Positions 1-64,000 of a stretch of DNA of 64,000 nucleotides are shown one piece after another; position 1 is the first letter of the stretch; each line of letters opens with the position of its first letter. The notes under the pieces were generated by a model. It had not been told where the DNA came from, did no database searches, and saw only the letters and a program-made list of their open reading frames with translations. The position numbers and the translations under genes were made by a program. Source of the stretch: Nageia nagi (taxonomy: Eukaryota > Plantae > Pinophyta); contig JBITNC010000001.1 of assembly GCA_050084985.1 (NCBI GenBank), forward strand, positions 119,908,001 to 119,972,000, in the 5' to 3' direction.

Positions 1-119
1 GCATTTATTTCATTGTATATTCCATTATGTACATTATCATGGATCTATTTTACATGTTTCCACTATTTCTTGCATCCATCCTTGTTAGAGAAATAATAAT
101 GCATACACTATGAAGTACT

Positions 120-2253
120 TATCGAACTAATGAATCCCTTTGGTTGGTGAGTTGTTCGTGGTAATGAATTCATAAATATCTCCAATTTTTCATTATCAAG
201 GTGTACAAGCCTATCATTTTCTTCAATATGATCATCCATCTAAATTGATTTCTTATCAACAAAGCCCTAAATAATATTTCTTTAGACCCTACAATTTCTT
301 GTTAGATTCCCTAGTGTCCTATGATAATTACAAAATTCTTCATACCTATAATTATTAGGAACACCATTAGGAAACTAATGTTCAACCATTGGTGGAAGTT
401 CAATAAGTTTGTTTAATATTACATTTAGAATATTATCAACAATATCAATTAACCTTGTAAACTTCTTTTATGGTCTATTTTTTCTTCTATCAACATTAGT
501 CATAGCAACTTTTGCTTTCTTTTCATATACTTGAGGTTTAGCTTGCTTGTCTTTCTTCTCATATATTTGTGATTTTTTGGAATGCATATTATGAAGTTTC
601 TTTATGCAATATTCTTTTTTAAACAAGATATCTATCATTTTAGCTAATGTTAAATCATGATTAGAGATAACCAAAAATTTATACATAGGTAACAAAGCAT
701 GTGTAAAAGTATCCTTCAAATCTTGCCCAGACATAGTAATTTTATTAGCAATTTATTTCCAAATTTTCACAAATTCAGATAAAGATTGATTAGGTAATTG
801 CTAAATTTTATATAAATATTTAAATTGAACCTTTTTTGCAATATTATATCCATAGTTACCCAAAAATTGATACACCAAATCTTCATATTTATCAATACTC
901 TTTTTAGGAATACTATAGTACCATTTCAATGCATCATCATTTAAAATACTTGAAAATAACTTTGCAAGCAAATCCTTATCATGAACATATTCCATAGCTT
1001 CCTCATGAAATTTTCTAACATGTATATTTGGATCTTGTGAACCATCAAACTTTATAAATTTCACACTCTTTTTACCATCAAGCAATTTAGAAATAATTCT
1101 ATCAATTAATGGATGCTTAAACAAAATAAAAAATTATCATTATTAGTATGCAGATCTTTTTCTAATTTTTCAATCCTTTCTTGCATTATTTTTCCATTAG
1201 TTAGTGTTGGAGAATTATGCCCTATATGCATATTTATGTTTGTTTTTTATGTTAGTGGTGGGGATTGTGGTGGTACATTGCTAATTTGAGAGGAAGATTT
1301 ATTTGCATCTCTAAGTTCCTTTTCCTTGAGTGGCACAAATAGTCCTATTCTATTTGTTATTTCATGTTTAAGCCTATCAACCAATTCCAACATAAACAAT
1401 AATTGTTACTTTTCATTAGCTTTTGAAAGAACTCAATTTCTTGAGCATCAAGCTTGATATTTTGTTCTTCTTTCAACCAATTAGGGGGATGCATATAGGA
1501 ATTATCAATTATAGTAGCAAGTTATTTTTTAACATCTACTACAATTTATTCATTAATCAAAATACCCTTACCTTTATTAGAAATTGTACCTATATTGTAA
1601 TATGCAAGATTAAGAATCAGGTGTTTGAAATCATCATCACTTTCCTTATCATCATTTTCAATAGTCATTTCAGTCAAACGCTTTGTAACATTTGATTCTA
1701 TGCTGACGGTGTATGTATAGGTTTGCACTTCATTAATGGCATCATAATTAATAGTAAAGACTCTCCATTTTGAAGAACCTACATTTTTGTAAGAGAATAA
1801 ACTATCTTAGGATTGCGATGCTATAGTATCTACTTCTAATAATTCATAATTGGTTAGAATATCAATAACAATTTTAGCATTATTAGTAAGAAAATATTTC
1901 AACTTTTATTTATTAGATAGCAATTCCTTTATTGATCTAACATGGCTAGGAATTCTATCTAATTCTTTAATTTTAGCATCATTATTAGAAGAAGCACCAT
2001 GGCTTCCCAAACTTATATTTTTAAAATTAGAATCATCTATAGATAAATTAATCTTATTAGGAGTTTGTTCAATAATTTCCATCTTCTTGCCAGAACTTGT
2101 ATATTTAGTATTATTATCTTCTTCAACATCTATTTGGTCATTAGGATCAAGCTCTTATAGAGGTAAATTAGGGTTAACCTTAACACTTCTCTTAATATCT
2201 TTAAAATTAACCTTACTCTTAGAAACCCTAGGTTATTCTTCATTTAAATCTAT
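120..2253 (-). pseudogene. gag: gag of element A (retrotransposon gag domain plus Zn-knuckle region), frameshifted and with stops
   Basis: ORF pieces 801-1124 (KFDGSQDPNIHVRKF...LLAKLFSSILNDDALKWY) and 468-734; knuckle-like NYHRTLGNLTRNC near 290-335. Confidence 0.85.
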
Positions 2254-2401
2254 CTTTGAAACATAGGTAGAATAAACCCTAGTTTTATCATATTCTCTAG
2301 CTATTATCCGAAGCACCTCAAGTAAGGGAAGAGATAATAATGAAAATGGATTCATGACTATGTAGAAGGGATGCCCTAGATCAAAATCTAGGTGTGGAAG
2401 A

Positions 2402-2416
2402 ATGTCATGTTCACCA
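2402..2416 (-). promoter_or_regulatory. Primer binding site of element A, tRNA-Trp-like
   Basis: Minus strand reads TGGTGAACATGACAT directly after the LTR end ...TCTACA-ttt; the complement of the plant tRNA-Trp 3' end is TGGTGAACCCGACGT. Confidence 0.7.
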
Positions 2417-2419
2417 AAA

Positions 2420-3139
2420 TGTAGACCTCAAATTGTGCAAGATATGAATATACATAATAAATAAATCGATCTACGATAAGAAGTGGAGATGATATGCTAT
2501 ATTAGATTATAGTAAATATACATGAAACACATGAACCTGATATGAAGCATATGTGTAATCCTTAAAAATAAATGATGATAAATCTTTGAAGGATTGGGAT
2601 CAGATTCATGGTGAGTTAACGATGGATATTCATGTGTATGTATTGATTACTCAACCACTAAAATTTGGAACCCTCGATCTAGAAGATGCACACTGTTATT
2701 GACATAGGAGAAGCATATTGATGACTACATGGAATATGTTGAATTACATTATGCTCCAAAGATAAAAATTATATAGCTTAGAGTATAACAAATTTTTTCT
2801 ATAGGTGGCATTCAGAGATACAGTTATAATCGATAACCACCTATCAGAGTTCTTATCATATCAATGAGTTTCGATCTATGGAGGTCAACCTATTCCACTT
2901 ACATATATAGCCTACAAGGAAATAGAAAGGAATGAAGGATGATCTCTAGCAATAATATAAACTTTTTTTTATTCCATATATTTTAAAATATGAACCATGA
3001 TAAATAATATAGCATTTAATATAACACATGCCATTGCATTGTAATATCAACTTTATCTTGGCATTTGTAATATTGCAATAAGTCATTTAATAAAATATGA
3101 TTTATTAAATAAATAATAAATTGTTTTTAGGTGTATACA
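2420..3139 (-). repeat. 5' LTR of element A
   Basis: TGTA...TACA termini; aligns over its full length with both LTRs of element B. Confidence 0.85.
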
Positions 3140-3204
3140 AGTTTAATATACAATATTTCTAAAAATTATATGCTTGTAGAAAAATATCGTAAAGATATGA
3201 AATG

Positions 3205-3409
3205 ATCAAAGTACACCATATGCACAAAATGGGTTTTATGAAAAGGCTCTATAGGATCTATATATATGTATGCAAAATATGGAAGGGATACACAAGGAAT
3301 GATAATTGTTTGACAAGATGCATGATTTAAATATAGTTTCATGGAATGTAATGATTTCTGCAATGACTATAAGATATGTAAAAAATATATTTTTTTGAAA
3401 AAGGATATA

Positions 3410-3443
<34 letters not shown>

Positions 3444-4090
3444 AAGAATACACAAGGCCATGAAATTATTTAACAAGATGTATAATGCAAACATAGTTTC
3501 ATGATCTGCAATGATTTTAGGATATGCACAAAATAGGTTTTCTAAAAATGCCTCACCTCTACCCCCTTGCCTTTGAAAACTCAAAATGCTTGAAAACTTT
3601 CCAAGTTCCCTATTAGAATATAACCTTTGTATGTATTCTACTTGCATGTATCCATTCAATTCTAGCATATGAGAGTTGTAAATACTTTAATAGAATAAGT
3701 GATTCTTATTGTATTATTATGAGGATGAATCATTATATGCATTATTGACCTTTTAACCTTTGTATGTGTTATAGTTTCATGCAACCATGCAAGTCTAGTG
3801 AGAGAGGGTTGTAAATACATTAAAAACATGAGTGACTCTTATTGTATTATTCTTTGGATGAATCATTATATGCATTATTGATCTTCTACATAATATTTGT
3901 ATCTGTTCTACTTACATGCAACCATGCAAGTCTAGTGGATGAGGGTTATAAATACTTTAATAGCATGAGTGACTCTTACTACATTATTATTGGGATGAAT
4001 CATTATATGCATTGTTAACCTTATTGGCCATGTATACTATCTTGAGGAACCTTTCAACTTCATTACAAAAATGCCCATAAAACTTGATAT
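3205..4090 (+). pseudogene. PLS-class pentatricopeptide repeat (PPR) gene relic with internal triplication
   Basis: Degenerate translations MYAKYG..LFDKMHDLNIVSWNVMI, GRIHKAMKLFNKMYNANIVS*SAMILGYAQN, FVCILLACIHS...CKYFNRISDSYCII.MNHY..IIDL (three times), then GHVYYLEEPFNFITKMPIK. Confidence 0.85.
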
Positions 4091-4126
4091 ACATGTATGC
4101 AAAAAGTGGAATATGTATGTTGACAA

Positions 4127-4411
4127 TATGGTACAATTGCATCATTTCATACCATTTGGCACATTTAGATCTTTTCTTATCATATGGTGTAGTTACATCA
4201 TTTTTATATCATTTGATGTATTTAGATCATTTAATATTATATGGTATATTCACATCATTTTAAAGCATATGGTGTGCTTATATCCTTTCATATCATATGT
4301 TATTGTATATAGATCATTTCATGGTATATGGTGCAATTAATCATTTCATATCATATGTTGGAGCATTTAGATCATTTCATATCATATGGTGCACTTGGAT
4401 AATTTCATATC
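4127..4411. repeat. ~28-bp minisatellite (~10 degenerate copies, consensus atatggtgcatttagatcatttcatatc)
   Basis: Direct inspection of recurring atatggt...atcatttcatatc units. Confidence 0.8.
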
Positions 4412-5254
4412 CATGAACTAGGCCATTATAGAGGTGTGGTTAGGCATTTCTTTGAGTTCTACTAGTCTTGTACTATGATTATTAAGGTAAGAGACTAAAT
4501 GGTGATTGGTCAATTCCACTGGATCATCCTTCGAGACCCAAACCCAATACTATGATTGAGCTTATAGGTGAACCTTGGGAAACTAATGATGGTGTAGTCT
4601 TTAAGTATCTTTGTATGATATATTATATAGAAAACAACATATTTTCAATAGAAAATATCATAGAAGAAAGCTTTTAGACTATGCCTATTTTTTTAAAATT
4701 AATTACTAAGAAGCAGTTTAAAATTGTCCCCTTAAATAATAAGTTGGGATTTTTAAAACATCCCCTTATAATTTATGGGATGGTTTATAATCAACACATT
4801 TAGAACTTAGGTAATGGTTTATGGGACCATATGTAGGTGGTTATGAACTACTATCATAGAGTTATGATTTTTAGCTTAACATAGATGGAGGGTAAGTAAT
4901 TATTGGCAAAGTGTTATGATGGGGGTTGAGAACCACCTATGAAGGCCCTTTCTAGTATAGTAAAACTTTGGTGTCTTAATCCAAATTATTATAACTCATA
5001 AAATAGGTACAAACATATCATATCCCTTATTTCACTTTGATATGCATGCTAGATAGAGGAGTGTGATGCTTAATTGTTAGATCTTGTGTATCCTAGTTTG
5101 TTATGAATTATCATATTGCACTCCTTAAATATGTATCATTTTAGTTATAGTGTTATATTTATATTGTAAATAAATATTTATATTTTATTATTGTAATAAA
5201 TAATTTTATTTTTATACATCAAGTATATGTCATTCAATTGATCTCTTAAAGATA

Positions 5255-6030
5255 GGTCAAGCCCTAATTTGGCATTCTTTTTTGGTCCAAACTAGTTTTA
5301 ATATAACCCTTAGGATATTATAATCTATGTTAGCTTGGTATTACTTGTTATTATCAATAATGTGAGCAATAACTTATGCATGTTCCTCTTTGTTTGTGCA
5401 AGGAATCATGAGCATCGATGCTATGCTATAATGGTTCTTTTAGGTAATCTCATGTGCTTATAAATAGATAAACATATGCATGGGATGATAATCAAGATTT
5501 AATATTGATAAGATCATGCATATACTCTCAAAAAACTTGATTGTATCTCTTGACACCACCTATTGAGATTGGATATGTTATACTCAAGAACTATTTGTTA
5601 TCCATACTTCATAATATTCCTAAAAGAGGCTTGAATGACATTGACTCCAGACCTTGCAACCTACATCTTTAGGAGTGCTAAGGTTAATACTTTTAGTGGT
5701 GTTAGTGGTAGGTTGCATGCATCATCTCAGTCTCAAATCAAGGATATGAGGCTTAATGCCAGGTAAGCTTCCATCTAGGAGTATCTTCATCGACTATGTA
5801 AGTAAAATGTATATTTCTCTAATTCATTATCTCATAGGTTATAAATATGATCTGGTAACATAAGTCATTCATTTAATTACTTATTATTTTTAGTTACTTT
5901 TATATGCATATTATATTAGTTTAGGCATCATAGGTAATACGATCCATCATATTATTTATAATTTAAGTAGATGCATTATATCTTAGCAACACCTTAAATC
6001 ATCAATTAAGGTTGCATTTTATCATATACA
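5255..6030 (+). repeat. 5' LTR of element C
   Basis: Collinear with 28082-28848; TATA (ttataaata ~5458); ends tcatataca followed by a Trp-like PBS. Confidence 0.8.
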
Positions 6031-6149
6031 TATTAGTTAACCCGAATCTTTTAATTTTTAAATATTCAAATTAGGGTTTGATAAAAAAAAAATTCAAAAT
6101 GTTATTATTGTTATAAAAGCTTCCTTATATTATTATACTTATTCCTCAT

Positions 6150-8750
6150 CATGCTTTTGGAAAAGAAATTTATAAATGTATTTGGTGACAAAATTAACAT
6201 TGAATGCAAAAGGAAGAAACTTAAGCTTTCTCCAAAATGAAAGAGTGTAAGATTGCAATTCAAGAATCAAAATTAAAGATATCATAATACTTATAGCTCC
6301 TCACAATGGGGAAATTATTAAGGTATATTTGATGTGGAAAAATCCATAGAAGAATCTCCTAAGAAAACGATGGAGTAAGGAGTTCAAACCAATGAAGATT
6401 CTTAAGATGAATGATTTCAAATACTAAAGGATAAAGTATTTCTTGGAAATTATTTCTTAACCAAGGATTTAAGCATAGAAAAATCTACCAATCAAGTGGT
6501 AGAGCAAGGTACTCAAGAAAATAATGAATAAATGGACATACACATCATGGAGGAAAGGCACTCATGATGGGTATCGCCTCATCACCAAACCAAGAACATA
6601 TTTTAAAAGCAATTAGTGAAAATTATGATATATTAGAGATGTGGTTCAAAAAATTACCATTATCAAATTTCTTCAAGAAATATCGATGCTAGAAAGAGCT
6701 TATATTATTGATGCCCTAAAAATTGAAAAAGTCATCAAGCAAAGAATGACCTATAATGAAATCACTAATGCATCAAATTTGAAGATATATTTATCTAAAT
6801 GCCATAATGTTAACACACAATCTTCAAAAGAGTATATCCTTGCAAGAAATGAAGACTCCATTGATAATCTAATTTTTACATTATCATATGCCTATCATTG
6901 ATGACACCTATAGTACCAACACTATGATTTCTATTGAACCTGAAACTATTGTTGAATAAATAACTTGTAAAAATTAGTTATAAGAAGAAGTTATGGTAAA
7001 AAAAGATCAAGTGTACCCTAGTGTTGATGTTTGTGTTCAAAGACCTAGGATATTTCTTCTAACAAGACTAAGATCATATCTATGCCCAGGAATTACAAGG
7101 TGTAGTTGAGGATAAATAAATTGCTTTCAAAGATGATTTTAATCTTAAAGTTTATGATAAAGATAAGGAAATTAAATAAATTATGCACCAATTCCATATA
7201 ACCTTATCCTCATTGGATAAATCAAGAATATAAAATCAAGTATAAATATCTCAATGATTGGAAAAGTGATTATTATGAACAACTACTAAATGATGAAAAG
7301 GTACATTTTTACAAGTCATTTATAGATCAGCTTCATCAAAACCATTATGAACAAATAGTTATCTTTTCTACCAAAGATAAGGGATCATTATTGGTGGATA
7401 GTGACTCTGACATAGATTCACAAGAAGAGTGGAAAGCATAGTTCCATCACTGTATTACTTTAGTAAAGTAACCATTTATAGGATAGATAAAAAATGAAAA
7501 TGATGTTAAGGCCACCAATTTAAGCAACCATGATGAAAACAACTTGATGAAATTATCACTTTTTAGTTAGATAAAAATTTTGGGATCATAATTTAGAAAA
7601 TAATAGAAGATAGATATCATAAGGAAGGAGATTTCCAAATCTTTCATACTTTGGAAAGACATATGTAGCAACATGAAGTTGTTTAAAAAGATTAATATGT
7701 TTCCAAATCAAATATTGAAGAGCTTTATAAGAAATGTGATGCATTAATAGTTTTAAACAATAAAGGAATTCAATAAGAAGAAGATAAAAGTCCATTTTTT
7801 CATAGAATAAGAGAAATTGTGGTAGATATAAAAAAGAGTTTATAAAATATAAAGGTCATGAAGATCCAGGCTTGTACATCCATATTTATGAAGATAAGGT
7901 TTATGTTATCACTTTAAATAAGGATTTTCATGCTAAGTTATTTCATCTACATTGAAAGGAAATCTCTTAAATGCTCCAATAAGCTTTCTAATACTAATAT
8001 TTAAGATTTTACAGAACTTAAAAAATTATTCATTGAAGCTTTCAAGATATATATTTCCAAAGATAATCCATTTTTTGAGATGATTCAATTAAAGCAAAGA
8101 GAATGGAAAATAATTGAATACTTCATCAAATATTAGAGAAAAATTTCTAACAATAATATCATTGATGATAACCACAAGCTTGAAGCATGCACTCAATCAC
8201 TACAACAAAAATACAAGGTAATTTATTTTGATTATAGAAAATTGCTAATACATATTTTTCTTTGTAATGTTATAGAAAAAGAAAGCTTTATGATAATATG
8301 TGGAGAATGGAAGAGTGAAAACATGCCTAAGACTCCACCAAAGGTAAGGCAAGAAGAATCTTAATCCAAATTAGTCATTGTAGCAAATATGGAAAAAGCT
8401 AAATAAATTAGTAAGCAACTTGAGAAAGAATCAAGAAAGTTTACTCCCATTTATGATGATATTGATGAGGTGATTACTCACCTATTCAACAAGAATCTCT
8501 TGGTTTTACCCACTCCTCCAGCTAAATATCCAAATTTTGATCCTACTATTCAGTATGAGCACTTTTGCAATTATCATGGATAAAGAGCACATTTAACAAA
8601 AGATTGTTAACTATTGAAACATAAGATCCAAGACTTGGTGGATATTGGGAAGACCTCATTTCCTCCTCCAAATGCATCAAAGGTAAAAAATGATGGACCT
8701 TGGCATCAAAAGAATAGGAGTTTGGAGATCTACAGGAATCATTTCCCTTA
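6150..8750 (+). pseudogene. gag: gag of element C, heavily degraded
   Basis: KEFIKYKGHEDPGLYIHIYE...DFHAKLF (~7830-7945) matches A/B gag; CNYHG*RAHLTKDC*LLKHKIQDLVD knuckle at ~8565-8645. Confidence 0.75.
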
Positions 8751-9609
8751 GTTTATCAAAGCTAAGCATCATGAAAAGTTAGTTAATTTCATGGAAGGAT
8801 TTTAACAAACACTTAAAAGAGGTATAATTACTTGCAGGTAATGTACTTATCAATACTTTTAAAATTATTTTATTTTTTTAATTTTTTATGTTTGAAATAA
8901 AAGTTAAAAAATAGAGTGTTTTATGCATATGCATCTTAGCACTAGTGCTATTAGCAATGTTAATGCTGATTAACTAGTGTATTTTGATCTAGAACATGTT
9001 AGGATTACTTCTACATTATTAAAAATGATAAATTTCCATTTATTACATGGAAAACATAAAGTTCATTTTTTATCCAACATTTTAGAAAATTTGTACAGTC
9101 ATGATAAAAGTGTCTTACAAATTTTCTTTTCAAATTTCATCTTCACAAAAATTTTCATTGCATGTTAGACATTATGTCCTTAGGAGTATTTTGGTTCTAT
9201 AATCCCAACATTAGTGTTGAGATGCATAGGTATTGTTTTTTTGTAAGTCATGTATCTTTCCATAAAAATATCATACAAATCATACAAAAACATCAAAAGA
9301 TTATGCATAAATAATAAAAACATCAACATGCACACAAAAATAATTATTAGTCTAAATTTATCAAAGTCTAATATATATCATCAAAGATCCAAAGGGGTAC
9401 AAAATACATGCTTAGGTCCTTTTCTCATCACCCTATACACTTTTCTCACTAATTACCTTTCTTTTTCCTATACTGGACATAGATCTAGAAAGAGATATAT
9501 TTGGATGTTTAGTGCCTATTTCTTGTTCGAACACATAGATTTAGCCCTCTCAGTATTGATTACATGTGGCCAACTTTTGATTCTCTATGGTATAATTTTG
9601 TGTCTTTTT

Positions 9610-10520
9610 TAGTATACCAAGCATGTTTTTCTTATTGTCAATATCTACAACATTAATCATAGCATTGGTGACCTTCTTTTAAATTTTGATTTATTCTTTC
9701 ATTAGTCAACTCTTCTTCTTTTGCTCCAAGTTCTTCATCATTAGCTTCAATTGCTTCATCTTTTCCACTCAAGAGTATTTTTAATTTAGCTAATTATTAC
9801 TTATTTGCATTCAATTCTTCTTGCAAAGAAATAATTTTTATTTTAGTTTAGGTCCAAGAAAACACAAAAGAATACAATAACATTAGTACTATGAGATATA
9901 TACATGTATTTATTTGGAAAGCTAACATTTTGTATGAAGGTACTTACAAAGCTCATCAATATAATCAATGGGAATAGTGAGTGGGATATCAGCCATGATC
10001 ATTGTAGGAAAACAATAAGTTGATTTTCCTTGATCCATTATTTAATTTCATAGTGATTTAGTGAGAAATTAATTTGATATTTGTGCAAATGAGTGGGAGA
10101 CCCATATCGAAAGGATGATTAAAAAAATAATATGTACATGAATTTAAAATTCATTGAACTAAATAAATCATCTAGCTAATTTGAGTTATTCATTAGGTCT
10201 GAAGGAAGGATAACTTGTCTCATTCAATAGAGACATAATAGTTCCATTAGTGGTATGATAAGGATAAAGTTGGGGAATTATTTCCTCATTTTCTTCAAAA
10301 GGAAGCTTTTGGAGATGAAAAGCCTCCTCATTGGGAAGGTATAATCCAGATAGATCATTTAAATAAAACTAAATATTAGTGGAGTGAGGATTTTTGGTGG
10401 AATTCTCATGTTTTGGTATTTAGGAGAATCACCTACATATTTTGTTAGGTTGCTAATAATTTTGAATTTACTAAGATAGATAAGTCATCTTTATTGGATC
10501 ATGATTTTTCCCACAAGTAT
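9610..10520 (-). pseudogene. Putative 3' exons (coiled-coil-like) of the antisense PMD gene of element C
   Basis: Minus-strand GTAAGT donor at ~9947, pyrimidine tract at ~9860-9880, then E/K-rich heptad-like sequence (LQEELNANK..LAKLKILLSGKDEAIEANDEELGAKEEELTNE). Same layout as the last exon of B's PMD gene. Confidence 0.45.
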
Positions 10521-10579
10521 TAAATTAAGGTAAAAGATACACCATTAGAAATTAAATGTCATGCCAAATTAAAATGAGT

Positions 10580-11860
10580 TATTATACAACCCCTTTTCGT
10601 TAAGGAATGTATCATGGACATTCGTTTGAAGTTTTTAGTTGAAATTACTTGAAACTTGACAAACTGTCTAGTTGGATAAAACTTGACAAACTGTATAATC
10701 CTAAAATTTGATGAGTTATCTAGTTTCAAAACCTAACAAACCATCTAGTTAAAGAACTTAATGATCCCTCTAGTTTTGGAGTCTTTTCATCATGTCCAAC
10801 ACAAAAATGATCATAACTTTTGATATAGATATCTGATTAAGGCATATGATATATCATTGGAAAGTTGATGATGATACCTTTCTAATGAGTCGTTATATAA
10901 TATCTTTTTATAAAGGAATGTATCTTGGGAATCTATTTGAATTTTTAAATTGAAACTACCAAAAACATGATGAACCATCTAGTTTCATTGTTCCAGAACT
11001 TGATGAACATCTAGTCCCAGAACCTCACAAACCATCTAGTCCTAGAACTTGATGAACCATCTAGTTCCACAACCTAATGAATTATCTAGTCCTAGAACTT
11101 GATGATCCCTCCAATTTTAGATCCTTTTTGGTATGTTCAACATAAAAATGATCATAACTTTTGATGTAGATCTTTGATTGAGCCATATTATATACCATTG
11201 GAAAATTGATGATGATACATTTCTAATGAATGGTTATATGACCTCCTTTCATTAAGGAATTGGTCTTAGATGTTCATTTATAGTTCTTAGCAAAAATTAC
11301 CAAATACCTAATGAATAGTATAGTTCTAGAACATGATGAACTATCTAGTCTTAGAAAATGATGAACCATCTAGTTTTAGAACCTGTTGAACTATCTAGTC
11401 CCAAAACTTGATGATCTTTATAGTTTTGACATAACTTTTTATGTAGAGCTTTAATTGATACATATGATATATAGTTATAAACTTGATGATAAGACCTTTC
11501 TAATGAGTGGTTATGCAACCCCTTTTCATTAAAGAATGTATCCTAGGTATTTATTTGAAGTTTTCAATCAAAAATACCATAAACTTGACAAATCATCTAG
11601 TTTTAGAACATAACAAACCATCTAGTCTGAAACCTTGACAAACCGTCTAGTTCCAAAACTTGATGACCTATCTAGTTCCAAAACTTGATGAATAATTTAG
11701 TCCCATAACTTGATTATCCCTCTAGTTTTGGAGTCTTTTCTATGTGTTTAACATAAAAATGATCATAAATTTTGATGTAGAGCTCTAATTGAGGCATATG
11801 ATATATTATTGGAAAGCTAATGATGAGACCTTCCTAATGAGTGGTTACATAATCCTTTTA
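10580..11860. repeat. Higher-order tandem repeat: four ~280-340 bp units, each with a block of ~27-bp subrepeats (aacttgatgaaccatctagtccta)
   Basis: Anchor cataacttttgatgtaga...ggaaagttgatgat...ctttctaatgagt recurs at ~10812, 11153, 11430 and 11764. Confidence 0.85.
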
Positions 11861-12766
11861 GATAAGAAATGACCTATTAATGGTTGTTACAAAAATTGGT
11901 AACTAATGGGACCAAAAACTATTGATTCATCTAGTAGAACCTACAAATTCATTTAGAGAAATGTAATAATTCATCCAATGGAGCTTGCCAATTCATCCAA
12001 ATGTACTAAACAACCCCTTAGATTATGCATGTCAATATGTTAGGTTAGAACATGTTGAGGCCATTAAGGATAAAGTTGAGGCCATCTAGATACATGCAAA
12101 ACATAAATTCTAAATAATTTTATAGTGTTTGATCTCTCAAAATATTTTTGAATTGGAAATGAAAAATAATATTTTAAATAACAAAAATACCTATTAATTG
12201 TATGTAACCAATCGAATTGTTCCTAGTTTTAATTATCTTTATAACCAAATGAATCATCCTTATAACCAAATGAATTAGTATTCACTTTAACTGGATGAAT
12301 TAATTAGTCAACCTAACAAATAATCTAATTTCATGCTTGATAGATTGTTAAGAGAAGATGCATCATTTAGTTAAGTCAAAAATCATCACTTCTTTGGGAT
12401 TTCACTCAAATATTTTAACCAAATGAGTCCTTACAAGCTAATTTATTTATAACACATAACCATATGATTCATTACTCCTCAAGCCTTTGCTTTATTTTGA
12501 AAGAATGTGCAACATGTATTATTTGTTGTATCATTGAATATCTTTATAATATGTATATATACTAGGTACTAGTGGCAATTTGATCGATGATATAAAATGG
12601 GAAAATCTTATTTCAAAGTAAGGGCTATTTAATTTGAATTTTTAAAATTCCAATGGATAGATCGGCTATGTGATCTTAAATAATTAAAAATAACTTCAAA
12701 TTTGAGCTATTAAAGTGTAATTCGAATCCATATGAATTCAAAAAAATATGTAATAAAATCACCAAA

Positions 12767-15421
12767 TGTTATGAACAAAGTTCCCAAAATAGCATAAAAT
12801 CACCAAAGAGAGAGCTCAACGCATTGAATAAGAGATAAAATCTGTAATAAGCCACTTCGAGGGGGCAACCTCCTTTGTAATAAGCCACTTCGAGGGGTCA
12901 ACCTCCTTTACATCACATCAATTACACAACAATAGACATCCTAAATGATAATACCTCCTTAGTATATATAGGAGTCCAAGGGGTGCCACTACAATGAAAG
13001 GACATTAGCCGACATAACAATAATAATGTAAGGAAATAACAATAACCATAGCCGACCTAACAATAATAATGTAAGGAAATAACAATAACCATAGCCGACC
13101 TAACAATAATAATGTATAGGGACCTAACATGCCCCTCTCCTTCAAAAAATGTTGTCCTCAACGTTTTAGTAGTTCTGGATGCTTCTTTAGAAATTTCTCA
13201 TCTTCCCATGTGGAATATTCAGCCATTGCCATATTTTTACTTTCAACCTTCCTTGCCATCCTAAAAGCCATCTCTAAGGATGTTGGTTCAAATAGATGCA
13301 CCTCATGTTGAATGTTATTCTTTAAGGTTCCATAAAGAGATCCAACAATCTATCATCTGGTATGTCATTCACTCTAAGACTCAACTTTTGAAATTGTTGA
13401 ATGTGCTCCATCACTGAACCTTCTTGCCTTAGATTTGTTAATTGAGTAAAGAAGGAATTATTCTTAACATCCTCATGGTAGGCTATTAGTTCCTCTGTAA
13501 AAATGGACCAAGATATAATAGAACCCTTTTTACATTCACAAAGCCATTGATACCATACAACCTGCTCAGGCTCTAGATACAAGGATGCAATAGTTACTTT
13601 TTATGATGTTAGTACTCGGTATAGATCAAAAAAATGCTCCATTTGAAATATCCAAGTGATGGGGTCCTTTCCATCAAACTTCCTCATGTCTATCTTGGGG
13701 AGTTGGATTCCCCTTGAGAACCATGCTTGACCACTTCCATTATTAGAAGCATATCCTCCTGAATTAGGCTTATTAATGAAGGGTTTATCTCCTTGAATAA
13801 TATCATTATTTTCCTGACAACCCTGGGCCATATCAACATCTTTAGAAATCTTTCCCTCTAGGTTTTGTATGAGTTGAAAAATCTTTTCCATCTTTTGATC
13901 CATATTTTTCAAATCCCTTTTTAATTCCTCCATATCACCCTTTTTTACACACCCTTTAACCAATTCTTCCACTTGGGATATTCAGAAGAATATGTCTTTA
14001 CTTTCTGCTATAGTCATGGATGAACCTTCTAGAGGTCTAGTTGGTGTAGCAATTTTTTTTGGTGGCATTTTGACTAAGTATTCTAGGGGGTCTCCCTATA
14101 TACGCCAGGTACATGGGAGCTTAAATCTGTGATAGTGCTGTCTAATGCACAACCGTTCGAAAAGGGCCCTTGCTAATATACTCGTGGTACATGAGGGAAT
14201 CCTAAAGGACCTCTCTATATACCATGTACGTGCATGAGCATGATGGCCTCTCTATATACTCAAAGGTACGTGAGAGAATCCAACAGTGGCCTAAGCGATA
14301 TACTGCAAGTACGTTGTAGGAGACCACAATTCCCCGAGATGCAGTGCTGGCAAAGTAACGACAGCTCCTATGTTTAAAGATGTTAGAACATGTCTATACC
14401 TACAAGAATCTCCTCTTTCTTCTCTTCCCAATAGCTTTTGAATCAACCCAAATAGACCTTCCAATCAAAATATATGCAAAATTAAAATAAATAAATAATT
14501 GTACCTTTTTAAACCATGATTTGGAGACTGTTCTATTGTCTGACCTTCCAACAGATGTAAATTTGAAATTTTGGCCCTTTAGAGTCTGAAATTTCTACCT
14601 GTGGTAGCCTCAGATGTCTTCTTTTCAATGCCACAAATTTCCTCAAATTCTGATATTCCAAGAGGAAATGACTGCAACTTTCCCAAAATGTGGTAATTTT
14701 TGGATTTTTTAGAAGAGTGAACTTGTACGAAGTGCCTCATGTCACCTATTTATTCCCAAACCTTGAAAATTGTAACAGATAAACTTTAGTCTATAAACTA
14801 ACCAATCCAATAGGTCTCACCTAGTTTGGAGCTGTAAAACTTCAAATATACCCTTTTTAGCTAGAACACCTGTTTCAGACTTGCTTTTGAGACTAGTCAC
14901 AAACCTTAACTTCCCCTGAGTGTAACTTGAAAAATATATCAAATTAGGAGCTAAACTTTGAACTAAAACTTCTTCGATATGTCTTCAAAAAACCCAATAA
15001 ATTTTAGAATCTAAATCCTTATGAAAAAAAATTAGTAGCAAAAATGCCATGATGACTAGTTTTGAGCTGTGAAACCCTAGAATCGTCTGCTCTGGTACCA
15101 AATGTTATGAACAAAGTTCCCAAAATAGCATAAAATCACCAAAGAGAGAGCTCAACACATTGAATAAGAGATAAAATCTATAATAAGCCACTTCGAGGGG
15201 GAAACCTCCTTTGTAATAAGCCACTTCGAGGGGGCAACCTCCTTTAATCACATCAATTACACAACAATAAACATCCTAAATGATAATACCTCCTTGGTAT
15301 ATATAGGAGTCCAAGGGGTGCCACTACAATGAAAGGACACTAGCCGACATAACAATAATAATGTAAGGAAATAACAATAACCATAGTCGACCTAACAATA
15401 ATAATGTATAGGGACCTAACA
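12767..15421 (-). mobile_element. Element D: 2.65 kb internally deleted Ty3/gypsy chromovirus (gag-only, TR-GAG-like)
   Basis: LTRs 15103-15421 and 12767-13129 (TGTTAGG...CATAACA on -); Met-i PBS TGGTACCAGAGC at 15100-15089; PPT GAAGGAGAGGGGCA; TSD ccaaa/ctgaa, both derivable from ccgaa. Confidence 0.92.
13158..14068 (-). pseudogene. gag: gag of element D joined to a chromodomain-like C-terminal tail
   Basis: LPKIDMRKFDGKDPITWIFQMEHFF, LRQEGSVMEHIQQFQKL, then ARKVESKNMAMAEYSTWEDEKFLKKHPELLKR*. Confidence 0.85.
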
Positions 15422-15457
15422 CTGAAATATTCACCTATTTATGATGGATCACCCCTA

Positions 15458-15702
15458 TTATTTTCCTTTGATCCTTGTACCCTCTACATCTTCCATTGAA
15501 GCCTCTATAAGATCCACAACTATGGCATCTTCATCTACATCACCCTCATCATCCCCCATACCCACATCCTCATCTCCCTCAACCTCCATGTTATCCTCAT
15601 CACCTTCTTCCTCATCTTCTCCCTTTGTAGCCGCCTCCATATCCTCATCATCATATAGGCCAAGGGGAAGTGGTCGATGTGCATCCCACCATGCAATGTA
15701 TA
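15458..15702 (-). pseudogene. PMD C-terminal end plus acidic tract of element C's antisense gene (downstream of the B insertion)
   Basis: Joining 24561 to 15702 across B restores in-frame LDVYIAWWDAHRPLPLGLYDDEDME..., followed by a D/E-rich region. Confidence 0.75.
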
Positions 15703-18233
15703 TGTAGATCCTAAATTGTATAAAATATAATTTATAAAAGATATACAATATAAGAAGAGATAGATATGTACACTGTATTAGATATAATAAATATACATAA
15801 TAAGCATGCACATGATATGAAGTGCATGTACAATCCTTAATAGTAAATAGCAATGAATCTTTAAAGGATTGGGATTTGATTGGAGGCAAGTTCATAATGG
15901 ATCTTTACATGTGCGAATTTATATCCTCAACTACCAACATTTGGAATTCTTCATCCTCAAGATGTACATTGCTAAAAGCATTGAATATGCAGAATTATGA
16001 AGTGTACTAAATATAAAAAGTTACAAAGCTCATAGTATAATAATTTATTATAATAATAGGCATTGAGAGACACCATTTCATGATGAATATTATGGTAGAC
16101 AACCACCTATCATATATCTTGTCATATCAAAGAGTTTTGATTTATGGAGGTTAACCTATTCCACTTACATATATAGCCTACAAGGACATAGAATGGAGTG
16201 AAGGTTGACCTCTAGCAATAACATAATCATTATTGTATTCAAGATACTTTAAAATATGAACCATGATAAATGATATAGCATTTAATTTAACACATGGCAT
16301 TGCATTGTAATATCAACTTTATCTTGACATTTGTAATGTTGCAATAAGTTATTTAGGAAGTCTAAATATGATTTATTAAATAATTAATAAATCATTTTAG
16401 GCATCTACATTTTGTCCTCTTTGAATGTGAAATGAAAAGCAGTGAAATTGCATAATCCAAAGAAGTTTAGAGAAGAGAAGAAAATTTTCAATAGTAAAGT
16501 GGACTTTCCTTTTTTGATCAATATGCTAAGTATGATATCTTATGCCCCCTTTTGGTCTTATATTGACCTTTGTTATAGATTCTTCAAGGAATTAAGCCAA
16601 AAAATAGAATCCCCGTATAAGGAGAGCACCTCTATTTGGGTCCTACTTTCTCATATAATACCTTTTTGAGAATAATTCAACATAATACCCACATAGGTCA
16701 CATCCAATGAAAGAATAATCAAGTTAAATAGCAAGGATGAAATAAATATAATATCCATTATGTCACTATGGTCATTGAGACACATAGCTCTATTGAACCA
16801 TGATTATCAAACTGATGAGGTCCTTTGATGCCCCAAGCTTTGAATAACCTGCAATTTGTAAGAGATTTTGCTCATGGAGTAACCATGGTCTTGACAACAT
16901 TTGTTAGCATAACATTGAATTATTATCCATCATTGAGATAATTTCATTATGGTTCCATAAAAAGTACCAAATATTCAAATATTCATTAGCCTTACTTGCA
17001 TATTTAACAACATTGAATTGACTAACTTTATTGATTTTCAAAGTAACATACACTATTCACAATGTTATTTTCATAGAATTTCATAACCATGTCTTTTGCA
17101 ATTTTGTTCAACATTTCTATTATAGTGCATATTTGTGAAATAATGTCATTTTCAAATAGATATTCAAGGATTTATAGCATTTCTAATTTGCAATGAATGT
17201 ATAATATACACATGCCTTTAACAACATCGATATAGTAATATTAGATCTATAATTTTGAATCACCATCAATTAGCAGCAAGCATAATCATTTTGCACCATG
17301 AAATTTGTAAAGTATCATTTCCATATAACATAATAATTTTTGCACAAGCACTATTTTGACCCTATATACCTTTGGTCTATGCATCAACCATATCATGATA
17401 TTCTTAGCCATTTTGAACTTTTAAAATCATGATAACATTTTCGATATTTGAAAGCATCCATAACTTTTCTTTAATCATGCTTTTGACAACGTGCAAATAA
17501 CAAAATTGATCTTTTGGATAAAGAGCATATGCAATTAGTATTAAGAAATTATAATTCAGATATGCAACATTTCAAAAATATGTGTGTATAGAAATCAAAA
17601 TTTTGCACATGCATTTAATTAAATATGATTTACAATTGAAAATTTCACCTTTACCATCATATAACATCTATTTTGGATCAACAAAAATAGAATTTCAATC
17701 CAGCACTTAAATCATTTGCCAATTTTACATAAAGCACACTGTTAATGATGTCCATTCAATATAAATAATCATAAAAAATAGAACATAATCAATTTCCTTA
17801 CAAATGCATAATATAAAGATTGAATATCATTATATTCACCATTTTTTATCATCATGCATTGGAATGTATGTTAATTTTATGTTTTGGATGCCATTGATGG
17901 CATGGAATTAGTATAATTAGTTTTTTAAAAAGAAATTTCTACAAATTAAAATATTTTCCTTTATTTTTCCCCTATCATCTATCATTTTTTAAGCAATAAT
18001 TTTGATATTTTAAAAGGGGAACATTTAAGTTAGGGTTAGGGAAAAAATCGAATAAAAAATGATTTTAGCATTAACTTTTGATCATTTTGCCTTGTCATTT
18101 TCTTTTCCTTGGAACTTTGTGAGTATTATTTCTTCTAACTTGACACCTTTGTTTGACTTCCTTTCCCTATCTATTGATTTGCCTTTGAGGTCCTTGCCCC
18201 TAGCTATTGGATTTTTTCACTTGTCTGGCTGAG

Positions 18234-20430
18234 ATGGTAGATGACAAGTGGTGTGTGGTAGAGAGGTCATTGATTAGACATAGGGGGCACATCATTGAGT
18301 ACCTACAAAGCCTCCTATATGACCATGCAATTAGTATTTTTCCTATTCTTTTTGTTTTTCATTATGAAATTTTAACTATATTTTATTTTATGGAAAACTT
18401 TAGGGTTTCCTTCCTTACCATTTTTCCTTCGTGTTGCCCTAATCAAAACCATTTTGCATCTTCTTTTCACTATTTACTAAATTTTCATAGTACCTATAGT
18501 CATTTTGGTTTTCTTATACATTGAATTTAATTATTTATTATTGATGACATGAATTTTTGGTTTTTGATTTTGCATGATCGTAAAGTTAGCATTAGGGGTG
18601 GAGCCATGTCCATGGCTGCATTGGAGAAGGCCAAGGAATGGCCTAGGAGGAACCATGAGGATGATATCCTCATGCATTTAGGATTGAAAAATATTTCCAT
18701 TGCTGATCATGTGCAACATGATCATCCACTTCTTACAACTCTAGCTGAGCATTAGGACTAGGAGACCAATAGCTTTCACCTACCCCCAAGTGAAATGGCA
18801 ATGATTCTTCTAGATGTGTATAGGAGTTCGAAAATTCCTATACATGGTCAGCTAGTCCATCATGTCAAGATTACAAACAATAAGGATAGGCAATGGGATG
18901 AAGTGTGGTTGATAGGGGAGGAGGACCATGATTAGGAGCATAAGGCCTCCCACTTGAACGAAGCATGCAAGTTTGCTTCTCCAACCAGACACCTGAGGCT
19001 TATTATTACCTCCATCATTTGCACATATCTATGCTTAGAAAAGAGTAGTTTGATGTTTCCTTTAGGGATGGTATAGATAGTGTAGGATATTTATGCTAGG
19101 GGCACAAGGTATGATTGGGCTCTTATTATTTTAACTCAACTCTATAGGGATTTACATAATTTTATTTATGTGGATAAAATTAACATCATTATTGCTCATG
19201 ATAGTTTACTATAAGTATGTACATATGAGAAGATAATTATTATTCAATTGGTTGGATTCTAGAGGGATAGGGAGGACCCAATAGATATTTCCATGACCTA
19301 ATAGGTGTCAAGGTTGCATGAATATAAGTATCCACACTCACTAGCAACGAGGTAGTGGGAGATCGATAGACTCCAACTAGAAGACCTAGTATGGGTCTCC
19401 TATGTAGACTTTGTTTAGGATGAGGATGCCTACTAGCTTTCCTAGGTGAGGTAACCATGCTTCCTTTAGAACCAAAGGAAGCTTGTAGAGCCATACCTGC
19501 CATAACATGTTCTAAGGTAGTTTGGGATTTGATAAGGGATTCCACCTACGCTGATATATTACATTCAGTAGAGGGACAAGAGGGATGCTCCACTAGGAGC
19601 TTATATTATGTCATCTTGGGTTAACACATGGGAGAAGCCATGCACCCTGGACCCTATAGAGGTACATCCATGGCTTTAGGTATTGTGAGGGGGTTCATGA
19701 TATGGTGGGACATGGTTAGACTAGCCCCACTTGGGATGAATGAGGATGAGGAGATGGATACTGCTCCTTTGAAGATAACTTTTGTAAAGAAAATGTAGAA
19801 TATCGATAATCCTATGCATGACATTCTGGTACATGAGTAGCCATCAATTCCAACTCTAGGGTTACATACTTTGGTTGAGGTTGTTCCACTTGTCTCAATA
19901 GGTAAAACCCTATGAAATACTTATAAGTTTATGATTTTTTGACTTTTTTGATTATTATGGATGGAAAACAAACTAACATATGACCTTTATGCATTCTACA
20001 GGAGAGACAACTACTTGGACTACTACCCTAAAGGTAGAGATTAAGAGGCTGAAGCCTTTTGAGGTTAGGGTTCCTAACTTGGAATCATAACTATTCGCTC
20101 TTCAATCCATGCTTGAAGTTGGGGATGCTTAGATAGCATCTATGGATCAATCATTGAAGAGGTTACAAGAGCGAGTGGATATGCCTCCATCTAATGAGAG
20201 ATGGGATTTTATTCAACAACTCATGGACAAGATAAAAAAGAGAGACAAAGATATTATAGCTATGAGGAGCAAGTATGAGAGGGAAAAAGCAATAATGGCC
20301 TCTCATGGGATTAGTTCTAGTGATTTATCAGGTGGGATATCCATTTCAGAATAGAGTAGTGGTTCTAGGAGGGTATCTAGGCCTAGTGAGGCAAGGAGTA
20401 GTGGAAGTAGTGCACACCACTAGGTTGTAT
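18234..20430 (+). pseudogene. Plant Mobile Domain (PMD, PF10536-like) gene antisense to element B, intron-containing, degraded
   Basis: LTTLAEH*D*ETNSFHLPPSEMAMILLDVY (~18735-18822) matches the PMD ERWxxETxTFHLPxGEMTITLxDV motif; YDWALIILTQLYRDL (~19110); GT..AG intron 19902-20001; coiled-coil-like last exon (ORF 20142-20354). Confidence 0.8.
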
Positions 20431-20460
20431 TTTAAGACATGGTTCCACCCCATTTTGATC

Positions 20461-20514
<54 letters not shown>

Positions 20515-20540
20515 ATATATCTTGTGTGTGTGTGTGTGTG
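20461..20540. repeat. Compound (TA)n/(TG)n microsatellite
   Basis: Seen directly. Confidence 0.9.
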
Positions 20541-21469
20541 ATTCTTTTTTGCTCCTAATTATGTGTACAATTTTGAATGTTTATTCACTTTTTGTTACTT
20601 TGTGTATTTTGAATTAATGGTTTACTTGCTTATATAATTTTACTTATATAATTTGTGTTTGGAATTTCAAAGCATAAGTTCCAAATTTTGTTAGCAACAA
20701 ATCATGTATACTCATTAACATTTTAATTTGCAACACTAAATAAAAATTCAACCTATGAAATAAATGCAATAACATAATAAATCTAATGAACACACTTATA
20801 TCAATGTATAACCCATATTCAATATCATTGCTTAATTCAATTTCATAAGTAAACTAAAAACATGATCCCTTATTTGCAATACATACATAATTTCGAACAT
20901 GATCGATTTTTTTTATTTTAACGAGCTTAAGAACTGATAGCATGCATTTAAAACATTTCAACAAACTCTAAGGAAGAAATATATACTATTATTTTTTATT
21001 TGGGTCTAGTGGACGTATATCGTTAACGACATAAAAATAGTCGCACATTACTAACGACATGGGTTTTGAAGGATTTGAAAGAAAAATATATGGAATCTAC
21101 CTAGGAGACCAAGAAAACCATGACATGACTATTATGACAATGCAATATACCCCCTTGACCATGCAGAAAGAACATACCTATGATACATTATAATTTTTTA
21201 TTTTTCCAATTTTAAGAAATAAATTTGCATACATGGGATGGTTTAGCAATACATATACATTTTGCAGATGCAAGAACAAAAATAGGTGCCTTTTTAGTGG
21301 TGTATTTTACACCATTGATAGCATCCAAATAGTTTTTCATGTCATTAGCAGCATTCGTTTTGTAAGCTTCACCACGATGTTTTGTTCTTGCTTCATAGCA
21401 GATCTTATTTACTTATTTTTGATGTTCCCTACATTCATTCTTATTAGGGAAATAATAATTCATGCAATG

Positions 21470-23684
21470 TGAAGTACTTACTGAACCAATGAAGCCTTTT
21501 GGTTATTGAGTTACCTTTGGTAAGGGATTTGTAAATATCTCCAACTATTCGTTATCAGGATGTATAGGTGTTTCTTCTACTTCAAGATTATCATCCATCC
21601 AAATTGCTTTATTGTCAATAAAATCTTGAATAATATTTCAAAAGATCCTGCAAATTTTTGTTAGGTTCCTTGGTGTCCTATGATAATTGTAAAATTCTTT
21701 TTATCTATAATTTTTAGGAACACCATTAGGAAAGTGATTCTAAACCATATGTGGAAGCTCAATAAGCTCTTTGTTTAATAACACATTAAGAATATTATCA
21801 ACAGTATCAATTAGCTTAGTAAACTTCCTTTATGATCTAGTTTGTTTTTTTATCAACATGAATTGTAGCATACACTTGAGATTTTTCTTTCTTTTCATTT
21901 ACTTGAGTTTTAAATTTCTTTTCATATGTTTGAGATTTTGGATAACATTTCTTATAAGTTTGCTTGATACAATTTTCCCTTTTAAGCAAAATATCTATCA
22001 TTTCAGCTAATGTCAATTCAATATTAGATACAACCCATAATTTGTACATAGGCAATAAAGCATTTGCAAAAGTATTATTTAAATCTTGTTCATACATAAA
22101 GATTTTATTTGCAGTTTATTTCCATACTTTCACAAAATCAAGCATAGATTGACTAGGCAATTGCTTAATTTTACACAAATCCTTGAATTGAATATTTTTT
22201 GTGATATTATATCTAAAGTTTTTAAAAATTTTATGTATCAAATCTTTATACCTATCAATACTCTTTTCTGGGAGACTAAATTACCATTTCAATGCATCAT
22301 CTTTCAAGTTGCTACTTGAAAACAATTTTGCAAGCATATCTCTATCATGAACATATTCAATAGCTTCTTCTTGAAATTTTCTAACATACATTTTTGGATC
22401 TTGTAAACTATTAAATTTTGTAAATTTCACACTCTTTTTACCAACAAACAACTTAGAAATAATTCTATCAGTTAATGGATGCTTTAAGAAACATAAAAAA
22501 TTATTTTCATTATCCATATGCATATCTTTTTCTAAGTTTTGAATCCTTTCATGCACTCTATTTCCATTATTGGCACTATAGGAGGTTGTTTTGGTTATTG
22601 GTTTTGCACTATAGGCTTATTAACTATAGGTATATTGATAGTAAAAGCTAGTGGTGGGGTTTGTAGTGGTGGATTGCTATTTTGAGAGGTTTGTTTATTT
22701 GTTTTTTTCTCTTCTAAGTTCAGACTCTTTTATGGGCACAAATGGTCCAATCCTATGTATTCTTCCATGCTCAAGTTTATCAATAAATTATAACATAAAG
22801 TGTAATTGTTGTTCCTCATCAACCTTTTAAAAATAATCAATTTCTTAAGCTTTGTAAATAACTTCAACTTTTATTTCATGCTCCTCTTTTGACCAATTAG
22901 GATTATGTAAATAAGCATTATTAATCACAACAAAAACTTGTTTAGCAATATCTTCTATAATTTCATCATTAACCAAAATGCCCTTACCTTTGTCCTTATT
23001 AGAACACTTAGGAATCATACCTATATTATGATCTTTAGAATGGGTTATGGAGGGTTCAAACTCTACTTCACTCTCCTTGTTGACATCCTCAATGATCATC
23101 TCTTTCAGGGATTCAATATCCATTGCTTCCACACTGTTAGAGGAGTGCATATAGTCCATATCATTAATGATGTTTTTCTTGGTGGTAGAAGCCCTCTATT
23201 TTTTGGGCCTTGCATGTTCATAAGAAAATAAACTATCTAATAATTATGGAGTTGTTGTACTCGCTTATAATAACTCATAATTTGTTAGAATATTTATAAC
23301 CTCTTCAAGATTGCTAGTATGATAATATTCTAACTTTTCTTTATGAGGTAGCAACTCATTTATTAATATAACATGGCTAGGAATTCTATCTAATTCTTCA
23401 ATTTAAGCATCACTATTACAAGTATCACCATGGCTTCCCAAACTTACATTATCAAAATCATAATCAATAAAAGATGTATTAACCTTATTAGGGGTTTTTC
23501 CAATAATATCCATTCTTTAACTAGAACTTGTAGATTTAGTATCATTATACTCATTAGTATCTATTCTATTATTGGGATTTGGCTCTCGTATAAGTAAATC
23601 AAGGTTAGTCCTAATACTTCTCCTGATCTCATTAAAATGAAATTTACTTCTAAAAACCCTAGGTTGTTTTCATTCAAATTCATC
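21470..23684 (-). pseudogene. gag: gag of element B, degraded
   Basis: ORFs 22281-22556 (KFNSLQDPKMYVRKF...MLAKLFSS...DDALKW), 21837-22097 and 22845-23159; knuckle remnant YNYHRTPRNLTKIC at ~21650-21695. Confidence 0.85.
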
Positions 23685-24555
23685 TTTAGAATATAAGCAG
23701 AACAAATCCTAGTCTCATCATTTTCTCAAGTTATTACTCTAAGCACCTCGAGTAAGGGAAGAGATAATAACATGAATGGATTCATGACCCCTAATAAGGG
23801 ATACCCTATAATGGAATCTAGGTGTGTAAGAATGTTAGATTCACCAAAATATAGACCCTAAATTATGTAAAATACAATTTATAAATGATATACAATATAA
23901 GAAGATATATATGTACACTATATCAAATATAATAAATATACATGAAAAGCATGCACTTGATATGAAATGTATGTACAATCATTAACAATAAATAGTAATG
24001 AATCTCTAGAGGGTTGGGATTGGATTGGAGGCAAGTTCATAATGGATCTTCACATGTGCAAATCTATAGCCTTAGCCATCAAAATATGGAACCCTCGATC
24101 TTTAAGATGCATACTATTAACAGTGTTGAATATGCAAAATTATGAAGTGCACCAAAGATAGATAGTTTCAAAGCTCAGAGTATAAAAATTTCTCATAATA
24201 GGTGGCTTCAAGAGATACCATTTCTTGATGAAGTTTACGATAGACAACTATCTATTAGATATCTTATCATATCAAGGAGTTCCAATATGTGGAGATCAAC
24301 CTATTCCATTCGCATATATAGCCTGCAAGAACATAGAAAGGAATGAAGGCCAACCTCTAACAATAACATAATCATTGTTGTATTCAAGATACTTTAAAAT
24401 ATGAACCATGATAAATGATATAACATTTAATTTAACACATGGCATTACATTGTAATATCAACTTTATCTTGATATTTGTAATATTGTAATAAGTCATTTA
24501 GGAAGTCTGAATATTATTTATTAAATAAATAATAAATCATTTTTAGGCATATAGA

Positions 24556-25700
24556 ATATACATCTAATAACTATGTCACTATGGAATCATTAACATAAAA
24601 TCCTAAGCCATCATCATATGGGGAGACTAATTCATGTTCCAACAAGGTACTACCTCATAATTAGATGGGTCTAATACATATATAACACATACTCAAATCA
24701 TGATATGATATAAAGGAGGTATCACCTACTCACAATCCAATTAATTAAGCATCATATGGTTGGGCTTGTATGGCTCAATGAATATATTTCTTGTTTGGAG
24801 ATAGTAAGGAGTTCACTTCCAACTTAGTTCATAAGTGCTCTCATCCCATGTTGGATGCCCATATAGTTTATACAATACATCATCAAGAACCAAAATATTA
24901 GCAACATTCTACCATTATCCCAAAAAAGTATGTACATATAATACCCTATGACATATGGCCTACGAACACCAATTTAGAAGATCATCATACTTGATATCTA
25001 CAAGTAACTCAGGTGGTAGAAAGATTAATATATGCTCATATGTCCAACATTAAAGAACATATGTATGAGCTATTCTCCTCCCATTCTTCATCACAAACAC
25101 AAAATTATACAAGTCATGATAAATATGGGCAAGTATGCAAGAGATCCAAGCAAATTTATCCCCCTTCACCATCATCTTCAGTACATGGATCAAGGCATAA
25201 GAAAAGACTTCATGATTCTTATGAGGATATTTAATATTGTTTATGCATGAAATTGTGATCAATCTCATATATCTCTTATGTGTAGGCCTCTTTTGAATAA
25301 CTTTATGGATAAAGGCACCTTTCTTGATGATATGAAAGTCATCATAACCTATTAACCACTTGGCATCTTTTCCCATACTAGTCATAGTAAGATTATCCTT
25401 CATGCACATGAAATTCTTGTTCATAGGAACCCTTAAGATTCAAAGAATATCCTCCAAGGTTATAATAATTCACTAGTATGTAGGTGAAATGTATTAGTCC
25501 TTTCAAACCACTATTTGAACATAGTTGTTAACAAGTATTTATCCACACATACATATGAAGCCTCAAGTAAATACCCCACTCTTGAACTCATAAATAAACC
25601 AAGATCATATCTTCAAATCAAGTCCTAATAGTTTCCCAAATCTTGCTTTATGTATCTACAACTACAACATGTGATTAGGCCTACCAAAACATTGAAGACC
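24556..25700 (-). pseudogene. PMD core of element C's antisense gene
   Basis: LLTTMFK*WFERTNTFHLHTSEIIITLEDIL*ILRVP (~25535-25425), KFAWISCILAHIYHDL (ORF 25050-25424), L*CWTYEHI. Confidence 0.8.
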
Positions 25701-27009
25701 AAAGGTAACTATGCATATTTATATTATTAAATTTTTTTTTTCATCATTAATTATATAAATGAAGGCAAAACATGGTTATTTATTTATAACATAAAGGGAA
25801 TGCTTATTGTACTCCAAATTTCAATGTTGGGAAGCAATGCATCTATTAAGATCCTTGTGTGTGACCTTGATCACTACCTTGATATTTTGGTGTAATGATT
25901 TGTTATATTTAGTATTAGATCTTACATCACATGTTCAAGTTGCAGAGCGGGAGGCCAGAGTCTCATGCATGGGAGAGGAGTGGAGTAGCCTACCTAGAGT
26001 ATGGGCTATGGAGTGTGGTGGAATGTTAAGATCCTTATTGGTGGCCTTAACCACTACCTCAGGGTTTTAATGTAATAATTCATTACAACATTATAGTATT
26101 AACATTGGCCATCTTTGAGCATAACTAATGAAAATTACCATGAACCATTTACACATAAAACTAATAATTCAAAATTGATCTTATCAAAAACAAACTACCC
26201 TAAATGCAAAAAAGGGATAATACATAGGGTTTGACATGATTTTGATATTTAAGACTTGATTTCACTAGTATTTTCTTAAATAAACTTGAATTTCACCATG
26301 AAACAAGGTATGGACTACAACATTGGGGCTTTAAATACTCACCATATAAGATGAATTAGGATTTGAACACAACAAATAGGCTTGATGACTAACATGCTCC
26401 AATATCCTTGTGCCCATAACTCAAAATCACACAAACACATAAGATAGATCAATCAAAAACTTGAGATAACTCTCACAATAGGATCACATCTCAAAAAGAC
26501 TCAAAGCTCTCAAATCAAGATACATAATAAATGAAAAGAACTCCAAACCTTTTAAACCAAAACTAAGATACAATGTTCAAGATAAACCCTATTTTTAATA
26601 TGATTCAATGTTATTTCATCTCGGATCACACCTATGAGATCTCCATGGTGAGACAAGGCATTTGACAAAAAAATCACATCAAAAGATCAATAAACACTAG
26701 TGTTAATGCTACTAAAAATATTATCACTAGAATATTAAGGGATAAATTAAAATATTTTTCAAGTTTCTCAGATGCAATCATAGGAAAAATTCAAAACTTC
26801 AAATTTTAAACATAAAGGATAAAAGTAGTACAAAGTAGGATTATAGGTTTGCAAATGTCTTATATCATTAACATTGGAAGAAAATATCATATAAAGCAAA
26901 TCATTAAAAGAAAAAAACCTGGGGGCATGACCTCAAGCACCTCAAAGTAAGTTTTCTTATCTATTTCAATGTACAATATTATGTTTACTAGTTTAAAGGA
27001 TTTCAAAAT

Positions 27010-27180
27010 ATCTTTGAAGTTCTCATGTTCAAATTTAAATGTTCTATAATTTCTATGTGTTCAAATGATCTCATGCTTACATGATTTTAAAGTTATCTAT
27101 GTTTACATATTCTCTCACATGATTTTAAAGTTCTATATGTGCACATATTCCCATGCTCACATGATTTCAAAGTTCAAATG
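27010..27180. repeat. Short ~40-bp degenerate tandem repeat (atgattttaaagttctatatgt...ctcatgctcac)
   Basis: Three to four copies visible. Confidence 0.6.
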
Positions 27181-28081
27181 TATTTTTATGATCATCCCAA
27201 AGATTTAGGGAAAATGGTACTCACAATAACATATTTATTATAAAGATTCAAGGCATCCTAACGGTGCCTAGAGCAAAGGGTACTTGTAATGACAAATTCA
27301 TTATAAAGGTTTTTATGACCCTTGATGGTATTAAGGAAAAAAAATACTTGCAATGACAAGTTCATTGTGAGGATTCATTTTGTTAATATTGATTGCATAA
27401 TGTATTTCTTATGATTACCTTTTTTGGTTAGGTTTTAATTAACCATCACCGTTATTCCTTATAACTCTTTGAATTTCCATTATGATCTACCTCATATCGA
27501 TAATTAGGGCACATTATGTTATTTACCATATTTGTATGAGTTATGATTGCATTTTATTAGCTTCATTTGTGTTTTAGAAGTTGAAAAATTATTAAATAAG
27601 GAATGATATAAACCAAAAAATCAAGGATGTCCTTATTATTGATAATTGTTATAACATTGTTCTACCATGATGATAAGTAAGGTTTCATGCTCTATATATA
27701 TTTTTATAATCAAATATTGATGATAAAATTTCTTTCATTAACGTTCACTTTTATCAATGCAAAATCTATGGATAGTGAAAACCCTTACTATATTATATTA
27801 ATTTCATCTTTTCTTCTTATGATGTTTGCTCTATAAGATGACATATGTTGATATTATGATCTTTGGAAAGTTTTTTTTTATTTCTCATCATGAGTTCTTT
27901 ACACTTGATTTTTGGTGGTCAACTCTTCCACAACAATTAATGCAAAGAGGGGATATAATACATCACTAAAAATTTATTGATTTAAAGTTCTACTTCGTTT
28001 AGGGAAGTATTGTTTTTCTTTTCTCTTTCCTTTGAAAACATAATTTTATTTCATTTCATTATAACTTGCAAAGGGAGCAAC

Positions 28082-28848
28082 TATTGATGCCTAATTTGGT
28101 CCCCTTAGTAGGTCCAAACTAGTTGTCATGTGACCCTTAAGACATTATGATTTATGTTAGCTTGATATTACTTGCTATTATCAATAAAGGTCTATATAAG
28201 CAATATCTTATGCATGTTTTATCTTTGTTTATACAAGGGGCTACGAGTGTCAACACTATGCTACAATGGTGCTTTCAAGTAATCTCTTGTGTCTATAAAT
28301 AGAGAAACATATGCATGGGATGATAATTAAGATTTCATCTCGATAAGACCATGCATATACTATCAAAAACCTTGATGGTATCTCTCAACACCACATATTG
28401 AGATTAGATTTGTTACACTCAAAAGCTATTTATTATTTATACTTCGTAATATTCATAGAATAGGCTTGAATGACATCGACTCCAAACCTTGCAACCTAAA
28501 TCTTCAAGAGCACCAATGCCATCCCTAGGTTGCATACATCATCTCACTCTCAAATCAATGATTTGAGGCCTAGTGCTAGGAAATCTTCCATCTAGGAGTA
28601 TCTTCATCGACCAAGTAAGTAACATGTACATTTCTCTAATCCATTATCTCATAGGTTATAAATATGATCTGGTAACATAAGCAATTCATTCGATGCTTTA
28701 TTATTCTAAGTTATTTGATATATGCATATTTTATTTTGTTAGGCATCATAAACAATAAGCTCTATAATATGATTGATAATTGAATTAGATGCACTATATC
28801 TTAGCAACACCTTAAATAATCAATTAGGGATGCATTTTATCATCTTTA
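28082..28848 (+). repeat. 3' LTR of element C
   Basis: Preceded by a purine tract; collinear with 5255-6030; TATA ctataaata at ~28293. Confidence 0.8.
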
Positions 28849-29892
28849 GTTTGATGTAATAATAAGCACATATAAACCCAAAAATATAGTTAAAATAATG
28901 TGAGGGAGATGATATATTTGTTATTTACCTTAAATACTACATGATAGATGCTTTATTGAAGCTTTATAAAATATTTTTTATTACTCAAAAAATCATTTAG
29001 ATGTTCTAACAAATGTTAGAAAGATGATTGAGGATGGAGGATTGATTATAATTAATAATGATATTTTAACAACATTTCCCTAAGGCTTTAATAAGAAAAT
29101 AAGTAGGAAATTAGCAATTCTAAGTCTTATGGTGATATATAATAGCATGTGGAGTTTAAATCATGCAAAATTCCATCCATAAGACATCTTCTATTTATAA
29201 TTGAGCTTATGGATGTCCAATGAGGGGGAGATCCACCAACTTACATTAATAGAGGATTTAGAAGGATTATGAAAGGGATTTAGAGGTTAAGGCCACATGT
29301 TTGAGGCCTTTGGGGCTTTAGGCATATTTATTAGAATTGGTGTTAATATGGAATAAGGAATTTTTAGAGGGTGACTAGGGTAAGGTTAGCATTAACTAAG
29401 ATATAAGAGGATATGGAACATTTATGGAGATTAGAATTAGGAATATATTAAGGAAAGGTTAAGGTGTATATTAGTATAGAATTATATGTGTGTATTATGA
29501 TGAATATGGATGAAGTGAAGAATATGGGTATGTGTATTCATAATATGATGTTGTCATGCATCTATATTGTATTAGTAATAAATAAACACCCACATTTATG
29601 TATTATTATGTTGTTATTCATTACTTGCTTTCCAATTTTTTTTTACAAACTAAGTTAAGAGTGCATATTTTTTTATTTACTAATTTTTTATGTGAAATTT
29701 GTTGTTTTGGATACCCTTTCTTGCATAGAATCTAACATCACTCTTTTTCATTCAATGATGGACACTTTTCTAAAATACCCATGATATGGCTTCCATTTTT
29801 TCAAAATGCATGTTTGATGTCTTTAGAATTAATATTTCAATAATTGCAATAATACAATTAGAAGTAGCAATTCCAATATAATGGGTGTGATA

Positions 29893-29913
29893 TATTGGGT
29901 TATCTACACTTTT

Positions 29914-29964
<51 letters not shown>

Positions 29965-29979
29965 GTAGATAACCCAATA
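29893..29979. repeat. Perfect 20-bp inverted repeat enclosing a (TA)n tract (~87-bp palindrome)
   Basis: tattgggttatctacacttt (29893-29912) and aaagtgtagataacccaata (29960-29979). Confidence 0.9.
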
Positions 29980-30714
29980 GGGGAGTTGGAGAGAAAGGAT
30001 ATGTTAAAACTCTCATGAGAGAGGCCCGAATTCAATTCTCTCCCCTTTGGGTCGGATGCATAGAATCTGCAATTGTTATCACGGTACGGTCAGGCTAGGT
30101 ATAAGCCTTGGCTGAATTTGACAAAAAAGATACCTCTGTCCATTGCTTCTCAAGCTAAAGGCTAACTTTCTTTATTTCCCAGAAACAAGGTGGTTCCATA
30201 AAAAAAATATTTTCTTTTTAAGTTTCCACCCTACTTTGTGTGCTAGCATGATCAAGACAAAATTTACTAATACACTCCCTTTTCAAAATCACATCAAACT
30301 TAGCATGTAGAAATTTAATTTACAAAAAATGCTTAACTAACTTACTAACAAATCTTTTCTAATTATATAAATTTAAGAAAAAATTAAAATTAAAGATTAT
30401 ATCTTTTTTTAATCTACTTTCTCTTTTGAATTAAGTATATACATTGCTTTCTAATCAATCTAACACAACAAATATAGATAATAAAATTGTATCCTCTACT
30501 CAATCCTATCCTATAGAAAAGTTGCATAACATGTTTATATCACTTAATAATCATCAATTGTCTTCATGATAAAATAATAGTTGCATCAACCAATCAAAAC
30601 CTATGAATTGGTATGATGTGCTACTTCTAAATATTTATTCCTAAGATTCCGACCAAAATCATAATCATTCTAAATAGAAAACTTTCTAACAGATAAAAAA
30701 AGATCATTTTTAAA

Positions 30715-30928
30715 ATAGCATCCGCCTGTGGCAGAAGGCCATAAGGCTTCAAATAAAAGACAAACTTGAAGTCAAATTGGTCTGATGTAAACAGGGGACA
30801 CTCCTGTTAACCATATCTTCTGCAACTTCAGTGTTAAATTGCACTTATCTTCAGTTTCGATACCTACGCCTCAGAAAGCAAAGGACAGGGAAATTGCATA
30901 ACAAATATATCTCAGCCTGCTTCTCCAG
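30715..30928 (+). other. Putative non-coding first exon of an unidentified host gene, followed by a long intron
   Basis: Ends in a strong donor CAG|GTATGA at 30928/30929; downstream sequence is T-rich, non-repetitive and less decayed than 1-29 kb. No coding exon identified. Confidence 0.35.
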
Positions 30929-33900
30929 GTATGACATCTCTGGTCTCCTGATACTTAATATATCTAGATGTAATTTATTTGTAAGGGTATAAAATCTCAT
31001 TTGTGTTTCCTGTCTTGTTGTGGGTTTCTTGGAAATTAACGTTATTTCCAGATTCTATTTTAATACCTTTTATTTTGTAGATTATTGTTATGGGTTTTTG
31101 TAATGATGGCATGAAATTAATATAGTTGATTCTGGGTCTTTCAGTAGTGTTGGACATTTTCAAGATTGCGGGAGGTTTTTAGAGAGTGGTTTTGTTGAAT
31201 GCCTCATATTTCATTTCATTGATTTTAGTGGGTACATAGTGTATGATAACCGAAATGAATTGAAATCAGATGGAGGCTGAATAATTCACTTCTGATCAGT
31301 TGGTCAAAGCCGATTGCTTGAATAGGGTTTTATTGATTATAGTTTGTGTGGCTTTCGTGCAGAAATAAGAAGGATTTTGACTTATGCCGGCTAGATTAGT
31401 TCAGCAATTTGCTTTCTTCTTATCTTTTGGATTCATTAAATTCAAGAAGCTTGAATGTTTTTCATCTCTCTAATGCATGTTGGCAACCTCGTCATTTTAG
31501 GAGTGTTATTGTGGGAGTTTTAGATTCCCAAACCCAAAAGTTCAAATTTATTTTTGAGGAAGTTTTAAAGAAAGATATTGAGTCATCTTCCTTATTCCAT
31601 TTGATTTAAGAAACTTTCTGGAGAATATTTACCCATCTAGTGGGCAACCTCTCAGAATCCAGTTGCCAATAAGGGTTTTAACACTTTATTAGGAATGAAG
31701 TGAGCTACAAAGCTCCTTTTACTAAAATAGAAGCAATCGTAGTTTAAGTCAAGATATTTTTCACTTCAATATAAGCAATTGTGGTTTAACTCAAAGTGAT
31801 CGAGGAGAGGGTAAAAATATGGCCGTATAGATGAGCAGCGGGCTCAGTAATAGTCAGTTGAAGGGCAAAGAAACAGCAGTTGGGAATGGGCACAAGTTTG
31901 ACCAATGGAAAAGGAGATTGTTGCTGCAGATGACCTATTATTAGCGTATGTGGATATTTATTTATAAAAATAATAGCGGTCGCACTTTCACAAAAGAGCA
32001 TATTAAACATCAGAGTTTTTAATATGGCATAGAGCATCGATAATTTCCTTCTATTATCTTTTGCTCAAAACAAAAGGAAAACAAACTCCATATTGAAAAC
32101 TAGCTAATACACACCAAAGGAGGCTGAGAATGATCCTTGGTCTTCCTTTAAATTACATTTGCCACTAATTGTCAGAACAAAGGGAAAATATGACACATAG
32201 GCATCCAAACAATTGCAGATGACTGTTACAGTTGGTTTCAAGGCCTTTTGTTTTATTAGACTGCTCAGAAGTGATTCCATTTTTTGACTTGAGCCATCTC
32301 ATCTGATTCTGAACAGAAAAAACCACAGTTTAGAAGTGAGAAATCAGGTTGACTCTTATTTAAGATAGAACAGGGTTAAGAGAGGACTTGCAATTTGTGT
32401 TCTTCCTTCTTCATTAGCATCGCCATGCCAACAGAATATTCATCTTACAATTTATGAATCATATTGATATATGTAGTTTATTTGATTGAGTCATATATAC
32501 CATATATAGTTAAATTTATGTTTTATAGGGGTCTCTTGCGTTGGAATCTTTTCTATTATGAATTTCATTTTCCTTTCATTTAGCAGGGAATGACTTTTCT
32601 ATATTGAGAGAGAATATCTCGTTTTTTCCATGATTTCTTTATTTAAATCATTAGCCAGTTTCAGAACTATGTGTTGTACTTAATCTGCCATTGCTTTGAA
32701 TAATTAGGAATCAAAACCTGGTGTCATCTTTTTTATTACTTTAAAAATATTGTCCACTTGTGCAGATTATATTAATAGTTGGAAATTACAAAAATCAACC
32801 TTGTATGGTGGTCCCTCTCATCTTATTCATTCCATACGGAAGAAGAGGATTTCTTGTGTCCTTTATATACATATGAGTGACAATTTATTGATATGTTGCT
32901 AGGATGTTGATTTTGATGCCTCAGTAAGTTATAAAATTATGCTTTCTGCAGCTTGCAGACCCTTATTCTTTCTAGTTTGATTTTTTAAGTCTTCAAAGAA
33001 TGCCAATTTATAGCCTTAGGTATGTTTGACTGGACAAAAATAACAAACTAGTGGACTGGTAAGGAATTTACCATCCATCATAGTCAAGATACATTTACTA
33101 TAATAGAGGAGAAGAGTACAATCTGTCCAACATCCTAAGATGGGCTCGTTAAAAGGCAAAAGGCCTGGCATTTTGTCATCCCACTTTGTATTATCTTTTT
33201 CATTTGCATTCTTTCACATTATAACTAGAAAACCAGTGATTCAACCACTGTATATACCAATACATGGAATCATTAGAAACTACAAAATTAGTCATCATTA
33301 ATAAGCCATAATTAAAAGCACAAAACCCATCACATGATAACTCAAAACATGCATCCCTGACAAAAATCTCCTTTACTTATGGATTGGTTTTCTTCTAGAC
33401 ATGCGCATGACATAATCCTTCATTAGATATATTGATCCAAAATATAATGCCTTGTATTTTTTCTGGGACTTTTGGTTAGCCATCTTTGAATATCCCTGTT
33501 TAACTAAGACAAATATTGAAATGAGTTTCATCAACTGGAACCATTTTGCATGATCTTCTTTTCTCAAGATCTGTTTTGCCAAGGAAATCAGCAAATAGGC
33601 CATGCTTACCATTTACCAAATTCCCTGCCAATTTGTTCTCTATAAAATTTTGTGTGCTCATCCTTCATTGGTGACTTTATCTTGCTACATCCTCGTTGTT
33701 TCTTCCATTGGTTTAGAGCTTTTAATTAAGAATTTTGAAATTACCTTTTTTGTAACTCTGCTGACGTTCCTTTCTCAGTTCACACTTTCCATTGTGCATA
33801 TCTCTTCTTCCTATAGGCTTTTTATTCATCTGTTCTTGATAATATCTTCTATTCTCTCATTTTTTATCTGATATAATTCTTTAATTCCAGTCACCAGGTT

Positions 33901-34402
33901 AATAATTTTATTGACTCAAAGAGGATAACTTTGGAAATGCAAACATTTCAACAAAATTTATGTTTACCAATAAAAAATACATTCATTTGACTGAAGATTT
34001 TCATATAGAATCATAATGACAGAAAGGAAAGCATGAAGTGAAAAAAAGTAATTGTAAATTAAGGAAAAATGAAAAATTGTGCAGGAGGTGTGGTAATCAA
34101 GTGCACTTCTCCTAAAGATTGAAGAACAGTACCACTCCACATACTTTAGCAATCATGCAAGGAATTATAACAATCCAAGGATAGTTTTTTATTGTAATCA
34201 TACCTAGAAGCATTTTAGGTTTATGTTATATGTCCATAGAGAAACTTCAAATAAAAATCAAGACAGCTGAAGAAGATATTTACTTTAAGGTAGAAGTCCA
34301 CAAATGGGTTACAAATATTTGGATTGAAGAAATCAATAGACTACTTGATACGTGTGAGATGATGTCTTATTCATATCCTGTTCAATTCCCAAATATTCCA
34401 AT

Positions 34403-34874
34403 CATAGTGTTAAGACTTCATAGTCTTGAGTTGAGTCAGGATTAGCCAGTCCATATGACTGGACTCTTAAGTCTTTCCAAGACTCTGCAAGTGTTAATGA
34501 ATCCAATGAGTTTGGCAAGTCTAACTTCTAGATTGACTGAATTTCTATTGGACCTAAGGAGAAAAAAAAAAAAGAAAACACAAAGCAATATTGAAAAAAG
34601 TACATATTATACACATTTTGTTTGTTGTAGTTTTCATCCATTATTTATAGTGTTAATATGGTTAATGTTTTATGTCACGGATGTGAATTCATTGAACATA
34701 CTATAAAATAATGCTAGTTGTGAAATTTGCTATTTTTATGACTTTGTAATTGTTGAGTTTTTTGCTGCGTTTTTTGCTATTTTTCTGTGAGTTTAACATC
34801 AAGTAAAAATAAGCCCACTGAGTCTAAGACAATTTTGAATCTCAATACTGTGATTCCAACATTTTAAAGCTATG
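34403..34874. mobile_element. Old hAT-type MITE candidate
   Basis: Imperfect TIRs catagtgttaaga / ttttaaagctatg resembling the hAT ends at 38078/41986; subterminal gagtc/gactc motifs; TSD not recognisable. Confidence 0.4.
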
Positions 34875-36499
34875 GTGACCATGAGGGTATTAACCTGCGG
34901 TTGGCTTAAGTTCACCACAAACCAGGTCTCAAAGCCTTGGTTGTTAATTTTGTTAACTCAGATTGCAGCTATTCACTTTGTGAATAATGAGAAATGCAGA
35001 CCCAACAAAAATGATAGGAAACTAGCAAAAATAATTAACATACTGCACACAGAAACTAACACAGCAGAATGAAAAAAGAATAGATTTTGGCACTTTGATG
35101 GAGTTTTGTATTACTTTCAAAATCAATACATACACACAACACTGCACAAAAGAAAAAATAAATCTAAAATATATCACATCCTAGGTCCATGCTTTTCAGT
35201 TCCCTGGTGCCAGGTGGATTCTCATGGATTTTTCTTGATTCCTATATGTCTGTTGTCTTGCTCAAATCTAAGAGGCATTGAATCTTTTCATGCTGAGAGG
35301 TGTAACTACAGCTGCAGCATGGGGAAGTGGAGAGCCATATGTCACATGTGTGTCCGTCAACAATATGTCGGCTTTATTTAAAAAAATAAAGTTGGCTAAT
35401 AAAAAATGTCTACATAACTATATAAATATATCACGTAGTTCACAAAAAAACAAATTCAATTACTTGCACAAAACAGAAATAATTCACATAAAAATAATTC
35501 TAATAATTTAAATAGAAGGTTACAAATAATTCGAATAAGAGATAGGCTTGGGAATGATATCTCTCGGTGTTTTTTGATATATAAAGGATTATATCAAAGC
35601 TAGTTTATTTTATTGTTTCATATTTTTGATCAAAAAATTGACATGACAATTTTCGAGCTACATGATTTTATGCCCTTGGTCACATGGCATACATGCCTAG
35701 AATAGTTTCAAAAGTTAATATTCAGAAAGTAGTCATCGAGAGCTTTTGAATGGCGAGTAGAACATAAGAGACAGACTTATAGATCAGAAGTTATAGTCTC
35801 CAGGAGTTGGTTTATCAAAACTGCCAACAGTGGACAATGTAATGTTTTTTAACATCTCTGCAACCACCCAAAACTGATTCAAAGTTGTCAGAATGCCTCC
35901 AAACTCTATAGAGAAGATCATTTTATTGTTGTTCCACTGACAACAAGAAGTCCTCGTGAAGTGATCAACTCTTCATTGGTTGATTAAACTCCTTCCTCTC
36001 ATGATAAACAAAGCAAGACAACTCGCCAGTAACCTGGTCAAACTCACTAGTTGTTTAACTCAAGAGTTATTCACTGTTCAAATGAAAAGCTTGCATGTTT
36101 TTCTAGGTTTGACAAGGTCACTTACAACTTAGTAGTCGTGTTGTACAAATTGGAGAGTCAAGTAAAGAGTTGACTCAACTTGTTATGGATGAAGAATTTG
36201 CAAAATTAAAGAGTACAGTGCAATGAAGTGGTCCCATGGCAAGCTTGGACCAAGAACATAATGATCAAAATATTCCATTTCCCACCTTAAGGCTAGCTGT
36301 GCATTCCTGGAATCCCTATTTCATTCTGATATGGCAGTAGAGAAGAGTTCCGGGTTTATTATTTATTAAGATGCTTACTTGTAAAGAGATTGCTCAATTG
36401 CACTACAGAGCATAGTAATTCCAACCACCCTATCGAGTTGTTAATGGCTTGTGAGACCAATAAAAATAGAGATATGATTACAAATTAAAATATATGATA

Positions 36500-37551
36500 T
36501 ATGACATGAATGAAAGTCTCATTACAATACATCCTTCCTTAGTAACAACATTTGTAAATTAACTTTCCTAGTAGCTGCTCAATGTTGTCCCCATAAAAGC
36601 TTTGGGTAAAATATAGGTGAATCGCTTCTTAGTGGAAATGGCCTGAAGGTTAATATTTGAATTTTGCATGTTTCGCTGAAAATTAGTGCATATTTATCTC
36701 AATGTGCTGTGTCCTTTGATTTTTAATTCGGTTATGTGCCTTGTATAAAATTGGTTTTTATAATATGTGTTTGTGGGGCAACTTTACTTCAGGCCAAGCT
36801 CTTTGAGCAAATGCCTCATCCATAGTCTCTTTTCATGCTTCCACCATGATTCAATATTCAACTTATACCAATGAAAGAGCAACAATTCGAAAGTTAAAAA
36901 GTTGTTGGGACTGTTTACCATAGTAGAAGATCCTCTGTTATAAGAGGGTTCGCATATCAATTGATACTTTTTGTTTTCTTTCAATGGTATTGTCTTGGGT
37001 TTTACACGAATCTTGGGACAGAATGAAGGCAATATGGGGCCTACTTTGGTTTAAATACAAAAGATTTCATATCATGGAATGAAACAATGTACATTTAACC
37101 ATAGCATCATTTGGATCTCTAAGCACAATCTTCACTCCTGAAGCCATAGAGATTGAAACATGCTTATATTCAACCATATTGAACATTTACATGGCATATT
37201 TCGGATGAAAGATGGCAATGTCTGTGTACAATTGCCATTCTTACATGTCCAAGAAAAAAAAGATGAAGTCTGAAGTTTATCATCTTAGAAGTCTTATACA
37301 ACCTGCTTTTTGTAGCCTTCATCTCGTAAGAAGAATCCCCTGTAAGGTTTAAAGTATTCACATATATCACAATGCCAAGGATGTTTTTTTGGATGTAGAT
37401 GTTTCTCTTGGATTTGCTTTGACAAAGCTAGACTTGATAAGAAATTATCGACCTTTTTGTACCATGTCCTTGCACGAGTTTAAGGCTACACCAACACAGT
37501 TTTTTTTTCTATTTACACAATTTTTGTTTTACAAACCTTGGAAGTTATTTG
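36500..37551 (-). pseudogene. pol: Old Ty1/copia (J) RT C-terminal half plus RNase H remnant
   Basis: RTWYKKVDNFL, IYVNTLNLTGD (decayed YVDD), QRTQHIEINMH and YILPKAF (decayed DILTKAL). Confidence 0.75.
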
Positions 37552-38077
37552 TGAAGGAATTTGATGTTCCATAGTTTGAATTCCATTTTTACATATCTCC
37601 CATGCTTGCACATCTCCTCCAACAGTTACTATGCGACGGACTAATACTTCCCCTATTGGCATTTATTTTCTTTGCAGGCATGTAGTTGAGCTCTTAATGC
37701 TCACAATATGATAAGATCTTCCTTGGATGCACAAACATATGGACGCCCATTCCTTTTTGATAAATTTCATTTATGTTTTTTCTAATTCTCTAAGCGGACC
37801 ATGATCCATCAAATTTTTTGGAGTCTCCAATACTTCACCTTTTGTATCTATAAATAGGACTTAGTTTTCCTTTGCAAGATGTAGAAGAGATTATTGTAAT
37901 GTTATACTAATTTTCAGCACTCATAATAGAAAACATTTCATTTGCTTTGCAATTCTTTGTTTTCATTCTCTTCGTGCACTTTAGCAACTGTGTATGACTC
38001 GGCATCTTCGTGCAAATGTCTTGAAGCTGGTTTGAGGTATTTCTTATTGTTAAATCCACATTTTAGCTTCTGGGTAT

Positions 38078-41000
38078 CATAGTTGTAAAAATCGAATCGG
38101 AATCGGGTAAAATCGGAATCGGCCAAGCAAATGATCCGATTCAAATCGGATCCGATTTTTTTCAAAAAAGTGTTTATTAGATTTATCTGATTCAGATTAG
38201 CAATTTTTTAGGAAAAAAATTGCAATTTTTTCGAATAAAATCGACAAAGAATCGATTGACAATTTTTCAAGAGTAAATTTGATTTTTTCCGATTTTTTGG
38301 CCGATTCGATTTTGAAAAAAATCGTGATTCTCGATTAAAAAATGGGCAAAAAATCGTCTAGTCGTCTTGGGCGCAGTTATAGGGGTTTAAGTCACCAAAA
38401 AACTCAATCATTTCATTTCGTTTTGCATTCTAGAGCTAAGAGGAGCTAAGAGAAGTTGAGCTGACACCATTTTCAACAAGTTTGAAGAGATTCCAAGTAA
38501 GTTTCCAACTTTCCAATGCTTTATGAGTTTTGATGGGTATTTTTTATTTTCTTTCCAAGGCTTCAGCTATTTGTTTTTTTCTTTTTTGTTTGTATTTGCA
38601 GCTGCAAGTATGAGTTCTCCAGGCCGTAGGAAAGATAGGACAGATGTTGCTTGGCCATATGTCATAGAGATTGAAACAACAGGCACTCTTATTTGCAATT
38701 TTTGTAGGGAACCTATTGGTGGAGGTATTTATAGAATGAAATTTTACTTATCAAGAATGGTTGGGAATAATGGTAGACCTTGCCCTAAGGTGGATCAAGA
38801 TGTCCAGAGGCAAATGATTGCCATAATAGAAGTCAAGGCAGCAGAGAAGCAGACAAAGAAAAGAACAAAATCAGAAATTGCTAGAGGTTTTCACCAACTC
38901 CCCCTCCACCTCCACCTCCAGGGTTTCCAGGGGTAGGTTCTACCCAGAGCCATTTCTTTGAAGAGGGCCTTCCTAGTGGTAGTGCAACAACTGCAACAGC
39001 AAAGCAAACCCCCACCAGTAAGATGAAGAATCTAGCAGGCTCTAGTAGTGCAATGAAGTGTGATTTTTTTGCAACTCGTGGTGCCCAAACCACACTTGAT
39101 CAATCATGGAATAAGGATAAGTTTGAGGAAGCCAAAAAGGCAATCGCAAATTTTTGGTATTACTCTAATCTTTCCTTTAATGTGGCGAACTCGCCATATT
39201 GGAAGTACATGGTTAGAGTTATTGCTGCTTGTGGTGTTGGATTCAAAGCACCAACTTATAGTGATTTGAGAGGTCCTATGCTGGATGTAGCTGTTTTAGA
39301 TTGCAGGAGGGTTATTGATGAGCAGAAGAAGATTTGGAGAAGAAAGGGTTGCAGCATTCTTAGCGATGGTTGGATCGATACACAAGGGAGAACTTTGTTG
39401 AACTTTTTGGCTGCTTCTTCAAGAGGTTTGGTATTCTTGAAGTCAGTAGATGCATAAGGTGAAATAAAAAAATAGTGATTATTTATTTGGGCAGCGGCAA
39501 ATAATCATCGAGGTGGGGGTTGAGAATGTTGTGCAAGTATATTTATTATTTTCTATCTATTTTGTTTCGGTTTATTTTGTGCATGTTATCATTTTTTGAT
39601 TTAAATTTTTAATAATTAAAATTTAATTCATCTAAGTTTAAAACTTAACATTAAATTTTATGTTGTGCACATTATAGGTTATCACGGATAATGCTTCTGC
39701 ATACATTAAAGCAGGGGAGAGGATTGAGAAAGAGTACCCTACCATTTTTTGGACTCCTTATGCTACACATGTCATCGACTTACTTCTTGAGGACATAGGA
39801 AGGGTAGATTGGATCAAAGAGGTTATGGAAACAACAAAGAATATCACCAAATATATCTACAATCATGCTTGGGTCCTCCATTTGATGAGGACAAATTTCA
39901 CAAATGGAAAGGGTCTAATACGTCCTGGTAAATTTTTTATTATTTTCCAACTTTCAATGTATTGCATTTATTATTATTTTATATTCTATTTTTTAAATTT
40001 TTCATTAAATTAAATTAATGAATTTTGCATGTAGCCACTACACGATTTGCAACATCATTTCTTACATTGTAGAGTATTTTTAATACTCGAATTGCATTGA
40101 AACAAATGTTTGTGAGCAACAAGTGGATGGAGTCGAGATATGCACATGAACCAGAGGGCAAGAATATCGTTAATTGTATCTTTGATGATGATTATTGGAC
40201 AGACACACTTCAGATTTTGAGGGTATAATTCTATTTCAATTTTCAACTTTTTCACTTTTCTACTATCCGAAATTTTGAATCATTCCATATTGAATTGATT
40301 AAAATTTAATTCATTAAAATTGTTATTAATTTAGTTGTATAATTGATAATTCACTTTGCAGATTACAGAGCCCTTAGTGAGGGTGCTTTGCCTTGTGGAC
40401 TCAAAGAAGCCATCCATGGGGTACGTGTAGGAGGCGATGGATAAGGCAAAGGAGGCCATTTCTGCTTTTTTTGGTTATCAAGCATCAGGATTTCAGTACA
40501 TTTGGGACATGGTTGATTGTAGGGGAAATACTCAATTGCATAAGCCTCTACATGGAGCGGGGATTTACTTGAACCCCAAGTTCTTCTATGCAGATAATTT
40601 TGATCCATTGAATGGGGAGATTAACGTAGGTATCCACTAGTAAATATTAATCAACTTTGAGGATTTTGTCTTCAATTTTCAACTTAACCTATTGAATTTG
40701 AATATATTGGATTTTGATGGGCATTTAAATTTTGTAGGTCTCCACAAGGCTATTAACTGTTTGGTGCTAGATAAGGAGATTAGGACCAAAATTTTAAGAG
40801 TAGAGCTTCAAGATTACAAGAAAGCACAAGGCTACTTGTTCTCATCCCCATAATGTATAGAATCAAGGACAACTCTAGCTCCAGGTAACAAAATGCATTT
40901 TCAATCTTTTTAAAGTGAATTGCCCAATTAGTAACATCTTGAAAAATGCATATCTTATTTGTTTTTCTTGCTGTTTTTTTTTAGATCTATGGTGGGAGTA

Positions 41001-41986
41001 TTATGGTGGTAATACGCCAAATCTTCAAAAAGTGGCCATAAAAACCTTATCCCAACTAGCTAGTTCTTCTGGGTGTGAGTGAAACTGGAGCACTTTTGAG
41101 CAAATTCATTCAAAGAAGCGCAATAGGCTCACCCATGAGCGTTTAAATGATTTGGTTTTTGTGCATTACAACCTTTGCCTCCGTCATAGACAAATTGAAG
41201 GAACAAGTAATGACGCAATAGAGTTGGATGAGATTGATGCAAGTGATGTGTGGGCTTCATGGTTGAAGGATGTGCTAGAAGAGGTTAGGATTTTGATTTC
41301 AATTTTCAACTTATAGATTAGCTATTGAATTTGATTTTGAATATATTTTATCAGCTTTTGATGGGCAATGCATTTTGATTTTATAGTCTCAGGATTTCGA
41401 TTTTACCTTTGAAGAGTATCAAAGGATGCAAGAACAAGCTTTTGCAATGGGAGAGGAAGCTGAAAGGGTGGCAACGGAAGCAGAAAGGGCCCAAGGGGGT
41501 ACATTAGTAGCAGGACCATCACATAGAGGAGATGCTCTTGAAGATGATATTGATGATGATAAACCTCTAATAACAACTAGGTCTAGGGTTGCAAAAGAGA
41601 GATTGCGAAAGGCAAAACATGGATGATAGCTCATAGCAATGTTGTAGTAGCAGTCACTGGATGAATGTTTTGAATCTTGTGATTCAGATTTTGTTGTCAC
41701 ATTGAAAATCTTTAATGTTTTTGATCCTTGACACTTGACATTCGATATGTAATATTGAACAATACAATTTCTTTGATATGCAATGTTGGATATTTTATGT
41801 GTTATTCTATATGGAATGTTGTTTATTTGATGTGCAATATTCAGATTTAGCTAAAACTGATTTGTTTTAATATCAAATAGGAGAAATTCCTTCATTTTTT
41901 CTCCATGCTAATTTTATCTGATTTTTCAAAAAATCAAAATACTGCAACCAAATGATTCCGATTCGATTCCGATTTTTTTAACCATG
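38078..41986 (+). mobile_element. hAT DNA transposon (3.9 kb) in the 5' LTR of E
   Basis: TIRs CATAGTT...AACCATG; perfect 8-bp TSD ctgggtat (38070-38077 / 41987-41994); subterminal AATCGG/CCGATT repeats; empty site present in the 3' LTR (~48210). Confidence 0.95.
38610..41626 (+). pseudogene. hAT transposase (BED zinc finger, DUF659, hAT dimerisation domain), multi-exon, with stops/frameshifts
   Basis: AWPY...LICNFC; GCSILSDGWID..GRTLLNFL; LWWEYYG...LSQLASSSGCE*NWSTF...LNDLVFVHYNL; several AT-rich GT-AG introns. Confidence 0.9.
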
Positions 41987-42992
41987 CTGGGTATTAGTCA
42001 TATTCTTGTTTTCTACTTTTAGGCCCTTCAAAGCGTTGTTGGACCTCCATCTTCAAGACAAAACATGTTTGAGGCTTCTCGGGAGCTTTCCTTGCTTGTC
42101 AGATGCATTTTGGTGCTTTGTTGTGCAATGCTCATTGTGTCTTGTCGTGTTGTGTTCATACTTTAGTTGATGTCGCTGCTCTTGTTGTGCGACATTCAAT
42201 GCTATTCTGACCTTGTTGCTTGCTCTCAAGCTTTTGTTGACATCATCGGCCTTGCCACCTGGCACTTAAGTGTTTGTCGTGTCATGTCGTGTTGACATTA
42301 TTATTTACGTCATCACTGATGTCATTGCTCTCGTCGCCTAGCATTCAATGCCTTATTGCCTTGCTGGACTTTCTTTGAGATATTTTTGATGTCATTCGTC
42401 TTGCTGCCCGACACTTAGTGCGTTCTTGTCTTGCTGCATCGTGGTCAAGCTTTTACTAAAGTCACTGCTCTTGCCGCATCTTGACAACCCTATTGATGAT
42501 GCCATTGCTCTTAGCACATGACACTCAGTGTTTCTCTCCCTATGCCACAATATATTTGTTGATGTCATCATGTGGAAAGTGTGGCATTCCGTCTTTTTCC
42601 CTGTGCTGCATCGCGACAACACTTTGATTGATGTCATCCTTGCAAAAGTGCGACATTGCCCTATTTCTTCTTGGCGCTGCATCACAACAATCTACTTGTT
42701 GATGTCAACATCTCTAAAGTGCAACATTTCACCTTTTGCCTTGTTCCGCATTGCGACAAAGATTCTATTGATTTCATCAACCTCAAAGTGCGGTAATCCG
42801 ACTTTTGCACTATTCTTGACCATGCCAACTCAGTTCCTGATTGCGGCAACTCCATTCTTTCGTACAACTTTGTTTGATTGCGGCTACTGCCTAGTTTGAT
42901 CGTGACTACTTGAGATTTGTTTGCAGTTATTTTTCTGTTGAGCACAACTCATTCTTCAATTGGTGTCAGAGTTGTACAATTTATTGGATTAA

Positions 42993-45900
42993 ATGGATGG
43001 AAATTCCTCGCAGTTGCCGATCCTTGTGTTCAGTGGTGAACACTTTGAATATTGGAGCATCAGAATGAGAACTTTTCTCATCTTTCAAGATCTGTGGACT
43101 CGTCTTTCACGGTTATACAAAAGTAGATGCAGCGATGTTTTCACTACTCTCAGCAGATGAGAAAAAAGAGCTTTTGGACATGCAGAAGAAGGATGCCAAA
43201 CCTTTGTTTGCATTACTGAGCAGGATAGATGTTTCAATCATCCTTAAGATAGCAAAATGCAACATTTCAAAGGATGCTTGGGACACACTTGAGAGTGCCT
43301 ACAAGGGCTTCGCCAAGGTTAGAGTAGCCATGCTGCAAATGCTCCGAAGAGACTTTGAATCTCTCAAAATGGTTGATAGAGACCATTGAGGTCTTTATGA
43401 ACAAAGTTCAAAACATAGTCAATGCCATTCATTCTCATGGTGAGGATCTTGATAACACCCAGATTGTTGAAAAGATTCTTAGAAGCCTTCCTCGACAGTT
43501 TGATCCCATCGCCATTGCAATAGAGGAGTCTAAGGACTTGTCCCAACTTACTCTAATTGAGTTGGTTGGAAGCTTACAGACCTATGAGCAAAGGATCAAA
43601 GACAGGTTTGAGGACCTTGGTCAAGATTTCCAAGGTGAGCTCAAAATGAATGATCAGGCCTCCACTTCCAACACTTTTTCAAAAGGTTGCAGAAGAGGCC
43701 ATGGTAGAGGAAGAGGTCGGTCAAAAGGTTGATTATCCAATGGTAGCCAGAGCTCAGACTCCCGACATTGTAACTTTTGTGGAAAGGATGGTCGCACGAA
43801 ACAACAATGTTTCAAGAAGAAGAAACAATAGAAAGATAATTTTAGTGAAGAGTTCGACGACGTTGAACTTTTTCTGATTCACAACAACTTTGAAGCGGTT
43901 GATGATTTGGTACTTGGACAGTGGCTGATCTAATCACATGAATGGTAACAAGAACCTGTTTGTACAACATAAAAATGTCTCAGGACAAGTCAAGTTTGGC
44001 GACAAAAATCATGTTAGCATCACCGACAGAGGTTCTATTGCTTTCAAAGCAAAGATTGATAAGATCATGCATATGTATGACACATTGTATGTTCTAAGGT
44101 TGGAGCATAATCTTCTGAGCATTGGTTAGATGTGCTTGAAGAACTACATAGTCTTCAAGAAGAAGCATTGCACCATTACAAATGAGACCAATCGCCAAGT
44201 AGTCGCTCCTATTGTCATGTTTGAGAATAGAATGTATATGCTCAGAATGTCGTTGATATCTGTTAAATGCTTGAAGACAACCCTTGATCCGACATGGTTG
44301 TGGGACAAGCAGTTCGACCATGTCAACTTCAACTCATTGCGGGGGATGCACAAGCTTGTGAGAGGTTTTCCAACCTTCTCCAATCCATTAGACACCATAT
44401 GTGAGAGTTGCATTTTTGGGAAACAACACTGCGACAAGTTTTCCAACCACCTACATTGTGCTAAGGCACCCCTGGAATTAGTGCACGTCGACCTCTGTGG
44501 TCCTATGCAGACTACCAACATTGCCAAGTGCAGGTATATGCTGATTTTTCTCGCATGAGTTAGATATTTGTTGCAAGACAAATCCGATGCTTTTGACTAC
44601 TTCGTCAAGTTCAAAGCATTGGTTGGAAACCGATTTGGCCATACTTTGAAGAAGTTTCGGATAGACAGGGGTAGTGAATTCATTTCTAACGAGTTCAAGG
44701 ACTATTGCAACACGTATGAGATTAAGTGGTAATATACAACTGCCTATGCTCCTCAGCATAACAACGTTGCAAAAGGGAAGTACTGCATGGTTGTTGAAAT
44801 GCTCGATGCATGCCGAAGGAGATGGACATGGACAACAAATTATGGGGGAAGTTGTTCACACTATCGTTTACATCTTGAATTGCTTCCCGACCAAGGTTAT
44901 GCAAGATTCAACCCCCTATGAGGCTTTGTTTGGCAAGAAAACGAGTATCTCTCACTTGAGGATCTTTGGCTCCACTTGCTATGTGCATATTCCTAAGGAG
45001 ACTAGGCATAAATTGGATGAAAAATCCATTAAATGTATCTGTGGGATACTCTGATGAGTCCAAAGCCTACAGATGCTACAATCTAGTATTCGACAAGTTG
45101 CACATCAGTCGTGACGTGATCTTCAACGAAGGGGGAGTTTATTCAAAGGGTTCTGACACTTTTGACATCGTCCCTAAGTTCGAAGACTCCAATTCCTCTG
45201 ATCTGGCAGAGCCCCAGCTACCTTCCCACCCTTAACCGCCCAACCCCTCGGTAGCTCCTACTTCCAAGAAGAGTATTGCACATGATCATCCGCAATCTCA
45301 GACGTTAGATGATGACTTAACCAAGTGTGTGATCCGACTACGCCTTGATGTCCTCTTCCCTCCTTAAGCCTTCCAACTCCAAAGAAGCGACGACAAATGA
45401 AGATTGGAAATTGGCAATGGAAGACGAGATTGATCATATCCTAAACAATGATTCCTAGGAGCTTGTCCCTCCTGCAAAGAACAAGAATGTCATTGGAGTC
45501 AAGTGGATCTATAAGTTGAAGCACAATGTTGATGGTAGCATTGCAAAACACAAAGCCTAGGTGGTTGCTAAGGGCTATGTCCAAAAAAGCCTCAATTACG
45601 AAGAGACATTTGCACTTGTTGCCCGCCTTGAGACGGTTTGCTCTCTTCTTGCTTTAGCTTCCCATTTTGGTCTAACAGTCTACCAAATGGATGTCAAGTT
45701 TGTTTTATTGAATGGAGACTTGGAAGAAGCCTACTTGAATCAACCCCAAGGATTCATCATCACCAACCATGAGGACAAAGTTAACAAGCTTAAGAAAGCT
45801 CTTTATAGGCTAAAGTAAAGCCTCCTCACGTGGTATTCTCAGATTGACACCTACTTCCATCAAAATGGCTATCAAAAGTGCTTCGCGGAAGCCACATGGT

Positions 45901-46900
45901 ACACAAAGGCATCTAGCTCTGATTATATTATCATTTGTCTCTATGTTGATGATATTATTTTTATGAGCTCCTCTTCTTCTATGCTCTAACAGCTTAAGAC
46001 TGCACTGGTTAATGAGTTTGAGATGTTTGATTTGGGTGACATGTAATACATTTTAGACATACAAGTTCAATAGTTATCCAATGACATCTTCATCACTCAA
46101 ACCAAATATGTTTATGATATGCTTGCCAGATTCTCAATAAAATATTGCAAACCTTTTGTTACCCCCGCAATTGTTGGTTGCAAATTGATGAAGGAGGATT
46201 CCGCTCCTTTGGTTAGTGCAACCCTATACATGTCACTTGTAGGTAGTTTGATGTATCTCAAAGCTACCCAACATGATATAATATTTGTAGTTAGTCTAGT
46301 AGCCAAACTCATGCATTCTCCACATGAATCCCATTGAAAAGCAACCAAAAGCATACTTCGGTATGTGTCCAACGCCAAATCTTATGGACTATGGTATAAG
46401 TTTACCGACTCTAAGACTCTGGAGGCCTATACAAATGTTGATTGGGCTAAAAGCCTAGATGATAGAAAGAGCACCTGAAGGTATGCCTTCTTCTTTGGCG
46501 AATCCCTCATCTCTTGGAGCAGCAAGAAGCAACATATAGTTGCTCTTTCCACTGCAGAAGTAGAATACATGATTGTCTCCTTTGCTTGCACACAAGCCAT
46601 TTGAATGGCTCAGTTGTTTGAGGATTTGGGTATGGAATTTCCCTATCCCATTCCCATCCATTGTGACAATACCAACACCATTGTCATGATCAAGAATCCA
46701 GTGTTTCACAGCAGGAGCAAGCACATAGATATCTAACACCATTTTATGAGAGACTTGGTGAATGATGGATTCCTTGAATTCAAGTTTTGTCCTTCTGACG
46801 ACCAACTCACAGACATCCTCACCAAAGCATTGTCGAAAGATTGTTTCCTTAGTCTCCATAATCGTATTGGAATTCAAACCATTCAAATTAAGGGGAAGAA
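42993..46900 (+). pseudogene. gag-pol: gag-pol of copia E (gag, PR, GAG-pre-integrase, INT, RT, RNase H), disrupted
   Basis: FSGEHFEYWSIRMRTFL; CNFCGKDGRTKQQC; WYLDSG*SNHM; LELVHVDLCGP; YQMDVK; LYVDDIIF; HSRSKHIDI; DILTKAL, in copia domain order. Confidence 0.95.
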
Positions 46901-47151
46901 TGACGAAATTTAATGCTCCATAGTTTGAATTCCATTTTGGATGCATCTCCCGTGCTCGTACAACTCCTCCAATGGTTACTATGCGATGGATTGATACTTC
47001 ACCTACCAACATTTATTTCCTTTGTAGGCATGTAGTTGAGCTCTTAATGCTTACAATCTGATTAGATCTTCCTTGGATGCACAAACATGGCTGCCCATTT
47101 CTTTCTAATAGCTTTCATTTATGTTTCGCCTAATTCTCTGAGCGGACCATG

Positions 47152-47947
47152 TGTTTACAAATATTTTGAGAATGCAAATAAATAAATAATTACAAAACCC
47201 AAGATACTTATTTCGAGCTACGGATAGCAATTTAGACCATACAAAAAAAACAGATGAAGAAGATAGCCACTCTAGAATTAGGATGACAATACCAATCAAG
47301 AATTGTGATTTGTATACTTACCTTATGAAGTGTACCTGACACTGGAGAATGATGATATATTTGATATGTGGATGGCAGAAGAATCCTGCTTCAGAAGCTA
47401 TGACCTGATATCATCAAAAAAGGACCGCGGGCGATCTATATGCTGTACAGGAGGAGCGTTGGCGGTGTATTTAGCATAAATAAGGAGCGCCGACGGTCTT
47501 CGTCAGATTGTCTTTTGCTTTCAAATCAAGTCAATTATTTGCAAATAGATGTTTCGAACAGAGTATAGATTGTCGATGTCAGAATAACTCGCGTAAGGAT
47601 GTACACAAACCATAGCCTTGAATGGCGACGTCAAGAGACACCTAAAAGATTGCCACAACCAGGACCAGATATGGGATCATGTATCTTCTTGATGTGGACT
47701 TACTATTAGATCCCTATTTATATAGATAATAATATGACCTACTCCTTAGGTTGGCGTGTACCTACATAAACAGGGTTAGCCCACAATACATAATGATATT
47801 CAAGACAACCATATATTCAAAATAAACATTGACATTATAACCATATTCAAGATAAGCATTGATATCATTGCATTAAATATTCTAGGTGTTTATTAGTGCA
47901 AGCGAATGTATTTATTTAAATGCATAAATAAATTTTATGCGATAACA
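47152..47947 (-). mobile_element. Solo LTR (796 bp) in the 3' LTR of E
   Basis: TGT...ACA ends; TSD ccatg/ccgtg; absent from the E 5' LTR (~37800); minus-strand ctatataaatagg at ~47713-47725. Confidence 0.85.
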
Positions 47948-48883
47948 CCGTGATCAGTCAGGAGCCTCCAATACTCCACCTTTTGTATCTATAAATAGGA
48001 TTTAGTCTTCCTTTGTAATATGTAGAAGAGATTATTGTTATGTTATGTTGCCATTTTCAGCACTCATAATAGAAAACATTTCGTTTGCTCTACAACTCTC
48101 TATTTTCATTCTCTTTGTACGCTTGAGCGACTATGTATGACTCGACATCTTTGTGCAAGCATCTTGAAGCTGGTTTGAGGTATTTCTCACCATTAAGTCC
48201 ACATTTTAGCTTTTGGGTATTAGTTAGATTCTCATTTTGTGCTTTCGGTAGTGAGATATCTTGGTTTGCATTCTTGTTGCCCTATTTTGCGTCTCAAAAA
48301 AGTTTCAGCATTTAAGTTTTCGACTTAGTTTTTCAGTCTCGTGATTTTCCTTGGTGGAATTATGACCAAACCAAATTTTCCTTCTTGCACTTGTTTGAAT
48401 TTGTTTTTAGGCCCTTTAGAGCATTGCTGGACTCCATCTTCAAGACAAATGTGTTTCAAGCTTCTCGGGAGCTTTAAATGCTTGTCAGATGCATTTTGGT
48501 GCTTGGTCGTGCTTGTCATGTTGTGCCTTGCTGCACAGTGTTCATACTTTGGCTAATGTCACTACTCTTTCCATGCAACATTCAATGCTATTCTCGCCTT
48601 GCTACATCGCTCTCGAGCTTTTGCTGATGTCATCGCTCTTGCCACCCGACACTTAAACGTTTGTCGTGTCATGTTGTGCTGACATCTATTGTGACTTACA
48701 CAACACACCCCAAAATCTTGCGATTTTGGGAACCCCAAGCCTAAGTGTCATCACTTAATCGGTCTTTAGTCATGATAGAGTAAACATCAAAATCCTTCGA
48801 AAAATGGCTAAGTCTGGGAATCTTAAGTTGAGTCTAGGCAAACCCAAGTTGAGTCAGGTGAAACTGGGCCACTCCTTGGCCCA

Positions 48884-49765
48884 GTGCATGCCTCAAAAAG
48901 ACAAGTTTTTGTCTTTCTAGGATGTGCGCTCGGATTTGGGAGCTGTCCAAGTTGGAATCAAGTTTGAAAAAGGTAAACTAGGCCACTCCCAAGCCTAGCT
49001 TATGCCTCAGAAAGACAAAATCTTGTCTCTCTAGGATGTGCGCTTGGATTTGGGACAAAATGGAAAATGAAAGAGGTGAGCCTGGACACTTCTAAGTTAG
49101 ATGCACCCCTCAAAAAGACAAAATCTTGTCTTTTGGGGGCATGCGCTTAGCACCAGAGGCCGTCCAAGTCAGGTTCGAAATCGGAGAAATGAAGCTGAAG
49201 CTCCTAGGAGGTGAGCGCACGCTTCAAAAAACAAAATCTTGTCTTTTGAGGGCATGCGCTCAAGGTAGAGAGGCATCTAGTTTGATCACATAGTGAAATT
49301 TGGTTAAGGCATGGAGCCTTGAAGCTAGTAATTAGCTCAAACACGACCAAAGGGGCAGGCGCTTGATTTTAAAAGACAAAATCTTGACTTCTTGAGGCAT
49401 GCGCCTGACCCAGGAAGACATTAAGTTGGCAAAAACAGTGAAAATTGACTAAGTCCTGATTGCAAAAGGCCCAAAATCAGTCAAATTGGGCAAGTGCAAC
49501 CCAACGCATGCCTTGGAAAGACAAAATCTTGTCTTTGGGACATGCGCCTAGCTTGGGAGGTGTCCTAGTTGAGCATGATGATCAAATTTGACAAGTTTGG
49601 ACACTAGAAAGGGCAAATTTGGATAAGTTAAGGTCCTAGCAGGAAGTATGAAGGTCAAGACAAACGAGTGGAGGGGCTAAGATAACTAATTGCCAAAGAG
49701 CATACATCTCCAAGTTGAGCGCATTCTCCAAAAAGATAAAATTTTGTCTTTTTTGGGCATGCACC
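48884..49765. repeat. Array of seven ~45-bp palindromic motifs (core AAAGACAA-AATC-TTGTCTTT flanked by GCGCATGCC...GGCATGCGC)
   Basis: Copies start near 48884, 48998, 49100, 49214, 49358, 49505 and 49717. Confidence 0.9.
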
Positions 49766-49920
49766 CATCTTGAAGTGCCTCACTCACCCCACGCCTGATT
49801 TTTGGCGGCCAAGCATTAGAATCTGGATGTGCACGCATCTCAAGGTCGGCCATTTGGACGACCAAGATGAATTCCTCAACATGCATGGTTGAGTAGGGTT
49901 TGTTGGAGACCTAATTTGCC

Positions 49921-49950
49921 TATATATATAAGCTCAGAGGGGCTCATTTT
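49921..49950 (+). promoter_or_regulatory. TATA core upstream of the unit F gene
   Basis: TATATATATAAG...GGGCTCATTTT, about 230 bp before the ATG at 50154. Confidence 0.55.
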
Positions 49951-50153
49951 CTTAAATTCAAATCATTCTCCTCTTCATCTTTTGCACTAGAATTGCAAAA
50001 AGAAGACATTTTTTTTGAGTTTCGAGTCCATTCCACTACCTTTCAAGGCTTGCACAAGAGATTGGGTGACAAGACAAGGCAATGTTGGAACACTCTCATC
50101 CTTGAAGGACCCGTGCATCACTCTCGGAGGCTCTTATCATTTACTTGGCCAGG

Positions 50154-53100
50154 ATGACCACTTCCAAGAGTAGTTTGGCCAAAGAGATTGCAAGAAAATT
50201 GGAGATGTTGAGACAAGATTGTACCATTTCGATATGTGAAAGGTGAGAGCCCCTACCACAAGTGGCTAGATTCTCCAAGAACGAGATTGTCACTATCGGG
50301 GACACGGACTAGCAGAAGGTAGACCCCATGCAAACGAGGGAGAAGATATGCAATGTGGAGATCACCATATTGAAACAAGATGTTGTGTTCTTCTCAGGAC
50401 TCTCTACATGTACCTTCATCCTATTCACAACCCCTTTCTCAGAATTGTTCATAGAAGTGAGCCAACATTGGCATAAAGGGGAGAGGATGCTTAGGGACAT
50501 CAAGGGGGATGTCATCATGGACTTCAGTCCTGAGGCCATCAAGAAGGCATTTCATTGGACAACAAAGGGAAATTTCGAATATAGTGAAGTAGAGTCACTT
50601 GCGTGTTGCCAAGGGACCAACAAAACTGTCGTTGTATCAGAGATTAGATGCTGGAGGAGCATCATGGCCTTAAGGGAAATGCTCTCATCAATCCCTCGCA
50701 TGCCAACTTCTACCCTGCGGTGGAGTTGATGATCCTAATGTTGTCAAGAATCCTCAGAAGAGAAGATGCCTCCAAGTTCAAGAAGGAGTTCTTTGGCTTC
50801 ATCGTTGAGATGGAGAAGGGAAGAAAGATCAAATGGAGCAAGGTGTTGAGTGATACCCTTGCAGAACAATTGTTATCTATGGGCACTACATGCAATTTCT
50901 ACCTCAACTCATACTTGGTATAGTTGTTGCTTCATGGTAAGCATAGACCCATGGCTCAAGGGGAGGTCACATGGATTGAGAGAAGAAATACGTTGTATGG
51001 AAATGCTACCCCAAGTGGAAGGTTGAAAGGAGATGGGATAGTTTCTTCATGAGAAACGATGGATGGGAGTATGAGGTCTACAAGGAATTAAAGGGAGAAA
51101 TCATAGTAACTAGGATCTCAAACTCAGCTCAAGATGCCTTCAGGAAGCATTGAGACTTCTTCATCCATCATCAACACTATTCCTACATCAAGATTTATGG
51201 ATCAACCGTGGAGCCATATTAGCTGCCCATATATTGTAGCAATAGATTACTCTTGACGGAGATGATGTGATAGTTGGCCTTCTTGCATGAGCATGTGTGG
51301 CACAAGAAATCGGTCACCTCAAATTTGCCGATCATAGTGGGAGAGTATCAATGTAGAACTTGGGCGAACATGGATTCGATGAAAGAGGAATTGGAGAGAT
51401 TCCACTTCAAGAAGATGACCATCGTAGACCACTATGATCCGGAGCACAAGATTCATGGCTTCTATATGAAAAAAAGAAAGGTAGCTTATGAGCATAAGCT
51501 ACTTAGAGACGAGGAGCCATTCAAAAATGTAAGTAGTGAGGTGGAGATGAGGAAGATTCGTGCTAAGATGCAAGAGGAAGCTCAAAAGTAACAACAGACC
51601 GTCAAGGCGACTATTGACAAGAGGTTGTCATAGTCAAGAGGAAAGAGACCACAAGAATCCACATACAGAGTTACCCAGTTTCCCTTGATAATTGAAGAAC
51701 TTGTTGGCCAATATGCTTCAATGCATGGCAAGAATTCAATTGAGAAGGTAGTGGAGCAAGTAAGAGTGACCATAGATGAACATGACATGAGAGAGTTAGA
51801 AAACGTGGCAACCAACAAGGTGGTGAGGTGCGTCAAAATTAGAGAAAAAGATCCATCACCTCCACAGAGACCACCTAGAGGATCGACTCAATGCCCATCT
51901 ACAGTTGTCCCACCATCTGGGTCTTCATCCTCTAGCCCTTTGTACGAACCAAATGATAGCCAAGGAGAAGAACAAGAGGGTGAACAAGAAATGAATGCAG
52001 CTCAACATAATGAAAATCCTAGATGCTCAGGAGGAGGAATCCTTGAGAATTTTGGGGTAGTTTAGAAGCCTGTCTCATCAGAGCCTTCCACATCTGAAAG
52101 GAAAGGGAAGAGCCCAACCTCCGAATCAGTCTCGAGGAGAGCCCAACAAAAGAGAACATCTCAATCTCGGTCATCAGAGGCACCAAAAGAAAACATGGAA
52201 GAAGAGGCAAAGTCTTCAAAAAGGCCTAAGAAGAATGTCACCATCAGTCAAGAGCCAATCATTTAGACCCACTAGCCGTCACCCAATGATGAGTGGGGTA
52301 TAGATATGGACGAGTGCCTTGACGTTTTCAACATAGACGTCGGGGAGGAGTAGGTCAATGACCAAGTTGGAGAGAGTTACACTCGTCTTGGGAAGAGTCA
52401 GACGTATGTGCACTTGACCAATAACACATTTCATATCAAGACCATATACGCTGACAAAGACAACCCACAATGGCCCGAAGACCTCAAGCAAATAAATTAG
52501 ATTAGTAATATAGGTCCCATTGGCATTGTTGGTAGGAAACTTGTAATCATAGCCAACACGGACACAATCGCCAAGGACGGGTTGCAGAAGGAAAAGGAGA
52601 TCAAAAGCCTCGAGAAGGAGTTAGCCGCCCAAAGGAGATTGACTAGAGAGAGAGTCCGCGAAGGTACCTCTTGAGGAACTCAAAAAGTTAAAGCCTTTGA
52701 AGGAGGGGATGGTTGCTGTGAAACAAGAGGTGATTGACAACATCTTGGGAGTGGTGGCACAATTTGTAGATGCCTTACAAAAGATCTCAATTGAGGAGCA
52801 GAAGTTGAAGGATATTGTGGCCAATAGGGTTAGCTTCCTTAGGATGTTAGAGTCTTGGAGACCCATCATAGAGAGATTCCAGATGACTTAGGACTAGAGA
52901 CCAGAGGATGTTAGCTTTTGTGAAGATTATTGATTCTATTTGGGTGTGATACAACAAATAGCTACTCACTTCCATGAAGTGAGAAAGGAGGTCACCAAGA
53001 TCAATGATAAGGCCAACTCAAACCTAGAGTAGATGGATTTCGAGGTTAGGTTTTTGGAGGAGGATACCACCATCAGGGAGGCAGACTTGGTAGTGACTGA

Positions 53101-53281
53101 AGTCAGACATCTACTCCAAAGTTTGTTCATGACTGAGGTTGTCAACATATACCAGATTGGAGGCCACCTTAAGCACATGTTGAGAGCATACGACTGGAAG
53201 ATTGAGATGCAGGAGTTGATCATAGCGAAGTTCTTGGATGAGGACTTTGAGGATCGAGTTGTGGCCTTAGGCCCACCATAA
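50154..53281 (+). pseudogene. Unit F gene: ~1000-aa uncharacterised retroelement accessory protein (conserved N-terminal domain, low-complexity linker, coiled-coil-like C-terminus), disrupted
   Basis: Consecutive + strand ORF pieces 50328-50729, 50648-50923, 51274-51591, 51685-52065, 52697-52891 and 53033-53281 align in order with the unit H pieces. No gag, PR, RT, RH or INT motif seen. Confidence 0.8.
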
Positions 53282-53509
53282 TAGTTGCTATTTTATTTTA
53301 ATTTTATTTTCTAAAGAAAATAAGTTAATTTTTGCAAAATACTTATATTATTATTATTTTATTCTCAAACTTGTGATGGATGAGGATTTGCTCCCACAAG
53401 TTTGGAAGGGATCTTGTAACGCCATGTGGCACATTTTTATTGGAACAACTTTTATTTTCTCATTTTATGTAATTAGGGTTAGGTCAACACCTAGGGTTGC
53501 CATGAAAAC

Positions 53510-53535
53510 TATTTATACCCCTTATGGGCTCATTT
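53510..53535 (+). promoter_or_regulatory. Second TATA core of unit F (probable LTR promoter)
   Basis: TATTTATA-ccccttat-GGGCTCATTT, equivalent to 58874 in H. Confidence 0.55.
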
Positions 53536-54159
53536 GTAAGGGGGTTAGACATTTTAACAAATTGGAAAGAACTTTGCTTGAAACACAAAAATTCTCAAAA
53601 ATTTGTTAATGTGGCGTATTTGTATTTGACTATTCCCATATGCTCTCATGTTGTGATGATAGATATGAATGAATGATGATAATGCTATCTAGTTGAGTCT
53701 ATTGCTGCTTTGTGTTGATTCATTTCACTCGGTGTATCTTGTAAACCTTATGTAAGGTGGACAAGAGAGTGCTTGTTTATCCTTCAAAGTGGTTGAATGA
53801 CATATTACTAGTAATACTTTATCATTTGCAATTCAGGTTTGAATATCTTGGAATGCCTTGTTCATGTCACTCCATGTAGGAACTTCACCCTAATTATCAA
53901 AGATTACCCCCATCTTGTTGTGGCCTCCACAACACGACCCAAATTCCCAGCGAATTTGGGGACCCACATTTTGGCTAAAGGGACTTTTGAAGCAAGAAGG
54001 CAAAGACAGGGGTAGTACCACCTTGAACATAGATCTTTAGGATGGGACCCAACGTGCCCGATTTTAAGCCAAAAGGGAGCCTGGACGGGTAAATTCAAGA
54101 AAAAAGCCAAATTCTCGGCTAAGTGTCGAACGTGCATCCTCTTCCTAGGTGTACATTGG

Positions 54160-54780
54160 GACTAAGACAAGATTTGGGACCCCTTTGGGACTTGCGCTAG
54201 GATTCTCTTGTCTTCTTGGGCACATATCTTGCTCAAGACACCAGGCTTGTCTCCTTGGGCACTTGCGCCAGCTTTGGAGGAGCTCCAAGAGGTGATTTCA
54301 AGGGTCCAAGGCCGAATTTGTCTATGTTTGAGATAAGACCAAGCCCATTGGAAGTCTAGACAATCCCAAATCTCATGATCCCTTGCAGACTTGCACCAAG
54401 CCAAACCCATATCTCCCCCAACGCGTGTGCCAAACTAGACAATCGTCCTGACCCCATCATGACTTGCACTGGGATCCACCCCGTCTGTTTGGGCGCATAT
54501 CTTGCCTAAGACAACAAGCATGTCCCCCCTCCAACTTGCGTTGGCCCCTAGCCAACCTCCTTGAGCGCATTCCTGGCCCAAGACACCAAGTTTGACCCCT
54601 CGGAAGGATGCGCACAAGACTAGCCCCCTTTTGCAAAGCGCATGGCCAGCTATAAACACGAAGTATGTCCTTCCTGTGACTTGCGATGGGGTCCCTCGCC
54701 TAGTTTGAGCACGCATTCGAGGCAAGACAAGTCCCATGACCCTTTTTGCACTTGCACCAGCCTCCTTGGCCCTCACCTCC
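54160..54780. repeat. Degenerate GC-rich motif array of unit H (gcgcatatcttgc.caagaca..a.gc.tgtc.cc)
   Basis: Best copies near 54217, 54490 and 54562; further aagaca cores at 54165, 54616 and 54724. Confidence 0.65.
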
Positions 54781-55454
54781 ATGTATGCCTCAGCCTAGAC
54801 GGCCTATCAAACCCAGCTATCCCATGTGCTCACCCTACTCGGGTCAGCCAACCTCAAACTTTGTGCCATGATGCCTTGAAAATTGTGCTAGAATTAAATG
54901 TGCATTTACCAAGGAAGAGCAATCGACCTAACCCTAGGAATTGCGCACCAAAACCCTAGAAAATCTGGTATAAAAAGAGGAGCATCACCTCATTTCCTCA
55001 TCTCACCATAGCTCTCTCCCTTTGCCATTCGTCCAAGACATCCAAAGTGAGCACCTTTACATCCGAGCCAGGGCAAGAACAACCAAGCCAAAATCCATCC
55101 TGATAGACACCAAGAGGCAAGTAGCCGAACCCCACATCTGCTTCGTCTGGTTGCCTGCACTTCACAAGAGCCTCCTATCCGACCAAGACCTGAACAACCA
55201 CCCCATGAACCCCTAGACCTCATGCGGCCATATTCAAAACCCTCCCTACCATTTGCGTGAGCCTTCCCAACGCACCCTTGGACCTAGATGCTGACCTTGA
55301 CCTTTCGTACCCATGCGCTAGGGCCTGAAGCTCACCCACTGTCCACCGTCACATCTAGGATCCACGTCGACCCCTCTCATCAGATCCCACCAGAGGGCCA
55401 ACACCCATTACCTCTAGCCGTCTGTCTCACCCAGTCGTGTTTTCCAGGTACATC

Positions 55455-58400
55455 AACATAGACAGACTCCGATTTAGCCCTGACAATTGGGGACGAAGCT
55501 TGAAATGCCTGTTGAGAGATAGCCCAATTGAGTTGGAAAAAGACGGGGCAGACCCCTAACTAGAAGCTCACATCAAGAACGGCCTAGTAAACATTTGGAA
55601 ACTGATTGGCAGCGCACAAACCCAATGAAAATGTTGGATAACGTTGTCGCGATTCCTCTTGACACCTTGTCTGTCGATGTGATCTATCAATTAGGATTAT
55701 GTACGATCACAATGATACCTTTTGCGGTGCCTTTCCCAGAACTATGCTACAAGGTGGCCAAGTTATGTGACGTAGGGGCAAGGACGCTTCGAGACACCAA
55801 AGATTGAGTGATCATGAGGTTCACCCCAGAGGGTGTGGAGGAGGCATTTGGATGGGAAGGAGATGGCATTGAATTCATCGAGGACTCCCTTGCCTTCTAC
55901 GAATTGTTGAAGGGCCAAGGGAACTTGATTAGAGATTGGCTCCTCCCTAGTGCCAGGGAGCTCAAGGGGAATGCCTTGCTGAACGCTAAGAGGATGGATT
56001 TTCACCCCACCGTCTCCAACTTGATTTCCTTGTTGTCTAGAGTGTTCAGGAAGGAGGATGACACTAAGTTCAGAAAGGAGTTCTTCACCTTCATCTACTT
56101 GATAGGAAGGGGAAGGAAGATCAGGTGGGGCCATACTATAAGTGAGGCCTTGAAGAACTAGATATCATCTTGCGAGACCACAAAGAGGTTCTACATGAAT
56201 TCCTATCTGGTATACTTGCTATTGGCTGGCAAGAATAGACTGATGGCCCATGGAGATGTCTCTTTGTTGAACAAGCCAGGTATAACCATTTGGAAGTGTT
56301 ACCAGAAGTGGTTCTGGGGCAGTAGGTATTCTCACTTTTACATGAAGATTGATGGATGGGAGTATGAAATACTCAAGGAAATCAAAGGGGAAGCACATAT
56401 GAAGAGGATAGCCAACACAACCATTAATGCCCTAAAAGGGCATGCCAACTTCTACCTGCACCACTCTACCTACTCTTACATCAAGGTGTTTGGATCATAT
56501 GTGCATCCACACATGTTTCCCAGACGTGTAAGCAACCAGATCATCTTGATGGAGTTTTGCTACCAGATGTCCTTTTTGCACAAATAAGTGTGGAAGAAGA
56601 AGGCTGCCACCATCACTCTCCCCATCATGGTTGGAGATTATGCATGTGCCTTGTGGGTGGATGTGGATAACATTAAGATTGAATTGGGATACTACGGATT
56701 CAAAACACTCCCTACAATCGAAAGCTATGATTTGGAAGGAAAGATTGCTACTTTCATGAAAAACTTCAAGAGGTCCCCGTATGTGCACAGATCTTTAGGC
56801 TCAGAAGAAAGATTTAGGAATGTGACAAGGCTAGAGGATATCAAGAAGATACATGCAACAATCATGCAAGAGAACAAGAGAGGAAGCCAATCAAACCCCA
56901 TCGTGGAAGCCAAAGGAGGAGGGAAGCATAAGTCACCTCAAACAGCTCCATCAGGCTCCAAGAAGGCAAAGGAATCGTCCACGTCTTTGAGGAGGCAGGG
57001 TCACACACCGGATAGTATGCCAGCATGGGAGGCCCTTAGCGGTCTGTAGGAGACATAGCGCAAGCCATCTAGGCCTAGGTGAAAAACACTCATGAGTTGG
57101 AACCAAGTGGCTCAATGTCACCTAGGGGGTTGAACCGAGAAGAGCTAGCTAAGGAGATATACTTGAGGTGGACATCCCAAGTTCCTGTTGTAGAAAACTT
57201 GGAGAGTTTGAGTTCCGGGTGCAACCTTGAGAGTTGAGGGGGCAATGAGCATGAGGTAGAACAATGCCCAAATGAAGATGAGGCTATGAAAGGTATGCAG
57301 GATGAAGCAGAAGACGAAGAGCCTATGGTAGAAGGTGCCAAGTGGACGATAGCTCGTTGGAAGAAATCCCCCAGGCAAAGATGACAAGCTCCAAACCCTT
57401 GCCATCTGAATCGACCTCACAGATGAGCCACAGAAAGAAACCCACACCTCAGATACAATCCAACGCTTTGCACTAGAAGAGGCCACCAAGCGAGCTCAAA
57501 AAAACCCCATATCAGGCAGTGGGTCAGACAAATGAGGAGATTGTAGTAAATAGTCTCATCCCTTGGACCTTCCTATGCCAACGAAAGTGGGGAAAAGGAC
57601 TTTAGCTTCTTGGATGAATATCTCCGACATTTGAACACTCATCGGATAAAAGACAACGATGAGGAGATTGAAGAAGTCTCTAATGGGGAATGCTCTCAAC
57701 CAATGGACTCTAAGACCTTCGCCCAACTGAAAGGTTCGTCCATTGTGATCAACAAGGCAACGACTCATAAGAAGCAGCCACAAGGTGCACAGGACTAGAA
57801 GATCCAAACGCAAGAGATCCTAGTAGGTCTTATCGGGCTAGAAGGGCATGAGTTCAACATCAATGCCAGTACTTCTGCCCTAAGACAAGAGGGGACAAAG
57901 AAAGATATAGAGATCCGAAGGCTAAAGAAAGAGTTGGTTGCCAAAAGCAAGTATAGCGAGGAGGTTGAAGCAGTTTGGTGGTAGCCAAAAGATCTTAAAA
58001 AGCAGGCTTCGTTGAACGCAGGCTTCACATTGATAAAGGAGGAGCTAAACAAGGACATCTTGGAAGTGGTGAAGGAGTTGTCCGAAAAGCTAGTTTTAAT
58101 GTTGATTGAGAGGTGTGATCCCTATCAAAACGACATTGAAGAGGTACGTGGAAAACAGAAGACAAATAGGTGACTGAAGAATATTGCATCAATTTTAGCT
58201 TCTACGTCGATTGGACCTAGGGAGCCATTTGGAAATGCAATGAGTTGGTTAAAACGATGGCTAAGGAAAAGGAGGAGATCAAAGCCCAGATAGATGAGTT
58301 TGTGTTTGGGATCATTTTCCTGGACGATTTTGGGTTCGCCAGTAGGGAGGATCTCGTGTCCACGGAAGCATACGACCTATTGAACAACATGATCCAAACC

Positions 58401-58616
58401 CAGGATGTGAACATGCTCAAGGCCAAATGTCCCTTCAGGGAAGAAAGGGAACTTGCAGTGTGGGAGTACCAGATGAGGCAGGTCGTGAAGAAGATCTCCA
58501 GATAGATCAACATGAACCGCAAGACCTTCGATGTGGTGGACATGGGTGCGGACAAGATGGAGGCATTCATGTGTGAGAACTTCGAGGATGACATAGCATT
58601 GCTGATCGGGGATTGA
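55455..58616 (+). pseudogene. Unit H gene: paralogue of the unit F protein, disrupted
   Basis: ORF pieces 55595-55807, 55808-56161, 56195-56587, 56588-57049, 57610-57798 and 58245-58505; shared motifs LKGNAL, LSR..R.ED..KF.KEFF.FI, GRKI.W, FY.NSYLV, WKCY.KW, DGWEYE..KE.KGE, YSYIK..GS, LPI.VG.Y.C, FED. Confidence 0.8.
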
Positions 58617-58873
58617 TGAGTCCTTTTGACCCTGGACATAGTCCTCATGATATGTAGAGATAGGATGTTTTTCACCTTGGTGTTAACAGCGTTTCATATT
58701 TTTGGATTTTTGGGCGAATTTATTGCCATTTTATTGGCAATTTATTTTACTTTTAATTTAGACTTCATATGGTGATGCTAGCTGGCATAAGTTTACCAAA
58801 GTCGTTAATGATTAGGATTATTTTAATGATATTTTTAGGGTTAGGGCAACACTTAGGATTGCCATTGAGAAAC

Positions 58874-58900
58874 TATAAATAGCCCTAAAGGGCTCATTTT
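58874..58900 (+). promoter_or_regulatory. Second TATA core of unit H (probable LTR promoter)
   Basis: TATAAATA-gccctaaa-GGGCTCATTTT. Confidence 0.6.
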
Positions 58901-59968
58901 GAGGGGATTAGACAATTTTGTAGACAAAGATAACTTAATTAATATTTTCTAGCTTGCAAGTTCTCTCTATTTGTAAATGTGATGTATTTGAAGTAATTGA
59001 ATGGTGAATGCTCTCATTTTGGAAGTATGAATGTGAATGGATGTTACCCTCTTGTGTTATCTTGAATGCTTGGTACATTTTGTAAATCTTGATTGAGGTT
59101 GACAAAAGAATACTTGAATATTTGTGGTATGTTTTGAGATGGCTCCCATATGTCACTTAGCATAAGAACTTCACTCCCTCATCCAGGATTGACCTGCGTC
59201 TCATCAATTGTCACCCTTGCTTTAGCATCAGGCTTCCTTTGTTAAACCATTCGTGTTGTTGGTTAGTGAAGTGGATTCAGAGTGCATGGAACCCATAACA
59301 AGCCCGTAGGAGTTGATTCTTGAAAGTCAATGCCAGTTGGTGAGACCATTACACCTTAGAGCTGAACTCACACATCACTATCTATTCAGCCCTTTTCTTT
59401 GTTTTTACCCTTTTTCGGTGACTTTCGCACCCCTCTTTCATTTTGTAACTCGAGAAACAACCTTTGCCTGGATCCAAGGACAATTTGAGCCTTTGGGTAA
59501 CAAATATTATTTGTGATAGCTTTAAACATCTCAATCGTGTCTCTCGAGCCAGTCTTAGCCCATCCATCCTAATAGACCTTTGAGATTGAAGTCCTCATAG
59601 CGGGTATGGGTCACACCCTTCCACTCAGGTGTTGGTGCCTATCTCAAGCCTTGCGAGCCAATTTGTCGATCGACAAGGTAGGAAAGAAAAAGCCCCCAAC
59701 ACATCCTATCCTTTACCATCTTTGCCACAACTTCATGCTTCTTCCACTAGACCATTTGTGTTGTTGGCTAGTGGGACGGATCAAGGTCAAGTCGATTTTC
59801 AAGGCCTTATCCAAACTCGTGAGTATGCATGCTTATAGTCACATCCTTTTACCCACTGTCTCTTCACCACTTTTTCCTTTTATTTTCATTTTTCTTTGCA
59901 CGACTTTCGCACTCATTTGTTTCCTTTTAGCATTTTCTGGAACAACACTATTGAACCATAGGTATAAC

Positions 59969-61205
59969 TGTAATGATCCAAATACAATCTCAAGTGCAAA
60001 TCAGCAAATTCAATTAATCAAACACTAACGTCTGGTCTAGGGCATCCAAACAATGCATTCACAACTCAAATATGCCAACATCTGGTCAAGATCAACTCAC
60101 AACAATAATTACAAGCTCACAATGCCAACGTTTGGCTTACACATGCAAGAATGGACAATTACATCTCAACATTGCAAATATAGACAAGTGCACAATACAA
60201 ATATGAGATCCAATGCCCGAAGGCTGTATATTGATATGAAATGAACAACAATACAATACCAAGCCCTAAGGGGCTGACGTTGGCCTCAAGGGAGCCAACT
60301 CAGACATAAACATGTATCCTCAAACTGGATGGACGGATGGAATAGTCTTGCTCCCTCAAAATCCGAATCCTCTCCACCAAAGGAGCGCTCCTCTGATCCT
60401 ATTGACCAATTGAATGGTAGAAGCTCAACCTCGGAATACCACCGGATGGGCAAGGGTGCTACACCAATGCAATAGACTAACAGGATCCCTCAGCTTGATA
60501 GCCCTCGTAGATGCTGCACCTAGGGGTTTGCTTAGCGCTGCTAAGTCTTCTTGTCCTTTGGATGGTATAAGAGTAATAATAATCAAGCATGTCCAGTTAT
60601 GAAGCTCCAATGTCCTTTTATAACATTTGCCGCTAAGTCTTCTTGTCCTTTGGATGGTATAAGAGTAATAATAATCAAGCATGTCCAGTTATGAAGCTCC
60701 AATGTCCTTTTATAACATTTGGCTGGATCTGGATCTCACCTAGGAATCATTCCCATCTTCTCTAATCCAACGTTAGCCTCTTGGAGGGCCCAAAATGTGC
60801 CTAGGGGTCAAGCTTGCCAACGTGGGGGCCTGGAGTGCCATAAATGCCAACGTGGGGATCTGGAGTGCCATGCATGCCTAACGTGGGTCTAAGAGCCATG
60901 CATGGGGGTTGGGTGTCATCATGGGCCAACATGGGGGTCTAGGAGTCTCCCTAAGGTTGGCGCATGTATATAAGTGCTCCTCCATCCATCTAAGTGCTAA
61001 ATAGACCTTGGGATTCCCAAAATCATGATCTCCAAGTACATGTAAACACCTAATCTATGCTTAAGAGGGAGACGTCCCACTTGGGGCCATTAAGTCTTCT
61101 ATCCCAAGCCACAACTAAAAGTACAATGCAATAATAAAATATATTACAAAAGGGGAATCCATTGGATTCCATAATTAATTACATGGATGCAAAGGGGACA
61201 TCACA
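59969..61205 (-). mobile_element. Solo LTR G (1237 bp) nested in the 3' part of unit F
   Basis: TGTAA...TCACA ends; perfect TSD ataac (59964-59968 / 61206-61210). Confidence 0.88.
60540..60721. repeat. Exact tandem duplication (two identical 90-bp copies, period 92)
   Basis: 60540-60629 equals 60632-60721. Confidence 0.9.
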
Positions 61206-62011
61206 ATAACTCAAAGTCCCTTAAATCCGTACATGATATTGATGTTGGTGGTAGCTTCAAACATCTTAGCGATTCCTTGAGTCTTATTCTTGCAACATAA
61301 GTGGAATGACCTTTGAGTAACTAGTTCCCATAGCAGGAAGGAGTAACGTCCTTTCACTTGAGCTGTTGGTGTTTTTCTCACTACTCTAGGGTAGGAAAGA
61401 AAAACCACCCAACAATGTCATTACTTACGTCATTGCTCTCGTCGTCCAACATTCAGTGCCTTATTGCCTTGTCGGACTTTCTTCGAGCTTTTGCTGATGT
61501 CATTCGTCTTGCCACTCAACACTTAGTGCGTTATTGCCTTGCTGCATTGTGGTCAAGCTTTTGTTGATGTCACTGCTCTTGCTATGCAGCACTCATCGTT
61601 TCTCTCCCTCTACCACATCGCGACAATATATTTGCTAATGTCATCTTGTGGAATGTGTGGCATTCTGCCTTTTTCCCTATGCCGCATCGCAACAACACTT
61701 CGGCTGACGTCATCCTTGCAAAAGCACAACATTGCCCTATTACTTCTAGACACCACATCATGACAATCTACTTGTTGATGTTAGCATCTCAAAAGTGTGA
61801 CATTCCACCTTTTGTCCTGTCTCGCATCATGGCAAAGTTTTTGCTGATGTCATCAGCCTTAGTGCAGTAATCCAACTTTTGCACTATTCCTGATTGCGGC
61901 AACTCTATTCTTCCATACAACAACTCTGTTTGACCGCAGCTATTGCCTTGTTTAACCACGGCTATTGACCGTGACCACTTTTGTGTTGACCGTGGAAACT
62001 CAAATTCTTCA

Positions 62012-62400
62012 ATTTGATGTAGATGTCTTCATGCAAATCTGTACTAAGGAACGTCATGAACCTCCCAATCCCTAGAAGTAGCAAGAAGCACAAGTCTTGC
62101 GAAGGTTTCAACATAATCAATGACTTTCTGTTGAGGAAAGTTTTCAAGGTAGCCTTGTGCTTCTTCACTTGTCCTTTTGAATTGAAATTAGTTACATAAA
62201 TCCACTTTGACCAACAATATTTTGATCTTGTGGACAGGGATCCAATTACTATGAATAATTCTTCGTGAAGGAATCACACTCTTCTTTCTCAAAAGTTCCC
62301 CATTCAAGTTTGCCTCTGGCCTTCCCATAGGCACTTGGATCTTCTGTTACCAGTGAAGTTAACATGTTTCCCTTGCCTTGCCCTCTGTTGACCAAGTCAA
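62012..62400 (-). pseudogene. pol: Old Ty1/copia (J) RT N-terminal remnant, continuing at 37551
   Basis: EDPSAYGKARGKLEW, SKWIY, VKKHKATL; reads in frame across the E insertion as DLHEDIYIK*LPRFVKQKLCK. Confidence 0.75.
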
Positions 62401-64000
62401 GATTAATGAGATAAATAAGGAGAATGGAGTACACAACAGTTAGTCAGTAGAGAAACAGTGTGATATTCAGTGTCTCAAATATTTGCTTGCTTCTTTCTGG
62501 TTTTAAAAGAATGCCATTCTCTTTTTTTCTGCAGTTGTCACATTAGAGTTATTTTTTAGCTGTAAGTTTATATAATATTTTGGTATATTCAATGAATAGC
62601 AAAGCTGTTTGAGCTTTCATAATTGATATAAAGATTTCATCATAGCTATAATAACATAGTGACATGCATACAGGTGCTATAATGGATTCACTTACAACCA
62701 CTAATTTGTCCTGAAGTAAGATATAATAACAAAAGTACTAGTTCAATATTTTATCAAATATTTGCTCGATGCTTTCCATCTATAAGAATTCTATCCCTTT
62801 TGTTCTATTGAGGCCTTCTATCTGAAGCCATTTTGTAATTAATAATTATAAGCTCTCGTTCCTTATAGTGTGTTCAATGAGTATGAGTGCTGTTACAAAT
62901 TTTCATTTGCTAGAAATGTCTCAGCATAGTTATAAACTTATAATAATGCATCTCAACGCATTCATGCCTTTTACACAGTTTAGATTTTCTTTAATAACTT
63001 TAATTTTTAAAGCTTCTTTGGACTAATTAAAAAAAATCTAAGCTTTTTTAATTATTTTAAATCTAATAACTTTTATGTATTAATTATATTCTTATAGATT
63101 TAAAATAATTAAAAAAAATTACTTTTGTAATTTGAATTTGGTTGCAAATTCTATGAAAAAATCCTATAGCGGTGAATTTTTTCATAAAATATCACAATGA
63201 CGTGTTCATAGATTATTTCCTAACATAAACTTCATAGACAATAGGGTCCTCTTTACAACTAACTACCTGTTGCTTTATGCAGTCTTTACACGTACGCTGA
63301 AGCATGGGGGCCTAACACAAGTAGTTGAAAGTGAAATGCATGAGGATAAAATAACAAATAATTGACATTTTGGAGTGAGAAACACCTTCTGAAATTGTCA
63401 TCGGTCTTAAATGGTGGACCCAAAGTAACCAATTTGTTTTACAGCAGATATATTGGAGCCACTTGTAGCATTGAAATTCAATACATTGTATCTGGATGCT
63501 TCTTTAGTACGTTAATTATTTTTTGTTGTAAGCATTGCACTGAATCTTTTCCTTGAGCACACATCCCTTGGCAACAAAAACATATTCATATGATGGCGAG
63601 GGAAAACTAAGGGATATTTACACTCTTTATCAGGTTGAATATTTTTATGATTCAGTTGTTGAGTCATCATTGTCATCAATAAGGTCACAATTACAGTTCA
63701 AAATCACTGCAATGGCATTTATTATGAATAGGTTGTTCAGAAATTTTTACATCATATTTGGACTCAATACGTTTACTATATATCTCAATAAGTACACAAA
63801 TCTCTCTTAGTAAGAGAATCCGTCAGTTTTGCTTTTTGTATTTTTTTAAACTACTAAAAATGAGGAATATCACGTTTTTTGGTGGGATTAGTTTTACAAT
63901 TAATTTTAACTAACTGCTTTCCATCTTTTGCCAACAAGCAGTGGATTCTAAAAGTTTCTGGCAACGCTGGAAAGTTGATCATTTCTGAAGCGTCTAAGGT

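Follow-up and report, generated by a model that had tools for sequence, protein, structure and literature searches.

Two nested gene-carrying units with LTR-type ends in Nageia nagi, probable solo LTRs of two related families

Results

Two related units nested in an old copia element

The window, a stretch of 64,000 bp from contig JBITNC010000001.1 of the conifer Nageia nagi, contains an old Ty1/copia element on the plus strand with approximate ends at 37550 and 62010. This host element has retained a PBS-like site at about 42960, remnants of gag, rve and RVT_2 (43376-45830), and LTR blocks that are still 82-88% identical. Its 3' LTR holds unit F (48687..61414, plus strand), which consists of the pieces 48687-53915, 59707-59968 and 61211-61414 and amounts to 5,695 bp net of two inserts in its tail. 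The first is unit H (53916..59701, plus strand; 5,786 bp); the second is G, an unrelated solo LTR of 1,237 bp on the minus strand (59969..61205) with the perfect TSD ATAAC. A further TG…CA insert, E (47152..47947, no strand assigned; TSD CCATG/CCGTG), lies without internal region in the same host LTR as F. E and G are also solo. F and H were inserted later than the host copia.

F reads TATTG…CCAACA at its ends and H reads TGTTG…CCAACA. The coordinates and the TG…CA-type ends given by the first-pass annotation, with the first G of F read as A (TATTG at 48687), are thereby confirmed. The 5-bp TSDs it described are present as well, but they are decayed: those of H (CATCT, 53911-53915; CATCC, 59702-59706) agree at four of five positions, those of F (ACATC, 48682..48686, plus strand; ATGTC, 61415-61419) at three. 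The target duplication of F is supported by the empty site, since the other LTR of the host copia carries a single copy, ACATT, near 42295.

F and H are colinear from end to end, with blocks in the same order: identity is 77% over 48 bp at the 5' end, 60% over 717 bp in the ORF and 83.5% over 85 bp around the second TATA core, and the patchy matches of the tail reach the last 25 bp (92%). The two units represent two related families, about 60% identical, with one layout throughout. An independent copy (L001) starts with TGTTG at the same base as F and H and is preceded by an unrelated flank; this contig looks chimeric because of exact inverted duplications at both its ends, and the analysis relied on no more of it than the 5' junction and the array. 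Contigs from three of four sequencing runs (two from one sample) covered all 30 bins and were mostly less than 95% alike, which shows that the families are multi-copy, the depth of read contigs not being a copy number; none of these contigs bridged a unit end informatively. Viral, metagenome and prokaryote collections yielded one 5' end only: the viral-contig scans gave no match, the prokaryote genome scan 0, and the metagenome scan with query P0096 gave 92 candidates, of which 0 were confirmed.

A decayed gene of about 1,000 codons

Each unit contains a long ORF on the plus strand. In F it spans about 1,040 codons (50154..53281) and comprises a conserved N-terminal domain, a low-complexity linker and a helical, charged C-terminus; in H it lies at 55461..58616, with an uncertain start that is possibly further upstream. 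In F, about 1,045 codons in four frame segments are interrupted by 18 internal stops; the ORF of H, with 958 codons in five segments, contains nine. The gene of about 3.1 kb and 1000 amino acids described earlier is thus intact in neither unit: both gene copies are pseudogenes, and the proposal that the gene survives as a self-contained transcription unit is not supported by F and H. Codon-position identity between the two ORFs is 0.62/0.67/0.43 over 373 codons, with dN of 0.49, dS of 1.8 and dN/dS of about 0.27. At the level of this alignment, the ORF families are shown to have evolved under past purifying selection, though both copies are broken.

Homologues of the ORF number 235 at E<=1e-3; among them are an intact protein of 1,010 amino acids with the same layout and proteins of Taxus chinensis. 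In this gymnosperm family, none bears a name beyond 'hypothetical protein'. Word-index protein searches gave 1, 0 and 3 matches. In H, the modelled domain corresponds to 55625-56863 and its VANC21-like part to 55646-56419. The best structural match of the N-terminal model is VANC21 (PDB 9LNK), covering most of 258 N-terminal residues at 8% sequence identity, an rmsd of 4.5 A and a modest Z. Foldseek against PDB and viral models found no match at E<=0.001, a sequence-profile search of PDB returned 0, and Pfam gave no credible match, PMD (PF10536) and DUF1985 (PF09331) included, in six pieces from the window or in 31 homologues. PMD and DUF1985 are described as structurally alike in the available text of two sources (bioRxiv 10.1101/2024.09.27.615353; PMC13547354). 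Judged by the model, the ORF protein is likely to have a PMD/DUF1985 (VANC) fold, an identity that the first-pass annotation had not named. A coiled coil in this protein is a candidate only, from a crude heptad score. An env-like role was rejected, as no transmembrane helix was found (no 19-residue window above 1.8 hydropathy in seven pieces from the window and P0112). Identity with Gymny was rejected on layout, the two being set apart by description only, as far as PMC2633040 describes it.

Hairpins, arrays and TATA-like cores

Both units open with twin hairpins (F, 48687..48731; H, 53916..53960; both plus strand), which are kept in H and L001 with compensating changes and reach z values of -5.5 and -5.6. 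At the 3' end of H, the proposed terminal hairpin has a z value of -1.3 and does not exceed chance. Of the common layout proposed earlier, the colinear order stands, but the 5' structure is a hairpin pair and a terminal hairpin in H is not supported.

A motif array follows in each unit, directly 5' of the first TATA-like core. That of F (48883..49770, plus strand) has seven partly palindromic units of about 45 bp, spaced 103-215 bp apart, with the core AAGACAA-N4-TTGTCTT inside GCGCA…TGCGC. The array of H (54150..54760, plus strand) has a period of about 72 bp and the same scaffold, GCGCA…AAGACA…TGTC…TGCGC; it is non-palindromic and has no k-mer excess over shuffles; motif enrichment is significant in F only. 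Elements that lack such a DNA-binding protein commonly have motif arrays in their U3 as well.

Two TATA…CTCAT cores, defined as consensus matches only, were located per unit: the putative ORF promoters at 49923..49947 (F) and 54969..54993 (H), and the putative starts of the genomic RNA at 53510..53533 (F) and 58874..58897 (H); in H, a T-rich tail of about 800 bp extends from there as far as the CAACA end. All four lie on the plus strand, and none was found on the minus strand of F or H. In L001, a G-like LTR that takes its direction from a preceding purine tract has a core pointing the same way. An enrichment of this pattern would be circular, because it was drawn from these same cores. Between F and H, the second core is the best-conserved promoter block (score 121, 0/1000 shuffles), and the first core scores 30 (208/1000); the first and second cores of F are weakly alike (1/1000). 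The second TATA of F also reads TATAAATA on the minus strand.

Neither terminal repeats nor an internal region within the units

The earlier statement that terminal direct repeat, PBS, PPT and gag/pol are missing is borne out in both units. The 5' and 3' parts of H give a best local score of 27 (shuffles: mean 21.8, maximum 29), while the older copia LTR pair scores 347 in the same test; terminal repeats would be visible if present, since F and H are younger than that element. No PBS-like motif occurs on the plus strand within F or H, and those on the minus strand lie only mid-unit; no PPT adjoins either unit, and PBS or PPT is found in 0/3 of the copies F, H and L001. Neither gag/pol motifs nor a transposase remnant were detected in the units, an Rfam search of 48600-61220 gave 0 matches, and neither unit has a second array or hairpin pair 3' of the ORF. 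Short internal LTRs were rejected, there being no direct repeats, and so was recombination between internal repeats, which would leave a duplicated tail or array. The ends and the TSDs, together with the absence of internal repeats, exclude an LTR-ORF-LTR element.

Discussion

Probable solo LTRs that carry a gene

We consider it quite likely that F and H are solo LTRs with a whole gene inside. This interpretation, already put forward in the first-pass annotation, is the best fit to the ends, the TSDs, the absence of internal repeats and the solo state of E and G; the LTR status itself we infer, as a full-length element, with a pair of 5.7-kb copies as well as PBS and PPT, was not found. According to this model, an integrase would have inserted a full-length element, and LTR-LTR recombination would have left a single LTR. 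The genomic RNA would begin at the second TATA core. U3 would then comprise the array, the first TATA and the ORF, and the first TATA would give rise to a subgenomic mRNA. That the gene lies inside the unit agrees with the earlier proposal, but its placement in U3 rather than R/U5 is tentative, at slightly less than even odds. The protein, with its predicted DNA-binding PMD/DUF1985 (VANC21-like) fold and helical tail, would bind the motif array of its own family and protect the LTR promoter from silencing, in the way that VANC acts on the tandem repeats of VANDAL; such an anti-silencing function, predicted by analogy, is doubtful. To the main reading, solo giant LTRs of two related gymnosperm retrotransposon families with a whole accessory gene for a predicted DNA-binding protein of VANC21-like fold, we assign a probability of roughly 0.55.

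Several points were counted against it. The lack of PBS and PPT in F, H and L001 fits solos and also an element without LTRs; the length of 5.7 kb exceeds the LTRs of 'up to about 5 kb' given in the available part of PMC6317226; and the array of H has neither k-mer excess nor palindromic units.

An LTR-less non-autonomous unit with 5-bp TIRs and a 5-bp TSD, moved in trans by an integrase-type or unknown transposase and carrying a VANC-like gene as VANDALs do, is improbable. All three copies are without PBS, PPT and partner LTR, and among solved structures the nearest fold is that of a protein from a DNA transposon. However, the TSD lengths of Mutator, hAT, CACTA and PIF do not match the combination of TG…CA with a 5-bp TSD. 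Plant LTR elements do match it (REXdb source), no transposase remnant was found, and the second promoter core is similar to the one in a true LTR.

Slightly less probable still is a solo LTR whose gene lies in R/U5: genomic RNA would begin at the first TATA with the ORF as first cistron, and the second TATA would drive gag-pol, which likens the ORF to an Ogre 5' extra ORF caught 5' of the PBS. The array stands right before the first TATA, where a usual U3 would have it, which speaks for this arrangement. The R/U5 of an LTR is expected to be its conserved non-coding part, and here the second core and the tail are that part; moreover, a strong-stop DNA of about 4.5 kb would by inference be needed. 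Sense 5' ORFs of PMD and coiled coil are known in Tat lineage IV, as described in PMC4408406, which is again in favour.

A somewhat poorer candidate is an LTR on the minus strand, in which the ORF would be an antisense PMD gene of TatIII/Ogre type absorbed into the LTR and the twin hairpins the U5 end. Terminal hairpins do occur at the U5 end of Tat LTRs, and the minus-strand reading of the second TATA of F, given above, points the same way; all four TATA…CTCAT cores, however, are on the plus strand. An antisense PMD ORF at the 3' end is described for the gymnosperm Tat lineage III (PMC4408406; REXdb). Finally, the last alternative is largely refuted: a LARD/TRIM-like element with an internal ORF between ordinary short LTRs, or a chance product of deletion or recombination. 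Although extra ORFs are normally internal (as PMC7264820 describes them) and the two promoter cores of F are weakly alike, the units lack direct repeats, and yet they postdate a copia whose LTRs can still be aligned. They represent two families that share one layout throughout, and neither array nor hairpin pair recurs 3' of the ORF.

Implications

If F and H are gene-carrying LTRs, the formation of solo LTRs would not remove the gene, and solo:intact ratios (5.5:1 in Taxus, as given in PMC9364684) would be no measure of the loss of coding capacity in these families; LTR-finding programs that set a low upper limit on LTR length would annotate such elements wrongly. What the extra ORFs of plant gypsy elements do has long been an open question, and a PMD/VANC-like protein beside its own diverged array in two sister families would permit a direct swap test, with the F protein on the F versus the H array. 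Such a finding would also bear on the continued expansion of the heavily methylated giant genomes of gymnosperms. As a speculation that we regard as rather unlikely, U3 might form a self-protecting module of array, promoter and VANC-like gene, so that every LTR, including the solos left by the host's chief route of element removal, would autonomously supply a factor that demethylates in a sequence-specific way and acts in trans on its own family. If true, it would be the earliest known case, within the literature searched, of a VANC-type system carried by an LTR retrotransposon and found beyond the flowering plants. A whole ORF within a plant LTR was not found in that literature, outside which most subscription journals fell.

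Comparison with known systems

Like retroviral U3 genes, the ORFs of F and H would be coding sequence within an LTR, present twice per insertion. Retroviral U3 coding includes MMTV sag, the HIV nef overlap and foamy virus bel2; these either span some hundreds of codons or overlap only in part, and their LTRs are below 2 kb, in contrast to about 1,000 codons with a separate promoter here. Retrosat2, FRetro3 and RIRE3, compared by description, share LTRs of more than 3 kb, an extra ORF and many solo LTRs (429 versus 162 complete elements; PMC3485330), but their ORF0 is described upstream of gag-pol and they are chromoviruses.

PMD proteins (PF10536; MAIN/MAIL1; the gypsy-encoded PMD-A) likely belong to the same fold family as the modelled ORF protein, although the latter is below Pfam detection; gypsy elements are known to carry PMD (PMC5418596). 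VANC21 and the VANC of VANDAL Mutator-like transposons (PDB 9LNK; PMC5735166) likewise are transposon-borne genes beside family-specific tandem motif arrays. F and H, unlike them, are no MULEs, having a 5-bp TSD and no transposase. The TSD of VANDAL is 9 bp. In the available text of PMC13547354, VANC is reported as dicot-specific.

The Tat/OTA Ty3-gypsy elements (TatII, TatIII, Ogre) resemble F and H in their 5-bp TSD and very long LTRs with tandem arrays, as far as PMC6317226 and PMC4408406 describe them. Their extra ORFs, said in the latter to encode PMD plus coiled coil, have the layout that is suggested for F and H by a fold-level lead, with no Pfam PMD match; the described ORFs are internal, however, whereas the present ones apparently lie inside the LTR with their own TATA. 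In REXdb, gymnosperm TatII elements reach 18,138 bp, and sense extra ORFs occur both 5' (23%) and 3' (26%) of pol in 27 elements. This is the pattern that ORF-bearing LTRs would produce and thus a weak clue to them; the 5' cases could also be due to a separate ORF for aRH (PMC10508981). Tat/OTA gypsy is probably the lineage from which F and H derive.

Boundaries and layout of the two units

F (48687-61414; 5,695 bp net, containing H and the smaller insert G) and H (53916-59701; 5,786 bp) are a colinear pair of integrase-type insertions; neither has internal repeats, and each holds a once-selected gene. They align in order from first base to last, which bears out the common layout proposed in the first-pass annotation: aligned patches lie at the 5' end (48 bp, 77% identity), in the ORF (717 bp, 60%), around the second TATA region, in the tail and over the last 25 bp (92%). 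The TG…CA-type ends that had been described are found in both, i.e. TATTG…CAACA in F and TGTTG…CAACA in H. The 5-bp TSDs are present but imperfect (H: CATCT/CATCC; F: ACATC/ATGTC); the weak TSD of F is supported because its motif occurs singly at the empty site in the other LTR of the host copia element, and both copies could have arisen from one CpG-containing site through deamination. As claimed, no terminal direct repeat was found in either unit (aligned with each other, the ends of H reach 27, where shuffles go up to 29; the older copia LTRs reach 347 in the same comparison), nor any PBS-like motif on the plus strand or gag/pol motif (copia control: three motif matches).

Each unit opens with a pair of hairpins, placed identically in F and H (z -5.5 and -5.6; 0/200 shuffles) and with compensating changes; the terminal 3' hairpin, also claimed, is in H no better than chance (z -1.3). 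A motif array follows the 5' hairpins. In F it comprises seven units of ~45 bp (six from a pattern search, one added by eye), with 11-15 of 20 bases paired (background median 10, maximum 12) and 10 occurrences of AAAGACAA versus a shuffle maximum of 6. The H array, whose unit positions were set partly by eye, repeats the same scaffold with a 72-bp period (self-match E 1e-10); neither palindromy in its units nor a k-mer excess over shuffles was found. Elsewhere in the window the scaffold occurs only twice.

The gene and its homologues

The claim of a ~1,000-codon gene in each unit holds as to length, but both copies are pseudogenes, F with 18 stops in ~1,045 codons (four frame segments) and H with 9 stops in 958 (five). 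Codon positions 1, 2 and 3 are 62, 67 and 43% identical between them (373 codons), and dN is 0.49 against a dS of ~1.8 that is near saturation; hence the ancestors of both ORFs were under purifying selection. Homology reaches the C-terminus (21-34%). When 1.84 billion proteins were searched with a profile, 235 matches reached E<=1e-3; among the best 150 of these 235, which are listed, the only named homologues are Taxus chinensis proteins, which points to a gymnosperm source, probably a conifer outside the pines. Two matches, P0096 (recorded on a 23-kb contig) and P0112 (intact, 1,010 aa, with the layout of the F/H gene), make up a divergent subfamily of this protein (23-28% to H). Another, P0130, has fibronectin repeats and was discarded as spurious. 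No credible Pfam match was found in the gene or its homologues, and no membrane helix in the F/H product or P0112.

The surrounding nest and further copies

The window is AT-rich and built of nested repeats. An old copia element carries F in its 3' LTR and itself retains gag, integrase and RVT_2 remnants (43376-45830; Pfam), a PBS-like site near 42960 and LTRs recovered as four blocks, 82-88% identical. Its 5' LTR is interrupted by a hAT-type DNA transposon (38085-41995) with DUF659 (Pfam), intron-split transposase remnants and AT-rich subterminal repeats. The 3' LTR also holds E, a 796-bp TG…CA insert (47152-47947; TSD CCATG/CCGTG) that is likely a solo LTR. G (59969-61205, minus strand; perfect TSD ATAAC), nested in F, is a high-copy solo LTR of 1.2 kb with a 92-bp internal duplication.

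Other parts of the window contain a young, TRIM/LARD-like element of 2.7 kb (12750-15421; terminal repeats of ~330-370 bp, 97% identical; 33-bp and 43-bp tandem repeats within the element) and an AT-rich 3.1-kb repeat (42-3140 and 21401-24556, 73% identical; fragment 15702-16407), for which no clear ends were identified in these copies. Degenerate satellite-like arrays occupy 10524-11871 and 3619-4411 (277-bp with 25-bp subunits; 137-bp; 28-bp). At 62340-64000, short stretches bounded by AG…GT resemble host exons, which would put the whole nest within or beside a long intron.

Scanning metagenome contigs with the F/H 5' motif returned one locus, L001. Its likeness to F begins at the same TGTTG, preceded by unrelated flank without a purine tract, and continues through five F-type array units. 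Perfect inverted duplications at either end of the contig (1-127, 2773-2899, 3137-3256, 7226-7345) point to plant DNA, inside the metagenome record, that was joined chimerically during amplification; because the contig looks chimeric and stops short of any ORF, it confirms the 5' boundary only. In skim assemblies, three of four runs gave thousands of diverged contigs matching F, H and G, which are therefore multi-copy families.

Interpretation of the units

F and H are probably solo LTRs (probability roughly 0.7-0.8), a reading backed by E and G, which lie in the same host LTR and are also solo; PMC9364684 gives a 5.5:1 excess of solo LTRs over intact elements in Taxus. Each unit carries two TATA…CTCAT cores, one on either side of the ORF; the pattern was derived from these same four cores, and its enrichment is therefore circular. 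Between F and H, strong conservation is confined to the second of the two cores. Genomic RNA may start at the second core, at slightly less than even odds, and the gene would then lie in U3, having perhaps entered it when plus-strand priming moved upstream of an internal extra ORF. One rival places the gene in R/U5. Another reads the LTR on the other strand and makes the gene an antisense PMD gene; all four cores are on the plus strand, and their direction agrees with that of a G-related LTR in L001 (2934-4106), which is fixed by an upstream purine tract and ORF-like region. A third is an LTR-less unit, which would share the empty motif scans; the LTR-type ends and 5-bp TSDs speak against it.

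It is conceivable, if rather unlikely, that the protein bound its family's own array and opposed silencing, by analogy with VANC21, an anti-silencing protein of VANDAL transposons that recognizes and binds short motifs within tandem repeats particular to its family, with loss of methylation as a result (PMC5735166). The differences in array spacing and symmetry, together with the divergence of the proteins (41-50% identical), would fit array-protein co-divergence.

Comparison with known systems

Some retroviruses carry genes in U3. The literature searched describes neither a whole gene within a plant LTR nor an LTR element with a VANC-type factor; per-element REXdb data on TatII may bear on this novelty. 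The accessible sections of PMC7264820, PMC6317226, PMC3485330 and PMC5418596 place plant extra ORFs in the internal region, and those of PMC2633040, PMC3762812, PMC13468544, PMC10508981 and PMC12859917 describe nothing like an ORF-bearing giant LTR. The TatII row of REXdb (PMC6317226) lists 27 elements of up to 18.1 kb with sense ORFs on either side of pol, which is compatible with ORF-bearing LTRs as well as with other explanations. The fold score of the protein against VANC21 is modest, and we leave both Tat and VANC membership unassigned. The feature itself is real: two broken genes, in units that resemble Tat-type extra-ORF elements with a PMD/VANC-like protein.
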